Positions 1 to 64,000 of a stretch of 64,000 nucleotides of DNA are shown in pieces. How positions within the stretch are numbered: position 1 is the first letter of the stretch; the number at the start of each line of letters is the position of its first letter. The stretch is from Alphaproteobacteria bacterium (lineage in GTDB: Bacteria > Pseudomonadota > Alphaproteobacteria > Rs-D84 > CACZYB01). Made by a program: the position numbers and the translations under genes. The DNA is taken from assembly GCA_017938435.1 (NCBI GenBank), contig JAGBBO010000008.1, forward strand, positions 143,344 to 207,343, given 5' to 3'. The notes beneath the pieces were generated by a model. It was not told the origin of the DNA. It did no database searches and worked only from the letters and a program-made list of their open reading frames with translations.

Positions 1-1
1 T

Positions 2-244
2 TATTACAAAAATGTAAATGGTCAAATTCAAAAATGGTTTTTAATTGAATATTTTGGTGATGAATCAGAATTTACCATACCAAATGAAGAACTTGTTGAA
101 TATGAATGGCGAAATTTTTCACTTAATTTAATAAGAAGAGTTGTTCCATTCAAACGAGATGTTTATAGGGCTGTGATTAAGAAAATTAAACCAATTTTAG
201 ATGATATAATAACATCAAAAACATTACTTAAAAAAACTAAATAA
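2..244 (+). CDS. rppH: 3' end of an RppH/NudH-like Nudix RNA pyrophosphohydrolase, 5'-truncated by the window edge
   Basis: Frame 2 is open from the window edge to TAA at 242-244. The tail ...EYEWRNFSLNLIRRVVPFKRDVYRAVIKKI matches the conserved C-terminal V(V/S)FKRDVYRxV segment of RppH. Confidence 0.45.
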   Translation, partial: YYKNVNGQIQKWFLIEYFGDESEFTIPNEELVEYEWRNFSLNLIRRVVPFKRDVYRAVIKKIKPILDDIITSKTLLKKTK

Positions 245-296
245 ATATTGACTTATAATGAATCTTTTCCTATTGTTGTGAATGGAGAGGTTGGTT

Positions 297-2249
297 ATGA
301 AATTTAAAAAATATTTTGAAAAATATCTTAAATATTTGATTTATTTCGTTTTATTTTTGACTATTTTATCTATTTTCCTTGAAAGAAATATTTCCGTTTC
401 AGATATTGCACGAATAAATATTATTTATCATAAAAGGGACAAAGTTGAAATTTATCCTGAAAATTATATATCAAAAGAAGATAGTTTTTATTGTTCTGAA
501 TATGTAAATAAAAAGAATATTTGCACGGTTTTAAATATTAAAATAGATGAAAATAAAACTTGGACTGATGTTAATTTCCATGTAAAGAAACCAAAAGATG
601 CAATTATCACTGTAAATTTATTAGGAAAATATGAAAATTCACCGACAATTCGATACAAAGATTTTCGTGTAAATGCAATGAATATATTTGATGAAATTAA
701 AAATCTTTCACATAAGAATGTTTACCATTATCCCTTTACATATAAGCAAGATAGTGGATATTTTTCCGTGAAAATTGCCCAAGCAATATTAGTTTGGATT
801 ATTTTATTAAAAATTTTGTTTGGTTTGTGTTGTGTTTTTGTAATATATTATTTGATATTTTATCCTAAAAAATTTTTAAAATACTTATCGTATCTATTTG
901 TTTTTACTTTTATTTCTTTGTTAATAGTAATCTTTTTTACAGGAGTAATGTATAGTCCAGATTTGCCATTAGAATCTATTTATGTGGCGGCGTGGACTTT
1001 GTGTTCAAAGGAAAGAATTTTTGGACATATGTTATATATTATTTTAGGAATAGGTTGTGTTATCCCTATATTTATTTTAGCAATAAAATATAAAAAAGTT
1101 TGTTTACCAATTTTATTTTTGTTTGGAAGTATTTATATTTTAAGCAAGACTCCTGTTTTCTATCTTCAGAGTGAAAACTCTATTTACAAAACAAAATATT
1201 TAATTCCTCAGATAACCGAACCAATAAAAAAGAAAAATATTCTTTATATATCTCTTGAAAGTTTTGATGAAGGAATGACGGAAAATCCTGATATATTTGA
1301 TGAACATTTAATTCCAAATTTAAAAGAATTACAAAAAGAAGGTCTTTCTTTTAAAAATTATAATCAAGTGGTTGGAACTCTTCCAACAGTACCATCTTTT
1401 CAATCAACAATGTGTGCTATTCCATTTAAAGAGTTTTCAGCAGAAGAATATTTCTTAAACTCGAAAGCTATTGAAAATAGGGAAATAAAGAAAGCTGTAT
1501 GTCTTCCTGATATATTGAATAAATTTGGATATGAAAATTATATTGTTATTGGTTTTACCCCTGATGCAGAGGGACTTGTTTATTTAATAAATAATCATAA
1601 TTTTAAAGAAGAAAATATTTTTGATAGGAATAAGTTTAGCAGAGATAATTTTATCAAACGCTGGTATTATACCCCTGATTCTGAACTTTATAACAAAGCC
1701 AAAGAAATTATGAGCAATAGTAAAAAGCCATTTTTCATTTCTATTATTACAGCAAATACGCATGGTCCTAAAAAAGGATTGGTTGAAAATGGATGTGAAA
1801 ATAAATATGGCGATATGAGAGATGCTTATCTTTGTCTTGATAAAATAACTGCCGATTTCATAAAATGGATACAAAAACAACCGTTTTATAAAGATACTGT
1901 TATAGTTTTGGCTGGTGATCATAGGCTTTGGTCCAGTATTTTTGATTACCTTAATGTAGATAGTAAAAAATTAAAACAATATGATTATAATAGTTCACAC
2001 GTTTATAATTTATTTTTAAATGTTGATAAAAAATTTGATGGAAAAGTTATCAATAAAAATTATTCACAATTCGATTTTGCCCCTACAATATTAGAAGCTG
2101 CCGGATTTAAACTTTCTGAACCAAAATTTGGGTTAGGTGTTTCTTTGTTAAGTGATAGGCAAACTATTGTCGAAGAAATAGGTAATAAAAATTTTGAAAA
2201 AGAATTGAAACAAGGTATTTATAATTACAACACATTGTTTATAAAATAA
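297..2249 (+). CDS. Polytopic membrane protein with a C-terminal sulfatase-like (alkaline-phosphatase superfamily) domain, LtaS/OpgB-type phosphoglycerol transferase family
   Basis: The N-terminal half has several hydrophobic helices. The C-terminal half has ILYISLESFDEGM, GTLPTVPSF, TANTHGP and VLAGDH, typical of LTA-synthase/MdoB-type transferases. GGAGAGG lies 6 nt before the ATG at 297; an alternative ATG is at 282. Confidence 0.6.
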   Translation: MKFKKYFEKYLKYLIYFVLFLTILSIFLERNISVSDIARINIIYHKRDKVEIYPENYISKEDSFYCSEYVNKKNICTVLNIKIDENKTWTDVNFHVKKPKDAIITVNLLGKYENSPTIRYKDFRVNAMNIFDEIKNLSHKNVYHYPFTYKQDSGYFSVKIAQAILVWIILLKILFGLCCVFVIYYLIFYPKKFLKYLSYLFVFTFISLLIVIFFTGVMYSPDLPLESIYVAAWTLCSKERIFGHMLYIILGIGCVIPIFILAIKYKKVCLPILFLFGSIYILSKTPVFYLQSENSIYKTKYLIPQITEPIKKKNILYISLESFDEGMTENPDIFDEHLIPNLKELQKEGLSFKNYNQVVGTLPTVPSFQSTMCAIPFKEFSAEEYFLNSKAIENREIKKAVCLPDILNKFGYENYIVIGFTPDAEGLVYLINNHNFKEENIFDRNKFSRDNFIKRWYYTPDSELYNKAKEIMSNSKKPFFISIITANTHGPKKGLVENGCENKYGDMRDAYLCLDKITADFIKWIQKQPFYKDTVIVLAGDHRLWSSIFDYLNVDSKKLKQYDYNSSHVYNLFLNVDKKFDGKVINKNYSQFDFAPTILEAAGFKLSEPKFGLGVSLLSDRQTIVEEIGNKNFEKELKQGIYNYNTLFIK

Positions 2250-2350
2250 AAAATCACTTTAAAGATTTTAACCTTCCAAAGTGTTGTAATTGTTTTCCAT
2301 CAATGTATGTTTATATAATATCACGATTCGCAAACTTTTGCAAGATATTT

Positions 2351-2647
2351 TTACAATAGACATGTATTTGTATGAAATTCAACGAATGTTAAAACAGCCC
2401 TGATATAATCATTTTCCCAAATAACATTACAACAAACTTTTCCATTAGAAAGAAAGGTTATTTCTTCGGTATGAGTAAGATTTTCAAAAAAATTTGCCTC
2501 TCGACAAAGTTGTTTTTTAAATTTGAATTTTGCTTCGGCTGTTAACATTTTTTTCCCAGTTGAAGATTCTGCTATTTCCTGACTTTGTTTATCAAGATAG
2601 CCCATAGTTTCCCAACCTGCAATCATTTGATATTTATTTCTTTCCAT
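2351..2647 (-). CDS. Hypothetical small protein
   Basis: ORF with AGGGAGAA Shine-Dalgarno before the internal ATG (MERNKYQ...). No recognisable motif. Confidence 0.4.
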   Translation of the reverse strand: MERNKYQMIAGWETMGYLDKQSQEIAESSTGKKMLTAEAKFKFKKQLCREANFFENLTHTEEITFLSNGKVCCNVIWENDYIRAVLTFVEFHTNTCLL

Positions 2648-2783
2648 ATTATTTCTCCCTTTTTCATAATGCCTTTTTAATATCAAAAATGCAATAAAAA
2701 TAACAATTTTAGGTTTTTGTTGAAATATTTTGCTTTTTATGTTAAATTTTTTCTTATATATATCTAAAAGATAGGAATTTTAA

Positions 2784-3434
2784 ATGGCAAAAATTATTTC
2801 AGCAAAAGAGGCTTGCTCGTTCATTAAATCAGGAATGACAATTCTTATAGGTGGATTTCTTAAATGTGGAACTCCAACCGAAGTTATCAAGGAAATACTT
2901 AAAACTGATATAAAGGATTTAACTGTTGTAGGAAATGATACTTCGTTTGCAGATTCAGATAGAGGTCTTTTGGTTTCGGAAAAAAGATGTAAAAAAGTTA
3001 TTGCATCACATATTGGAATGAACCCTGAAACTGGTCGTCAGATGAATTCAGGGGAATTGGAGGTAGAACTTGTTCCACAGGGAACTTTGTGTGAAAGAAT
3101 TCGTTCTGCAGGTGCTGGGCTAGGGGGTGTTTTAACACCTACTGGAATTGGAACCGAGGTAGAAAAAGGAAAGCAAGTTGTAAATGTCAATGGTCGTGAT
3201 TATCTTTTGGAACTTCCATTAAAAGGTGATGTTGCACTTATCTATGGATCAAAGGTTGATAAGGCAGGAAATATTGCTTTTAATGGAACGACAAGAAATA
3301 CAAATGTTGTAATGGCAACTGCGGCAGATATTGTTATTGTTGAGGCTGAGGAATTTATTGATGGATATCTTAATCCTAACGAGGTTGTAATACCTGGAGT
3401 ATTTGTTAATTACATAATTGTAAAAGGAAAATAA
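2784..3434 (+). CDS. CoA-transferase subunit A (acetate/3-oxoacid CoA-transferase, AtoD/ScoA type)
   Basis: 216 aa. MAKIISAKEA...GMTILIGGF.....P, ...GELEVELVPQGTL.ERIRAGGAG-like and TPTG.GT match family I CoA-transferase alpha subunits. A beta-subunit gene follows directly. Confidence 0.85.
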   Translation: MAKIISAKEACSFIKSGMTILIGGFLKCGTPTEVIKEILKTDIKDLTVVGNDTSFADSDRGLLVSEKRCKKVIASHIGMNPETGRQMNSGELEVELVPQGTLCERIRSAGAGLGGVLTPTGIGTEVEKGKQVVNVNGRDYLLELPLKGDVALIYGSKVDKAGNIAFNGTTRNTNVVMATAADIVIVEAEEFIDGYLNPNEVVIPGVFVNYIIVKGK

Positions 3435-3435
3435 T

Positions 3436-4101
3436 ATGGTAATTTCAAAAGAAGAATTAAGACAATATATTGTAAAACGCGTTGCAAAAGAATTCAAAGA
3501 TGGTGATGTTGTGACACTTGGAATCGGTATGCCAACTGAGGCTGCAAACTATCTTCCTGAAGGTGTGCATATTTCTGTTCAGGCAGAAAATGGAATTGTT
3601 TGTTGTGGTCCAAAACCTGAAATTGGTTTTGAGGATGAACATATCACTGATGCTGGTGGAAATAATGCAACTATTCTACCTGGTGGTGCATTTTTTGATA
3701 GTTCTATGTCATTTACAATGATACGCGGTGGACATATAAATAAAACAGTTCTTGGCTCGCTTCAAGTTGATGAAAATGGAAATCTTGCAAACTACCTTAT
3801 CCCTGGGAAAAAAGTTCCTGGTATGGGTGGAGCAATGGATTTGGTTGTCGGTGCACAAGAAGTTATTGTTGTTATGGATCATTGTGTAAAGGATGGTTCA
3901 CCAAAAATACTTCATAAATGCACTTTGCCACTTACTGCTGTTGGTGCGGTGGATTTAATTATTACCGAAAAATGTGTGATAAAGGTTGAACCAGATGGAC
4001 TTCATCTAAGGGAAGTAAGTCCTTATTCTTCGATTGAAGATATAAAGGCGACAACCGAAGCCGACCTTATTATTGATTCTGACTGTAAGATTTTGAAGTA
4101 G
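3436..4101 (+). CDS. CoA-transferase subunit B (AtoA/ScoB type)
   Basis: 221 aa. LGIGMPT, ...SVQAENGI... (catalytic Glu context) and GMGGAMDLV are hallmarks of the beta subunit. The start lies 2 nt after the subunit A stop. Confidence 0.85.
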   Translation: MVISKEELRQYIVKRVAKEFKDGDVVTLGIGMPTEAANYLPEGVHISVQAENGIVCCGPKPEIGFEDEHITDAGGNNATILPGGAFFDSSMSFTMIRGGHINKTVLGSLQVDENGNLANYLIPGKKVPGMGGAMDLVVGAQEVIVVMDHCVKDGSPKILHKCTLPLTAVGAVDLIITEKCVIKVEPDGLHLREVSPYSSIEDIKATTEADLIIDSDCKILK

Positions 4102-4111
4102 GAGGAATATT

Positions 4112-4759
4112 ATGGAAAAAAAAGAGAAGAAAGTAAAAGGGTGGTGGAAAAAATATTGCAAAAAACATAATCTTGATAGAAAAGATGCCAAGTATTTTTG
4201 TTTAGTATTACTTATTTGTATTTATTTTGTTTTTCTCATTAACGAACTTGCTGGTCAATTAATAAAAGCAAGTTATGAAGAAGCAAGTTATGCTAGGTGT
4301 CTTGAAGATAGAGAACAAAAAAGTATTGCTTATTGTAAATGTTCAAAAAAAATAATAAACAATGTATTATCTTCTTCATCTTTAATCAAATTTTTGGGTG
4401 AATATTATAATAAATCTATAAAAAATAAAATAAGATCACAATTATCATCATGTCGTTATTTATTGAATAAAGAAATTGATGATGAAATGATGAAGTCTGT
4501 AAAAAAACATTTCAAAAAATCTTTTGGGTATACATGTACAGATGGATTTAAATCAAAAGATAAAAATGATAAATGCCATTGTGTATTTGATAAAATTGAA
4601 TTTTCTATGACAGAAGAAAATTGGAAAACAATTTATTATTGTGGGGATGATAATATATCTTTAAATTGTGTTAATAATATATCAATTATAAATAAATATC
4701 TTGAAAACGCTATAATAAGTTGTAAAGCCCATAATATTCCAAAATATAAATCAAAATAA
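4112..4759 (+). CDS. Hypothetical N-terminally membrane-anchored Cys-rich protein
   Basis: Strong AGGAGG SD. A lysine-rich N-terminus is followed by one hydrophobic helix (FCLVLLICIYFVFLI) and a soluble region with many Cys residues. No family recognised. Confidence 0.5.
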   Translation: MEKKEKKVKGWWKKYCKKHNLDRKDAKYFCLVLLICIYFVFLINELAGQLIKASYEEASYARCLEDREQKSIAYCKCSKKIINNVLSSSSLIKFLGEYYNKSIKNKIRSQLSSCRYLLNKEIDDEMMKSVKKHFKKSFGYTCTDGFKSKDKNDKCHCVFDKIEFSMTEENWKTIYYCGDDNISLNCVNNISIINKYLENAIISCKAHNIPKYKSK

Positions 4760-4833
4760 CTTCTTAGGAATATCAGATTATTGCCGAATCCTTGAACCTA
4801 ATCTAATATGCGATTGAGGTTTAAGGAGGCAAT

Positions 4834-5961
4834 ATGGATAGAAATAAAAAAATCAAAATTATCATTATGTTGTTACTTCTGTTCATTTTTGGAGTAATGT
4901 TTTACAAATATTATGTGATAGGAGAAAAAGAAAATGCAGATGTTGGAAGTGATAATATTGTGGTTAGTATACAAAAAATTGAACCACAAAATGTAACAAT
5001 TTCAAAAGAATATGTTGGAATTGTGACACCAATAAATTCAGTTTCTGTTTTACCTTTTATTTCTGGATTTATTGATAAAGTTTTGGTATCTGGTGGGCAA
5101 AATGTAAAAATAGGAGATGTGCTTTTTATTATAAGACAAGCAAAATACAAAGCTGCGGTTGATTCTGCATATGCAAGTGTATTAGAGGCAAAAGCAAATT
5201 TTGAAAATGCAAAAACTTTCTATGAACGAATGCAACAAGCCGGAAGTAAGGCCGTTTCAAAAACTGATATTGATAATGCAAGGACAGCCTATCTTTCAGC
5301 CGAAGCGGCATTGACTTCGGCAAAATCAAACTATGATTTAAGTAGAATAAATTACGATTATACAATAATTGCCTCACCTATAAATGGTATAGTTGGAGAT
5401 GTGGCAATAACTACTGGGGATTATGTTTCACCGAACGGAAATCCTTTGGTAAAAATTATTCAATTTAATCCAATTAGAGTTGTGTTTTCTATTGCTGATA
5501 AGGAATATATAAGTGAAATGAAGTCTAATCCTCAAAATATATTTAAAAATTGGATTGTAAAACTTAGACTTTCAAATAAAAAAATTTACGATAACATTGG
5601 AAAAATTCGCTTTCTTGACAATGAAGTTTCTTCTGCGACAAGTTCCGTAAAGGTTTATGCTGATTTTTCAAATCCAGATAAAATCTTGATTGCAAATTCT
5701 TATGTCGATGTAATTATGGAAAAGAATTTAAAAAATGCAATTTTAATCCCTCAAAGTGCTGTTTATTTTAAACCAGAAGGAACCTTTGTTTATGTATTAA
5801 AAGATAATAAAGCAAAAAAAGTATTTGTTGATATAGGACCTACTATTGAAAATAATTTTGTTATTGAAAATGGACTTTTTAAAGGGGATGAGTTAATTCT
5901 TAACACTCTTTCCGAAATGGATTTAAAACAAAATCTTTATGCAAAGAAAGAGGAGGAGTAA
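4834..5961 (+). CDS. RND efflux periplasmic adaptor (membrane fusion protein)
   Basis: 375 aa with an N-terminal anchor helix. It has lipoyl/hairpin-type sequence (...GDVLFIIRQAKYKAAVDSAYASVLEAKANFENAK...A.L..AK.NYD.SRINYDYT.I.SPI.G.VG) and sits directly upstream of an AcrB-type pump. Confidence 0.85.
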   Translation: MDRNKKIKIIIMLLLLFIFGVMFYKYYVIGEKENADVGSDNIVVSIQKIEPQNVTISKEYVGIVTPINSVSVLPFISGFIDKVLVSGGQNVKIGDVLFIIRQAKYKAAVDSAYASVLEAKANFENAKTFYERMQQAGSKAVSKTDIDNARTAYLSAEAALTSAKSNYDLSRINYDYTIIASPINGIVGDVAITTGDYVSPNGNPLVKIIQFNPIRVVFSIADKEYISEMKSNPQNIFKNWIVKLRLSNKKIYDNIGKIRFLDNEVSSATSSVKVYADFSNPDKILIANSYVDVIMEKNLKNAILIPQSAVYFKPEGTFVYVLKDNKAKKVFVDIGPTIENNFVIENGLFKGDELILNTLSEMDLKQNLYAKKEEE

Positions 5962-5964
5962 ATT

Positions 5965-8900
5965 ATGAATTTTTCTTCCTTTTTTATTAAAAGGCCAAGA
6001 TTTGCAATAGTAATTGCTTTGGTTATGATTTTATTTGGTTTAATGTCTTTGATAGTTTTACCAGTATCAGAATATCCTCAAATAACACCTCCTCAAATTT
6101 TGGTAAAAGCAGTTTATCCAGGAGCAAATGCTTCAACTATTATGAATACTGTTGCTATTCCAATAGAAAATGCTGTTAATGGTGTAGAAAATATGCTTTA
6201 TATGTCATCTACATCTGATGATAATGGACTTTATCAATTAACAATTACTTTCAATATTGGAACGGATGCTGATATTGCCCAAGTTAAAGTGGAAAATAGA
6301 CTTCAACAGATAAATTCTATTTTACCAGAAGTTGTGATGAAAGAGGGATTGACTATAAAAACACAATCATCAAACATTTTAGGAATGATTGTGCTAAGGT
6401 CACCAAATAATACATATGATAACCTTTATTTAAGTAATTTTGCATATACAAATATTCAAAACCCACTTAGTCGTGTTAATGGGGTTAGTGATGTAAATAT
6501 TTATGGCCCGCAAAATAGTATCCGAGTTTGGATGAATCCTTTGAAAATGGCATCTATTGGACTTTCATCTCAAGACATTATAAAGGCTATTTCGAATCAA
6601 AATATTCAAGCAGGAGTTGGAAGTATAGGTAGCGTGCCTTCTGCAAAAGATACTAATTTAGTGCTTTCACTTATGGCGTATGGGCAACTTAATAGTGTAT
6701 CTGAATTTGAAAATATTATTGTTGCTACAGGAAATGATGGTGCGATTGTAAGATTAAAAGATGTTGCAAAGGTAGAAATAGGTGCGGATAGTTATACTAT
6801 ACAATCAAGTTTTAATAATTCTCCATCTGTCATTATAGGACTTAGTCAAACACCAAATAGCAATAGTTTACAAGTTATGCAAAATCTTAAAAAAGAAATG
6901 GAAAGATTAAAATCTTCCTTTCCTGAAGATATGGAATTTGAAGTAGTTTATGATTCAACTAAATATGTAAGAGCAAGTATTGAAGGTATTGTTTATACAT
7001 TATTTTTAACATTTATTTTAGTGGTTTTAGTTGTATATATATTCTTGCAAAATCCATGGGCTACACTTATCCCTACTATTACAATACCAGTATCATTGAT
7101 TGCAACTTTTACAGTAATTTATTTATTAGGGTTCAATATAAATATATTAACTTTGTTTGCTATGATTTTAGCAATAGGATTGGTTGTAGATGATGCTATT
7201 GTTGTTGTGGAACGGGTTGAATATCTTATGGAAACAGAAAATCTTGATAGTGTAAAAGCATCTGAAAAAGCAATGGAACAAATCAGTGGAGCCGTTGTCG
7301 CGACGACATTAGTTTTATTATCAATATTTATTCCAGTTGGATTGATGGCTGGATTGACTGGTGAAATATACAAACAATTTGCCGTAACTATTGCAACAGC
7401 AGTCAGTTTTTCATCAATAAATGCATTGACTTTAAGTCCTGCACTTTGTGCAATATTTTTAAGTAGGAAATATAATTTTAAGCCCAAATTTTTTATTTGG
7501 TTTGATAATATTTTGGAAATTTCAAAGAAAAAATATTTAATATTTGTTGAATTTTTTTGCACTAAAATGAAAATATCTTTGATAATTATTTTCAGTGTAA
7601 TTATTGGAATTTATTATCTTTTTCAAATAGTTCCAACATCTTTTATACCACAGGAAGATCAAGGTTTAATTCTTACCAATATACAACTTAGTGATAATGC
7701 GAGTTTAAATCAAACAAAGAAGATACTTGCTGATATTTCAGATAAAGCATTATCTGAAAAAGGTGTCGATTTTTTCATAGGAATTTCTGGAACAAGTTTT
7801 GCAAGTGGAAGTGGTGAAAATATCGGTATGGGAGTTATTGGATTAAGTGATTGGGATAAAAGGACTTCTAAAAAACTTTCACAATCATATTTAGAGGAAA
7901 AATTTAGAACATATTACAAAAACAATATGAATGCGAATATTGACTTTTATTCTTTACCATCAATTCCAGGAGTTGGAAATGCAAACGGTTTAACATTTCA
8001 ATTAAATGCTTTCAATCAATCATTAACTGTTGATGATTTACATAAAGTATTAGAAAAATTTTTATATGAAATAAACAAGTCACCAATTTTTAACTATGCC
8101 TTTTCTGGATTTACTGCTGGAACATCTCATATACTAGTAAATTTAGATAGAACTAAACTTGAAAGTTTAAATGTTCCTGTATCAACATTTTTTAATGTAT
8201 TACAAGCAACTTTAGGTTCAAGTTATGTCAATAATATCACATCGTTAGGACAAATAAATAAAGTAATAGTTCAATCAGATTTTTCATATAGAAAGAACTT
8301 TTCTGATGTGGAAAATATTTATATAAAATCAAATTTAGGAAAATTGATACAGGTAAAGGAGGTAGCTACACTTTCAACCTTGCTTGTCCCAAAGATTTTC
8401 TCTAGATTTAATCAATATTTAAGTGCATCAATAACTGCTGCAACAAAAGAAAATATAAGCACCGGTGAAGCAATTAAAGAAATACAAAATATGGCAAAAA
8501 AACTGGGTCGAGATTATTCTATATCGTGGACGGGATTAAGTTTACAAGAAGTTGAAACACAAGGTTTAATTGTTATATTGATTGCACTTGCTTTTATATT
8601 CGGATATTTATTTCTAGTTGCACTTTATGAAAGTTGGCTTGTCGCATTATCGGTAATGTTTTCAAATATTTTTGCAATAATAGGAGCGTTAATTGGACTT
8701 TTGATTTTGGATTTACCACTTTCCATTTATGCTCAACTTGGAATAGTTTTACTTATTGGATTGGCAAGTAAAAATGCTATCTTAATTGTGGAATTTACTC
8801 TTGATTATAGAAAAAAAGGCTATGATATATTGAAATCAGCATTAACCGGAGCAGGAGAAAGATTTCGTGCCGTTTTAATGACAGCATTTACCTTTATACT

Positions 8901-9075
8901 AGGCGTTTTCCCTATGGTTGTAGCAAAAGGAGCAGGGGCAGCATCACAGGTTTCTATGGGAACAAGTGTGTTTTTTGGAATGATATTTGCGACAAGTATT
9001 GGTGTTGTATTCATTCCTGTATTATTCGCTTTTTTTGATAAAATTATTGATAAATTTTCAAATAAAAAAAACTGA
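5965..9075 (+). CDS. RND multidrug efflux permease (AcrB/HAE1 family)
   Basis: 1036 aa. N-terminus MNFSSFFIKRPRFAIVIALVMILFG. Twelve-TM layout with two large loops; GLVVDDAIVVVE motif in TM4. Confidence 0.9.
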   Translation: MNFSSFFIKRPRFAIVIALVMILFGLMSLIVLPVSEYPQITPPQILVKAVYPGANASTIMNTVAIPIENAVNGVENMLYMSSTSDDNGLYQLTITFNIGTDADIAQVKVENRLQQINSILPEVVMKEGLTIKTQSSNILGMIVLRSPNNTYDNLYLSNFAYTNIQNPLSRVNGVSDVNIYGPQNSIRVWMNPLKMASIGLSSQDIIKAISNQNIQAGVGSIGSVPSAKDTNLVLSLMAYGQLNSVSEFENIIVATGNDGAIVRLKDVAKVEIGADSYTIQSSFNNSPSVIIGLSQTPNSNSLQVMQNLKKEMERLKSSFPEDMEFEVVYDSTKYVRASIEGIVYTLFLTFILVVLVVYIFLQNPWATLIPTITIPVSLIATFTVIYLLGFNINILTLFAMILAIGLVVDDAIVVVERVEYLMETENLDSVKASEKAMEQISGAVVATTLVLLSIFIPVGLMAGLTGEIYKQFAVTIATAVSFSSINALTLSPALCAIFLSRKYNFKPKFFIWFDNILEISKKKYLIFVEFFCTKMKISLIIIFSVIIGIYYLFQIVPTSFIPQEDQGLILTNIQLSDNASLNQTKKILADISDKALSEKGVDFFIGISGTSFASGSGENIGMGVIGLSDWDKRTSKKLSQSYLEEKFRTYYKNNMNANIDFYSLPSIPGVGNANGLTFQLNAFNQSLTVDDLHKVLEKFLYEINKSPIFNYAFSGFTAGTSHILVNLDRTKLESLNVPVSTFFNVLQATLGSSYVNNITSLGQINKVIVQSDFSYRKNFSDVENIYIKSNLGKLIQVKEVATLSTLLVPKIFSRFNQYLSASITAATKENISTGEAIKEIQNMAKKLGRDYSISWTGLSLQEVETQGLIVILIALAFIFGYLFLVALYESWLVALSVMFSNIFAIIGALIGLLILDLPLSIYAQLGIVLLIGLASKNAILIVEFTLDYRKKGYDILKSALTGAGERFRAVLMTAFTFILGVFPMVVAKGAGAASQVSMGTSVFFGMIFATSIGVVFIPVLFAFFDKIIDKFSNKKN

Positions 9076-9086
9076 GGTAATAAAAA

Positions 9087-10508
9087 ATGAAATATAAATT
9101 TTTCTTATTATTAACTCTTTGTGCATGCAGTGTTGGACCTGATTATAGTTATAAAAAATTTTTTGAAGATGATGAAATTCAAAAATCTATTGGACTTAAT
9201 AAAATAGAAAACGATACTGAAAAATATGCTTTTTCTTTGTATGATTTTAATGATCAAGCCTTAAATACTTTGATGGATGAGGTGCAAGAAAATAGTAGCA
9301 CTATAAAGATAGCAATTTTGAAATTAAAGCAAGCAAGGGAAAGTTTAAGTATTGCTTTTAAAAATAATCTTCCTTTATTTGATTTTACAGGAAAATATAA
9401 CTTTTTAAATGAAAACAAAAATGCTGGGAATTTAATGGCTACTGACTATTACCAAACTGGCATAGATATGTCATGGGAAATAGATATTTTTGGTGGTGGC
9501 AGACGTCAAACAGAAGCATCTAAAGCAAAATATATGGCTATGCTTTATAACCTTAAAAATGTAAATGTATCTTTGGTATCCGAAGTAGCGATGAATTATA
9601 TAAATTTACGGAATATGGAACAACAATTATTTAATGCTAAAGAAAATTTAAAAATGCAGGAGGAAGCATATGAACTTATAAATAATCAATATAATGTTTC
9701 ACTTACTGATGAAATTACTTTATCGCAATCAAAATATCTTTTGGAAACAACAAAAATGTCAATTCCAAAGCTGGAATATCAAAGAAATATGTATAAAAAT
9801 TCCCTTGCTATTTTAATAGGTAAATTACCAGAAGATATAAATGATATTCTTGGAAAAACCAATCAAAATATAATAAACCAAATTTTTGATTTAAATTTAG
9901 ATAATCTTTATAATTTACCAGTTTCTGTTATAAGAAATAGGCCTGATGTTAAAATTGCAGAGGAAAATATCATAGCCCAAAATGCAGAAATTGGGGTGGC
10001 TATAAGTAAACTTTACCCATCCGTTTCCTTATCATCATTTTTCGGATTTCAATCATTAAAATGGAGTAATTTAATAGATAATGATAGTTGGGTAAATAGT
10101 TTAATTCCTGGTTTGAATTTACCAATTTTTCACTGGAATCAACTTAACAATAATGTGAATATTCAAAAATATTTAAAGGAAGAAATGCTACTTTCTTATA
10201 AGAAAACATTACTTAACGCAATAAGTGAAGTTAAAAATTCTATTGATGCAATAGAAAAAGGATATCAAATAGGACAAGCTGCAACAAAAGCCTTTGAAAA
10301 TATGAAAATTGTATCGGATCTTAATTGGCAAAAATATAAACTTGGACTTATTAGTTATAATGATGTATTAGATGCTGAACAAAGAAGGATTTCTGCTCAG
10401 GCTGATATGGTAAATGCAAACGCAAATCTTTATTTATCCTTAGTTAATTTTTATAAAGCTATTGGAGGGAAACCCATAAAGGAGATTAACAATGATTTCA
10501 AAAACTAA
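9087..10508 (+). CDS. Outer-membrane efflux factor lipoprotein (NodT/OprM family)
   Basis: 473 aa. Lipobox-like LLLTLCAC followed by SVGPDY, which is conserved at mature N-termini of NodT-family proteins. Two TolC-type repeats; third gene of the RND operon. Confidence 0.8.
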   Translation: MKYKFFLLLTLCACSVGPDYSYKKFFEDDEIQKSIGLNKIENDTEKYAFSLYDFNDQALNTLMDEVQENSSTIKIAILKLKQARESLSIAFKNNLPLFDFTGKYNFLNENKNAGNLMATDYYQTGIDMSWEIDIFGGGRRQTEASKAKYMAMLYNLKNVNVSLVSEVAMNYINLRNMEQQLFNAKENLKMQEEAYELINNQYNVSLTDEITLSQSKYLLETTKMSIPKLEYQRNMYKNSLAILIGKLPEDINDILGKTNQNIINQIFDLNLDNLYNLPVSVIRNRPDVKIAEENIIAQNAEIGVAISKLYPSVSLSSFFGFQSLKWSNLIDNDSWVNSLIPGLNLPIFHWNQLNNNVNIQKYLKEEMLLSYKKTLLNAISEVKNSIDAIEKGYQIGQAATKAFENMKIVSDLNWQKYKLGLISYNDVLDAEQRRISAQADMVNANANLYLSLVNFYKAIGGKPIKEINNDFKN

Positions 10509-11382
10509 AGGATATATTTTAGCAATACTTGCTGTATTATTTTGGAGTTTTAATGTTATTGTTGCAAAATATTTTGCCAACACATTTACACCATGGCAAA
10601 TATCATTTTACAGATGGTTTTTTGCTTCGATATGTTTAATACCTTTTACCTTAGGTGATATTATAAAAAAGCACGATATTATTTTCAAAAATTTTAAAAT
10701 TATTTTTTGGCTTTCAATAACAGGAATAGTTTTAATGAATACTTTTTCTTATATCGCAGGAGATACAATATCTGCTGTGGAAATGTCACTTATTGGTGTA
10801 ATGGGTCCTGTTTTTATTGTAATACTTTCCAGAATTTTTTACGATATTCATATTTCATTAAGGCAAGTTTGGGGAATAATAATTTCATTTATTGGAGTAA
10901 TTGCAATAGTTTTACATGGAAAATTTTTATCAAGTAATTTTGCATTCAAAATAGGGGATTTATGGATGCTAATGCTTGCCTTGTCATTTGGAATATATAG
11001 TGTAATTATGATAAAAAGGCCAAAAGAAATTTCTCAAACCACATTGCTTTCTTGTATAATACTTTTAGGAACAACTATTATTTTACCATTTTTTCTTTGG
11101 GACAGTTTTCATCATCCAGTATGTGATAAATGGAATTTAATTTCTGTTGGAGCCCTTCTTTATATGGGTATTTTTAATTCTGTATTATCTTATTTATTTT
11201 GGAATATCTCTCTTGATACTATTGGCAGTTTAAAAGCAAGTGTAATTTACTACCTTATGCCAATTTTTAGTTCTATTGAGGCGTATTTTCTACTCAATGA
11301 AGAAATATATAAGGCTCAAATTTATGGAGGGATTTTAGTTTTAATAGGAATTTACTTAACCAATGAAAAGAAAAAATCATAA
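10492..11382 (+). CDS. EamA/DMT-family transporter
   Basis: 296 aa with ~10 hydrophobic helices arranged as two EamA-like halves. Overlaps the preceding stop by 17 nt. Confidence 0.7.
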   Translation: MISKTKGYILAILAVLFWSFNVIVAKYFANTFTPWQISFYRWFFASICLIPFTLGDIIKKHDIIFKNFKIIFWLSITGIVLMNTFSYIAGDTISAVEMSLIGVMGPVFIVILSRIFYDIHISLRQVWGIIISFIGVIAIVLHGKFLSSNFAFKIGDLWMLMLALSFGIYSVIMIKRPKEISQTTLLSCIILLGTTIILPFFLWDSFHHPVCDKWNLISVGALLYMGIFNSVLSYLFWNISLDTIGSLKASVIYYLMPIFSSIEAYFLLNEEIYKAQIYGGILVLIGIYLTNEKKKS

Positions 11383-11949
11383 TTGATTTTTCTTTATAAT
11401 ATCAATAACTTCCAAGATACATTTTTCCAAATTATCGTTTACAACCTGATAATCGAATACATCCTTATTCGCCATTTCGAATTCGGCATTTTTAAGTCTA
11501 ATTCTGATATCTTCGGGATTTGTTTCTGTTCCTCGTAATTTCATACGCTTTTGCAATTCATCCATAGAAGGTGGAGATATAAAAATACCAATAAGTTTAT
11601 ATTTTGAAAAATCCAATGTTGATTGAAGACTTTTATACCCCTGAATATCAACCTGAATAATAATATCTTTGTCCTTTGGGATATCGTTATAAATAGAAGA
11701 TTTTTGGATACCCTTATAATCAGTATGGACCAAAGCCCATTCAAAAAAATCTCCATTTTCTATTTTCTTAATAAATTCATCTTTTGTATAGAAATGATAA
11801 TCTATTCCATCAATTTCATCTGGACGGGGAGGGCGTGATGTAGAAGTAACAACTTTGACCAAATTAAGTTCGGGAATCTGCAATAATCTACGCATTATTG
11901 TGTCTTTTCCGGTATTAGAAGGTCCTGCTATAACAAAAATTCTTTGCAT
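11377..11949 (-). CDS. gmk: Guanylate kinase
   Basis: 190 aa. P-loop GPSNTGKDT and TSRPPRPDEIDGIDYHF (canonical T-R-x-x-R-x-x-E-x-x-G-x-x-Y-x-F). Confidence 0.9.
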   Translation of the reverse strand: MQRIFVIAGPSNTGKDTIMRRLLQIPELNLVKVVTSTSRPPRPDEIDGIDYHFYTKDEFIKKIENGDFFEWALVHTDYKGIQKSSIYNDIPKDKDIIIQVDIQGYKSLQSTLDFSKYKLIGIFISPPSMDELQKRMKLRGTETNPEDIRIRLKNAEFEMANKDVFDYQVVNDNLEKCILEVIDIIKKNQL

Positions 11950-12039
11950 ATTTAAATTTTCTCCTTATTTTTTACTTGAAATAAATATTTTTTATTATAT
12001 AATACCCATTACTAAAAGTCAAAACAAAAGGAATTTATT

Positions 12040-12264
12040 ATGAAAAAAGGTATTCATCCTAAATATAACGAATATGATGTAATTCTTACAACAGGTGAAG
12101 TTGTAAAGATGCGTTCTACTTTGGAAAGAAAAGAACCACTTAAACTTGATATTGATCCAAATACACATCCTGCTTGGACTGGTAAAAGAAGTTTGAACGA
12201 TATCGGTGGTGGTGCTGCTGATAAATTTAAAAAGAAATTTGCTGGCTTTACAAAGAAGGCATAG
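12040..12264 (+). CDS. rpmE: 50S ribosomal protein L31
   Basis: 74 aa starting MKKGIHPKY. Confidence 0.9.
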   Translation: MKKGIHPKYNEYDVILTTGEVVKMRSTLERKEPLKLDIDPNTHPAWTGKRSLNDIGGGAADKFKKKFAGFTKKA

Positions 12265-12293
12265 TCTTTATATTTAATAGAAAAGTTGAAAAG

Positions 12294-12321
12294 TCCCTTG
12301 AGTAATTTCAAGGGATTTTTT
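12294..12321 (+). terminator. Rho-independent terminator after rpmE
   Basis: 8-bp stem TCCCTTGA/TCAAGGGA with a 6-nt loop, followed by T6. Confidence 0.75.
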
Positions 12322-12462
12322 GTATATATTTTTATAACTTTATACAAAAAGCCGGTTTAAATTTAATATTTTTTAAAAATTTTTCAAAATAATCCTTGTT
12401 AAGACTCTATTTTTATGATATTATATAATAAATATTCACAAATAGGGTGGGGAAATGTCATA

Positions 12463-13218
12463 ATGGATACTAATAATCCTTTGCAAAAAGTTTCATATAT
12501 AGAAAAGATTATTGAACTTTCAACTTATTTAAAAATGTCTGGGAACAGTGAACTTATTGAACACAGTTCCGAAGTTGCTCAACTTGCACGAATGATTTTA
12601 AAGAATCTAAAAAAATCTCCTGTGAAAATTGATGATAAGACTAAAAATATTATGAAATATATGGACATTGATACACTTGCCGATGTTTATGAACTCCATG
12701 ATTTGGGAAAAATTTTTATTCCTGATGAAATTTTAAATAAACCTGGTCGTCTTAACGAGCAAGAATTTCATTATGTTTACAAACATCCTGAAAACGTGAA
12801 AAAGGTTCTTGATCATCATGAATTTAATGAAAATAGTAAAGCTATGCAGTTGTTATATGATACAACTTTGCTTATTTCGATGGAACATCATGAAAATTTT
12901 GATGGTTCGGGATACCCAAGACACCTTAAGGGGGAAGAAATTTCGATTCTTGGGCGAATCGCAAGGGTGGCTGATGTTATTTCTGCGCTTATGGGGCATA
13001 GATGTTATAATAGAGAATTTAATTCTTTTGAATCAATTACGAATTATCTTGTAAAAAATAAAGGAGCGTTGTTTGATCCGCATATTGTCGATATAGTAGT
13101 TAATAATATTGAAAATGAGAACAGGCTTTCTATAACTAAGAAAAGAATTCTTGATGTTTTTGATATAAGAAATGAGATAAACAAAATAACAAAACGCATT
13201 AACGCGAAATCTAGGTAA
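12463..13218 (+). CDS. HD-GYP domain protein (putative c-di-GMP phosphodiesterase or related metal-dependent phosphohydrolase)
   Basis: HDLGK, then HHENFDGSGYP (the GYP motif), then ARVADV. An alternative start is at 12415. Confidence 0.75.
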   Translation: MDTNNPLQKVSYIEKIIELSTYLKMSGNSELIEHSSEVAQLARMILKNLKKSPVKIDDKTKNIMKYMDIDTLADVYELHDLGKIFIPDEILNKPGRLNEQEFHYVYKHPENVKKVLDHHEFNENSKAMQLLYDTTLLISMEHHENFDGSGYPRHLKGEEISILGRIARVADVISALMGHRCYNREFNSFESITNYLVKNKGALFDPHIVDIVVNNIENENRLSITKKRILDVFDIRNEINKITKRINAKSR

Positions 13219-13305
13219 AATAATAACTGTTGATTTTATTCTTTTATCTTATACAATTTATCAAGGACTAAAGTTAATAAAAGCTGGGCAGGGAAGATGA
13301 ATATA

Positions 13306-13333
13306 CAAACAAACAAACAAACACACACACAAA
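13306..13333 (+). repeat. Simple-sequence tract (CAAA)4(CA)4CAAA, 3 nt upstream of the glycosyltransferase ATG
   Basis: Read directly: CAAA x4 (13306-13321), CA x4 (13322-13329), CAAA (13330-13333), then CCG ATG. Confidence 0.95.
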
Positions 13334-13336
13334 CCG

Positions 13337-14440
13337 ATGTCCTCAAATTCTAATGTAAAAAAGAAGATTGTATTTTTTGTTAGTTTAGTTAGTTTTGGTG
13401 GGGTTGAAAGTGTATTTTCTCAAATAATTTTAGACTTTTATAAAAAATATGATATTTATGTCATCCAAAAAAGAAAGTTTCCTGAAAATTTTAAAATCCT
13501 TTTTGATGAATTGAATATAAAATATTTGAGTTGTAATTCCACGAAATTTCGAGGATATAATATTTTAAATATATTGTATCAATATTGGATTAAACGTCCA
13601 TTTATAATTCCTCGCAAAATAAGAAAAATAAATCCTGATATTATTATTGATTACAAAAATGGTTGCTGTGAATGTTTTTCAAAGCGTTTGAAAAAGTATC
13701 CTAAAATTCTGTTTATTCATGGTTATGGTATTTTTCCTAAAATTTCATTATATGATAAGGTCGTTTTATTAACCAAAGCACATAGAAACGAATTTATAGA
13801 ATTGTATCCTAAATACAAAGATAAATTTGTTCAAATTTATAATCCAATAGATAAGGATAATATACTAAAACTTTCAAATGAAAAAATACCTGAAAAGTTT
13901 AAAAATTGTTTCATTTCTGTTTCTCGATTAAATGAAAAAAATAAAGATATAAGAACTTTGATTGATGCATATGAAAATTTTGTAAAAAATACGAAAAGTA
14001 AAACTAAACTTTTAATTATTGGTGATGGAAAGGATAGGGAGTCCCTTGAAAACTATGCATTAACAAAAAGTTCAAAAAAACAAATTATTTTTATTGGTAA
14101 AAAATCAAATCCTTTTGCTTATATGAAAAACGCAAAGGCATTGATACTTTCTACAAAAGATGGCGAGGGATTAGGAATGGTTTTGCTTGAAAATTTGATT
14201 TGTTCGAATGGTGTAACTGTATCATCAGATTGTAAATATGGACCAAGAGAAGTTCTTTTGGAGGGAAAGTGTGGTTATCTTTTTCAAATAGGAGATAAAG
14301 AAAAACTTGCAAAAATTTTAACCGATATTGATTGTGGTAAAATCACAAGAAAACAATTTGAAAAGAATATTCAAAAATCATTAAAACGATTTGAAGGAGA
14401 AACAGTTTCTAAACAAATTGAAAAGTTAATAGAGCAATAG
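13337..14440 (+). CDS. GT4-type (GT-B fold) glycosyltransferase
   Basis: 367 aa. The C-terminal half has ...SRL.E.KNKDI..LIDAY... and EGLGMVLLENL (EX7E-type motif) typical of family 1/4 glycosyltransferases. No SD precedes this ATG. Confidence 0.7.
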   Translation: MSSNSNVKKKIVFFVSLVSFGGVESVFSQIILDFYKKYDIYVIQKRKFPENFKILFDELNIKYLSCNSTKFRGYNILNILYQYWIKRPFIIPRKIRKINPDIIIDYKNGCCECFSKRLKKYPKILFIHGYGIFPKISLYDKVVLLTKAHRNEFIELYPKYKDKFVQIYNPIDKDNILKLSNEKIPEKFKNCFISVSRLNEKNKDIRTLIDAYENFVKNTKSKTKLLIIGDGKDRESLENYALTKSSKKQIIFIGKKSNPFAYMKNAKALILSTKDGEGLGMVLLENLICSNGVTVSSDCKYGPREVLLEGKCGYLFQIGDKEKLAKILTDIDCGKITRKQFEKNIQKSLKRFEGETVSKQIEKLIEQ

Positions 14441-14551
14441 TCTATCCATTTTTCTTTTGATAATTCCAAGCATCAAGACACATGTTTATATAAAAATCCC
14501 AGTCGCATAATGTATATTATGTATAATTTTTTAAATATAGAGAATATGGGT

Positions 14552-14587
14552 AAAAAAAATACCAAAGCCTTACAAAGAACTTTGGTA
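14552..14587 (-). terminator. Rho-independent terminator for the minus-strand gene 14613-14864
   Basis: 8-bp stem TACCAAAG/CTTTGGTA, followed on the minus strand by T8. Confidence 0.6.
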
Positions 14588-14612
14588 AAAATGTTTTGAT
14601 TCGATTGTTATA

Positions 14613-14864
14613 TTAAAGACTATTTATAAGTTCTTCATCACAAATAAATTTAAATCTTTCGTATGGCGTATTATTTGCCTTTATAATATCTAATGTCCTT
14701 ATATAATCATTCAAAAATAACAAATTTTTTGATTTATTCATTATAAGAATGTCGAATGATCCATTTGCATATTCAGAAAATAATTCAAGCGCAAAATTCT
14801 CCACAGAATTATCCATAGCTGGATCTACTTTCACTGGTTTTTGAGTAGTATATCTTTTTTTCAT
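14613..14864 (-). CDS. Hypothetical small protein
   Basis: GGGAGA SD before the ATG of MKKRYTTQKP... No motif recognised. Confidence 0.4.
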   Translation of the reverse strand: MKKRYTTQKPVKVDPAMDNSVENFALELFSEYANGSFDILIMNKSKNLLFLNDYIRTLDIIKANNTPYERFKFICDEELINSL

Positions 14865-14978
14865 ATCAGTTCTCCCAGTTGTAATCATGTCTATTATACG
14901 AAGAATAAAAAGATTTGTCAATTCCTAAATCTTAGTTGATAAAATTAAAGAAAACCCCGCCAAAACGACGGGATTTTG

Positions 14979-16016
14979 TTATTTTGCAAAGACTTCATTC
15001 AACTGGCGATTAACCTTGTAAAATGTTGCACATTTTGGAATATCTTTAAGTCTTCTTGCCCCAATATATGTCATTGCACTACGAATACCACCATAAACTT
15101 CCTCTATCTTTACAGCAACAGGACCAGTATATGGAATTTCGACAACTCTTCCCTCTGATGCTCGATATGAATTCATTTTTCCCCAATGTTTATTTTGTGC
15201 ATACTGGGAACTCATACCATAGAAAAGTTTTAATTCTTTATCATCACGCTTTATTACTTCGCCAGCAGCCTCCTTTGACCCAGCAAGCATTCCTCCAAGC
15301 ATAACAAAATCCGCACCACCAGCATATGCCTTTACAATATCACCTGGGCAAGTGCAACCACCATCTGCACAAATCATACCATTCATACCATGTGCAGCAT
15401 CGGCACACTCCATAACAGCAGAAAGTTGTGGACGACCAACCCCTGTAATTTTTCGTGTGATACATGCACTTCCCGGACCAATACCAACCTTTACCAAATC
15501 GGCACCGTTTAAAATAAGTTCCTGTGTCATATCACTTGTCACAACATTTCCTGCCATAATAAGGATATTATTATCATACTTTTCACGAAGTTTTTTAACA
15601 AATTTTGCAAGATTCGGAATATAACCATTCGCGATATCGACACAAACTTTATCTACTAATCCTGTATCAAGAATTTGGCAAGTTTTTGCAAATTCATCAT
15701 CCTTGATTCCTGTTGAAATAAAAACTAATTCATTATTTTTATTTGATTTTAAAAATGAAATTATTTCATCAACGGTATAATGTTTTTGAAGACATGTAAT
15801 ACCATTTAATTCAGTCATTGCCTTTGCCATTTCAAAAGTTCCAGTTGTAGCCATATTTGCAACGGTAATTCCCGTTGAATTCAAAGTATTTTTATAATAC
15901 TTAAATTTATAAGTTCTTATAATATCAGCTTCTTTTCTGGAATTTAAAGTTGTTCTTTTGGGTTGAATTAAAACATCACTATAATCAAGTTGGATATTAT
16001 CAATTATTGTAGTCAT
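14979..16016 (-). CDS. guaC: GMP reductase
   Basis: 345 aa IMPDH/GMPR-family barrel without a CBS insert. The N-terminus ...LDYSDVLIQPKRTTLNSR matches GuaC (F.DVLI.PKRS.L.SR). Also has GIGPGSACITR and a catalytic Cys loop. Confidence 0.8.
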   Translation of the reverse strand: MTTIIDNIQLDYSDVLIQPKRTTLNSRKEADIIRTYKFKYYKNTLNSTGITVANMATTGTFEMAKAMTELNGITCLQKHYTVDEIISFLKSNKNNELVFISTGIKDDEFAKTCQILDTGLVDKVCVDIANGYIPNLAKFVKKLREKYDNNILIMAGNVVTSDMTQELILNGADLVKVGIGPGSACITRKITGVGRPQLSAVMECADAAHGMNGMICADGGCTCPGDIVKAYAGGADFVMLGGMLAGSKEAAGEVIKRDDKELKLFYGMSSQYAQNKHWGKMNSYRASEGRVVEIPYTGPVAVKIEEVYGGIRSAMTYIGARRLKDIPKCATFYKVNRQLNEVFAK

Positions 16017-16166
16017 AAAAACTCCTTTCGTATTACTTTAAAAGCCTAGCAAAGCAGGTATAAAAACTCAAGATTTTAATTGTTTTTCTATAAAATATTT
16101 TAATTGACTCGAACTTGATTTTAAGGTATAATTTTCCTTACAATGTAAGAAAAAGAAGGAACTTAA

Positions 16167-16388
16167 ATGAATAGATTCGCTTATGCCACAGAAAAAGAAC
16201 TTGATGAATCGTCTGCTATAAGAAAAGAAATGATGTCTATGACTACTGAAGAAATTTCAAAGGAATTTGAAAAACTTAGAAGAATTGATCCTAATGCACA
16301 AAGGACTGCTTTGTTTTCAATGGAACTTCAGATGAGAATATTGTTGGAAAAGCGTAAAAAAGAGTTGGAAATATTTAAGTTAAGATAA
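16167..16388 (+). CDS. Hypothetical small charged, helical protein
   Basis: 73-aa ORF with an AAGGAA SD, followed by a strong terminator. Confidence 0.4.
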   Translation: MNRFAYATEKELDESSAIRKEMMSMTTEEISKEFEKLRRIDPNAQRTALFSMELQMRILLEKRKKELEIFKLR

Positions 16389-16414
16389 TTAAGTTGTTTG
16401 CAAAATTAAAAAAA

Positions 16415-16437
16415 CCTCCAGTTGGAGGTGTTTTTTT
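16415..16437. terminator. Bidirectional rho-independent terminator
   Basis: CCTCCA-GT-TGGAGG hairpin flanked by an A-run upstream and T7 downstream. Confidence 0.7.
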
Positions 16438-16606
16438 ATCCGTTTATTGAACAAGTGTTTTTGTATCCGCCAAAGATTCCCAGAAACCTTGGTTGGTGGC
16501 AAATTGTTTCAACCTCCCTTCCCTTATCATCATAAATATGTTCAATGGAAAGGTTTGTGCAAGCAGAAATGCTTAAAACAGCCAATAATAACAATATTTT
16601 TTTCAT
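16436..16606 (-). CDS. Small lipoprotein
   Basis: MKKILLLLAVLSISAC is a signal peptide with an L-S-A-C-type lipobox. 56 aa. Confidence 0.5.
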   Translation of the reverse strand: MKKILLLLAVLSISACTNLSIEHIYDDKGREVETICHQPRFLGIFGGYKNTCSING

Positions 16607-16666
16607 TTTATTCCTCTTTTTAACTGAAATTATTTTAGCATAAAGAGAAAATAAGAGCAAGAAAAA

Positions 16667-16717
16667 TCCCCAACCTTTTATTGATTGGGGAAAAATTCAA
16701 ACAAGCGCTTGAATTTT
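16667..16717. repeat. Copy 1 of a 51-bp intergenic double-hairpin element
   Basis: TCCCCAACCTTTTATTGATTGGGGAAAAATTCAAACAAGCGCTTGAATTTT. It is 49/51 identical to 18915-18965 in the same orientation and abuts the stop codon of the gene at 16716. Confidence 0.9.
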
Positions 16718-17573
16718 ATTTTTGTTTTGCACTTTCAATAAAACTTTTGAATAAATTCACACTTGGTTCATTATTTAATGTTGCCCAACGTTCAGGATGC
16801 CATTGAACACCAATAACGAAATCACTCCATGAATTTTTAGGTTCAATCGCTTCTACCATACCATCTGGTGCAGTTGCAACAACTTTTGCATTACCAAGAT
16901 TTTCTTTATCGACTACTTCGTGATGAACTGATGTAACCATAAAATCATTTTGTTTTACTACATCAAATAATTTGCTATTTTGATCAAGATGAACAGAATG
17001 AATAAATTTAGCACCACCTGGACGATGATTTATTTGGATATTTTCCTTATCTTTATTTATATTGGTTTTTATTTTTGCACCAAGATAACCTGCCAATGCC
17101 TGTTCTCCACCACAAATTCCAAGGACTGGAAGTTTGTTTGTTTCAGCATATTTAATCATAGATTGATATGCTTCATGACGTTTAAAATTTGAAATTTCTT
17201 TATCTAAATTAACATACCAATCGGCAGGGAAATCAAAATCTCCACCTATAAGCAAAATTGCCTGAGGTTTAAAATGCTCCAACTGTTCTTCTATTTTATC
17301 AAATGCAATAAATACAGGATAGCCACCAGCATTTTTTACCGCGTCGACATAAAAAGGAGTGATGAAATAATCCTTTTCCGCTCTTTCTGGGTTTTTCCAT
17401 TGCCCCAAAATTGTTGCAACAACAGGTTTATCCTGATTTTCTTCTTTTAATGTAATTTCAGGAACATTTTCAGTATTCAATACAGCATTAACACGATCTG
17501 CGGGTAAAGAATAGGATTGATAATCGTGCCCTTCATATTGCACCCTATCCATATTAAGATTTATATATTTCAT
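16716..17573 (-). CDS. Class-I glutamine-amidotransferase-like, peptidase C26 (gamma-glutamyl hydrolase / PuuD-like) protein
   Basis: 285 aa. LPVLGICGGEQAL (nucleophile Cys elbow) and VQWHPE (His-Glu of the triad). Confidence 0.7.
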   Translation of the reverse strand: MKYINLNMDRVQYEGHDYQSYSLPADRVNAVLNTENVPEITLKEENQDKPVVATILGQWKNPERAEKDYFITPFYVDAVKNAGGYPVFIAFDKIEEQLEHFKPQAILLIGGDFDFPADWYVNLDKEISNFKRHEAYQSMIKYAETNKLPVLGICGGEQALAGYLGAKIKTNINKDKENIQINHRPGGAKFIHSVHLDQNSKLFDVVKQNDFMVTSVHHEVVDKENLGNAKVVATAPDGMVEAIEPKNSWSDFVIGVQWHPERWATLNNEPSVNLFKSFIESAKQK

Positions 17574-17597
17574 TATATACCTCTATTACAGTTTAAT

Positions 17598-17876
17598 TTA
17601 ATAACCTCTAAATTTTTCACGAAAACGATCTAATTCTCTTTCTTGAAATCTGTTAATATAAAATCGATTTCCATCAGCAAGAGGAATATAAGATTTCCCA
17701 TTTTCATCAAAATCAACAACTGGAGTATGTGTATTATCAACTAATGCTTCAGAAGATGCATTACAAACTTTATAATACAATTTACCACAAGAACCATCAC
17801 CTTCATTTATTGTTTCACAAAATTCTAACGATGGTCTACCAATTATTTTTTTTACGATAGTTTTTATTATATTCAT
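17598..17876 (-). CDS. Hypothetical small protein with 4 Cys
   Basis: 92-aa ORF between the C26 and M15 genes on the same strand. No motif recognised. Confidence 0.4.
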   Translation of the reverse strand: MNIIKTIVKKIIGRPSLEFCETINEGDGSCGKLYYKVCNASSEALVDNTHTPVVDFDENGKSYIPLADGNRFYINRFQERELDRFREKFRGY

Positions 17877-17891
17877 AATAAGCCTCCATTA

Positions 17892-18797
17892 TTATCTTTC
17901 AGGATGTTTTGCATAACCATATTTTGCAACATACTTATTTGTTTTTTCACGAGTATTTTTCATCATTGCATACATTTGGTCTTTGTAATCAAAGTGCCAT
18001 GGTTCTTTTACATAATTTTCAAAACCTGCGGCTTTCATAACTGAATTTAACAATCTTCTATTTCTTAAACATGTTTCTTCTTGTTCAGTTAATTTTTCAC
18101 CATTTGCAAGTTTCTTTTCAAAATAATCTGTATTATAGTGGTCAACAACAAGGCTTTTGCCATTTTCATCCTTATATCCAGCAATAGTAATTGCAGATTT
18201 ATCACTACCAAAATCAGACCAAAGGAATGTATCAACCGCAGCACCTGTTGTATGAATCGGAGCTGTTTTTGGATTGTTTTCATCAAAATTTGTTGGGTCA
18301 GAACAAAGAATTTTTGCAATACGATATCCTTCTTCTTTATCACCACCAGCATTTGCAATTTCTCTATTAAGAATATTGTTCCAAAGTGCTTGTTGTGCTT
18401 CTATTGGCCTATATACATCTTTTATACGCAAACGAAGTTGCCCTCCAAGTTCTTTTGGATTGTCTTTTGTAATTGCACCTAAAAGCATATTAGCAAAAAT
18501 AATTTTTCTTAAAACAGATTCTCTTCCCCAAATATCTTTGGTTCTTGTTTCTGCTGATGGAAGTTTTGTTCTATCAAATCCTCTTAAATCATTTACTTCT
18601 AAATCCAATTTTTGTAAAGGTTCACTAAACAAAGGTGACTTTGTATCCACATCAATATCACTGTAATTTGTGGTAGTTTTTGTTGCATTAAAACCAATAT
18701 CAAGAGGTTCATTCATGCTATTTTTTAAATCATCAAATATCCAACCATTATAAATTAATTCAGCGTCGTCTTCAAAAATTGTGATTTTTTTATTCAT
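17892..18797 (-). CDS. Peptidase M15 family (VanX/DdpX-like D-Ala-D-Ala dipeptidase fold) with an N-terminal extension
   Basis: 301 aa. RIKDVYRPIEAQQALW, PIHTTGAAVD (H-x-x-G-x-A-x-D zinc ligands) and EPWHFDY (E-x-W-H). AAGGAG SD. Confidence 0.65.
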   Translation of the reverse strand: MNKKITIFEDDAELIYNGWIFDDLKNSMNEPLDIGFNATKTTTNYSDIDVDTKSPLFSEPLQKLDLEVNDLRGFDRTKLPSAETRTKDIWGRESVLRKIIFANMLLGAITKDNPKELGGQLRLRIKDVYRPIEAQQALWNNILNREIANAGGDKEEGYRIAKILCSDPTNFDENNPKTAPIHTTGAAVDTFLWSDFGSDKSAITIAGYKDENGKSLVVDHYNTDYFEKKLANGEKLTEQEETCLRNRRLLNSVMKAAGFENYVKEPWHFDYKDQMYAMMKNTREKTNKYVAKYGYAKHPER

Positions 18798-18849
18798 ATT
18801 TAACTCCTTGTTATGTTAAATTTTGATTCGTTTTTCGAATCGCTTGTTT

Positions 18850-18879
18850 ATTATATTAACAAAAAAAAAAAATTGTCAA
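18850..18879 (-). promoter_or_regulatory. Sigma70-type promoter with a T12 homopolymer in the spacer
   Basis: Minus strand reads TTGACA-a-T12-gttaa-TATAAT. Both hexamers are consensus and the spacer is 18 nt. It lies ~50 nt upstream of the M15 gene ATG. Confidence 0.6.
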
Positions 18880-18914
18880 GCTCTTAATTTTTTTTATAAA
18901 AAACCAAAAAAAAC

Positions 18915-18965
18915 TCCCCAACCTTTTATTGGTTGAGGAAAAATTCAAACAAGCGCTTGAATTTT
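18915..18965. repeat. Copy 2 of the 51-bp intergenic double-hairpin element
   Basis: TCCCCAACCTTTTATTGGTTGAGGAAAAATTCAAACAAGCGCTTGAATTTT. It lies between the ssb stop and the M15-operon promoter. Confidence 0.9.
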
Positions 18966-19024
18966 TGTAAAAGGCAAGAAAAAACCTCCCATCTAGGAGG
19001 CTTTTTGATTTAAAATCCAATTTA

Positions 19025-19474
19025 TTAGAATGGAATTTCATCATCGATATCACCAGATGGTGTTGAATTATCCCAACCAGCATCAGGTGAAGCGCCAGCA
19101 TCATCGGAACTAGAAAATTCACCAGATGTTTTATCAAGCATAATCATATATGCGTTGAAACCTGATAAAACAATTTCTGTTGAATATCTGTCTGCACCAG
19201 ATGCATCTTGCCATTTACGAGTGCGAAGTTGACCTTCTACATAAACTTTTGAACCTTTTTTCAAGTATTTTTCAGCAACTTCAGCAAGTCCAGGAGAAAA
19301 TATAACAACACGATGCCATTCTGTCCTATCCTTTCTTTCACCACTTTTATCTTTCCATGATTCAGATGTTGCAACATTGAATGTAACAATTTTGTTACCA
19401 TCTTGTGAATGTCTTACTTCTGGATCTCCACCAAGATTTCCAACTAAAATAACTTTATTTATTGATCCTGCCAT
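19025..19474 (-). CDS. ssb: Single-stranded DNA-binding protein
   Basis: 149 aa. [20 protein letters not shown]-fold N-terminus and an acidic tail ending DDEIPF. Confidence 0.95.
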
Positions 19475-19533
19475 ATTATTTCTCCTTTTAAAAATTTTTG
19501 CCCATACTATATTTCAAGTATGGGCAGTTTTAG

Positions 19534-20898
<1,365 letters not shown>

Positions 20899-20905
20899 TT
20901 ATAGT

Positions 20906-21145
20906 CTAATCTTCACGACATTTATTAACAAGTAACTGAACTGCGACGCATCTTCTTAAATATTCATCAATATTTCTTGTCTTATTTTCATATTTTAAAC
21001 TTATATAAACCCTTTTTGCCTTTTTATAAAGATCATATTTGTTTTCTTTAATAGGAACAATAATTCCGTTTTTATTAGAATAATGATGTCCAACAACAAA
21101 TTCTTTTGCATTTTGTTTATCTTTAAATGTATTTAATGTATTCAT
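20906..21145 (-). CDS. Hypothetical small protein
   Basis: GAAGGA SD before MNTLNTFKD... No motif recognised. Confidence 0.35.
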   Translation of the reverse strand: MNTLNTFKDKQNAKEFVVGHHYSNKNGIIVPIKENKYDLYKKAKRVYISLKYENKTRNIDEYLRRCVAVQLLVNKCRED

Positions 21146-21277
21146 ATTTTTATCCTTCTCTTTTATTATTTTACAAAATACATATACCATTATTGCAAAA
21201 TAGAAAAGGATAAGTCAATAATAAAAATAAAAAAAAATCCCCACAAAATGTGAGGATTTAATTCTATAGATACAATA

Positions 21278-21943
21278 TTAGTATCTTGGAGGTTGACCAA
21301 CACCATTTGAATTTGATCTGTAATACATATTTGAAGCATTACCTAAACCCAATGAACCAGCAGCACTTTTGTTTGAAGTATTCATTGATTGAATACCACT
21401 GTTATGTTGTTGAACTTGTGGTTGATATGATTGTTGTTGATTATAATTTTTACTGTTATTTATGCCATTTGTCGCATCAACAACTGATGGAGCTGATTGG
21501 ATTTGATGACTTTCTGACTTTCCATCTGTATTACTTTGACATCTTTTTGCTGGAGATGGAGCCATAGAAATAATAACTGTTGTACCACCACGGAAACCAT
21601 TAGCAATAAGTTGAACTGTTGCAACACGGCATTTATATCTGTATGTTAAAACAGAGTTTGAACCACGAACAGATGTTAACTCTTTCCAATTAAATTTTGG
21701 CATCTCTTCCATATAGAAATCAAAAACGCCTGAAACGTTGTATGGAGCATAGAAAGTCATTTTTCCCATCCAGTCAGATTCACGACCAAACATCATACTT
21801 TTATCCAAATCCATTTGAGAACCCTCTGGAACAGGAATATCTGTAAATTGAGAAAAAGTATATGGAAGTTCTTCTGTTCTATCTTTTTTCAAGCCTTGTG
21901 AATCTAAAGCACAGCCAGCAAGAACCGCAGTAAAGACACACAA
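21278..21943 (-). CDS. Putative lipoprotein with a Gln/Asn/Ser-rich C-terminal tail
   Basis: ...TAVLAGCALDS lipobox. The listed start is a TTG too close to the lipobox. The frame stays open upstream (..INKFKTLL..) behind AAGGAGAG, so the true start is probably a non-ATG codon near 21960. Confidence 0.5.
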   Translation of the reverse strand: MCVFTAVLAGCALDSQGLKKDRTEELPYTFSQFTDIPVPEGSQMDLDKSMMFGRESDWMGKMTFYAPYNVSGVFDFYMEEMPKFNWKELTSVRGSNSVLTYRYKCRVATVQLIANGFRGGTTVIISMAPSPAKRCQSNTDGKSESHQIQSAPSVVDATNGINNSKNYNQQQSYQPQVQQHNSGIQSMNTSNKSAAGSLGLGNASNMYYRSNSNGVGQPPRY

Positions 21944-22035
21944 TAATGTTTTAAATTTATTTATTTTATCTCTCCTTAGTTAAGGTTTTAACAAACATAT
22001 AATAACCTATTTTTAACCCTATTTCAAGATGTTTT

Positions 22036-22527
22036 TCATTTATTTTTATTATTTTTTCTTAAATTTTTAAAAAAAATTTTTAAAAGTTCAGAAGATTCAC
22101 TATCAAAACAACCATAAAAATAATTAGGTTTATAAAGATTCTTTGCTGTTTTATAAAGTTGTATTCCATTTAAAACTGCCCCACCCTTTTCATCACTAGA
22201 TGCAAAATAAATATTTTTTATTTTTGCCAAAGAAATTGCAGTTGCACACATAGGACAAGGTTCAAGTGTTACAAAAATACTGTAATCCATAAGATATTTT
22301 TCATTTATTTTCTTACAAGCCTTTTGTATTGCAAGAATTTCGGCGTGACAAAGAGGATTTTTCTTTGTTTCTGTTAAATTATGTGCTTTTGAGACAACTT
22401 CTCCCGTTGGGGAAATAATTACTGCACCAATAGGAACTTCGTTTGCATCAAAGGCTTTTTTTGCCTCAGATAATGCAATTTTCATATATTTCTGAAAATT
22501 TTTATCAATTAAATCTTTATTTTCCAA
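22036..22527 (-). CDS. tadA: tRNA-specific adenosine deaminase
   Basis: CHAEILAI and PCPMCATA zinc-binding motifs; 163 aa. Confidence 0.85.
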   Translation of the reverse strand: MENKDLIDKNFQKYMKIALSEAKKAFDANEVPIGAVIISPTGEVVSKAHNLTETKKNPLCHAEILAIQKACKKINEKYLMDYSIFVTLEPCPMCATAISLAKIKNIYFASSDEKGGAVLNGIQLYKTAKNLYKPNYFYGCFDSESSELLKIFFKNLRKNNKNK

Positions 22528-22657
22528 TTTTTTAATCCTATATTTAAGTAGTATATTAAAAAAAATTTATTTTTAAAGCATTTTATTATTTTATCTTGAC
22601 CTTTTCGTCTTATATATAATAAAGTGTTCCTATAAATAAAGAAGGAAAGGTTTTTAA

Positions 22658-25309
22658 ATGATTGGATACATAACAAAAAAAATTTTCGGAACAGAAAACG
22701 AAAGAATTCTTAAAAAATATCGTGCAAAGGTAAAAGAAATAAATGCAAAAGAGTCTGAACTTGCGAAACTTTCTGATGAAGAACTTCAAGCAAAGACAAC
22801 ATGGCTTAAAGGAAGACTTGAGCAAGGGGAAACTTTAGATGATATTTTGGCTGATGCTTTTGCTGTTACAAGAGAAGCTGCTAAACGTGTATTAGGTCAA
22901 AGACATTATGATGTCCAACTTATTGGTGGTATGATACTTCATGATGGAAGAATTACCGAAATGAAAACTGGTGAAGGTAAAACTTTGGTTGCTACACTTC
23001 CTGTTTACCTTAATGCCTTAACCGGTAAAGGTGTTCATGTTATCACAGTTAATGATTACCTTGCAAAACGAGATGCTGATTGGATGGGAAAACTTTATCG
23101 TTTCCTTGGACTTTCTGTTGGTTGCATATTGAACGAACTTGATGATGATGAAAGACGCGAGGCATATAATTGTGATATCACATACGGAACAAATCACGAG
23201 TTTGGCTTTGATTATCTTCGCGATAATATGAAATTTAGAATTGAAACCTTGGTTCAAAGACCTTTTAATTATGCCATTGTCGATGAAGTCGATTCTATTT
23301 TAATTGATGAGGCAAGAACTCCTCTTATTATTTCCGGACCAAGTGAAGGAACATCGGATGCTTATAAACAAGTAAATTCTATAATTCCTTTATTGAAAGA
23401 AGAACACTACAAAGTTGATGAAAAAGATAGAAATGCAACACTTACCGAATCAGGTATGGAGTTTGTTGAAAAAATTCTTTTTGAAAAAGGTATTACAAAA
23501 GTAAAAAATCTTTATGATATTTCAAATACAACTATTGTTCATCATTTAGATAAATGTTTAACAGCACATAAACTTTATAAAAAAGATGTCGATTATTTGG
23601 TAAAAGATGATCAAGTATATATTATTGATGAATTTACCGGCCGTATTATGGAAGGAAGAAGATATTCTGATGGTCTTCACCAAGCATTAGAAGCAAAGGA
23701 AAATGTTAATGTTCAAAACGAATCTCAGACTTTGGCAAGTATTACTTACCAGAACTATTTCCGTTTGTATCCAAAACTTGCTGGTATGACAGGAACTGCT
23801 CTTACAGAAGCACAAGAATTTGATGAAATTTATAAATTGAGATGTATAGAAGTTCCAACAAATCTACCTGTTCGTCGTGTTGATTATAATGATGAAATTT
23901 ACTTAACAGAAGAGGAAAAATACGAGGCTATTGTCAAGTTAATTAAAGAGTGTCATGCAAAGAATCAACCTGTTTTAATTGGAACGGTTTCTATTGAAAA
24001 ATCTGAAAAACTTAATCGTTTCCTTCTTGCTGAAGGAATAAAAGCCCAAGTTTTAAATGCGAAATATCACGAATCTGAGGCTTATATCATTGCACAAGCT
24101 GGTGTTCCAGGAGCAATCACTATTGCTACAAATATGGCTGGTCGTGGAACCGATATACAGCTTGGTGGAAATTTGGAAATGCGTGTTCAGCAAGAAACAA
24201 AAGGTATTGAAGATGCTGAACTTTTAAAGAAAAAAATTGATGAAATAAAAGCAGATATCAAAAAGAAAAAAGAAATCGCACTTCAGGCAGGTGGACTTTA
24301 TGTTATTGGAACAGAAAGACACGAATCTCGTCGTATTGATAACCAACTTCGTGGAAGAACTGGTCGTCAAGGCGACCCTGGTGCATCAAAATTCTTCTTA
24401 TCTATGGAAGATTATTTGATGAGAATTTTTGGCGGTGAAAAGATGAAATCTATGCTTTCTAAATTAGGACTTAAACGCGGTGAAGCTATTGTTCATCCTT
24501 GGGTTTCAAGAGCATTAGAAAAAGCTCAAATGAAAGTAGAATCTCATAATTTCACAATAAGAAAAAATCTTCTTAAATACGATGATGTAATGAATGAACA
24601 AAGAAAAATTGTTTATACCCAACGTCACGAAGTTATGGCATTAGAAGAAATCCATAAATATATTGAAGATATTAGACTTGATGTCGTAGAAGATATTGTA
24701 GATAAGGCTATTCCAGAAAAAAGCATTGTTGATAATTGGAATCTTAACGGATTGGATATTGAATGTTTTGAAACTTTGGGTGCAAAAATTGATTTCAAAC
24801 AATATATAGAAGATCATCCAGAAGTTACTCCTCAAGATATTTTTGACTTGGTAAAATCTGCTAGTGATGCAAGAATGAATTTCCAAGAAAGAAAATATTC
24901 TAGTGATTTTATGCGTTATGTGGAAAAGGCTATTTTCTTACAGACATTGGATCAAGTTTGGAAAGAACATTTGCTTTCTTTGGATTTCTTGAAACAAGGA
25001 ATCGGGCTTAGAGCATACGGTCAAAAGGATCCTTTGAATGAATATAAACGCGAGGCATTTATTACATTTGAAGAAAATATGCTTAAAATCAAATATAAAA
25101 CTATACAACTTCTTGCAAGAACAGATTTCTCTCAGGAAGGTATGGCTGAGTTTACAGACGAGGAAGATACAACCTTAATGCAAGAGAATCGCCCTGCTGA
25201 GCAACTTGTTGAAAAACAAGAACCTGTAAACTTAAATATTAGTAGAAACGACCTTTGTCCTTGTGGTAGTGGTTTGAAATACAAACACTGTCATGGAAAA
25301 TTAAAGTAA
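22658..25309 (+). CDS. secA: Preprotein translocase ATPase SecA
   Basis: 883 aa. ...[47 protein letters not shown] and the C-terminal zinc finger [14 protein letters not shown]. Confidence 0.97.
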
Positions 25310-25321
25310 GGTATAGAAGAT

Positions 25322-28300
25322 ATGACTATTGCTCCGTTTGTTCACCTTAGAAACCACACTGCGTATTCTGTGGCAGAGGGAGCTTTAACTTCTGATAAAA
25401 TACGGGATTTATGTAGAAAGTATGGTATGCCTGCTGCTGGGATTACCGATACAAATAATATTTTTGGTTGTGCTGAATTTTCGACTCATTTAGAGGAAGT
25501 TGGGGTTCAGCCAATATTGGGAACTCAACTTGATGTAGATTTTAATTTACCCACTACATCATTCCCTAAAAATCGTTATTCACAGTTAATATTTCTTGTA
25601 AAGAATGATATTGGATATCATAACCTGATAAAACTTATTTCTTATGCTCATTTAAGAAAAAAGGACGAAGAGTTTCCGCATATAAATGTTGATATGTTAG
25701 AAGGAAAAACTGATGGATTGATTGTCCTTTCTGGAGGAATAAAGGGAGTTATAGGTAAATGCTTGTTAGCGAATAATTACACCTTGGCAGAAGAAAAATG
25801 CTTGCTTTTACAAAAACTTTTTGGAGATAGATTTTATATTGAATTACAAAGACATGGTTTGCCTGATGAAAAAAATACAGAAAAGGACTTTTTAAAACTT
25901 GCATACGACCACAATATTCCTTTGGTTGCAACGAATGAATGTTTCTTTGCAACTAGGGATATGCACCAGGCACATGATGTATTACTTTGTATTGCAGGTG
26001 GAAGATTTGTTGATGAAGAAGACAGAAGAAAGGAAACAGAAGAGCATTATTTTAAAACACCAGAAGAAATGGTCGAACTTTTCTCTGATATTCCAGAAGC
26101 TATTGAAAATACAATAGAAATTGCAAAACGATGTGCATATAAATTTACCGTATCAAAACCTTTACTTCCTCATGTGGAAAAAGGTGCTGATGAAAATCAA
26201 TTACTTACTGAACGCGCCCACGAAGGATTAAAAGTCAGATTACAAAAGGCTGGAATCGTTGGTGAAGAAGCTGAAAAACCATACTGGGAAAGATTGGAAT
26301 ACGAACTTGGCGTTATTATAAAGATGGGATTCCCTGGATACTTTTTGATAGTTGCTGATTTTATTGGTTGGGCAAAAGCACATGATATTCCAGTTGGTCC
26401 AGGTAGAGGAAGTGGTGCTGGATCTATTGTTGCATGGGCAATGAAAATTACAGATTTAAATCCGTTAAGATTTGGACTTCTTTTTGAAAGATTTCTTAAT
26501 CCTGAACGAGTAAATATGCCTGATTTTGATATTGATTTTTGCGAAGACAGACGCGGTGAAGTTATTCATTATGTGCAAGAAAAATATGGGGCTGATAGTG
26601 TTGGGCAGATTATTACATTTGGTCAATTAAAGGCTAAAAATGCAATAAAAGATGTTGGTCGTGTATTAAGAATCGGTTATTCAAGATGTGATGAACTTTG
26701 CAAACTGATTCCTAATAAAGTTCGTTTTACAAATGATAAAGGCGAAGAAGTTGAAAAAGAGGCAAACCTAACACTTTGTTTGAATTATGTTCCTGAATTT
26801 AAGGAAGCTATTGAACGGGATGATGTGTTAAAGGGTTTGATAAATATAGCTCTTAAAATAGAAGGTCTTTTCAAAAGCACGGGTATGCATGCTGCCGGTG
26901 TGGTTATCGGAGATAGACCATTGGATGAGTTAGTTGCCCTTTATAAAACAGATAAATCAGATTGGCCTGTTACTCAATATAATATGAAATTTATTGAAAA
27001 TACTGGTCTTATAAAATACGACTTTTTAGGACTAAAGACACTTACTGTTATAAAAAAAGCATGCGATATGATTTATCAAAATCGCGGAATAAAAGTTGAT
27101 ATAAACAATATATCAATGGATGATAAAGAAACATACGAACTTTTACAAGCAACAAACACCCCTGCTATATTCCAACTAGAATCACAGGGTATGCAAAATG
27201 TTATTTTGGGACTAAAACCTGATAAAATTGAAGATTTGGTTGCTTTGGTTGCACTTTACCGTCCTGGACCTATGGATAATATTCCAACATATATTGCCCG
27301 AAAGTTTGGAGAAAAAATTGAATATCTTCATCCTAAACTTGAACCTATTTTAAAGGAAACATATGGTATTATGGTTTATCAGGAGCAAGTTATGGAAATT
27401 GGTAAACAACTTGCCGGATATACAAAAGGTATGGCTGATGATCTTAGAAAAGCTATGGGTAAAAAAATTAAAGAAAAAATGGATCATCACCGTGAAATAT
27501 TTAAGGAAGGTTGTTTAAAAGTTAGTGGCATTGACGAAACACTTTCCATGAAAATATTTGATGCAATGGCTCAGTTTGCAAGTTATGGATTTAATAAATC
27601 TCATGCTGTTTGTTATGCTTGGGTTTGTTATCAAACAGCATATCTTAAAACCCATTACGCACCTGAATTTATGGCGGCGTCTATGACATATGATATGTCA
27701 GATACAGATAAATTGGCATTTTTTGCTGATAATGTAAAAAAAATGGGTATAAAACTTCTTCGCCCTGATATTAACAAATCGTATGAATATTTTTCTGTGG
27801 AAGGTAGTTCGATAAGATATGCTATGGCTGCAGTAAAAAATGTCGGTGTTGGTGTTGTGCAAGCGATTGTTGCAGAAAGAAATAAAAATGGACCTTTCAA
27901 AAATATAACTGATTTTATATCCAGAGTTGACCCTAAAAACCTTAACAGAAGAATGTTGGAAAATTTAATAAAGGCTGGTGCATTTGATGATTTAGAACCA
28001 AACAGACATAAAATGTTTGATAATGTCAACTATATACTTTCTCAGATTGCATCAATAAACAAGGACAAGGAAACTAATCAAACAAGTCTATTTTCTCTTG
28101 ATGAAATAGAGGTAAAACGCGATGATATAAGACTTGCCGAAGTTCCAGAATGGAAACCATTAGAGCGACTTAATTTTGAAAAAGAAGTTATTGGATTTTA
28201 TGTTTCAGCCCACCCTCTTGATGTATATGAAAACACATTGATTGCACTTCAAACAAAAAATACTACGGATGTTTCGAACATAAAGGAAGATACAAAAATT

Positions 28301-28813
28301 ACTGTTGCTGGAATAGTAGAATCTGTGAAAATGAAAACTTCTAAATCAGGGAAAAACTATATCACAACAAAAATAAGTGATAAATTTGGTACCACAGATA
28401 TTCTTTTCTTTGAAAGGAAACCATCAAACTTTAATCTAAGATTTTCAAAACAAGAACCAAGACAGTCTTTGGAAGATATTCAAACAATACTTGAATCAGG
28501 AAAACCTGTACTTATTTATGCTGATACAAAATATGGTGATGATGGAAGAGTAACACTTTTCGGCAACAAAGTTGAATTATTGAGTTTAAATACCCAACTT
28601 GGGACAAATATGTTTATTCAAATTGATAATGCAGATTCTGTTAGAGCATTGAAAAAAGTATTATCATCCGTTTCTCCTGGATACACAACAATTCACTTAC
28701 AAGTCATTGAAAATGGCAAAAGAGTTAGTGTCCTTCTTCCTGAAAAAAAAGGTATTACTACAGAAACTCTTGAATCATTTAAAGTAATTCCTAATATAAC
28801 ATTTCATTTTTAA
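25322..28813 (+). CDS. dnaE: DNA polymerase III alpha subunit
   Basis: 1163 aa. PHP N-terminus FVHLRNHTAYS, ...GFPGYFLIVADFI.WAK, PDFDIDF, LLKYDFLGLKTL, NKSHA and an OB domain near the C-terminus. Confidence 0.97.
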   Translation: MTIAPFVHLRNHTAYSVAEGALTSDKIRDLCRKYGMPAAGITDTNNIFGCAEFSTHLEEVGVQPILGTQLDVDFNLPTTSFPKNRYSQLIFLVKNDIGYHNLIKLISYAHLRKKDEEFPHINVDMLEGKTDGLIVLSGGIKGVIGKCLLANNYTLAEEKCLLLQKLFGDRFYIELQRHGLPDEKNTEKDFLKLAYDHNIPLVATNECFFATRDMHQAHDVLLCIAGGRFVDEEDRRKETEEHYFKTPEEMVELFSDIPEAIENTIEIAKRCAYKFTVSKPLLPHVEKGADENQLLTERAHEGLKVRLQKAGIVGEEAEKPYWERLEYELGVIIKMGFPGYFLIVADFIGWAKAHDIPVGPGRGSGAGSIVAWAMKITDLNPLRFGLLFERFLNPERVNMPDFDIDFCEDRRGEVIHYVQEKYGADSVGQIITFGQLKAKNAIKDVGRVLRIGYSRCDELCKLIPNKVRFTNDKGEEVEKEANLTLCLNYVPEFKEAIERDDVLKGLINIALKIEGLFKSTGMHAAGVVIGDRPLDELVALYKTDKSDWPVTQYNMKFIENTGLIKYDFLGLKTLTVIKKACDMIYQNRGIKVDINNISMDDKETYELLQATNTPAIFQLESQGMQNVILGLKPDKIEDLVALVALYRPGPMDNIPTYIARKFGEKIEYLHPKLEPILKETYGIMVYQEQVMEIGKQLAGYTKGMADDLRKAMGKKIKEKMDHHREIFKEGCLKVSGIDETLSMKIFDAMAQFASYGFNKSHAVCYAWVCYQTAYLKTHYAPEFMAASMTYDMSDTDKLAFFADNVKKMGIKLLRPDINKSYEYFSVEGSSIRYAMAAVKNVGVGVVQAIVAERNKNGPFKNITDFISRVDPKNLNRRMLENLIKAGAFDDLEPNRHKMFDNVNYILSQIASINKDKETNQTSLFSLDEIEVKRDDIRLAEVPEWKPLERLNFEKEVIGFYVSAHPLDVYENTLIALQTKNTTDVSNIKEDTKITVAGIVESVKMKTSKSGKNYITTKISDKFGTTDILFFERKPSNFNLRFSKQEPRQSLEDIQTILESGKPVLIYADTKYGDDGRVTLFGNKVELLSLNTQLGTNMFIQIDNADSVRALKKVLSSVSPGYTTIHLQVIENGKRVSVLLPEKKGITTETLESFKVIPNITFHF

Positions 28814-28897
28814 TATTTTTACTAGACAAGCGTTTAAAAATATGTTATTATTCTGTATATAAAGTTTATATGGTGTAAACTTATTGGGAGAGATAAT

Positions 28898-30148
28898 ATG
28901 AAGACACGACACTTTACATTAGCTCTTGCTGTTCTTGCATTACTTTTGGGTAATGGTATTGATACGCAAGCTAAAACTAACAAAAAAAAGACTAAACGCG
29001 CTGCTTCTACTAGCAGTAAGAATACTTCTAAAAAAACTGCCTCTAAATCGTCAAAAAGATCGGCTAGTTCAAAAAAAGGACTTAGATCTGCATCTTCGAA
29101 AAGAGCTGCTTCGACAAGTAATTCTAGACGTGCTGCAGCAACAGGAAAATCTTCGGCACGGGCTGCGGCGACAAGTAATTCTAGACGTGCTGCAGCAACA
29201 GGAAGATCTTCGGCACGGGCTGCGGCGACAAGAAAGGGCGTAACTAGCACAACATCTTCTGTTGCAAAAAATACAACTATTGAAACAACATCTGTTGAAA
29301 ATCAATGCCCTGTTGGACAACTTGTTAGAAAGGCATATGATGAAAATGGTAATGAAACATATTATAAAACTAAATCAGCAACTTGCAATATGCCGGAAAA
29401 TGCTGTGGAAACAGTTTGGGATATGGCTGATGCCAAAAAATTAAAACAATACACTTTGAAAAAAGGCTGGATTGATGAAAGTGAAGCAGTATCATTTGTT
29501 TGTGATTCTGGTTATTTAACGGTAAACAGACAATGTAAATCTTTTGATGAATTCTGCCCTATCAATGAAATTATTGAAAAAAGTGGTAAAAGTTACATAA
29601 ATCCATATACAGGTGATTCTTGTATTTCATACACTGGTGTAACCGCAACAAGATTGACTGATGCAGAGAATAATTCTGATATTCCTACATCAAAAGCATA
29701 TCGTTTGACATGCCCTTCTGGTTACTATACAAATACAGACAATTATATTTCTTGTTCACAATGTCCAAGTGATAAACCTTATAGTATAAAGGGTTCAAAT
29801 ATAGGAGTTAAATCTTGTTCTGTTGTAACAGATGCTTCTTCTTGCCCTGATGGACAGTGGATGGGTAATGGTGAAAAGGAATGTAAAGAGTATAGTTATT
29901 ACACATTTGCTGATGTTGAAAATGTTCCAGAAAAAGGAACATTTGGTATAGGTTTATATACAATTACATCTGAAGGTTCGAACTGTGCAAAGTCAAGTAA
30001 TTTTGTTGCAACAAAAGATACCAAATTTGCAAAAGTTCAGGATTCAACAGGAAGTTATTTTGCTGTTGATGGTAAAATACTTTTGGACTGTGCTACTTCG
30101 GCGACATTTAAGTTGAAGAAAGCAAATGGGTCTGAAGGTATTAAATAA
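28898..30148 (+). CDS. Secreted protein: signal peptide, long polybasic Ser/Lys/Arg/Ala region, then a Cys-rich domain
   Basis: MKTRHFTLALAVLALLLGNGIDTQA|KTNKKKTKRAASTSSKNTSKK.... About 110 aa of K/R/S/A low complexity includes a 19-aa tandem duplication, followed by ~290 aa with ~20 Cys. No family recognised. Confidence 0.6.
   Translation: MKTRHFTLALAVLALLLGNGIDTQAKTNKKKTKRAASTSSKNTSKKTASKSSKRSASSKKGLRSASSKRAASTSNSRRAAATGKSSARAAATSNSRRAAATGRSSARAAATRKGVTSTTSSVAKNTTIETTSVENQCPVGQLVRKAYDENGNETYYKTKSATCNMPENAVETVWDMADAKKLKQYTLKKGWIDESEAVSFVCDSGYLTVNRQCKSFDEFCPINEIIEKSGKSYINPYTGDSCISYTGVTATRLTDAENNSDIPTSKAYRLTCPSGYYTNTDNYISCSQCPSDKPYSIKGSNIGVKSCSVVTDASSCPDGQWMGNGEKECKEYSYYTFADVENVPEKGTFGIGLYTITSEGSNCAKSSNFVATKDTKFAKVQDSTGSYFAVDGKILLDCATSATFKLKKANGSEGIK
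29113..29232 (+). repeat. 57-bp in-frame tandem repeat (2 copies plus the first 6 nt of a third)
   Basis: 29113-29169 and 29170-29226 differ at one base (GGAAAATC vs GGAAGATC). They encode TSNSRRAAATG(K/R)SSARAAA twice. Confidence 0.95.
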
Positions 30149-30367
30149 AATTTTGTTTTTCATATTTTTCCTTCCGAAAATCCCCTTGAAAAAGGGGATT
30201 TTTACTATGTATTTAACACATTCAAAAACAAACTCCTTTTCAATCTTCGTAGTAATAAGGTAGAAGTTCGGTATTGCGAACTTGGTATGAATATACAATA
30301 AATATAAACCTTATAAAAAAAATCCCCACTAATTAGCAGGGAAATTTTTATAAAGAAAACTTAGAAC

Positions 30368-30634
30368 TTATTTTGTTTCGTTCATACGTTTTGCAAATTT
30401 TGACATAGTTCTTGCCATTTTACGCTTTGAAACTAAGCCTTTTTTTACACCTTTTGCAAGTTCGCTATTTGCTTTTGAAAGTGCAGTTTTGATTTCAGCA
30501 GAATCTTTCTTACCTGTAATCATTTCAGATACTTTCTTTACAAATGTGCGAATCTTTGACATACGACTTTTGTTAGAAATTCTTTTCTTTTCGTTTCTAA
30601 GAATTCTTTTCTTTGAAGATTTATGATTAGCCAT
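30368..30634 (-). CDS. rpsT: 30S ribosomal protein S20
   Basis: 88 aa starting MANHKSSKKRILRNEKKR. Confidence 0.9.
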   Translation of the reverse strand: MANHKSSKKRILRNEKKRISNKSRMSKIRTFVKKVSEMITGKKDSAEIKTALSKANSELAKGVKKGLVSKRKMARTMSKFAKRMNETK

Positions 30635-30664
30635 TTTTTAATCCTTTCTAAAGTTGACTTAATA

Positions 30665-31285
30665 CTATCGTTTAGAGAATTGGAAAGAACGACGAGCCTT
30701 TTTATGACCGTAGTGCTTTCTTTCTACAACTCTTGAATCACGAGTTAAGAAGCCAGCTTGTTTAATAACAGATCTTAATTCTGGTTCTGCAAGAGCCAAT
30801 GCCTTACTAATACCATGTTTCAATGCACCAGCTTGACCAGAAAGACCACCACCAATGATTGTTGCAACAACATCATATGCACCTTCGCGTTTTGTAATAC
30901 CAAATGGTTGATTGATTACCATTTGAAGAATTGGACGACGGAAATATGATTCGTAATCTTTACCATTTACAGTAATAGAACCTTTACCAGCCTTTATCCA
31001 AACACGTGCGATAGAAGTTTTTCTTTTACCTGTTGCATAAACACGACCTTGAGCATCTTTTACAGTTTTTTCCTTTTTAGGAGCAGGTTTTGTTTCTGTT
31101 TTTGCAACTTTTAAACCAGCATCAGCAAGTGTTGCAGGTTTTGCTTCTGTCTTTGTTGCACGAGTTTTTTTAACTGTTTCAACTTTTACTTCAGCTTTTG
31201 CTGTAGTCTTTTTTGCAGTTGTTTTCTTTGCAGGTGCTTTTTTAGCAACTTCTTTTTCTGCTACTTTTTCAACTTTTTCAACCAT
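30665..31285 (-). CDS. rpsI: 30S ribosomal protein S9 with a ~78-aa Lys/Ala/Thr-rich N-terminal extension
   Basis: Core [29 protein letters not shown] ... ends [11 protein letters not shown]. Total 206 aa; the start overlaps the rplM stop (TAATG). Confidence 0.9.
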
Positions 31286-31758
31286 TATGCACCTCTTTTC
31301 TTGTTTTTAGAGTTCATTTTTAATACATCAAGAACTTCTGGTTTTTGAGCAGTATGTGGATGTTCACTTCCCGCATAAACATGAAGTTTTTTCATTTGAG
31401 CACGACCAAGAGCATTTCTTGAAATCATTCTTTCAACAGCCTTTATAATAAGGCGTTCAGGATGACGACCAGAAAGAATTGCACTCCAAAGTCTTTCTTT
31501 AATACCACCGATATATGCAGTATGCCAGAAGAATTTGTTGTTTGCTAATTTATTACCAGTTATACCAACCTTTTCAGCATTGATAACGATAATATTATCA
31601 CCGCAATCAATGTTTGGTGAATATGTTGGTTTATGTTTACCACGAAGATATGTTGCAATAACAGCAGCAAGACGACCAAGAACAACATCTTTTGCATCAA
31701 TAACATACCATTTTGCTTCAACTTCTGATGGTTTTGCACTATATGTTTTTTGAACCAT
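31285..31758 (-). CDS. rplM: 50S ribosomal protein L13
   Basis: 157 aa. ...[42 protein letters not shown]. Confidence 0.92.
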
Positions 31759-31872
31759 TTTATTTACCTTTTTGTTTGTTAAACACAGACTATATTACAA
31801 TAAAATTTCAAAATGTCAAGAAAATTAAGAGTTTTTCTGAACTTTTTAAATTATGGTATTATAATACCGTAA

Positions 31873-33315
31873 TTATTTTTTTACTTGATAAATATTAACT
31901 CCATTTATTTCTATAATAAATTTATAATTTTTTAAGTTAAGTGTTGGATAATCAGAGTCTATCAACCTGCGATGAATAAAGATAAAATCAGCTTTTCCAT
32001 CATTTATTGCTTTTTGTAACAATTTATTATTACCAAATTGAATATATGATTTAGAATAATATTTTACATACTCGGTTATTGTAAAGTAATTCCAACAAGT
32101 AAAACTTGACATAGGATCGTCCCAACAATAATCTTCAAGTTTATTTTTTGGACTTTGTGTTAATCCATAAATTCTCTTATTTCTTACTAACTCCCTAATC
32201 CAAATAGTATTTTTTCTAGATTTTATATGCCAATAGTTATCATGATTATTTTTTAAAACCCCAAAAACAATGGCTATACTTAGTAAAAAATAAATTATAC
32301 AAGAATAAATTTTCTTTGGAAATTCAAACTGATACAAATTGATTGCAAAAATATATAATGAAATAACATAATACCATTTCATTTTTGCACCTAAAATTAT
32401 ATAACTTATACCATAAGATGCCCCTGCAAACAAAATACTATCAAATAATATATATTTTCTATCCTTGAAAAATAATATTCTTATCCCCCTATAGGCAGAT
32501 ATTAAAATAATAAAATTCATATACCATTCTGATTTAAGTATAGCAAAAATTTCAGATATAGAAAACGGTTCTATCTCTGGATAAATATCATTTCTGTTTA
32601 TAAAAACTATAAAATAGTATAATAAAAGAAAGATTATACAATTAGCAATTAAGGCATAATTAAAAATTTTCTGCCTTTTATTTAATCTTTTATCAAACAA
32701 TAATTCTGTCATTGCAAAGGCAAAATATATAACAAACATTGTTTCTTTCATATACATAGAATAAATAGCCGAGAATAATGAAATTATAAAATATCTACGC
32801 TTGCCAGTTCTATAAGCCTTTAACATAAATAAAAAGAATAATAAAACAAATATTCCTTGTGTAATTTCAGAAAAGGATGGATATAAAATAACAAAAAGAA
32901 AATTTGCAGAAATTGAAAGGAATAATATTGAAAAACACGCCTTTGAAAAATTAAATTTTGTTTTTGTGTAAATGTTTATCTCTTTAAAAACAAGAAAAAA
33001 TAATGCAATCAATAACAAAAATTTAAGCACCATAAAAACAGGAACTGCACTTTCGATATTTTTTGAAGTAAAACCCAAAAGAGGCAAAATATTATAATCA
33101 AAAAATTGCATAGGTAAAAACCTTGCCGACCAAAAATCCAATCTATTAGAAATAGGAATATATTTATCTTGGAAAAAGAACATTACAAGCTGGTTTGTAT
33201 CATCATTAAAAGCAAAAGCAAAATCTTTTACCGTGTAAAAAAGACACATAAAAATAAAAGACACAAAAATAAAACCAGAAATCCAGTTTTTTATTTTACC
33301 AGTATGTTTACACAT
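31873..33315 (-). CDS. Polytopic integral membrane protein of unknown function (possibly a GT-C-like glycosyltransferase or polymerase)
   Basis: 480 aa with >10 hydrophobic helices and a soluble C-terminal ~100 aa. The function is an architecture-based guess only. Confidence 0.4.
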   Translation of the reverse strand: MCKHTGKIKNWISGFIFVSFIFMCLFYTVKDFAFAFNDDTNQLVMFFFQDKYIPISNRLDFWSARFLPMQFFDYNILPLLGFTSKNIESAVPVFMVLKFLLLIALFFLVFKEINIYTKTKFNFSKACFSILFLSISANFLFVILYPSFSEITQGIFVLLFFLFMLKAYRTGKRRYFIISLFSAIYSMYMKETMFVIYFAFAMTELLFDKRLNKRQKIFNYALIANCIIFLLLYYFIVFINRNDIYPEIEPFSISEIFAILKSEWYMNFIILISAYRGIRILFFKDRKYILFDSILFAGASYGISYIILGAKMKWYYVISLYIFAINLYQFEFPKKIYSCIIYFLLSIAIVFGVLKNNHDNYWHIKSRKNTIWIRELVRNKRIYGLTQSPKNKLEDYCWDDPMSSFTCWNYFTITEYVKYYSKSYIQFGNNKLLQKAINDGKADFIFIHRRLIDSDYPTLNLKNYKFIIEINGVNIYQVKK

Positions 33316-33336
33316 AAACCCCTCTTCTTAAAACCA

Positions 33337-34395
33337 TTATAATTCAGAAAGTCGTTGGATTTGATCTTCGGTAATAAGTTTATCGATAACTTCATCTAAA
33401 GCCTCTCCACGCATAACATAATCTAACTTATACAATGTAAGATTTACACGATGATCTGTAACACGATTTTGAGGATAATTATATGTCCTTATTTTATCAC
33501 TTCTATCACCACTTCCGACTTGAGATTTTCTTAAACCAGCACGTTCAGAATCTATTTTTTCGCGTTGAGCCTCATAAAGTTTTGATCGAAGCATTTTCAT
33601 CGCACGCTCTTTATTTTTAAACTGAGAACGCTCATCTTGGCACTGAACAACCGTATTAGTTGGAATATGAGTAATACGAATTGCCGAATCAGTTTTATTA
33701 ACATGCTGACCACCGGCACCACTTGCACGGTAGGTATCAATTCGCAAATCTTTATCAAGAATTTCAATATCTATTTCCTCTGCTTCTGGCATAACGGCAA
33801 CGGTAGCAGCAGATGTATGAACACGTCCCTGTGATTCGGTTTCAGGAACCCTTTGCACACGATGAGCACCAGATTCAAATTTTAACCTACCAAAAACACC
33901 CTTACCTGTTATATTAGAAATAATTTCCTTAAAACCACCAGCTTCGTTTTCATGATAACTTATGACTTCAAGTTTCCAACCTTTTAATTCTGCATAACAT
34001 TTATACATATTAAACAAGTCACCAGCAAAAATTGCAGCCTCGTCACCACCAGTTCCGGCACGAATTTCCAAGATGGCATTTTTATCATCTGCTTCATCCT
34101 TTGGAAGTAATGCAATTTTTATTTGCTTTTCAATTTCCGGAAGTTTTTCCTTACAATCATAATATTCCATCTCAGCCATTTCTTTTAATGAATCATCTTT
34201 CATCATTTCTTCGGCTTGTTTCATATTATCTTCGGTTTTAAGATAGTCATCAATAAGGATAACAACCTCCTTTAAATCAGAATATTCTTTTGAAACTTTT
34301 GCCATTTCTTTTGCATCTTCAAAAGTTCCCATAAGTTGCTGTTCAAGCTCTTTATATTTATCTTTTATTTGTAATAATTTTTCATCAAAATTCAT
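33337..34395 (-). CDS. prfA: Peptide chain release factor 1
   Basis: 352 aa. [26 protein letters not shown] (PxT motif region) and [19 protein letters not shown] (GGQ). Confidence 0.95.
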
Positions 34396-34413
34396 AATAT
34401 TAACCCTTATAAA

Positions 34414-35775
34414 TTAAATCTTTTCTTTTATTATTTTCAAAGCATCATTTATAGATACAGTTTGTTGTTCACCTGTAATCATATTTTTTACAGAAATGGT
34501 ATTATTTGCAACCTCATCTTCTCCAATAATTACAACATATTTTGCACCAAGTTTATTTGCATATTCCATCAACTTTTTAAACTTTTTATTTTCATAGATA
34601 ATGGAAGTTTTGCAAATACCATTCATGCACTCTGTAATTTGATTTTTAACTTCAGTTGCCTTTAAATAACAATTCTCCCCTTGTGGAAGAACCAAAACAT
34701 CAAGCAATCCGTCCCATTTATTTTCAATTTTTTCATCCTCGATTAAAGGAATAAATAACCTTGAAAGACCAATCGATCCACCTACTCCACAAATTTTCTT
34801 GTCTGTATAATTATCACAAAGATTTTCATAACGGCCACCACTTGAAACTGAACCAAATTCTGGATAATTTTCAAGGAAAGTTTCAAAAACAGTGCCAGTA
34901 TAATAATCAAGTCCACGAACAATGGATAAATCAATAACAAATCTATCTTTTGAAATTGTTTCAAGCGACTTCATTACAACCTCAAGTTCACGAATCCCCT
35001 GTTTCATTTTTTCATTATTATTTATAAAAGCAAAATCAGAATGATATTTTTCAGGAATCGAAACACCAACATTCGGAATAAATTCAAGTTCAAACAACTC
35101 TTTTATAAGTTTTTCAATATTAGGATTTTTAACCCTTTCTGAAAGTTCGGTATCAAAAACTTCGGCTGTAATTTTAGCCTTTTTATCAATAATATTCATT
35201 ATTGATGCCTTTTGTTCACCGGAAATAGAAAATTCTTCAAAAAAACCATCCCAAATTTTTCGATTTGAAATTTTCATTTTAAAGTTGCCAAGGGAACACA
35301 AATTACATAGATTTTCAATAGTTTTTGCCAAAGTTGAAATTATATCAACATCATACATTACAGAAAGACTATCTTCTGATACAATATCAATATCTGCCTG
35401 ATAAAATTCGCGATAACGCCCCTTTTGTGCACGTTCACCACGGTAAACTTTTGCAATATGATAACGTTTAAACGGAAATACCAAATCATTATAGTGTTCA
35501 GAAACATACCTTGCAAATGGAACAGTTAAATCAAAACGAAGAGATAAATCATTATCACCTTTTGTAAACCTATAAACCTGTTTTTCAGTATCACCACCAG
35601 CCTTTGCAAATAAAACCTCAGACTTTTCAATAACAGGAGTATCAATCGCAACATAACCAGCAGATTTATAAGACTTTTCAACTATATTTTTTATATTATC
35701 AAAAAGGATTTGTTCCTTTGGTAAAAGTTCAACAAACCCTGATAAAACCTTTGTATTTATTTGTTTTTTTGACAT
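34414..35775 (-). CDS. hisS: Histidine--tRNA ligase
   Basis: 453 aa. ...LRFDLTVPFARY, YRGERAQKGRYREFYQADIDI (class II motif 2 of HisRS) and GGRYENL. Confidence 0.9.
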   Translation of the reverse strand: MSKKQINTKVLSGFVELLPKEQILFDNIKNIVEKSYKSAGYVAIDTPVIEKSEVLFAKAGGDTEKQVYRFTKGDNDLSLRFDLTVPFARYVSEHYNDLVFPFKRYHIAKVYRGERAQKGRYREFYQADIDIVSEDSLSVMYDVDIISTLAKTIENLCNLCSLGNFKMKISNRKIWDGFFEEFSISGEQKASIMNIIDKKAKITAEVFDTELSERVKNPNIEKLIKELFELEFIPNVGVSIPEKYHSDFAFINNNEKMKQGIRELEVVMKSLETISKDRFVIDLSIVRGLDYYTGTVFETFLENYPEFGSVSSGGRYENLCDNYTDKKICGVGGSIGLSRLFIPLIEDEKIENKWDGLLDVLVLPQGENCYLKATEVKNQITECMNGICKTSIIYENKKFKKLMEYANKLGAKYVVIIGEDEVANNTISVKNMITGEQQTVSINDALKIIKEKI

Positions 35776-36837
35776 TTATTCAATTATCCTATTTCTTACA
35801 TACGCAGTTCCATTTTTAAGTTTTTCAACATTCATTTCAATATTATGACGAGAAACTTCTTTCTTTGAAAGTGGAGCAATTAGAGAACCATCAGCATATA
35901 TATCAACACCCTGAGCATTACCAATAGTTAAATAATAATTATCTCCTTGTGGTATATAGTAAGTATCACCAGGTTCCAAAATAGCTTCAAATATTGTAAC
36001 ACCACTTCCAATATCTCCTTGTTCGCTATCGTATTTATATAAACCATCTTTTTTAAGTTTTATCCAAATTTTCTTTGTTGCTTTTATATAAATATCATAA
36101 TTTTCCTTGTTTTCTAAACCATATTCTTTTGCAATATGTTCAGGAACAATATTTTCATTTTGAGTTGATGTTGTTACAGTTTGAGGTTCAACAGCATTTT
36201 TTTCTTCTGCAACTTTAGCATCTTCTATTTTTGTTTCAAAATATTCCGGTGTAGATACCAATACTGGCTTTGTAGAAATATCTGTCATAGAAATTTCATC
36301 TGAAACAGCAGGTGCATCAGAAGAAACATTGGTTCTTTCTATTGAAATTTCAACATTTTCCACATCTTGAGCAGGCTCTGGTATTGACGTATCTTTTGAA
36401 CCAGTTACAGAGACAAAGATAATACCAAAAAGAACAACTACACTAGCAATTATTATATGATTACTATTTATTACAGGATCTTTTATAAGAGTATTTTCAT
36501 CATCAACAACTGAATTTGTAATTGGCGAAATAGCACCAGTTTCTTGTTTATACTGAACTATAACATCATTAGCATTAAGCCCAAGATAAGAAGCATAAGA
36601 TTTTATAAAACCAATAACATAAGCACTACCAGGTAAGTTATTGAATTTATTTTCTTCTAAGGCTGATAAATATTGGGATTTAATTCTTAAATAATCAGAA
36701 ATTTCATCAATTGTTTTACCGGTTTCCAATCGTTTATTTTTAAGTATACTTCCTATTGTTTCTTTTTTTGCAGGAAGGATAATTTCCCCTTTTTCCTTTT
36801 CAAGTTTTGCTTGTAATTCTTTTTCATTATATCCCAT
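35776..36837 (-). CDS. rodZ: RodZ-like cytoskeleton/morphogenesis protein (HTH, TM, C-terminal DUF4115-type domain)
   Basis: GSILKNKRLETGKTIDEISDYLRIKSQYLSALEENKFNNLPGSAYVIGFIKSYASYLGL, followed by one TM helix and a conserved C-terminal beta-rich domain. Confidence 0.75.
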   Translation of the reverse strand: MGYNEKELQAKLEKEKGEIILPAKKETIGSILKNKRLETGKTIDEISDYLRIKSQYLSALEENKFNNLPGSAYVIGFIKSYASYLGLNANDVIVQYKQETGAISPITNSVVDDENTLIKDPVINSNHIIIASVVVLFGIIFVSVTGSKDTSIPEPAQDVENVEISIERTNVSSDAPAVSDEISMTDISTKPVLVSTPEYFETKIEDAKVAEEKNAVEPQTVTTSTQNENIVPEHIAKEYGLENKENYDIYIKATKKIWIKLKKDGLYKYDSEQGDIGSGVTIFEAILEPGDTYYIPQGDNYYLTIGNAQGVDIYADGSLIAPLSKKEVSRHNIEMNVEKLKNGTAYVRNRIIE

Positions 36838-36921
36838 AATAGTCCTCTTTTCTTTTTATTTTTTACTCTTACAGAGTAAAGCCTACTATGTTTTTTTTAA
36901 GGAATCAATATTTTTATAATT

Positions 36922-37923
36922 TTATTTGAATAATTTCTCAATAAATTCATAAACTTCTGATATATTTTCAGAGTTATTTACAAAATTTCTAAATTCTGCA
37001 GAATTTCTTATTCCTTTAGAATACCATGCAATATGCTTTCTTGCATTAAAAAGCCCAGTTTTTTCACCATAATATTCAATCATAGAGGAAATATGTTTCA
37101 AAAGTATTTCTTTTTTTTCAGAAATAGTTGGTTTGGGAAGTTTTTCACCCGTTTTTAAAAAGTAAATAATATGATTTAAAAACCATGGTGCACCATAAAT
37201 TCCACGACCAACCATAACACCATCAACCCCAGTATATTCTAACATATTTTTTGCATCTTCTTCTGTAAAAATATCCCCATTTCCAATAACAGGAATTGAA
37301 ACACTTTCTTTTACTTTTTTAATAGTGTCTAAATCAACATGTCCACTGTAAAGTTGACTTCTGGTTCGGCCATGTATTGCAAGCATAGAAGCACCGGAAT
37401 CCTCTACCATCTTTGCAAAATCAGGGGCATTTTTATGATCAAAATCCCAACCTGTTCTTATTTTAACACTGACTGGCACAGAAACCGAAGAAACAACACT
37501 TTTTATTATATCCGATGCTAATTTAGAGTTTCGTAAAAGATCAGAACCACAGCCATTTTTTACTATTTTATTAACTGGACACCCCATATTTATATCGATA
37601 ATATCAGCACCCAACTCTTCGTTAATTTTTGCACTTTCCGCCATAATAGATGGATCGTTACCAAAAATTTGAACAGAAGTTAAAGTATCAGAATTATATC
37701 GTTGATAAAGACGTTTTATTTTATCATTGCCTTTTCTACGATTCAAAAGATAAACCTGAGAGGCAGATGGAACCATTTCCGACACAGTCAAAGATGTTGC
37801 AAATTCTTTTCCACCAAAACTTGCAACCAAATTTCGAAATGGCAAATCAGTTATCCCAGCCTGTGGTGCTAAAATAACAGGATTTTTTATTTCAATATTT
37901 TTTATTTTTATAGGTTTTAACAA
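36922..37923 (-). CDS. tRNA-dihydrouridine synthase
   Basis: ...ILAPQAGITDLPFR, DINMGCP, IHGRTR. The probable start is a TTG 6 nt after AGAGG; the 27-aa hydrophobic extension of the longest ORF (to 38004) was rejected. Confidence 0.8.
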   Translation of the reverse strand: MLKPIKIKNIEIKNPVILAPQAGITDLPFRNLVASFGGKEFATSLTVSEMVPSASQVYLLNRRKGNDKIKRLYQRYNSDTLTSVQIFGNDPSIMAESAKINEELGADIIDINMGCPVNKIVKNGCGSDLLRNSKLASDIIKSVVSSVSVPVSVKIRTGWDFDHKNAPDFAKMVEDSGASMLAIHGRTRSQLYSGHVDLDTIKKVKESVSIPVIGNGDIFTEEDAKNMLEYTGVDGVMVGRGIYGAPWFLNHIIYFLKTGEKLPKPTISEKKEILLKHISSMIEYYGEKTGLFNARKHIAWYSKGIRNSAEFRNFVNNSENISEVYEFIEKLFK

Positions 37924-37998
37924 ATTAACCTCTTGTCCCAATATAAATTTTATGATATACTTATAATATGTTATTAAATAAGTAAAGACAAATAAAAA

Positions 37999-38307
37999 AT
38001 GCAAACAGATAGATTTCTTAAATTTTTACTCAATTCTATATTATTTATTTTTTTAATAATATTTGGGTTTATATGCACAATAAATCTTTTTGTAGGAAAA
38101 TCTAGTATATTCAGTTATTTAAAATTAAAAAATCAAAGTTATACTTTAGAAAAAAAATTACAAAAGAAACAAGAAGAAAGAAAAAATTTATTACATGAAG
38201 TTAATATATTAAAGAATTCTAATGTTATAAATTTAGATATATTAGAAAAAGAAACCATTAAAAAATTAAATAAAATTCCATATGGATACAAAATAATATC
38301 TGAATAA
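37999..38307 (+). CDS. ftsB: Septum formation initiator (FtsB/DivIC family)
   Basis: 102 aa with one N-terminal TM helix. Then a coiled coil (SIFSYLKLKNQSYTLEKKLQKKQEERKNLLHEVNILK) and ...LDILEKETIKKLN. Confidence 0.65.
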   Translation: MQTDRFLKFLLNSILFIFLIIFGFICTINLFVGKSSIFSYLKLKNQSYTLEKKLQKKQEERKNLLHEVNILKNSNVINLDILEKETIKKLNKIPYGYKIISE

Positions 38308-38315
38308 AAAAAAGA

Positions 38316-38345
38316 AAAACCCTTTTTAGAAAGGGTTTTCTATTT
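38316..38345. terminator. Bidirectional terminator between ftsB and the 956-aa gene
   Basis: 9-bp stem AAAACCCTT/AAGGGTTTT, flanked by A-rich sequence on one side and T-rich sequence on the other. Confidence 0.65.
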
Positions 38346-38376
38346 GAAACTTTTTAATTTATATTTTTCTTGATTA

Positions 38377-41247
38377 CTATACTTCTTCTTCAACAACAAT
38401 TTCTTCTTCTGATGTATATTCAACACCTTCATCTTCATCAGAAATATCTTCATCATCTTCTTCAGCATAATATTCTTCATCATTAGAAGTATCATCTTCT
38501 ACATCTTCATCACTTGAAAGAATAAGTTCTTCTTCGTTTTCTGTTGGAACAATAGATACTATTTCTTCTGAGTCATCTTCCATTACAACTTCTAAATCTG
38601 CTGGCATTGTAGTTGCAACTGTATCAACATCCTCATCCTCATCATCCTCTTCAACATCATCTGTTGTAACAGTAGCTATTTCTGAAGAATCTTCTTCTTC
38701 ATCAATTTCATCTTCGATAAAATCTTCATCATCTTCCTCTGGAATATTTGCAAGTTCTTCATCTTCTTCAATACTTTCTGTAGTTACAGCAGCAACATCA
38801 TCAGAATCCTCGTCAACTATAGCAACATCTTCTGTTTCATCATCGTTTTCATCAGAAGAGTTCAATTCAGCGACTTCGTTTTCTTCTACTTCTGAAACTT
38901 CTTCTGCAGGAAGGACAACAACATTTTCACTTTCTGCATATTCCTTTGTGAAATCCGTTACTATTTCAGTAGAATCTTGATTTACTATCTCAGTATCATC
39001 ATCAGAATAGATGCTTTCCTGATAAACAATTTCTGTTGTCGCTGTCAATGGGATAAGAGAAGCCTCTATTTCCATATTATCTGCAACAATAGTTTCTGCT
39101 TCATCTTTTTCAGCTATAGCCGAAAGAACTGCTGCCGCACCACCTTGTGCCTGGATTGCATTATAAACTCTTGCTAATACTTCTAATTTAGCGAGTGGAC
39201 GACCCAAAACATCAAGTTCATTTTCAATCGCAGCATATAATGCGGTTGCTGTGCTATTTGCATATTCATATTTCATAACAAATTCGTTAACAATATATTC
39301 ATAGAAAGCATAGTATGCATTAGTATAAACTCTTAACAAATATTCATCGTTAGCATACTCTTCATAGTTGATATCTGATTTCAAAGTATAATCACTTTCG
39401 TAATACGCATCATAAGTTGCATTACGGAAATCATTCCAATAATGATTCATTTTTTCAAGTTCTGCGATTTTCGCATCATCTTCCAATGTAAAGAAATTAT
39501 CTTTTAAATAAGCAAGTAATGTTAAATAGTTATCACCAGCAAGAACATTATTTACATATTCAGTTTTTGCTATTTGCAAAGCAGATAATTCTGAAGTTTC
39601 ATCTTCATCTTCTTCAACATCGTCATTTTCTTCTATTTCAACAGATTCTATAACAACTGTTTCTGGTTCTTCTTCATCAATTTCATCTTCGATAAAATCT
39701 TCATCATCTTCCTCAGGAATATTTGCTAGTTCATCTTCTACAACAACCTCCTCTTCTACAACAGGCTTTGGATCCACCTTTTTAGGAGCTGGTTTTACAA
39801 TAGGTTTTGGCGCAACCTTCTTTGGAGTTGGTTTTGCAACAGGTTTTGGAGCAACAACTACAGGAGCTGGTTTAACATCTTCTTGAATAGGTTCCACAAC
39901 TGGTTCTGGTGTAGGCTCAACCACTGGCTCTGGTGCAGGTTCAACCACTGGCTCTGGTGTAGGTTCAACAACTTCTTCTTCAAATTTAACTTCTTCTACT
40001 GGTTCAGGAGTTGGTTCAGGAAGAACCTCTTCTTGATAATTTTGTTCTATATAAGCGTTTTCGTTATATGCATTTTCCGAATCGCCAGATAAGAAGAAAA
40101 ATAAACCGAATACTATGATTAAGGAAACCATAATAGATGCAACATACATCCAAACTTTCTTATATTTATCATCAAGAACATCTGTCTTTTTGGCAAATTT
40201 AACATCTGGTGTTTTTGGAGCATCTTGTGCTGTATCATCAACAAAAGGTGGTTTAAACTCTGTTGTTGTTTTTAAATTTTTTTCTGTATCTTTAACCATA
40301 ATAGTCTCCTTCGTAGGTAAAGTTGTTCCTATTTTTTCTCCTGTTTCATTCTTAGCATTTATATTTTGAATTGTCAATTTTTCTGTTTTCCTATTTTCAA
40401 CCTCTTGATTTTTCAAGTTTTTTTGTTCATCAAGAACAGGCGAGGAAACAGAATCATGATAATCAAATCTTGCAAGAATCCGATTTGTATTATCAGATTT
40501 AGAAGCATTTCTTGATTCGATAAGTTTTTTGATTTCTTGTATCTGAATTCTATTCAAAGATAAATTTTCAAAGGCATTTGCAGAACGCTTTTTTGCACGT
40601 TTTATACGACGCTCTGTCCTTTTTAATTTTTCAGTATTATCATACATTTTTTGAACAAGTTCGGCTTTTAATTGAGCATCTGCCTTTTCTGGAAAATTTT
40701 CTTCAATTTCATTTTGTTTTTTCAATCTTTTCGAAAAATGAAGAATTTTCTTTTTCAAATTTTCCAAAGTAACCGTGGCTTTATCTATTGTTTGTGTAGA
40801 TTTGTTATAGTTGAGTAAATTTTCAGATTCTCGCTCATAAGCATTATCAAGAGATAAAATTTCCCGTTTTTCCTTAATAGAATCGAGTAATTCATCAGTT
40901 TGTAATGACACAAAATCCTTATACAAAGACAAATCAGAATAACTTATATCTAATTTCTTATATTTAGTATTTTCCTTTGGTCGAATCTTTATTGGATCAA
41001 TATGAAACTTAGTTTTAAGAATAGAATCCCACTTTGTTTTTGGATTTTTTTCACCCTTTTCTTCAGGTAAAGCCTCTATTATTAGCAAATTATTAGGCGA
41101 AACAATATCGCAAGTATTATCTAAAACAAATATAGGTTCTTCAGCACGAAAATAAACAACAAAAGAGATATCATTTGAAGAAAAATGAAATTCTCGAACA
41201 TCATTATAGACGCTATTTACCAGCCAAAAACTTCTTACTCCCTCCAT
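38377..41247 (-). CDS. Large bitopic membrane protein: basic coiled-coil N-terminal domain, one TM, TonB-like (EP)n/(KP)n spacer, highly acidic repetitive C-terminal region
   Basis: 956 aa. TM helix VWMYVASIMVSLIIVFGLFFFL preceded by Lys-rich sequence, then EPTPEPVVEPAPEPVVEPTPEPVVEP and KPVAKPTPKKVAPKPIVKPAPKKVDPKP. Long D/E tracts follow. AAAGGAGAG SD; the start lies 18 nt after the gcrA stop. Confidence 0.7.
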   Translation of the reverse strand: MEGVRSFWLVNSVYNDVREFHFSSNDISFVVYFRAEEPIFVLDNTCDIVSPNNLLIIEALPEEKGEKNPKTKWDSILKTKFHIDPIKIRPKENTKYKKLDISYSDLSLYKDFVSLQTDELLDSIKEKREILSLDNAYERESENLLNYNKSTQTIDKATVTLENLKKKILHFSKRLKKQNEIEENFPEKADAQLKAELVQKMYDNTEKLKRTERRIKRAKKRSANAFENLSLNRIQIQEIKKLIESRNASKSDNTNRILARFDYHDSVSSPVLDEQKNLKNQEVENRKTEKLTIQNINAKNETGEKIGTTLPTKETIMVKDTEKNLKTTTEFKPPFVDDTAQDAPKTPDVKFAKKTDVLDDKYKKVWMYVASIMVSLIIVFGLFFFLSGDSENAYNENAYIEQNYQEEVLPEPTPEPVEEVKFEEEVVEPTPEPVVEPAPEPVVEPTPEPVVEPIQEDVKPAPVVVAPKPVAKPTPKKVAPKPIVKPAPKKVDPKPVVEEEVVVEDELANIPEEDDEDFIEDEIDEEEPETVVIESVEIEENDDVEEDEDETSELSALQIAKTEYVNNVLAGDNYLTLLAYLKDNFFTLEDDAKIAELEKMNHYWNDFRNATYDAYYESDYTLKSDINYEEYANDEYLLRVYTNAYYAFYEYIVNEFVMKYEYANSTATALYAAIENELDVLGRPLAKLEVLARVYNAIQAQGGAAAVLSAIAEKDEAETIVADNMEIEASLIPLTATTEIVYQESIYSDDDTEIVNQDSTEIVTDFTKEYAESENVVVLPAEEVSEVEENEVAELNSSDENDDETEDVAIVDEDSDDVAAVTTESIEEDEELANIPEEDDEDFIEDEIDEEEDSSEIATVTTDDVEEDDEDEDVDTVATTMPADLEVVMEDDSEEIVSIVPTENEEELILSSDEDVEDDTSNDEEYYAEEDDEDISDEDEGVEYTSEEEIVVEEEV
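38692..38757. repeat. Copy A of a ~66-bp dispersed intragenic repeat (encodes ELANIPEEDDEDFIEDEIDEEE)
   Basis: TTCTTCTTCATCAATTTCATCTTCGATAAAATCTTCATCATCTTCCTC(T)GGAATATTTGC(A)AGTTC, near-identical to 39667-39732. Confidence 0.9.
39667..39732. repeat. Copy B of the ~66-bp intragenic repeat
   Basis: Same sequence as 38692-38757 with 2 mismatches. Confidence 0.9.
39891..39972. repeat. 24-bp tandem repeat (3+ copies) encoding (V)VEPxPEP
   Basis: GGTTCCACAACTGGTTCTGGTGTA / GGCTCAACCACTGGCTCTGGTGCA / GGTTCAACCACTGGCTCTGGTGTA / GGTTCAACAAC... Confidence 0.9.
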
Positions 41248-41265
41248 AATCTCTCCTTTTCTAGT

Positions 41266-41826
41266 TTATTCCTCTGTTTTATTTTTATCTACAGCCGTGT
41301 TTTTAGATGTAGATGAAGACGATGTTGTATAAGCCATTGCACAATGTTCGAGGCAGTAAGGCCTATTTTTAAATACTTTTTTACCACAAAAACGGAATTC
41401 ATCAGAATTTACATCATCAAGCGGCCAACAACAACGATCAAATGTCAACTCACTCAACGAAACACCCTCCAAAACAGCCTTTTTAGATTGTTTTAGTGAT
41501 GTTTTTTGCGATTCGTTCTTAGTTTTCTCAAATTTTTCTTTTGTTTCAACTTTAGAAACTGGCGTTTTTACTGGTGTTACTTTTGCTTTTTTAACTGATG
41601 TAGAAACCACCTCTTCAACCTTTTTAGAGGTGTTTTTTTTCACTTTTTCAACCTTGTTTGAAGATGTTTTTATTGGTGAATTTCTATTAGAAAGACCAAG
41701 TCTATGAACTTTTCCAACAATAGCATTTTTAGAGAAATCCAAGCGTTTTCCAATTTCTGCCGTAGGCACACCCTTTTCCCAAAGTTGTTTTAGTTTTTCA
41801 ATTTTTTTATCAGTCCAAGTTCCCAT
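41266..41826 (-). CDS. gcrA: GcrA cell-cycle regulator
   Basis: N-terminus MGTWTDKKIEKLKQLWEKGVPTAEIGKRLDFSKNAIVGKVHRLGL. C-terminus CCWPLDD....F.FCGKKV...PYCLEHCAMAY. Both blocks are diagnostic of alphaproteobacterial GcrA. Confidence 0.85.
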   Translation of the reverse strand: MGTWTDKKIEKLKQLWEKGVPTAEIGKRLDFSKNAIVGKVHRLGLSNRNSPIKTSSNKVEKVKKNTSKKVEEVVSTSVKKAKVTPVKTPVSKVETKEKFEKTKNESQKTSLKQSKKAVLEGVSLSELTFDRCCWPLDDVNSDEFRFCGKKVFKNRPYCLEHCAMAYTTSSSSTSKNTAVDKNKTEE

Positions 41827-41897
41827 AGTAAAAAATCCTTTTATTTTTAATTAATTTGTTTTAATCTTATTTCATAAATTTTAAAAAGGAAACAAAA

Positions 41898-42644
41898 ATG
41901 TTTACAAATAGGATTTTAACCTTTGCAATCTATTTTTCAACAGGTTTTTTTATTCCTGTTTTAAGTAGGTTTTTAATGAAATTTTATCCTTGCTCAATGC
42001 ATAGTTATTTTGGGGATATGTTAAAGTTTTACTTTAATAAAAATAAAATAAAAGTAAAACATTATAATAAAAAATATAATATATTGAAAAAACGGTATTT
42101 TTACAATAAATTATTATGGGGTTTTGGATATCTTTTACTATTCACTGCAATAGATTATTTAGCCCCAATTTATATAAATAAAAATTATCCTTTAACATTT
42201 CTTTTTATCATATTGTTTTTATTAGGTTTTTCTGCAAATATAGATTCTAGATGCAAAATAATCCCTGATATAATTACATTTCCTTTGTTAATGATTAGTA
42301 TTTTTATATCAGTTTATAACACAGAAAATAAAATTTTTTCGCCATTATTTATATCATCTTTTGATAGTATTTTCAGTGCAATAACTGGATATGTTTTATG
42401 TTTTACTTTAGCGTTAATATTTTACTTTAAAAACCCTTATTCATTTGGTGGCGGTGATGTAAAACTAATTTCTGCAATTTCAGCATTTATTGGTATAATA
42501 AATTTATCATGGATTTTATGTTTTTCATTTATTTTTTCTATAGTATTTTTATTGATAAAAAAAGAAAAATATTTAGCCCTAGCCCCTCTAGTTTTTGCAT
42601 CGTTTATCTTATGGCTATTTTTGAAAATTTTATATATTATATAA
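41898..42644 (+). CDS. A24-family aspartic (prepilin-type) peptidase, CpaA/PilD-like, with an N-terminal membrane extension
   Basis: 248 aa, polytopic. IPDIITFPLL (first catalytic Asp context) and GGGDVKL (second catalytic Asp, G-x-G-D-x-K). Confidence 0.7.
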   Translation: MFTNRILTFAIYFSTGFFIPVLSRFLMKFYPCSMHSYFGDMLKFYFNKNKIKVKHYNKKYNILKKRYFYNKLLWGFGYLLLFTAIDYLAPIYINKNYPLTFLFIILFLLGFSANIDSRCKIIPDIITFPLLMISIFISVYNTENKIFSPLFISSFDSIFSAITGYVLCFTLALIFYFKNPYSFGGGDVKLISAISAFIGIINLSWILCFSFIFSIVFLLIKKEKYLALAPLVFASFILWLFLKILYII

Positions 42645-42701
42645 AAACACTTTATTTTTACACTTTTTGTGATATACTCTTATAAGGAGAGAAAGTTAAA
42701 A

Positions 42702-43865
42702 GTGTTTAAGAAAGTATTGATTTCGTGGCTAGTTTTATCAATGGTATTCTTACCAGAGGTTTCTTTTGCTCAAAGACGCTTTTCTTCAAAATCAAAAAAA
42801 ATTACAGGAAAACAAAAAAAAGTTTCTCAAAACAATATCGATGTAGCTATAGAAAAAAATGAAAAAAGTCAAACACTTACTTGTGGAGAAAAATTCAATC
42901 TTTGTATGGATAATGTTTGTGTAAATAATTTTGGAATAAGAAGTAATTGTGATACTTCGATTGATAGTTTTGAAACAGTAGAAAAAGATGGCGAAAAATT
43001 CAGAATTGGTAATGATTTATACACTTTTGCAAGAGGTGTTTGTAATGATACTTTAAAATCTTGTGAACTTAAGGAAAGAAATCATATAGAAACTGTTTAT
43101 AAAGCCAAAATAAAAGAAGATACTTTAACAAAAAGTTATATTGATGCTATGAATGCTGCGTCTGATGAAACACAAAATTCCGTTCTTGAGGAATATATAG
43201 GGTGTATGGGACAATACTGTGGTGCCGCTTTTTCAAATTGTTTTACAATAAAAAATGTTGAAAGAAGAAGTCTAAATTGTTCCAATATCTTGGCAAAAAC
43301 AAGTAGACCGTTGACAGTTAAAAAAATGTTTTATGAAAAAATGGAAGAATTACGAGGAAATTTTTGCAAAAATTCCGGTGGTTATTTAGATTATAATTCA
43401 AGTATTTGTAATATAAAAGTTAGTTATGGTTCTCTTGAAAAAATAAAGGGCGAAGATGGAAAACCTTATTACACCGGAAAAATGGCAAAGGAAGCCGCAT
43501 CAAAATACTTTAAAGTTGGTGAAATTGTAGAGTGTACACAGGAATATTTCAACACAATGAATACCGAAAAGCCTTTTGCTTTGCGTGGAATTTTAGATAT
43601 TGCTATGGGTGCAGTAAAAGCTGTTGCTGGTGTTGCATTGATTGTTATAGGTGTTGTAGGAACTGTATTTTCTTGGGGTAGTGCAAGTGTAGAAACAGTT
43701 CCTATGATAATGAATGGCGCGTCATTGGTATGTAAAGGAGCTGCTTCGACTCTTAATGGTGCAGTAAAATTAAATACCGATGTAAGAAAAGAAAGTGGAT
43801 GTTTTATAAACGGAAATTTTGTATCAAATATGGGTGAATATTTTAAAGTTAATTTTATAAACTAA
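42702..43865 (+). CDS. Secreted Cys-rich protein with a glycine-zipper-like segment, paralog 1 of 4
   Basis: AAGGAGA SD 9 nt before a GTG start. MFKKVLISWLVLSMVFLPEVSFA|QRRFSSKSKKITGKQKK; LCMDNVC and GCMGQYC motifs; hydrophobic GAVKAVAGVALIVIGVVGTVFSWGSAS. Confidence 0.65.
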   Translation: MFKKVLISWLVLSMVFLPEVSFAQRRFSSKSKKITGKQKKVSQNNIDVAIEKNEKSQTLTCGEKFNLCMDNVCVNNFGIRSNCDTSIDSFETVEKDGEKFRIGNDLYTFARGVCNDTLKSCELKERNHIETVYKAKIKEDTLTKSYIDAMNAASDETQNSVLEEYIGCMGQYCGAAFSNCFTIKNVERRSLNCSNILAKTSRPLTVKKMFYEKMEELRGNFCKNSGGYLDYNSSICNIKVSYGSLEKIKGEDGKPYYTGKMAKEAASKYFKVGEIVECTQEYFNTMNTEKPFALRGILDIAMGAVKAVAGVALIVIGVVGTVFSWGSASVETVPMIMNGASLVCKGAASTLNGAVKLNTDVRKESGCFINGNFVSNMGEYFKVNFIN

Positions 43866-43879
43866 AGGTTTTATTGATT

Positions 43880-45184
43880 ATGTATAACTTATTGAAAAAA
43901 CAATATAATATTATAATAAAGTTAAGTTTGATTACAACTTTAACTATTGCTTTTTCTGAATATGTAAATGCTCAGAGAGGAAGTAATGCAAAAAGGAATG
44001 CTTCTTCTAAATCATCAAAAATAAAAAGAAATAGAAATCAAAACTCAACGACAAAAACAAGAACTTCAAATATTGAAAATACAAGTAAAGAGGCAATCCC
44101 TGATACATCAAATATAACAAAATATAATTGCGAAACTTTGTATAACAAATGTATGAATCAAACTTGTTATAAAGAAAGTAATGGTAGATGTGATTGCAAT
44201 AATACTTCTGTTTTTAATCAAGCCGATGAAAAATGTAAATACATATACAATGCTTGCCCAAATCTTGCTGACAACATTATTAGTATGTATAAAAGAAATG
44301 CAAAATCTGACTGTTCAAGTTTTGCAATTTCTGATATAAAAAATACAAATGTATCTATAACAAATATATTATCAAATCTTATCTCTTGTATGAAACCAAA
44401 GTGTAAATCCAAATCAAATGAATTTGTTGGTTGCTTTGATGAGGATAATTTTGAAAAAAAGTTTGAAGTATGTAAATCCACATATACTGGAGTTTCAGAT
44501 ATCGCATTACTAAAATCAATGTTTAAAAACAACCTTAACGAATACAAAAAGAAATATTGTGATGAAATATATGGAACTATAAAATCTGATGGCGAATGTT
44601 ATTTAAACATAGGTATTGGTGCATCATTTAAAACCATATCTAAGATAAAAGAATTTAAAGTTGGAGATCATGTGTCTTGCTCGGAAAGTGATTTTGGAAC
44701 AAAACTTAGTGAAAATAAATCGCAGAAGATTAGACATATAAAAGAAATAGTTTTAACAGGACTTGATTTTGTCCAAAAAGGTTTAAGTATTGCATCAAAA
44801 ATAGCAAGTGGGAAAAAAGAAGGTCACGGAAAAGAAGCTGAAAAAAAATATCTAACAGATGAAAATGGAAATAAAACAAATCAATTTATGGAAGTGTATA
44901 AAGGGTCTGGGGAATTGATTTCAACAAGAGATTGGAATGATAATTTAGAAATTGGACTTGAAGGATTTAACGCTCTTGCTGGAAGTCAACATTTAGCTGG
45001 TGCGATTATAGGTATTGACGCATTGAATAATCAAGATTTTTCGTATTCCGGTTATTGTTATGTTATAAAAGGAGATACCGTGAAAGAGTTATTTCCGGCT
45101 AGTGATGATTACTATTATAAACTTCGTTGGGGTGAAAATTGGACATCTAGTTCCTTTATAAAAGATGAAGGAGGCGAACAATGA
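43880..45184 (+). CDS. Secreted Cys-rich protein with a glycine-zipper-like segment, paralog 2 of 4
   Basis: Signal peptide ...AFSEYVNA|QRGSNAKRNASSKSSKIKRNRNQ; KCMNQTC and SCMKPKC motifs; FKVGDHVSCSESDFG block. An alternative TTG start is at 43874. Confidence 0.65.
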   Translation: MYNLLKKQYNIIIKLSLITTLTIAFSEYVNAQRGSNAKRNASSKSSKIKRNRNQNSTTKTRTSNIENTSKEAIPDTSNITKYNCETLYNKCMNQTCYKESNGRCDCNNTSVFNQADEKCKYIYNACPNLADNIISMYKRNAKSDCSSFAISDIKNTNVSITNILSNLISCMKPKCKSKSNEFVGCFDEDNFEKKFEVCKSTYTGVSDIALLKSMFKNNLNEYKKKYCDEIYGTIKSDGECYLNIGIGASFKTISKIKEFKVGDHVSCSESDFGTKLSENKSQKIRHIKEIVLTGLDFVQKGLSIASKIASGKKEGHGKEAEKKYLTDENGNKTNQFMEVYKGSGELISTRDWNDNLEIGLEGFNALAGSQHLAGAIIGIDALNNQDFSYSGYCYVIKGDTVKELFPASDDYYYKLRWGENWTSSSFIKDEGGEQ

Positions 45185-46743
45185 AAAAAGTCAGTTTTAT
45201 TGTCTTGTCATTATTGCTTTGCTTTGAAGTCGATGAAGTTGTTGCAAAAGCAAAAAGTATAAGAAAAGCCTCATCCAGACCTAATGGAAAACGAAGTGCA
45301 GGAAGAGCAAGTAAAAATATAGTCAGAGAAAACAATAAATCTAATGAAAAAACAGAAGAAACTTCTATACAAGAAGTAAAAACAGTATTAGATAGAGCAT
45401 CTTGCGATTCAGAATACACAAGATGTATGAATAAAATTTGTGCAAGCGAATCATTAGGCAAATGCGTTTGTTACGAAGATAGAACTTCAAATAGTCCTTT
45501 AACAAACTTCATAAACATTGATGGTATGAAAGTTAAACAAGGTTTTGAAACTTTTGAATATGCAAAAAGACAATGCACCGAAGTTTTAGATAAATGTATG
45601 GAAGATAGACGATCTGTTACTGAAAAATATAAAAATTTAGTTCAAAGAGATTGTCTTATGTTATCAAAAAACGAAGCAGAAAAAGCCAAAGGAATCGCAG
45701 GAGATTTGCAAGAATTAAAGACTTGTTTAAAAGATGCTTGTACCGTAAAAAATATTGAAGGTTTTGAAGATTTTTCATTTCCAGAATATAGTCTTTGTTT
45801 TAATGAAGCATATGCAAAATTTAGTATTGATGCTTATTGTTCAAACATTGTTGCAAAATCTTCATCTCCTCTTGGCTTAAAACAAATGTTCCTTGATGAA
45901 ATGGCTTTGGGTAGAGAGCGTTCATGTAAAATTATGAATGGCATATTATCAAATGACCGAAAAAAGTGTTATGTAACTGTGGAATATGGAAAAAACAAAG
46001 ATATAATAAAAGCATCAAAGAAACTTGCCGTGGGTGAATATATGACTTGTGCCGCAGATGCATTCGATGCAAAACAATCCGATTCGTGGGAGAAAAAACA
46101 AAAAGATGTAAATAATGTGCTATCCCTTACAGCATCAGGATTTAATGCTGCCGGCGCTGTATTAAGTATTGCAGGGTCAACAGATCCTATTGGAGGATTA
46201 GTTTCATCAGGTATTGATATTGCGGAAGCCGGTGCAAATTTAGGACTTGATGTAAAAGATTTTGCGGATGGAAAAATAGATAACAAATCCATGGCGACAT
46301 CAACAATAAGTAATGTTATGTCTATCACATTAAGTTCTGTATCTTTTGCAAAGGGGGTTAAAGCTGCTGGTGATACGATGAAAACAGCTAAAACACTAGG
46401 AAATGCTGGAGTAAACACTGCTAATTTAGTCAATAATGCAGATGGTACATTTACTGAACTTTCAAAAGCGGGGACAAATTTAAAAAACACACAAAATGCA
46501 CTTAATGCCGCAAATATAGCAACTACTGTCGCTATACAAGCTACTGATACAACTATGGAAAATATAGCTGATAAAGCTCAAATGCAAGATGAAAAAGATG
46601 CAATTATAAAATATGCCGAAGTTGATCGAGCATCCGGTCGTGGTGTTGTAAATCAAACACTTTCTGAAAAAGGAAATTGCTTTTTAAATAAAGAATGGTT
46701 TGCAACAGAAAATGAAATAATTATGCTTTTGTGGAAAAATTAA
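45181..46743 (+). CDS. Secreted Cys-rich protein with a glycine-zipper-like segment, paralog 3 of 4
   Basis: GAAGGAGG SD; ATGA overlap with paralog 2. ...EVVA|KAKSIRKASSRPNGKRSAGRASK; RCMNKIC and TCLKDAC; YCSNIVAKSSSPLGLKQMF block shared with paralog 1. Long Gly/Ala/Ser/Asn-rich C-terminal half. Confidence 0.7.
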   Translation: MKKVSFIVLSLLLCFEVDEVVAKAKSIRKASSRPNGKRSAGRASKNIVRENNKSNEKTEETSIQEVKTVLDRASCDSEYTRCMNKICASESLGKCVCYEDRTSNSPLTNFINIDGMKVKQGFETFEYAKRQCTEVLDKCMEDRRSVTEKYKNLVQRDCLMLSKNEAEKAKGIAGDLQELKTCLKDACTVKNIEGFEDFSFPEYSLCFNEAYAKFSIDAYCSNIVAKSSSPLGLKQMFLDEMALGRERSCKIMNGILSNDRKKCYVTVEYGKNKDIIKASKKLAVGEYMTCAADAFDAKQSDSWEKKQKDVNNVLSLTASGFNAAGAVLSIAGSTDPIGGLVSSGIDIAEAGANLGLDVKDFADGKIDNKSMATSTISNVMSITLSSVSFAKGVKAAGDTMKTAKTLGNAGVNTANLVNNADGTFTELSKAGTNLKNTQNALNAANIATTVAIQATDTTMENIADKAQMQDEKDAIIKYAEVDRASGRGVVNQTLSEKGNCFLNKEWFATENEIIMLLWKN

Positions 46744-46802
46744 AATAATGCTTTTATTTATAAAACAAATGTGATAAAATTTATTTTGATTTAGGAGAAA
46801 AT

Positions 46803-47939
46803 ATGTTTTGTTTGAGAAGAATTTTAGTTAGTATCTTGATTATTGCATATCCTTTGGCTTTGCAGTCTGATTATGCTTTGGCTAGAAGAACTTCTAAACG
46901 AGCATCAAAAAAGAGTTCTAAAAAGAAGACTAAAAGGGCTTCGAAATCTAAATCTATAGAAAAAGAAGAAATTTCTTCAGTTATAGAAGAAAGTGTTTCA
47001 AATGGTGGTATAGTGTCAGTTTCAACGACAGAAACGACAGCTACAACAACAACTACTACTCAAGCATCTTCAACAGCAAATGTTGCTACAGATACTTCCG
47101 CTTCTGATGAAATAGGAACTGTCGTTTCGGGTGAAATTCAAGACATGTCAAAAGATGAAAAATGGGAAGAATTTAGAATTTGTATGCAGACAAGTTGTGC
47201 AGGAAGTGATGAACAACCAAACAATGTTGAATGTTATAAAAGTTTGACTTTTGATAATGTGTTTATGAACTGTAAAATGTTGGTTGATGAAGATAAGCGT
47301 GAAGCTTTTCGTAACTACTTTACAGGTCCATTTATAAGAAATGAAAAGAAAACATTCTGTGAAGGTGATCTGTATGGCGGAAAGTTTGATGAAGTTTCTG
47401 GAAAATGTGCAATAACTGTTAAATACACAAGACCTGCATACAATGGACAAAAATTTCATTGTGCAAAGGAATCAAAATCTCTTACATGGTATATTGATAA
47501 CAGAAATTATGTTTGTGACGCAAGTTTGTTTAATGTGGAAAACTGTTATCAAGATAGTGAAAATTACACTTCTGCTAAAATAGAGGCTATTACTGGCTCA
47601 CTTCAACTTGTTGGTGCAGCTGCAACTGGTATCGTTGCTGGTATAAGTGCAGGAAAACAAATGGTTAATACTTCTGTAAAGACAGAAGGAACAACAACAA
47701 TAAATGCCGATGGAAGCAAAACAACGACAGCAACTGTTTATAATAAAGAGAAAGCTGGTGTTTTGGCAGGAGTGCAAGCTGGATTACAATCTAGTTCCGG
47801 ATTGCTTACAAGTGGTGCGAGTGATGTTGCTACTGCTATGATTTTAGCAAATGAGAAAGGAAAACAGATATTCGGTGTTTGCAATTTGCCAAATGGTGAA
47901 GTTATTCAGGAAGGTAACTCTATAAAACTTTCGTGGTAA
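46803..47939 (+). CDS. Secreted Cys-rich protein with a glycine-zipper-like segment, paralog 4 of 4 (shorter Cys domain, Thr-rich linker)
   Basis: AGGAG SD. ...DYALA|RRTSKRASKKSSKKKTKRASKSKS; ICMQTSC; GSLQLVGAAATGIVAGISAG...AGVLAGVQAGLQSSSG; ends ...KLSW. Confidence 0.65.
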   Translation: MFCLRRILVSILIIAYPLALQSDYALARRTSKRASKKSSKKKTKRASKSKSIEKEEISSVIEESVSNGGIVSVSTTETTATTTTTTQASSTANVATDTSASDEIGTVVSGEIQDMSKDEKWEEFRICMQTSCAGSDEQPNNVECYKSLTFDNVFMNCKMLVDEDKREAFRNYFTGPFIRNEKKTFCEGDLYGGKFDEVSGKCAITVKYTRPAYNGQKFHCAKESKSLTWYIDNRNYVCDASLFNVENCYQDSENYTSAKIEAITGSLQLVGAAATGIVAGISAGKQMVNTSVKTEGTTTINADGSKTTTATVYNKEKAGVLAGVQAGLQSSSGLLTSGASDVATAMILANEKGKQIFGVCNLPNGEVIQEGNSIKLSW

Positions 47940-48422
47940 TTATTTCTTGCTTATTTCTTCTTTTATTTTTGATTCAATAAATTTGAGAGTATGACGCATA
48001 AGATATTCAATTTTATTGTAATCCATATCTAAAATACCTGAACGTGCAGTAAATACGAAATCATACCCCTCTACCCTATATTTACGAATCAATTCACTAA
48101 CTGCATATTTTAAACGACGACGAATCAAATTTCTTTTATTTGCGCGTTTAGATGTGCTTTTTATAGAAACAGTAAATCCTACATGAATATTTCCATCATT
48201 AAAACGAGTTGGAGACCAATGCGTTATAAATGCAGGGTTCACAAATCTATTAGGATTATCCTGTGGTCGTTCAGAATTTTTATCGACAATCCCCTTTCGG
48301 ATCAAACGATTAAACCCACGACGCATAACGCCGACAGGGTTAATCCTATAAAAATCGAGTTTACGACTTTTAAGGAGTGCTATTTTAACTGGACTTGTTT
48401 TTTTTCTTAAAAATTTTACCAT
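47940..48422 (-). CDS. rnpA: RNase P protein component with an N-terminal extension
   Basis: ...VGFTVSIKSTSKRANKRNLIRRRLKYAVSEL matches the RnpA RNR-type basic motif. It lies directly downstream of rpmH. 160 aa is longer than typical. Confidence 0.75.
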   Translation of the reverse strand: MVKFLRKKTSPVKIALLKSRKLDFYRINPVGVMRRGFNRLIRKGIVDKNSERPQDNPNRFVNPAFITHWSPTRFNDGNIHVGFTVSIKSTSKRANKRNLIRRRLKYAVSELIRKYRVEGYDFVFTARSGILDMDYNKIEYLMRHTLKFIESKIKEEISKK

Positions 48423-48508
48423 AGGATAGATGATATCAAATATTTTATTTTTTTCAATAAAAAAGGGTCATGCAAAGATGACCCAATTTGATTTTGTGTT
48501 TAAAAGTA

Positions 48509-48655
48509 TTAGAATTCAACTTGAGCACAAAGGCGTTTTCTTCCTTTTGCGCGTCTTGCATTTAATACTTTTCTTCCGTTCAATGTTGCCATTCTAGCAC
48601 GGAAACCATGTCTTCTTGATCTTACAATTTTTGATGGTTGAAATGTTCTTTTCAT
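48509..48655 (-). CDS. rpmH: 50S ribosomal protein L34
   Basis: Not in the ORF track (<60 aa). Hand translation of the minus strand gives [48 protein letters not shown]. Confidence 0.92.
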
Positions 48656-48732
48656 AATATTCACCTTTTAATGTTTAAAATAATGTGGCTATTTTATATG
48701 TAAATAACCGTAAAGTCAAGCATAAAATACTA

Positions 48733-48906
48733 TTATCTATGTTTTTCTTGTTCTTCAATGTATTTTTTAGCACAATCACCATACATAATCATATTACATT
48801 GAGTATGATCATCATTCCAAACAGGAATTCCACCTTCACCCAAAGCAGACAATGCAAAAAGATTTTCATACAATTCACAAACAGGATTATCTTTTGAAAT
48901 TTGCAT
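48733..48906 (-). CDS. Hypothetical 57-aa protein
   Basis: Hand translation gives MQISKDNPVCELYENLFALSALGEGGIPVWNDDHTQCNMIMYGDCAKKYIEEQEKHR. The start lies 5 nt after the stop of the upstream small ORF. Confidence 0.3.
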   Translation of the reverse strand: MQISKDNPVCELYENLFALSALGEGGIPVWNDDHTQCNMIMYGDCAKKYIEEQEKHR

Positions 48907-48911
48907 AAAAG

Positions 48912-49133
48912 TTATCTTCCTGTATTACCAGCAGGGAAAAACAAACTGCATGAATTACCATATTTTTGGGTTAAATTTTCAAAATCTGAAAAAGCATTCA
49001 CTTCATTTGATGAAAAAACTTCACCAGTTGCCATATTTACGATACGAACTGGCTCAATAACATCAATATCATTTTTTTTATCAATTTCTTTTATATAACT
49101 ATTAACATCTATTTTTTTAGAAATATTATTCAT
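48912..49133 (-). CDS. Hypothetical 73-aa protein
   Basis: GAGG SD 6 nt before the ATG of MNNISKKIDVNSY...; a TTGACT -35-like box lies upstream. Confidence 0.35.
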   Translation of the reverse strand: MNNISKKIDVNSYIKEIDKKNDIDVIEPVRIVNMATGEVFSSNEVNAFSDFENLTQKYGNSCSLFFPAGNTGR

Positions 49134-49215
49134 TGCTAACCTCACTTAATTTGACAAAATGTATCTCATTTATTAAAATAGTCAAGTATTATTTAGAAAT
49201 ATATATTGCAAATAC

Positions 49216-49518
49216 AAAAAAGGGACTTTTCTGTTGCTAGGAAAGTCCCAAACCCCACTTTAAGGGTTCTATATCCTTAAAGAATTTGGTTCGCTAAACT
49301 GCTATTAAGCAGCCATTGCGAAAGAACGATTATCATTTGCGTTCATTTTTTTTGACCCGATTGAAAGTCGGAATCATCACTTGATACACCTTAATCCTTT
49401 ATTGTATCCGTCGATGCTATTTTACCCCCGTATATCTTTTTGGTGGAGGTATGGGGTACCGCCCCCCAGTCCGAAATACCTATTCCAATTAAGATTTAGT
49501 ATCATAGTCATTACTGAC
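49216..49518 (-). ncRNA. ssrA: Two-piece (circularly permuted) tmRNA gene
   Basis: Read on the minus strand. The acceptor piece ends TGGGG-GGCGGTA-CCCCA (T-arm) + TACCTCC + A + CCA (CCA at 49443-49441). An 11-nt spacer follows. The coding piece starts GGGGGTAaaatagcATCGACGG at 49429. The acceptor stem GGGGGTA/TACCTCC contains a G3:U70 pair. The tag ORF GCA AAT GAT AAT CGT TCT TTC GCA ATG GCT GCT TAA encodes ANDNRSFAMAA (49340-49305). A terminator hairpin plus T6 ends the gene at 49250-49216. Confidence 0.9.
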
Positions 49519-49524
49519 GCTACT

Positions 49525-49553
49525 ATTATAAGCAAAAAACAAACTTTTTTCAA
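49525..49553 (-). promoter_or_regulatory. Promoter of ssrA
   Basis: Minus strand reads TTGAAA, a 17-nt spacer, then TATAAT. Confidence 0.7.
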
Positions 49554-49632
49554 GAGCAATTATTTCTCATCCTTTACTATTGGCTTTTGTAAAAAATTAT
49601 GGTATAATTATTGAAAAATTATGAGGGAAAAA

Positions 49633-50442
49633 ATGATTATTGAAAATATCAATGTAAAAGAAAATAATGTTGATGAGATAGTTAAAACATACAAACTTGA
49701 TCAAGATTTGCTTCTTGATGTTCAAGATTCAAGTGAAATTGCCCGATTTTTAGAAAAAAGTAATTATACCGAAGTTATCTTGAAATACCCTATTAAGGCC
49801 GAGGTTTCTACTCTTGGTGTTTACTTAACAAAGGATACAATGCTTTTACTTCACACTGATGATTTTCCTTATGAAATTGATGTTTCACACAAAACAACTT
49901 TACTTGTTCTTGTTGATATAATTGACAAGATTACAGAAAGTTATTTTAAACTTTTAAAAAGTGTTGATAAAAAAATAAAAAAGATAAAAAGTTCTTCGAA
50001 AACAAAGGTTAAAAACTCTAGTCTACTTTCTCTTTTTGAAATACAAAATGATTTGGATGAGTATGTTATGGGAATGAAAGGAAACCTTATAGTCATAGAA
50101 AAAATACTGCAAATTCTTCATGGAAATGAATTTGTAAGTGATGCAAAAATTGAAAATAATCAGGCATTGGAAACCGCCCTTTCCTATTCAAAAAATGTTT
50201 CAAATTTGAAAAGTACATTGGAAATTATTACTAACAATTTAACTAATAAAAGAATGGAATCTTTGACTATTGTTAATGTATCCGCACTTATTATCACAAG
50301 TATTTCTGGACTTTATGGAATGAATGTTCGTTTGCCATTTGCTGAAAGTTATAATGTGTTTTATTGGCTTTTGTTTGGTGGATTAGGACTGGCTATGACA
50401 ATAGGGTTTTATATAAAAAGAATTTTTGCTGATAAGAAATAA
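49633..50442 (+). CDS. CorA-like divalent-metal (Mg2+/Co2+) transporter
   Basis: The C-terminus has ISGLYGMNVRLPF (the GMN signature) between two TM helices. GAGGGA SD before this ATG; an alternative ATG is at 49621. Confidence 0.7.
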   Translation: MIIENINVKENNVDEIVKTYKLDQDLLLDVQDSSEIARFLEKSNYTEVILKYPIKAEVSTLGVYLTKDTMLLLHTDDFPYEIDVSHKTTLLVLVDIIDKITESYFKLLKSVDKKIKKIKSSSKTKVKNSSLLSLFEIQNDLDEYVMGMKGNLIVIEKILQILHGNEFVSDAKIENNQALETALSYSKNVSNLKSTLEIITNNLTNKRMESLTIVNVSALIITSISGLYGMNVRLPFAESYNVFYWLLFGGLGLAMTIGFYIKRIFADKK

Positions 50443-50476
50443 AAAAATCCCCACCAAAAATGATGGGGAATTTTTT
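50441..50476. terminator. Bidirectional terminator between the corA-like gene and the lipoprotein gene
   Basis: A7-TCCCCA-loop-TGGGGA-aT6. Confidence 0.7.
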
Positions 50477-50491
50477 AGAAATATTTGATTA

Positions 50492-52303
50492 TTATTTCTT
50501 TGCACCGAAAGAAAATCTTATATCCAAATCGCGAGCATCACTTGCATTTCTACCTTCTATTCTAACAACTCCAACAGCTTCTTCTGGATTACCATTGTTG
50601 CCAAAATATTGGAAATCTGCTTTTTCCAAGCTATTATCACCGACACGCATATCTTGGTCTGTTATATTTTTGTCATCAATTATTGCATCTTTTGATCCAT
50701 CTTTTTGTTTTGTTACAGTAATGGTGTAAGAATCATCAAAATCTGCAACTAACTTTTCTTGGATATTTTCATTTGGAGTTAATGACAAGGTAACAGAACC
50801 TGAAATATCAATAGCTTCATCAAATGCACCTTCATCTTGATTACTTCCTAATGTAACGCCTCCAAAAGCTTTTCCTTTAAATGTTATATCATCAGAAATA
50901 TTATTAATATCAATTTTATAATCAGAATTACCACCTGCAAAAGCATAACTTTCTGATCCTACATCATCTCCATTTTTTATACCATATTTTTCAAAGGCAT
51001 CTGATGCAAGTGTATTTTGTATCGTTATATTTCCAAATTGAGAATATGATAAATCAACTGTATTTCCGGCTAGCTCAATCTCAGTATCAATTTCAATTTT
51101 ATGATTATCAATAAAAGATAATGCAAAACCGTTACCTATATCAATAGATTTATTTTTTGCAATAGCTTCTGCTATATCTTCCTTTGTTATTTTTTTTACT
51201 TCTTCCCAGGCTTCTTGACCTTCTTCATCATAACGACCAGTTTTCAAATCTACAAGGTAATCAGAAAATTTTTCATCAGTAAGGACTTGGAATGTTTCCC
51301 AAAGGTTATCTGCATTAAATTCTGCTTTTCCTGTATAATTTCCGTTTTTATCAGAAGCAAAAGCTGGAATTTCAAATTTTTCCTGAAATTTTCCATCTTT
51401 TGAAAGAAGAACTGTGTTTGCAAAAGTGTATGTTTTACTGTTTAATGCAGTTTGAATACCGTTAACTTCTTTAAAATCTGAAAGATTAAAATCTGTATAA
51501 ATTGTTGATTTATATTTTGTTCTATCTTTATCTTCTGGATTATAGTATTCTGCAAAATCCTCATCCATATCATTAGTTAATCTTATACCTGTCACAGTAT
51601 TATTTTTATCAGTAATGAAAGACATATTTTCTAATTCATATTTTGAAAAATCAACATCAACTTTTTTAAAATCGCCGTTCATTTTTTCTTGCACAATAGT
51701 TTTTATATCATCTACTGTTTTATCAATATTTTCAATAAGTTCATCCATAGATATTTCTGTATTTGAAACATCAATAATATTACCCATTTCAAAAGCCTTT
51801 ATACCCTGAATCAAAGTGTTTTTTGCTACTTCTTCTTTTCCTTGGGATTTAAGGGTATCATTGAATTTAGAAATAATAGAAGTTCCTTTTTCAAAAAGTT
51901 TTGATGTCATAGTTAAAATATTAAAACCTTTTTCTATATCAGTAAGTTTTTCACCAGAATTTGCAACAATTAAACCTGATGATGAAACAGATGACCTATT
52001 CACTTTTCTTGAACTTGCACTTCTATTTGTTTCTTCTGGAGATGATATTGCTGTTTTATATGCTGTTTCTATAGCATCATAATTTGATATATCTATTGCA
52101 GTTCCAATATTTTCTTCAGCTTTTGAAATAATAGATGTTAAATTATCTGATTTAACAGAAAACACTTTTTGCGAAGCAGCTCTTTGTTCTGCTACTGATA
52201 ATGTTGGCTTTGTAGAACTAGGCAAAGTTGAAACAGGTGAATTTCCACCACCACAAGCAGTAAGTGTTAAAAGTAATGCGATTGAACTAACTTTATTTTT
52301 CAT
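50492..52303 (-). CDS. Lipoprotein with a TbpB/fHbp-type C-terminal beta-barrel-like region (candidate Slam/T11SS-dependent surface lipoprotein)
   Basis: MKNKVSSIALLLTLTACGGGNS is a lipobox followed by a Gly-rich tether. The C-terminus ...FKGKAFGGV...ADFQYFGNNGNPEEAVGVVRIEG....DIRFSFGAKK resembles the ...G.FYG..A.E.gG.......a.FGAKK ending of TbpB-like barrel domains. Confidence 0.6.
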   Translation of the reverse strand: MKNKVSSIALLLTLTACGGGNSPVSTLPSSTKPTLSVAEQRAASQKVFSVKSDNLTSIISKAEENIGTAIDISNYDAIETAYKTAISSPEETNRSASSRKVNRSSVSSSGLIVANSGEKLTDIEKGFNILTMTSKLFEKGTSIISKFNDTLKSQGKEEVAKNTLIQGIKAFEMGNIIDVSNTEISMDELIENIDKTVDDIKTIVQEKMNGDFKKVDVDFSKYELENMSFITDKNNTVTGIRLTNDMDEDFAEYYNPEDKDRTKYKSTIYTDFNLSDFKEVNGIQTALNSKTYTFANTVLLSKDGKFQEKFEIPAFASDKNGNYTGKAEFNADNLWETFQVLTDEKFSDYLVDLKTGRYDEEGQEAWEEVKKITKEDIAEAIAKNKSIDIGNGFALSFIDNHKIEIDTEIELAGNTVDLSYSQFGNITIQNTLASDAFEKYGIKNGDDVGSESYAFAGGNSDYKIDINNISDDITFKGKAFGGVTLGSNQDEGAFDEAIDISGSVTLSLTPNENIQEKLVADFDDSYTITVTKQKDGSKDAIIDDKNITDQDMRVGDNSLEKADFQYFGNNGNPEEAVGVVRIEGRNASDARDLDIRFSFGAKK

Positions 52304-52555
52304 AATAAATTCCTTTCTTTTGTTTATATTTTACCCTTTATATTGAAAAAAAAAGGGTGGTTTAATTTTCAATATCTTTTAAAAAATAAAATTGGCTATT
52401 TTTAGGAATTTTCTTGCAAAAATATTCCTTTTAATTATACTTAATTTTAAACCACCATTTAATTTATCATAACCACTAAATAAATTAGCATAAAGATTTT
52501 ATGCAAATATTTCTTTATTTTTTATCACAATAGTTGTAGAATGAAAAAATCTTGT

Positions 52556-52645
52556 GGAGAGGTGGCAGAGTGGTTGAATGCGGCGGCCTCGAAAACCGTT
52601 ATGGGGGCAACTCCATCGGGGGTTCAAATCCCTTCCTCTCCGCCA
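52556..52645 (+). tRNA. tRNA-Ser (anticodon CGA), CCA encoded
   Basis: GGAGAGG acceptor stem, D-arm GCAGAGTGGTTGAATGC, anticodon loop CTCGAAA, long variable arm TATGGGGGCAACTCCATC, T-arm GGGGGTTCAAATCCCTT, then CCTCTCC-G-CCA. Closely parallels E. coli tRNA-Ser(CGA). Confidence 0.92.
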
Positions 52646-52732
52646 TAAATGCTATAAGTTTTTGAATTTTCAAAATTTTATTTTCAATTTAGTATCAGTT
52701 TTTGTTAAAAAGGGCAAAAAGTGATACAGCAG

Positions 52733-54697
52733 ATGTCAAAAAATCAAAGATTATTTAAGCGAAATAATATTTTTTATTTGAGGGTTTCTATACCTCGAAA
52801 TATGGCTAAAATCCTTGGGGTTAAAGAGATAAAGAGGAGTCTTAAAACCTCTTCGTATGATGAGGCTTTAATAAGATTGCGCAGTGATACAGCAGATATA
52901 GATAAAATGATAGTTGATTTTAGTAAAAAAATATCTCATTCTTTATGTGAGGAGATAAAGAAAATGGAGATAAATGAATTTCGTGACAAAAGGTTTTTAG
53001 TTTTAGAAAAAGCAGAATTAGATAATGTTATATATGAAAGATTTTCTAATCTATATGTCTTTTATAAAATGATTTGCGACATTAAAGAAGATAAAGAAAG
53101 ATTAGAAAATGAAATAAAACGACATTACAAATACAATTATTTTGACTATGATTTGAATAAATATGATAAGTATATTATTGAAACTTTAAGTAATAAATTT
53201 ATTACTGCCGCCCCACTTCATCATAGAGAAAAATTCGCAATTGAAGAAAAAGTTATAAATGATGTAAAAAATGGAAAAATACTTTTAAGAGGCTGTAAGC
53301 CATACATGCCTTGTGAATTAGAAAATATGTATAAAATACATTATGAAGTATTTGATAATATTAAATACCCTAACCTTCTTTTTAATGAAAATGTTTATAA
53401 TCTTAAAAGTCTTCCATTTGAAGTAAGAGATAGTTTTATTTATATTGATACACATTACAAAATTCTATATGAAGATTACTTTATAAAGGGAAAAAATATA
53501 AAAGACTTTGATTTCTCTTATGAATTAAAAGAATGGGAGGAAATTTATAGACTTAAAAACAATATAGTTAAACAAACTGATTTTGCTAAAAGGCTTGAAA
53601 ATCTAAATAAACAATTTAAGTTAAAATATTCATCTTGGTATGAGTTATTTCAAGAAATGTGGAAGAAAAAGAAAAATGAAAGACCGGATATAAGCCAAGA
53701 AAGTTTTAATAATTATAAAAGAGTTATTGCCCTATTCTTTCAATTATTTAATACCAACAAAATAGAAGATATAACAAAAGAAAATTGTTTAACTTATATA
53801 GAGGATTATTTATACAGAATCCCACGAAATTATACAAAAATTAAAAGATATCAATATTTATCAGCAATGGAATTATTATTAAAGGAGGGAGATGTAAAAA
53901 ACAGATTATGTAAGAAAACTTTACAAACCTATGTAACTCCTATTAAAGAGATTTTTCATTATGCTTATATACATGATTTAGTTGATAACGATTTTTCTTC
54001 TATTCTAAAATCGCCAACAGTAACAAGACATGATAAATTAGAAACAAGAACAGTATTTTCAAAGGCTGATATTAAAGCGATACTTGAAAATTTACCACCA
54101 GCAAATCAAAATCCAACTAACTTTTTTGTACCATTGATAGCAATGTTTTCTGGTGCTCGCTTAAACGAAATATGTCAATTGACTGTTGATGATATTGGTA
54201 GAGAAGGACAGGTATATTATTTTTATATAAATGATAACAGTAATGTAAAATCTGTAAAAAATTCATATTCTATAAGAAAAGTTCCAATTCATAATATGCT
54301 CATTAAACTTGGTTTTTGGGACTATGTAAAATATAGAAGAACCGATACAATGTGTAATAGAGTATTTAAGGATGTTACTTATAACGAACACAATAATTGG
54401 GGAGGACTTTTCTCAAAGAGATTCAGTAGATTACTTGATAAAGCTAAAATTAAAAGAAATACTGATGAAGGAAAGAAATGTTTTCATTCATTTAGACATA
54501 CTTTTACTACCCAAGCACAAGAATGTGGTATAAGTACAGAATTTCGACATATTATATGTGGTTGGCAACAAAACTCAATTGGAGAAAGTATTTATGGAAA
54601 TCATGTTAAACTATCAACTATAAATAAAGAACTTCAAAAAGTAGAGTATAAAGGATTAAAGGTCGCATTTAATAAATTAAAAAAATGGAAACCATAA
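52733..54697 (+). CDS. Tyrosine-type site-specific integrase (unusually long, ~650 aa)
   Basis: N-terminus KRNNIFYLRVSIPRNMAKILGVKEIKRSLKT (arm-type domain). C-terminal catalytic residues FSGARLNEICQL (Arg), HSFRHTF (H-x-x-R) and ..GESIYGNH (Tyr). An alternative GTG start is at 52721. Confidence 0.85.
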   Translation: MSKNQRLFKRNNIFYLRVSIPRNMAKILGVKEIKRSLKTSSYDEALIRLRSDTADIDKMIVDFSKKISHSLCEEIKKMEINEFRDKRFLVLEKAELDNVIYERFSNLYVFYKMICDIKEDKERLENEIKRHYKYNYFDYDLNKYDKYIIETLSNKFITAAPLHHREKFAIEEKVINDVKNGKILLRGCKPYMPCELENMYKIHYEVFDNIKYPNLLFNENVYNLKSLPFEVRDSFIYIDTHYKILYEDYFIKGKNIKDFDFSYELKEWEEIYRLKNNIVKQTDFAKRLENLNKQFKLKYSSWYELFQEMWKKKKNERPDISQESFNNYKRVIALFFQLFNTNKIEDITKENCLTYIEDYLYRIPRNYTKIKRYQYLSAMELLLKEGDVKNRLCKKTLQTYVTPIKEIFHYAYIHDLVDNDFSSILKSPTVTRHDKLETRTVFSKADIKAILENLPPANQNPTNFFVPLIAMFSGARLNEICQLTVDDIGREGQVYYFYINDNSNVKSVKNSYSIRKVPIHNMLIKLGFWDYVKYRRTDTMCNRVFKDVTYNEHNNWGGLFSKRFSRLLDKAKIKRNTDEGKKCFHSFRHTFTTQAQECGISTEFRHIICGWQQNSIGESIYGNHVKLSTINKELQKVEYKGLKVAFNKLKKWKP

Positions 54698-54858
54698 AAT
54701 TTAACACCTAAAATCTTTACCATTCCCCTATTTTCTGGGGAGTTTTTTTTCATTTTTACACACTTCTCTATGTCAATATTTATATTTTTCCAGCGAATAT
54801 TGAGAATGATTTTTCATATCCATATCATCGTTCATATAAGCAAAATAGGAGATGAAAT

Positions 54859-55416
54859 ATGAGAAAATTACTTAAATTTATAGTGTCGATTTTTAACAGA
54901 ATAATCCTTAAATTTCCCCATAAAAAAGCCGTGAATAACAAAGAAATTAAACCTAACCCCCAGCCAATTAAACAAGAATATAAGCCAGCATTAAAACAAA
55001 TGCTTATAGATTTTAATGGAAACTTGGCGATTACTTTTGCTTTCAATAAGGAGGCTTCGTGTGGGATAACCACAGATTTAATTGAAAAAATAATCCGTAA
55101 ATGGAATTGTATGTTTTTCAGCAAAATATATGGGGCAAGGTTTTACAAACATTATAAAATCAAAAATATTCACACCATAGAACATTTGAAAAGTAATATA
55201 CATACTCACTCTGTTTATAAAATTGAGGATGAAGAGTATATCAAAGACCCAAAGGCTTGGATTTTGAAATACGAAAAATTAGCCAATAAACTGTTTAACG
55301 ATTTATGGTCTACTGGCACAGTATTTATGGATAAAATCCGTGATGAAGGTTGGTTTGACTATATGATAAAAGAAAACCATTCTCGTGAAGACTTGTCTTA
55401 CTTCATCCTACCATAA
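54859..55416 (+). CDS. Hypothetical island protein with a possible HUH-endonuclease-like motif order
   Basis: AGGAGA SD. LAITFAF ... NIHTHSVYK ... WFDYMIKE occur in the order of rolling-circle Rep motifs I, II (HUH) and III (YxxK). This is suggestive only. Confidence 0.4.
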   Translation: MRKLLKFIVSIFNRIILKFPHKKAVNNKEIKPNPQPIKQEYKPALKQMLIDFNGNLAITFAFNKEASCGITTDLIEKIIRKWNCMFFSKIYGARFYKHYKIKNIHTIEHLKSNIHTHSVYKIEDEEYIKDPKAWILKYEKLANKLFNDLWSTGTVFMDKIRDEGWFDYMIKENHSREDLSYFILP

Positions 55417-55449
55417 ATACTTATAAAGAATTAAAATAGGAGATAAATT

Positions 55450-55728
55450 ATGAATAGCAGACATTATTTTGGCAACGAAGATGAAGTTCAAGAGGCTCTT
55501 AAACAACTTTCCAATGGAGCATATGATATTCCAAAAACTTTGTATATAGTAAAAGGGTCAGACGCTCAACGATTAGTTCCTCATTTACTACCAGCAGATT
55601 ATAACCATTATGTTTGGTTAAAGGAGCCAGAAGAATATATCTCTTATCAACCACTTTTGATTATAGACGACGGTTCATCCTCTTGGTGTAGAGAGGTTTT
55701 GAATGAATTAAAGAAAGATGATAATTAA
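55450..55728 (+). CDS. Hypothetical island protein
   Basis: AGGAGA SD in a context almost identical to that of the previous gene. 92 aa; no motif recognised. Confidence 0.4.
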   Translation: MNSRHYFGNEDEVQEALKQLSNGAYDIPKTLYIVKGSDAQRLVPHLLPADYNHYVWLKEPEEYISYQPLLIIDDGSSSWCREVLNELKKDDN

Positions 55729-55765
55729 AGGGAGCAAAAATACTCTACCTTTACTAGTATTTATC

Positions 55766-55797
55766 ATAAAAAAGACTGTCATATAGACAGTCTTTCC
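55766..55797. terminator. Hairpin terminator between convergent island genes
   Basis: 10-bp stem AAAGACTGTC/GACAGTCTTT with loop ATATA. The A6 upstream gives a T-run on the minus strand. Confidence 0.65.
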
Positions 55798-55817
55798 AGT
55801 TAAACAACATATAAGGA

Positions 55818-57863
55818 TTACCAGTTGTGAGGTTCATAGTATTCAATAGTATTGTTTGCAGGTTTATCAGTCTTTCCAGTATAACCAGTAGCAAATACAC
55901 CATGAATTTCCATAAATTTACCTTGTTCATCACCTCTAACTACTAATGAATATCTACCATCATATTCATAAGGTTGAGCTCGGTGTGTTGTTGCATCTAC
56001 CGATGGTTCACCAGTCTTAGTTTTCATAGGTGTTTGGCTATACATATGACCTTGCATATCACTATCATACAAAGAAATGCCAGGGTTTGTAAGTTTAAGA
56101 TTATCATCTTTTACTTTTTCAGCTCCAGATAGCCAACCGTGCATATGTACACCAGCCTTATGACAGTTTGTGTCATCAGTGCATTGGGAAGGAATCGTGT
56201 CAACTGGAACACTTGTATAATTAATGTCATACCAATCATCAAAGGACATATGCATATTAGCATATACACGTTCTTTATCACCGCTGTATTGATATTTATA
56301 AACACGAATATTTATATCACCTTCTTTTATATCTGTTGTGGTTCCATATGTTTTAGCACATGCAACATTCCTATCCGAACAACCAGAAAACACAGTTGAT
56401 ACAAGAGCCATAGTTTTACCTTCAAAATTATATATCTTATCATCAGCAAGGTATTCTTGTTGGTCAATAAGGTATCTTTCTGAATCTTTGTTAGCTAGCA
56501 TAAATGAATCACCTGATTCTGTATGTTCAGTAATTGTATCTTTTGCTACTTGCTTACCAGAATTTGTAAATGTAATTGTATGGTTATAGTCATGGTATAT
56601 ATCCAATAAAGCTAGTGTTTCAAATCGTAAATTTCTTTCTTCACCATTTACAGTGTATTTTGTATCATTATTGTAAAGATAAAGCATAGCATCGGTTGTT
56701 ATGTTATAATCATGTTTTTGAGTTGTAGGTAAGCAATGTGTCCCCCAAGTATATACACCAATACCGTTTGCTTCACAGTCACTAAATTTTGCAGTTCTTG
56801 TAAGTAAACCATCGTTTTTATCATAATAGTAATAATAATTAGTGTTTTTTGAATATGACAATGTTGGATGCTCATACTCAACCACACTATCACTCTTTAA
56901 TGCTACTAGACCTTCTTTAATCAATTTTGGTGATGTAAAATGTAAATCATGCCTATATACTGCTGGAAGAACCCAATCTGTTTTATTATCATGAATATCA
57001 TCGTTGATTACACTATGTGTCATATTATTAAACCACACATTAGTAATATCAATAGATATATCCCAAGGGTCAAAATCATACTCATTATAAATAAATAAAT
57101 TAGGACGTGTTGAAGTTGCATATACATCGGTATTACTGATATCTCTTGTGGTTGTACGATATGTACAATCTTCATCACCACAATCCAATGTATCACGAAG
57201 ACCTTCTGCAATATATGGTGTCACAAAATCTGGGTTTTCAGCCAAAACCTTAGTATAATATTCATCACTCATTTCAACAGCATCATCGTATAAATTTTTT
57301 GCTATTTGCCTTTTGATAACCGGTGGTACATAATCGCCTGGATATATCCACGGTGTTGTTGGCTTTGTTGGCTCATTATTCACATTTGGGTCATCGGCTG
57401 GGTCTTGTGACGCTGGAGTATCTGTTGAACCATTTTCATTGCCAGTATTTGAACCAGTATTCTCATTACCACCTTGTGAAGAACCATTATCACCAGTATC
57501 ACTGTTGTTTTCATTACCACCTTGTGAAGGTGAATCTGTTGGTGTATTTGGGTCATCGGATGGGTCTTGTGACTCTGGATTATCTGTTGGGTCAGTGGTT
57601 GTTGAACCATTTTCATTGTCAATATTTGAACCAGTATTCTCATTACCACCTTGTGAAGAACCATTACTGTTATCACCAGTACTACCGTTGTTTTCATTAC
57701 CACCTTGTGAAGATGGGTCTGCTGGTGTATCAGGTGTTGTTGGAGTAATCTCACCACCGTTTATAATAGGACTTACAATATCCTTTGGTAAACCAGTTTC
57801 TGCTGAGCCACCACCGCCACAAGCAGTAAGAGCTAAAAGTGATATAAATAAAAGTTTTTTCAT
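55818..57863 (-). CDS. Surface-lipoprotein-like cargo protein (lipobox, Gly tether, repetitive low-complexity spacer, large C-terminal domain)
   Basis: MKKLLFISLLALTACGGGGS. SQGGNENxG-rich imperfect tandem repeats. C-terminus ...GKFMEIHGVFATGY... The start lies 19 nt after the stop of the Slam-like gene (an upstream ATG at 57878 lies only 4 nt after it). Confidence 0.6.
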   Translation of the reverse strand: MKKLLFISLLALTACGGGGSAETGLPKDIVSPIINGGEITPTTPDTPADPSSQGGNENNGSTGDNSNGSSQGGNENTGSNIDNENGSTTTDPTDNPESQDPSDDPNTPTDSPSQGGNENNSDTGDNGSSQGGNENTGSNTGNENGSTDTPASQDPADDPNVNNEPTKPTTPWIYPGDYVPPVIKRQIAKNLYDDAVEMSDEYYTKVLAENPDFVTPYIAEGLRDTLDCGDEDCTYRTTTRDISNTDVYATSTRPNLFIYNEYDFDPWDISIDITNVWFNNMTHSVINDDIHDNKTDWVLPAVYRHDLHFTSPKLIKEGLVALKSDSVVEYEHPTLSYSKNTNYYYYYDKNDGLLTRTAKFSDCEANGIGVYTWGTHCLPTTQKHDYNITTDAMLYLYNNDTKYTVNGEERNLRFETLALLDIYHDYNHTITFTNSGKQVAKDTITEHTESGDSFMLANKDSERYLIDQQEYLADDKIYNFEGKTMALVSTVFSGCSDRNVACAKTYGTTTDIKEGDINIRVYKYQYSGDKERVYANMHMSFDDWYDINYTSVPVDTIPSQCTDDTNCHKAGVHMHGWLSGAEKVKDDNLKLTNPGISLYDSDMQGHMYSQTPMKTKTGEPSVDATTHRAQPYEYDGRYSLVVRGDEQGKFMEIHGVFATGYTGKTDKPANNTIEYYEPHNW
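57384..57710. repeat. Imperfect tandem duplication (~183-bp period) inside the lipoprotein gene
   Basis: It encodes SQGGNENNGSTGDNSNGSSQGGNENTGSNIDNENGSTTTDPTDNPESQDPSDDPNTPTDSP, then SQGGNENNSDTGDN--GSSQGGNENTGSNTGNENGSTDTPASQDPADDPN. Confidence 0.85.
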
Positions 57864-57882
57864 TTCGAATCCTTTCATAATT

Positions 57883-59217
57883 CTAAAATCTTCGTGTTAA
57901 AGTTATGTTAAATAGGTTTTTATCAATATTTCTTTCAGGAATATTTGAATCTTTTTCTTGTCTTGTATAAGTAATAACAGGTGAAAAACCGTAAAAATCT
58001 AAATGTCTGTTTGATAATGAAATACTGTAATTATTGATAGTGTCATTTTCTTTCAATTCTACTATTTCAAGGTTTTTAATATATGTTCTTTCCTTTTTGT
58101 ATTTTACAAATAACCTGTTCCAACTTAAATCTATACTCAAACCGTTGTTAAAGGCATAACCACCACCCAAGCCATAAGTATTTTCATTATGTGGAGCATA
58201 TTGTGTCGATACATGTTTATAGTTATAAATAAGACTTAAATAAAATGCTGATGAAAAATTATAAACATACCCTGTATTCAATGAATAAGTATCAACTGAA
58301 ATATCTGGATAATCATCATAAGAGGTCTTTGATAACGAATTATTAAACCATAAATAAGATTTATTAAAGTCAAAAAGTGTTTTTAATTTTACTCCATCAG
58401 TTGATAAATATTCTGCATTATCAACCCAATCTTTTGTATAATATCCTGCCAACCAAATATCGGCATTATAGAAAGAAAATCTTGGCCCTATTGAGAATGT
58501 AGTAGTGGTTTCATCATATTCAGAGATATTATATTTGTTTATGTCATTTGCTAATTCTGCTTTTAATTTAACACCATCAGTAATACCAAATTCATAGTTA
58601 CCACCAAAATTTACATTATAACCAACTGCTTTTTTCGGTTCATCTAATTTCCTACAAAGAACACCAAATACTGTAAGAATACACTGGTCTCCACCAATGG
58701 CATTGTTTATATTATTATCAGGAGCAACACCAAATGAAAACCAAGCATTCCATTTTCTGTTCTTTCTTGCTAAATATCTTTGATAATTCAAAAATTGAAG
58801 TGTATCCGCTGGCATTTCATCGGCAGAAGCAAATTTATACTGTTTTTCTGCTCTATACCATTCTTCTTTAAGAAAATATAAGTGTGCTAACTCAATTCTA
58901 ATACGAGTAAGTTTAGGATTATAATCGAGCATCTGTTGATACAATGCTATTGCTTCATTGTATCTTTTTAATCCAGTCAAACATTCTGCTATAAGGAAAA
59001 GTCTTTCTATTTCTAATCTTTCTGACGCATAAGTATCAATATCAAAAGCAAATGTTTTCAATAAGTCATATGCATCTTGGTATTCCTCTTTTTCAACTAA
59101 TTTAGTTGCCGTATCCAAAGCAGTTTTTCTGGATACGACAACAGATTCAGCCTTTGATGAAATTGGTAAGGCTAAAAAGAATAGCACAAAAATAAATAAA
59201 GAGATAATCTTATTCAT
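57883..59217 (-). CDS. Slam-like outer-membrane protein (N-terminal TPR plus DUF560-type beta-barrel; type XI secretion component)
   Basis: Signal peptide MNKIISLFIFVLFFLALPISSKA. TPR-like helices (..YQDAYDLLKTF.., RYNEAIALYQQMLDYNPKLTRIRIELAHLYFLKEEWYRAEKQYKFA). Then ..RKWNAWFSFGVAPDNNINNA.. and alternating beta-strand sequence ending ...NLFNITLTRRF (terminal Phe). Confidence 0.7.
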   Translation of the reverse strand: MNKIISLFIFVLFFLALPISSKAESVVVSRKTALDTATKLVEKEEYQDAYDLLKTFAFDIDTYASERLEIERLFLIAECLTGLKRYNEAIALYQQMLDYNPKLTRIRIELAHLYFLKEEWYRAEKQYKFASADEMPADTLQFLNYQRYLARKNRKWNAWFSFGVAPDNNINNAIGGDQCILTVFGVLCRKLDEPKKAVGYNVNFGGNYEFGITDGVKLKAELANDINKYNISEYDETTTTFSIGPRFSFYNADIWLAGYYTKDWVDNAEYLSTDGVKLKTLFDFNKSYLWFNNSLSKTSYDDYPDISVDTYSLNTGYVYNFSSAFYLSLIYNYKHVSTQYAPHNENTYGLGGGYAFNNGLSIDLSWNRLFVKYKKERTYIKNLEIVELKENDTINNYSISLSNRHLDFYGFSPVITYTRQEKDSNIPERNIDKNLFNITLTRRF

Positions 59218-59237
59218 TAGTATTATTTCTTCACAAA

Positions 59238-59531
59238 TTATTTAGCTAAAAAATCAATAATTTTTTTGTTATTCTCCAAAATTTTATCTTCATTGTTAAA
59301 ATATAATTTTACTCTCTTATTAAAATCATCTCTATTATTTACGACAATTCCATTTATTATAGATATCAATAAATCATATCTTGTATCTAAATATATCTTT
59401 CTATTAAATATAATATTCTTGAAATTTTCATCATTTGAAAAATTTTTAACTAATTTATTTATCATTTTAATTTGATAAGATTTTATTTTGTTTATTGTGC
59501 GTTTTATAAAAAATAGTTTTATTAAATTCAT
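59238..59531 (-). CDS. Hypothetical small protein, first gene of the Slam operon
   Basis: AAAGGA SD. 97 aa, Lys/Asn/Ile-rich, no signal peptide. Confidence 0.4.
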   Translation of the reverse strand: MNLIKLFFIKRTINKIKSYQIKMINKLVKNFSNDENFKNIIFNRKIYLDTRYDLLISIINGIVVNNRDDFNKRVKLYFNNEDKILENNKKIIDFLAK

Positions 59532-59799
59532 TTTACTAATCCTTTCATTTTATTAAATTCGCTGTTTCCTGCCGGTTTTAAGTAGATAAGTATCTACAAA
59601 AAATCAACCTTTGGAATCAACACAATAAGCACATATTCTTTATATGTTAGAGATTGCCTTAAAACCGTTGTTTTATAAGGATTTAGGAAGAAAAACCTTG
59701 CTTTTTTAGTGGTGTTTTTATATAATGATTTTAATTGTTCGTTAGGATTCAATAGTATTTTCTCAAAAACTAATAAATACAATAAAAGGAGATACTATT

Positions 59800-60393
59800 A
59801 TGATTTACGGATATATCAGGGTTTCAACCGACCAACAAAATACAGAAAACCAAAAATTTGAAATAACCGAGTTTGCTAAAAAACACGAACTTCACATTGA
59901 TAAGTGGGTAATTGAAACTATTTCATCAAGAACAGTATTAGAAAAAAGAAAACTCAATACTCTTCTTAAACAAGTCCAAAAAGATGATATAATCATAGCT
60001 ACAGAAATTTCACGACTTGGTCGTAATATTCTTGAAGTAATGTCTATATTAAAGACTTGTCTTGAAAAGGGATGTCAAGTTTGGACTACAAAAGAGGCTT
60101 ATCAACTCGGTAGTGATATACAGTCAAAACTTCTTGCTTTCGCATTTAGTCTATCAGCTGAAATTGAAAGAAATCTTATAAGTCAAAGGACAAAAGAAAC
60201 GCTTGCTCGCCTTAAAGCAGAGGGTAAAACATTAGGTCGTCCAAAGAACAGTAGGAATGAACTAAAACTAAATGGGAAAGAAAATGAAATAAGAAAGCTA
60301 TTATCCCAGTCAGTTCCAAAACTAAAAATAGCAAGGATGTTTTCAGTAAATCCAACCACTCTTTATAAGTTTATAAAATTGAGGGGGATATAA
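59800..60393 (+). CDS. Small serine recombinase (resolvase/invertase family)
   Basis: MIYGYIRVSTDQQ (catalytic Ser), ISRLGRN, ...AEIERNLISQRTKE.LA..KA.GK.LGRPK and a C-terminal HTH. Confidence 0.85.
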   Translation: MIYGYIRVSTDQQNTENQKFEITEFAKKHELHIDKWVIETISSRTVLEKRKLNTLLKQVQKDDIIIATEISRLGRNILEVMSILKTCLEKGCQVWTTKEAYQLGSDIQSKLLAFAFSLSAEIERNLISQRTKETLARLKAEGKTLGRPKNSRNELKLNGKENEIRKLLSQSVPKLKIARMFSVNPTTLYKFIKLRGI

Positions 60394-60883
60394 CATCCCC
60401 AGCATTTGTCTTTGGAGTATATGATAAGAGTATCATTTACCTCCACCATTTTATACCATCATTTGCGAATATTATTACTCAATAGTGTTTTGCTTACCAT
60501 TTGTTAAAGATATTTTTACTAGCATCTGTTGCTATTATTGCTATCACTATTGCATGCTGATAATGCTTTACTAACTATTCTAAAATAAATTATAAAAATA
60601 TAATAAGTAATACATTGCTTTCAAATGATGAAAACAGAAATAATTTTAGAAAAAATAGATTCAGGATTGCTTGCCTCTATTCATATAGTCTTTTGTAGGG
60701 TATTTATGGAATTATATTTGGAACTTATCTGTTTTTCAAAAATCCACCCATAAAAAATTGTAAAAATAAGGTATAGTTTGCTTACACATCGTAAAAGTGT
60801 GTAAATAATGTATAAATAACTTGACTTTTATAAAAGTGTATGATAATCTTTAATGTAAATTACACAATAAAAAAGGAATTATT

Positions 60884-61453
60884 ATGAGTAACATATTAGT
60901 AATGCGAGTTTCAACTCAACCTCAATGTCTTCAAAGACAAGAAGTTCTAAAAGACAAGTATGCTATTGATAAAGTCTTCGCCGAGCATATTAGTGGTAAG
61001 ATTGTAAAAGAAAGACCAGCGATAAAAGCAATGCTTGATTATGTGCGTGAAGGTGATTGTGTTTATTGCCTATCACTTGATAGACTTGGAAGAAATCTAA
61101 AAGAATTAAAAGAAGTCGTTGAAGAGATAACAAACAAGGGCGCTACTATACATTTTGAAAAAGAAAATCTTACATTTGGCGGGGAAAATGATTCCCTTCA
61201 AAAGTTATTGTTTCATCTTCTTTGTGCTTTTTATGAATTTGAGCGTGAGAATATCCTTGAAAGACAGAGATTTGGTATTCAAAAGGCAAAATCCGAAGGA
61301 AAATATAGTAGGGAAAGAAGTAAGAAACTAAATCCTGTTATGCGGGAAAATATGATAAAAGACCGAGAGATAGGTATGAGTATTTCCGATATCCTAAAGA
61401 AATACCACATTAGCCGAAAGACCTATTATAACTATTTAGAAAAAATGGAGTAG
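60884..61453 (+). CDS. Small serine recombinase (resolvase/invertase family), divergent N-terminus
   Basis: ILVMRVSTQPQ, LDRLGRN, YEFERENILERQRFGIQKAK.EGKY and a C-terminal HTH (ISDILKKYHISRKTYYNY). Confidence 0.8.
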   Translation: MSNILVMRVSTQPQCLQRQEVLKDKYAIDKVFAEHISGKIVKERPAIKAMLDYVREGDCVYCLSLDRLGRNLKELKEVVEEITNKGATIHFEKENLTFGGENDSLQKLLFHLLCAFYEFERENILERQRFGIQKAKSEGKYSRERSKKLNPVMRENMIKDREIGMSISDILKKYHISRKTYYNYLEKME

Positions 61454-61627
61454 ATAATATCCTATTTACATATTGTATAATCTATTTTATTCAAAAATTC
61501 TCTTGAATGTATTTTTATTTGATGCTAAAAAGTGCGAAGAAACTGATGCTAAAATTTGAAAAAAATTATAGCTAATAGATATAAAATTAGGCAAATTGAG
61601 AGGTTGTGGTTTTAATAATTCAGTTTT

Positions 61628-61644
61628 TCCCTTCCTCTCCGCCA
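61628..61644 (+). repeat. attR: duplicated tRNA-Ser 3' end
   Basis: TCCCTTCCTCTCCGCCA, identical to 52629-52645. Confidence 0.85.
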
Positions 61645-61773
61645 CGGAAAGTAAAGTCGTTGAATCATTTGGCAACAAATTTGATTTTTTACAATTTTTC
61701 GCTAACACCATTCAAAATCAAGAATCTTATAGTTTGGCGTTAAATTTCTTTCAGCCACTGAAAATAAATATAA

Positions 61774-62205
61774 TTATTCTTCCAAAATTTTCTCTATATC
61801 ATCAAGTTTTTGAAGTATTTCGGATAATTCAGCCTTGTTATCATCTTTTTCCAATAATGGGGCTGAAAAATTGAATTTTTTTAAAATTTTAGATTCCTGA
61901 ACTGGTTCTAATGCTTGTTTTGTTTCATTCATTTCAAAATCAGCAAAAACCTTTCCCGAAACAGCACTACCTGTTTTTTCGTGCAAAACCTTCTTTGCTC
62001 CTTTAATGGTAAAACCTTTTTTATAAAGTAAATCTTTTATTTTAAGGATAGTATCAATATCGGATTGACGATAATATCTTCGTCCTTGACGACGATCTGG
62101 ATTTATCTCTGGAAATTCAGTTTCCCAAAAACGAATCACATACTTTGGAAGGTCAGTTTGTTCGGAAACTTCAGCTATGCTGTAAAAAATTTTTTCTCCG
62201 CTCAT
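61774..62205 (-). CDS. MerR-family transcriptional regulator
   Basis: YSIAEVSEQTDLPKYVIRFWETEFPEINPDRRQGRRYYRQSDIDTILKIKDLLYKKGFTIKGAKK is a MerR HTH. It lies downstream of ihfA, as in many alphaproteobacteria. Confidence 0.8.
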   Translation of the reverse strand: MSGEKIFYSIAEVSEQTDLPKYVIRFWETEFPEINPDRRQGRRYYRQSDIDTILKIKDLLYKKGFTIKGAKKVLHEKTGSAVSGKVFADFEMNETKQALEPVQESKILKKFNFSAPLLEKDDNKAELSEILQKLDDIEKILEE

Positions 62206-62224
62206 TCCACCCTCCTTTTAATAT

Positions 62225-62512
62225 TTAATTAAGAGATGTTTTTAAATTCTTTGCAGGACGGAAAGAAATTACATTTCTTTCTTCGATAATAGCATCTTCA
62301 CCAGTTTTTGGATTTCTTCCAACACGAGCGTTTTTATGTTTTACAGTAAATGTCCCAAGGCCCATAATTTTTACTTCTTTGCTTTCTGCAATACCATCAG
62401 ACAAAATATTGAAAAATAAATCGACAATTTCCGCAGCATCAGTAACACTTAGACCAGTTCCTTTTGCAATATCAGATGCTAAATCTATTTTTTTAATATT
62501 TTTACTTTCCAT
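62225..62512 (-). CDS. ihfA: Integration host factor alpha subunit (HU/IHF family)
   Basis: ...LGTFTVKHKNARVGRNPKTGEDAIIEERNVISFRPAK. GAGG SD before the internal ATG (MESKNIKK...). Confidence 0.8.
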   Translation of the reverse strand: MESKNIKKIDLASDIAKGTGLSVTDAAEIVDLFFNILSDGIAESKEVKIMGLGTFTVKHKNARVGRNPKTGEDAIIEERNVISFRPAKNLKTSLN

Positions 62513-62528
62513 AATTTTACCTCGTATT

Positions 62529-63491
62529 TTAAAATTTAAGAAATACAGAACCCCAAGTAAATCCTGCACCCATAGCTGTTAAAAGAACAGTTTGTCCCTT
62601 TTTAAGTTTTCCACTTTTATTAGCAATATCCAACGCAAGCGGAATACATGCCGATGAAATATTACCATGAGTTTCAATAGTTTTTACAACTTTTTCCTCT
62701 GGAATCTCAAGATTTTTCAAAGCAGCATCAATAATTCGAACATTTGCTTGATGAGGAATAAAACAATCAACATCAGCCATTGTTTTCCCTGCTTTTGCAA
62801 CAACTTCTTTTGATATTTCTGGCATTCTTGAAACAGCAAGTTTGAAAACTTCCTTTCCTTCCATAAAAATATTTCCAGAAGATTTTGTAGATGATGGACC
62901 ACCAGTAGCCTTTAAACAATCGAGGTAATTTCCATCTGTTTTTATAGAATAAGACATTATTCCAGTTTGTTCGGTAGTTGCCCTTAAAACTGCAGCACCA
63001 GCACCATCACCAAATAAAACACAAGTTGTTCTATCGTTCCAGTCCATTATTCGTGTAAGAGTTTCGGCACCTACAACAACAGCAGTTTTGTATGCACCCG
63101 ATTTTATCATTGCATCAGCCATAGTCAAGCCATAAACAAAGCCTGAACAAGCAGCAGATACATCAAATGCAACTGCATTTTTTAAACCAAGTTTTTTTTG
63201 AACAATACAAGATGTTGATGGAAAAACCAAATCCGGAGTTATAGTTGCTACAATAAGCAAATCAACATTTTCTGCAGATATTTTAGCATTATCAAGCGCA
63301 TTTTTTATAGCATTGACTGACAAATCCGATGTATATTCATTATCAGCGGCAATATGTCTTTGCTTGATACCGGTACGGGTATAAATCCATTCATCAGATG
63401 TATCAACCATTTTTGATAAATCATCATTGGTCAATATTTTCTCTGGTAAATAAGAACCTGTTCCAATTATTTCTGAATAAATCTCACCCAT
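62529..63491 (-). CDS. fabH: 3-oxoacyl-ACP synthase III
   Basis: 320 aa. IIGTGSYLPEKILTNDDL, AACSGFVYGL (active-site Cys), PHQANVRII and GNISSA. Confidence 0.92.
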   Translation of the reverse strand: MGEIYSEIIGTGSYLPEKILTNDDLSKMVDTSDEWIYTRTGIKQRHIAADNEYTSDLSVNAIKNALDNAKISAENVDLLIVATITPDLVFPSTSCIVQKKLGLKNAVAFDVSAACSGFVYGLTMADAMIKSGAYKTAVVVGAETLTRIMDWNDRTTCVLFGDGAGAAVLRATTEQTGIMSYSIKTDGNYLDCLKATGGPSSTKSSGNIFMEGKEVFKLAVSRMPEISKEVVAKAGKTMADVDCFIPHQANVRIIDAALKNLEIPEEKVVKTIETHGNISSACIPLALDIANKSGKLKKGQTVLLTAMGAGFTWGSVFLKF

Positions 63492-63510
63492 CCTTTTAAT
63501 ACTCCTAAAA

Positions 63511-64000
63511 TTAACTTATTTTTTCAATTTCTTTTTCAACCTTTGATGTAAAATCATCAACAAGCAATCTTGATGCATATAAAACTGCGTTTGAAAATCC
63601 TAAAGCATCAGTTCCGCCATGACTTTTTACAACAATACCATTAAGTCCAAGGAAAACTGCCCCATTATATTTTCTTGGATCCATCTTGCTTTTGAATTTT
63701 TTAACAGGTCCACGCATAAATAAATAACCAATAATTGTAAATATTGATTTTTTGAAAAGTTTTTTCATATCTCCTGCAATAAATTTTGCAGTCCCTTCTA
63801 TAGATTTCAATGCGACATTTCCACTGAAGCCATCAGTTGTAATAACATCAACCTTATCTTTTAAAATATCATCACCTTCAACAAATCCATAATAGTCAAA
63901 TGGAAGATGTTCTTTCTTTTCCGCAAAGATTTCCTCCGCTTTTGTAAGATAAGCAAGTCCCTTTCCTGCTTCGGAACCAATATTTAAAATTCCAACGCGA
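63511..64000 (-). CDS. plsX: Phosphate acyltransferase PlsX, 5'-truncated by the window edge
   Basis: The frame is open to the window end (..GILNIGSEAGKG...DVITTDGFSGNVALKSIEGTAKF...FLGLNGIVVKSHGGTD). The listed M at 63810 is an internal TTG. Confidence 0.85.
   Translation of the reverse strand, partial: RVGILNIGSEAGKGLAYLTKAEEIFAEKKEHLPFDYYGFVEGDDILKDKVDVITTDGFSGNVALKSIEGTAKFIAGDMKKLFKKSIFTIIGYLFMRGPVKKFKSKMDPRKYNGAVFLGLNGIVVKSHGGTDALGFSNAVLYASRLLVDDFTSKVEKEIEKIS

Follow-up and report, generated by a model that had tools for sequence, protein, structure and literature searches.

The 64-kb stretch of DNA analysed here (the window) carries at 41898-47939 on the + strand five closely spaced genes, a divergent A24 aspartyl peptidase gene followed by P1, P2, P3 and P4, the last four being ancient, non-redundant paralogs of one undescribed family. 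The operon is real, is inherited vertically and is confined to one clade of uncultured Alphaproteobacteria from animal guts. This conserved set of an A24 peptidase with exported, Cys-rich hairpin paralogs suggests a putative new machine of the envelope, or one that inserts into membranes. The genes, their parts and two neighbors are as follows.

38377-41247, - strand: 956-aa bitopic protein, neighbor of gcrA
41266-41826, - strand: gcrA, cell-cycle sigma-70 cofactor (Pfam PF07750, E 5.9e-32)
41898-42644, + strand: A24 (GxGD) aspartyl peptidase gene, 248 aa (Pfam PF01478)
42702-43865, + strand: P1, 387 aa, putative membrane-hairpin subunit
42702-42770, + strand: P1 Sec-type signal peptide, MFKKVLISWLVLSMVFLPEVSFA before the cut and Q after it
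42771-42881, + strand: P1 disordered linker, polybasic and Ser/Lys-rich (from charge, pI and pLDDT)
42882-43571, + strand: P1 Cys-rich alpha/beta head, residues ~61-290, with two CM-x3-C motifs
43578-43775, + strand: P1 helical hairpin, helices 293-323 and 332-358 in the AF2 model
43776-43865, + strand: P1 C-terminal beta tail with the last conserved Cys, GCFINGNF...YFKVNFIN
43880-45184, + strand: P2, 434 aa, full head, 16 Cys
44096-44725, + strand: P2 head, equivalent to the P1 head
45181-46743, + strand: P3, 520 aa, full head, 16 mature Cys
45382-46080, + strand: P3 head, equivalent to the P1 head
46803-47939, + strand: P4, 378 aa, diverged paralog, 10 mature Cys
~47145-47552, + strand: P4 head, second half only

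The five reading frames lie where the initial annotation had placed them, and the ATGA that it described is indeed shared by the P2 stop and the P3 start. P1 starts at 42702 with GTG rather than ATG, has an AAGGAG ribosome-binding site, and its orthologs agree on this start. Up to the P4 stop, no terminator-like site follows the A24 gene. Short gaps, the ATGA overlap, ribosome-binding sites and the lack of an internal terminator together constitute operon structure.

The four proteins follow a common plan: a Sec-type signal, a polybasic disordered linker, a Cys-rich alpha/beta head, a helical hairpin insert and a C-terminal tail of three short beta strands that carries the last conserved Cys. 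Small residues at -3/-1 after a hydrophobic core of 9-14 residues are conserved in all four orthogroups, and the mature N-termini hold 10-14 Lys and Arg in their first 40 residues, with 2-3 before the hydrophobic segment. BLASTP among the paralogs (P1-P3, 2.7e-17; P2-P3, 1.2e-16; P1-P2, 1.7e-7) and hhalign of the P2 and P3 ortholog sets (probability 99.8%) indicate paralogy far beyond chance. That of P4 is not detected by BLASTP, but a family HMM built without any P4 finds it among 230 window ORFs at E 6.6e-14 (HMM positions 174-429), hhalign relates it to the P3 set (E 1.6e-4), and it has orthologs in relatives. These comparisons identify P4 as a true family member without the first half of the head, where a Thr-rich spacer stands instead. 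The initial annotation had described the four as diverged paralogs, secreted and Cys-rich, in which Gly-zipper-like segments, small residues at the signal-peptide cut and a polybasic spacer recur, and this description stands. The CM-x3-C motifs that it listed are likewise present, although ICMQTSC of P4, which it took for a first copy, aligns with the second; and to the Cys-containing tails that it noted must be added that of P2.

Thirteen Cys columns are common to the 57 family members and are invariant across members at 17-57% identity, the C367 column (the last Cys) being occupied in 56 of the 57. Counting this C-terminal Cys, the mature paralogs have 14 (P1), 16 (P2), 16 (P3) and 10 (P4) conserved Cys, an even and presumably paired set in each (10 to 16); C344, the fifteenth Cys of P1, is not conserved. 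One additional pair occurs in all 40 P2/P3-type sequences and in none of the 17 of P1 type. Spacing within helices fits helix-helix staples, and neither CxxC nor His-containing metal motifs were found in P1-P4.

In the P1 signal peptide a basic n-region precedes the hydrophobic core, and the residues at -3/-1 are small, all of which is kept in orthologs; the P1 linker (10 Lys and Arg in 37 residues, pI 10.5) overlaps a region of low confidence in the AF2 model (residues 20-49, pLDDT <50). The model as a whole is confident (mean pLDDT 87.1) and makes head, hairpin and tail visible, with pLDDT >90 over most of the head and predicted tail strands at 365-369, 372-376 and 380-382. The first hairpin helix is a hydrophobic Gly-zipper, VKAVAGVALIVIGVVGTVF, with a Kyte-Doolittle value of 2.35 over the 19 residues 305-323; the hairpin tip is uncharged and the head-proximal ends are flanked by basic residues. 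The P1 hairpins of L019 and L020, the most distant lineages, are amphipathic rather than hydrophobic, so constitutive membrane anchoring is not universal. A dN/dS of 0.22 against a relative of 96% identity indicates that purifying selection acts on P1.

The hairpin is the part that is specific to each orthogroup in length and hydrophobicity: short and strongly hydrophobic in P1, moderately hydrophobic and again a Gly-zipper in P4, long, amphipathic, helical and of variable length in P3, and mostly polar or weakly amphipathic in P2. Of the membrane-active-looking segments first ascribed to the whole family, that of P1 alone reaches the hydrophobicity of a transmembrane helix; those of P3 and P4 are marginal, and P2 lacks one. 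Inserts of P3 type have a median length of 209 aa, and in relatives the entire protein can be as long as 768 aa; the AF2 model of P3 is poor outside the head. The tails are GYCYVIKG...YKLRW in P2, the conserved GNCFLNKEWFATENEIIMLLWKN in P3 and GVCNLPNGEV...IKLSW in P4.

That the proteins belong to no known family, as the initial annotation held, is borne out by each search. Neither Pfam nor NCBIfam matches P1-P4, Pfam is also blank for 57 family members, and the Gly-zipper_Omp, Gly-zipper_YMGG and Rick_17kDa_Anti models are absent from Pfam matches at E <=0.1 for the four proteins and 57 relatives. HMMER, run exhaustively against 1.84 billion representative proteins, yielded just 61 clusters, and all of the well-matched ones are from uncultured Alphaproteobacteria. 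PDB sequence profiles match the family nowhere beyond the hairpin, which in P1 matches the head hairpin of SmhB (173-236) at E 0.0045 and by Foldseek matches AhlB locally (probability 1.0, rmsd 1.7-2.3 A over 66-70 columns). With the confident P1 model as query, Foldseek against the PDB gave nothing at E <=0.001, the best match being SmhB at E 0.011, with TM-score <=0.21 and rmsd >20 A in long alignments; a ClyA-like fold for P1 was accordingly rejected. Generic viral transmembrane hairpins match the P1 hairpin too, and the resemblance to SmhB and AhlB may therefore be convergent, driven by Gly/Ala/Val composition.

The protein at the head of the operon is recognizable as an A24 peptidase (PF01478, E 2.6e-10, 41.1 bits against a cut-off of 26.5), and PF01478 is the sole precomputed Pfam domain in its relatives, where of 37 proteins it is missing only from a truncated fragment of 174 aa. 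The window protein has the segments IIPDIITFPLL and FGGGDVKL, which supply the two predicted catalytic aspartates, D124 (IIPD) and D187 (GGGD); none of 16 orthologs, with identities as low as 22%, departs from it at D116, P123, D124 or G184-D187. Hydropathy gives about 7-8 hydrophobic segments, and an N-terminal extension has a conserved YPCxxHS loop holding the single conserved Cys of the first loop. Unlike PilD-type peptidases, the protein and its relatives have no match to the Cys-rich zinc/methyltransferase domain (PF06750), NCBIfam prepilin-peptidase models do not match it, and no solved structure is detectably similar. The protease is divergent, yet its catalytic residues are intact.

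As had been noted at the outset, its usual clients are missing from the vicinity. The 64-kb window is free of pilin-like ORFs and of genes for pili or secretion, and class III signal peptides (a Gly cut followed by xxxxE and a hydrophobic helix) were found neither there nor in 25 related loci, except for a GspH-like pseudopilin gene directly downstream of the cluster in L019, a distant lineage; genes for a secretin, ATPase or platform are missing from the surroundings of every locus. P1-P4 themselves were rejected as type IV pilins or pseudopilins: their N-termini are n-h-c Sec signals with AxA-like sites, the short class III leader ending in Gly, with Glu at +5 and a hydrophobic helix, is absent, N_methyl does not match, and none of the four proteins holds a canonical A24 cleavage motif kept across the family.

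The linkage itself is old. Lineages of the clade have the A24 gene plus three or four paralogs, and the cluster is single-copy, core-syntenic and strictly vertical in every lineage, with no mobile-element context seen in the loci examined. The order gcrA (in the window divergent and 71 bp upstream of the A24 gene), A24, P1, P2, P3 recurs in at least eight lineages of GC 29-59% with differing flanks, among them L015, L019, L021, L022, L024 and L031; L020 shows gcrA, A24 and P1 up to the contig end, and gcrA adjoins the cluster in every locus whose contig extends far enough upstream. The A24 and P1 genes adjoin on the same strand, with gaps of 10-120 bp, in lineages at about 25-40% protein identity, even where both outer flanks were replaced; the exception is L021, in which a pyrophosphatase fragment lies between them. 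Since the order beside gcrA is kept despite such differences in flanks and GC, chance synteny, which the initial annotation had allowed for, is unlikely. Conservation and A24 linkage hold in relatives and no known family was matched, three of the points on which that annotation had said its proposal could fail.

From this anatomy and synteny a mechanism can tentatively be drawn, and we favor it as possible: P1-P4 may come together in the envelope as a disulfide-stapled hetero-oligomer whose hairpins enter a membrane and whose function is tied to that of the A24 protease. The proteins would be exported by Sec, their heads oxidised and stapled on the periplasmic side and their C-terminal strands folded back onto the head. 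The four paralogs would join through their heads into one hetero-oligomer, whose hairpins would enter the membrane; P1 would be the hydrophobic anchor or nucleator, and its partners would contribute amphipathic helices. In this it would resemble an alpha-helical pore or translocon built from several components. The first P1 helix should be a stop-transfer signal in SecYEG, and for that reason the inner membrane of the producing cell would be the first site of the assembly, the heads projecting into the periplasm. The protease would act at the cytoplasmic membrane face and be needed for maturation or release of the assembly. AcrA/MexA adaptors similarly have a variable-length helical hairpin inserted in a beta-rich domain of a Sec-exported periplasmic protein, but P1-P4 lack a lipoyl or beta-barrel signature and a Pfam HlyD match, adaptor hairpins are soluble coiled coils whereas that of P1 is hydrophobic, and Foldseek matches of this type to the P1 model (E 0.2-2, about 160 columns) are not significant. 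One gut alphaproteobacterial order has been reported as strict fermenters without quinones (PMC12306168); if the window belongs to it, the source of disulfide oxidation is a difficulty for the assembly. The dense positive charge directly after the signal peptides is also unusual for Sec substrates and counts against it, as do the amphipathic P1 hairpins of L019 and L020, the non-ClyA fold, the possibly convergent hairpin match and the lack of a family-wide canonical A24 cleavage motif.

The A24 protein might instead be the genome's ordinary prepilin peptidase, acting on pilins or pseudopilins encoded elsewhere, with P1-P4 an unrelated envelope family that shares an inherited gene order without coupling, an account that we regard as somewhat unlikely. 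In type IV filament systems the prepilin peptidase gene often lies apart from the pilin genes, and at least one related lineage does have a prepilin-type gene. P1-P4 all lack the class III leader; moreover gcrA, with no obvious envelope role, is linked just as tightly, so old synteny can persist here. This account must nevertheless accommodate an A24-P1 adjacency that outlasts replaced flanks and wide GC differences (L021 excepted), translationally coupled downstream genes that fit a single transcript, and the lack of pilin-like ORFs in the window and the other loci, save the GspH-like gene of L019. Compared with the PilD/GspO/TadV systems, the locus is alike in having an A24 GxGD peptidase with both aspartates at the head of an operon of exported relatives and, in L019, a pseudopilin alongside, and unlike them in its Sec-type leaders and its want of a nearby ATPase, platform or secretin. 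A survey of reduced gut lineages found type IV pili in one of three, which was not the alphaproteobacterial one (PMC12306168), a further objection if the window belongs to that order.

Unlikely, too, is a reading of P1-P4 as a multi-component set of secreted toxins or effectors that would insert their hairpins as alpha-helical pores into a host, protist or competitor membrane. After Sec export and periplasmic folding and oxidation, the proteins would leave by a type II secretion or type IV pilus-like system with A24-dependent pseudopilins; the peptidase would thereby keep its canonical role, to which the L019 gene lends color. The sole known element resembling P1 is the SmhB/AhlB hairpin, and the tripartite toxins of the ClyA family (AhlABC, SmhABC, NheABC, Hbl, MakABE) are similarly diverged paralogs of ~350-500 aa in one operon, each component with a helical hairpin of differing hydrophobicity. 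In AhlB this element spans both leaflets, and AhlC and AhlA, from the same operon, have shorter or amphipathic versions (PMC6602965), a gradation like that among P1-P4, of which P1 alone has a predicted hydrophobic, bilayer-spanning hairpin by model, hydropathy and profile. The uncharged tip and basic head-proximal ends of the P1 hairpin also suit a toxin, as do the host-associated lineages that carry the cluster and the divergence of the paralogs, which outpaces that of housekeeping neighbors (29-72% identity, compared with 67-85% for dus). On the other side, the genes are core and vertical rather than an accessory island; P1 lacks the helical-bundle fold, and Pfam offers no toxin match; the Cys-rich alpha/beta head was not found in those toxins, and the polybasic linkers and the A24 linkage are further differences; the secretion genes required are not near the loci; and Sec export would probably leave the hydrophobic P1 helix in the inner membrane.

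A more improbable variant has the A24 protease recruited from pilins to cut the Gly-rich, cytoplasmic hairpin loop of P1. What remains C-terminal of the cut, a hydrophobic helix with small beta strands after it, would be pilin-like and stay disulfide-tied to the head, and such processing would license the assembly of several stapled paralogs into a new kind of membrane-inserting machine. Within the subclade of the window the loop reads G/SASVE, with Gly at -1 and Glu at +5, and is prepilin-like; P4 is perhaps also a substrate. Presenilin and signal-peptide peptidase, GxGD proteases of family A22 in the same clan as A24, are precedents for cutting Gly-rich transmembrane helices of non-pilin substrates, and P1 offers a Gly-rich helix pair, the analogy being mechanistic only.

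Very improbable is an arrangement in which the N-terminal segments are uncleaved signal anchors, the linkers and heads are cytoplasmic with metal-binding Cys, and the hairpins dip into the inner membrane from the cytoplasm, where the A24 active site could reach them directly: the positive-inside rule (10-14 Lys and Arg within 40 residues after the hydrophobic segment, compared with 2-3 before it), a conserved junction of Gly and hydrophobic helix after the head that would face the A24 active site, and relief from the disulfide problem in a strict anaerobe speak for it, but the -3/-1 residues after a short core are typical of signal peptidase I sites, metal motifs are missing, and the cysteines are gained and lost as a pair and spaced as helix staples.

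Next to gcrA lies the 956-aa protein, to which Pfam has no match. A basic N-terminal part is followed by a TM helix (365-387) and by a rod of (Glu-Pro)n(Lys-Pro)n that recalls TonB (409-500); the C-terminal part is very acidic, and in it an acidic repeat of 22 aa is duplicated. Orthologs stand beside gcrA in L001-L015, L019, L021, L022, L024 and L031; the protein is thus usually co-conserved, and it is a possible partner of the cluster.

The paralog genes lie in the chromosome of a low-GC alphaproteobacterium (25-34% GC per 2-kb bin), among the housekeeping genes secA, dnaE, eno, rpsI/rplM, prfA, hisS, rodZ, dus, ftsB, rnpA and corA. GC is about 30% here, compared with 39-44% in published genomes of Ca. 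Enterousia. Between gcrA and the convergent rnpA run five ORFs on one strand, the first encoding a divergent GxGD aspartyl peptidase of family A24 and the others four paralogs, P1 to P4.

Gene block and nearby features
41266-41826, transcribed divergently from the block, gcrA
41898-42644, forward strand, A24 peptidase
42702-43865, forward strand, P1
43880-45184, forward strand, P2
45181-46743, forward strand, P3
46803-47939, forward strand, P4
49220-49557, two-piece tmRNA of alpha type

Successive gaps measure 57, 14, -4 and 59 bp, the negative value being an ATGA overlap. Shine-Dalgarno-like purine-rich sequences containing AGG precede all five starts, most clearly those of P1, P3 and P4; P1 starts at 42702 with GTG, not ATG. 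No terminator-like site was found inside the block, and promoter and terminator scans of the AT-rich window DNA performed no better than shuffles. ORFs of 100-170 aa antisense to the P2, P3 and P4 genes (44218-44547, 45969-46490 and 47148-47459, all on the reverse strand) have unsupported, low-complexity translations; most likely the Ala/Gly/Ser-rich coding strand produces them as frame artefacts.

The paralogs share one anatomy. Their n-h-c leaders have a hydrophobic core of 9-14 residues, small residues at -3 and -1, and ends (SFA/Q, VNA/Q, VVA/K and ALA/R) whose pattern is kept in orthologs. The predicted signal-peptidase site is followed by a polybasic, Ser/Thr/Asn-rich disordered stretch (42771-42881, 43973-44128, 45250-45402 and 46884-47180), with pLDDT below 50 in the P1 and P3 models. 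The first 40 mature residues of each paralog include 10-14 Lys and Arg, and Arg or Lys occurs among mature residues 1-3 in all four and in every ortholog; so basic a stretch just behind the signal peptide is unusual for Sec substrates. Lipoproteins were rejected for want of a conserved lipobox Cys, Tat substrates because the n-region has no twin-arginine, and outer-membrane beta-barrels because the proteins are mostly helical, with just the last three short strands C-terminal.

The heads have 13 Cys columns common to 57 family members at 17-57% identity. An additional Cys pair (C95 and C158 of P3) is found in 40/40 P2/P3-type and 0/17 P1-type sequences, and the C-terminal Cys in 56 of the 57 members. 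Conserved mature Cys counts are all even (14 in P1, 16 in P2, 16 in P3, 10 in P4), and are therefore compatible with five to eight disulfides per paralog, which would bind the C-terminal tail to the head. A conserved Cys-containing tail closes all four proteins, and is modeled as three short strands in P1 and, at lower confidence, in P3. Between head and tail lies an insert, defined as the stretch from the last head Cys to the tail Cys, whose length and hydrophobicity are specific to each orthogroup; whole P3 proteins reach 768 aa.

Insert by orthogroup: median length and best 19-residue Kyte-Doolittle value
P1, 86 aa, 1.94 (2.35 in the window)
P2, 114 aa, 1.34
P3, 209 aa, 1.35
P4, about 105 aa, 1.4-2.0

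The initial annotation described four diverged paralogs of a single family, and this is borne out. BLASTP connects P1, P2 and P3 (E 2.7e-17, 1.2e-16 and 1.7e-7), leaving P4 unlinked; profile comparison of ortholog sets joins P2 to P3 (probability 99.8%) and P4 to P3 (E 1.6e-4). A family HMM built from P1-, P2- and P3-type sequences only, with P4 excluded, nevertheless picks up the P4 of this window (E 6.6e-14), aligning its residues 128-389 with HMM positions 174-429. Because this P4-free HMM and the profile comparison both detect it, P4 is a true family member with a Thr-rich spacer in place of the first head half. Its ICMQTSC, previously read as the first copy of the CM-x3-C motif, aligns instead with the second copy of the other paralogs. 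The HMM found no further copies elsewhere in the window.

A word-index search with P3 returned 28 proteins from MAGs, all orthologs at 37-96% identity, annotated at most as 'hypothetical protein'. The head profile, run exhaustively by HMMER against 1.84 billion representative proteins, gave only 61 clusters, of which 56 reach E <= 1e-10, and every well-matched cluster falls in the P1, P2 or P3 orthogroup. Among species-representative genomes, eight MAGs have the family; they come from rumen and from gut samples of humans (Hadza), voles and other hosts, and are titled Alphaproteobacteria, proteobacterium or bacterium. The carriers are uncultured, probably genome-reduced gut Alphaproteobacteria. 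P1 is under purifying selection, its dN/dS being 0.22 in comparison with a 96%-identical relative. Two very distant, weakly matching members were also recovered. P0081 (L017 10001-11863, 620 aa, E 1.3e-4, contig GC 54%) stands alone without an A24 gene, next to genes for an OmpA-like lipoprotein and a 129-aa membrane protein, and thus the family can exist outside the A24 cluster; P0082 (E 3.8e-4), a weak match in L023, lies outside the A24 cluster and adjoins greA.

The A24 gene carries the family A24 profile and the catalytic motifs. PilD-type prepilin peptidases are bifunctional, whereas the window's protein lacks the PilD N-terminal domain and is not of that type; it matched no NCBIfam model, and its profile found no FlaK- or PilD-like entry or other solved structure in the PDB. 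On these grounds it is an atypical A24 peptidase. A word-index search returned clade orthologs only, with uninformative names, and a literature search for A24 peptidases together with cysteine-rich proteins found nothing relevant. The proposed survey of related genomes revealed the A24-P1 order in at least 10 species-level loci of the window's clade, arranged dus-ftsB-956aa-gcrA, A24-P1-P2-P3-P4, rnpA, and in seven distant loci.

Distant loci with the A24-P1 order: GC content, upstream flank, block, downstream flank
L015, 51%, OmpA-872aa-gcrA, A24-P1-P2-P3, tyrS
L019, 32%, rodZ-782aa-gcrA, A24-P1-P2-P3-P4like-856aa paralog-pseudopilin
L020, 29%, MlaD-gcrA, A24-P1 (contig end)
L021, 59%, NUDIX-gcrA, A24-(ppa fragment)-P1-P2-P3
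L022, 51%, rpoZ-radical SAM-847aa-gcrA, A24-P1-P2-P3 (A24 uncalled, detected by tblastn)
L024, 59%, NUDIX-141aa-gcrA, A24-P1-P2-P3, HMGL
L031, 55%, gcrA, A24-P1-P2-P3

The catalytic D124 and GGGD187 are kept in all these lineages, down to 22% identity. Because distant lineages with different flanks preserve the order, the linkage of A24 to the paralogs appears not to be due to chance.

Prepilin peptidases are known essentially for maturing type IV pilins and pseudopilins. P1-P4 are not pilins: they fail the pilin leader test, and class III leaders, absent from all four, were rejected because the n/h junction carries no conserved Gly/Ala. No pilin-like ORF, pilus gene or secretion-machinery gene was found in the 64-kb window, and a scan of window and related loci for G-x4-E followed by a hydrophobic helix gave no candidate except one gene of L019. 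The earlier observation of an A24 gene without pilin genes or prepilin leaders stands for the window, where the motif scan was empty and the leaders of P1-P4 are of Sec type. The L019 gene (15645-16115, 156 aa) follows the cluster immediately and starts with MLSIKNEKG/RSLIEMLGVLAIMSIITVLGV, showing G/RSLIE and a hydrophobic helix; it scores 18.8 bits against N_methyl, just below the 21.2-bit threshold, has a likewise sub-threshold GFxxxE domain, and is named a GspH-family protein by NCBI. It is the sole pilin-like gene near any cluster copy examined, and a homology search with it found itself and one close relative only. Also in L019, 12907-15477 encodes a fifth family member of 856 aa; it has 27 Cys, and its C-terminal tail resembles that of the other members. 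Given the GspH-like gene, at least one lineage has the canonical kind of A24 substrate next to the cluster. That gene speaks for, and the order kept across distant lineages against, an explanation in which A24 is an ordinary prepilin peptidase and its adjacency to the paralogs merely inherited synteny; this explanation seems rather unlikely. The very long evolutionary attachment of A24 to Sec-exported, cysteine-rich, non-pilin paralogs implies either a class of A24 substrates that has gone unrecognised, or a likewise unrecognised dependency in secretion or assembly.

One candidate site lies in P1 itself. The loop at its hairpin tip (window 43665-43700, residues about 322-333) reads WG/SASVETVP and mimics a prepilin cleavage context by placing Gly at -1 and Glu at +5. 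The window's subclade has G/SASVE or G/AGSIE, with Glu replaced by Gln or Asn in close relatives; the motif is missing from other subclades, which have GGAAKG or longer Gly/Ala loops. That A24 cuts this Gly-rich loop is conceivable but improbable; under this reading the second hairpin helix shares the N-in to C-out orientation of a prepilin helix.

With 21 orthologs, AF2 modelled P3 poorly (pLDDT 54.8), and Foldseek results for that model were meaningless. The P1 model, from the 57-sequence family alignment, has a mean pLDDT of 87.1, 278 residues at or above 90 and a pTM of 0.56.

Elements of the P1 model, by residue
61-73, 104-119, 123-173, 183-197 and 203-224, helices
88-103 and 236-277, strands
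293-323 and 332-358, long helical hairpin
365-382, C-terminal strands

Foldseek found nothing for this model at E <= 0.001 among 350,542 PDB chains, and generic transmembrane hairpins alone among viral structures. Its best PDB matches are B components of tripartite alpha-pore-forming toxins, headed by the SmhB pore 7a0g (E 0.011, probability 0.97); several AhlB chains match locally over 66-70 columns (rmsd 1.7-2.3 A, 23-24% identity, probability about 1.0). TM-scores do not exceed 0.21, and rmsd is above 20 A in long alignments. The same hairpin element was found by a sequence-profile search independent of Foldseek, in which P1 orthologs aligned 298-365 with SmhB 173-236 (E 0.0045). In AhlB the corresponding residues, G176-A201 and V212-L234, make up the hydrophobic head spanning both leaflets; in AhlC and AhlA this part is shorter or amphipathic, and a single operon encodes the tripartite components (PMC6602965). 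The P1 hairpin is thus SmhB/AhlB-like, but the overall fold does not resemble ClyA and lacks any solved relative; the hairpin likeness may be compositional. By fold, P1-P4 are not ClyA-family toxins, and P1 alone has the hairpin feature.

Neither P1-P4 nor the 57 family members gave a consistent Pfam match, P1-P4 likewise none in NCBIfam, and P1-P4 belong to no Pfam glycine-zipper family. The initial failure to place the proteins in a known family therefore extends to Pfam, NCBIfam, a PDB profile search with the Cys-rich head and Foldseek at E <= 0.001. Although Pfam, NCBIfam and the PDB lack the family, it folds confidently in silico, and so it is probably a new fold whose membrane hairpin resembles that of toxins. 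We know of no described system in which an A24 peptidase is paired with cysteine-rich paralogs that are Sec-exported and bear hairpins, and family and module are therefore taken as new; their proposed function is derived solely from anatomy and synteny.

The mechanism proposed starts from these observations: the genes form an operon-like block, the protease is intact, the four paralogs are non-redundant and their hairpins graded, and the conserved Cys, one of them in the tail, are even in number. P1-P4 would be exported via Sec and then oxidised, their heads would assemble into one hetero-oligomer, and the hairpins would enter a membrane with P1 as hydrophobic anchor. As the first helix of P1 is expected to act as a stop-transfer signal in SecYEG, the complex would initially be located in the inner membrane of the producing cell; A24, which works at the cytoplasmic face of the membrane, would be required to mature or release it. 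Such a hetero-oligomer, inserted in its own inner membrane and dependent on A24, is favored only tentatively; against it stand the P1 hairpins of L019 and L020, which are amphipathic, not hydrophobic, a hairpin similarity that may be compositional, the polybasic stretch so odd for Sec substrates, and the oxidising power that a gut anaerobe would have to find. The SmhB-like hairpin speaks for, and the absence of the ClyA fold against, a multi-component secreted pore like SmhABC, exported by an A24-dependent secretion system, which we regard as unlikely. Cytoplasmic, metal-binding heads behind signal anchors would have to be squared with the cleavable-type leaders and with cysteines gained and lost as a pair, and are highly improbable. 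Returning to the inner-membrane hetero-oligomer, five to eight disulfides in gut anaerobes raise the question of the oxidation source, and a conserved membrane-inserting envelope machine would be a plausible key to the carriers' dealings with partners or hosts.

Beside gcrA, 38377-41247 on the reverse strand encodes a 956-aa bitopic protein with no Pfam match, kept at this place in most cluster-bearing lineages. A basic N-terminal part (pI 8.9) precedes a transmembrane helix (365-387), a TonB-like rod (409-500) of (Glu-Pro)n then (Lys-Pro)n, and an extremely acidic, presumably periplasmic C-terminal part (187 D+E vs 24 K+R, pI 4.1), in which ELANIPEEDDEDFIEDEIDEEE occurs twice in identical form (506-527 and 831-852). 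The charge of this acidic part complements that of the P1-P4 polybasic linkers.

Elsewhere in the window, a 416-aa ORF adjoining dnaE (28898-30148, forward strand) and a 603-aa predicted lipoprotein with an LLTLTAC lipobox (50492-52303, reverse strand) have no Pfam match. A gene for a Slam-type surface-lipoprotein assembly modulator (PF04575; 57883-59217, reverse strand) lies directly upstream of a 686-aa ORF without Pfam match (55818-57878, reverse strand), which is probably its surface lipoprotein cargo. With tRNA-Ser(CGA) at 52556-52645, next to it the gene for a tyrosine integrase carrying a DUF6538 domain (52721-54697), and further on two serine resolvase genes (59800-60393 and 60884-61453), the region 52556-61453 looks like an integrated element containing the Slam pair.
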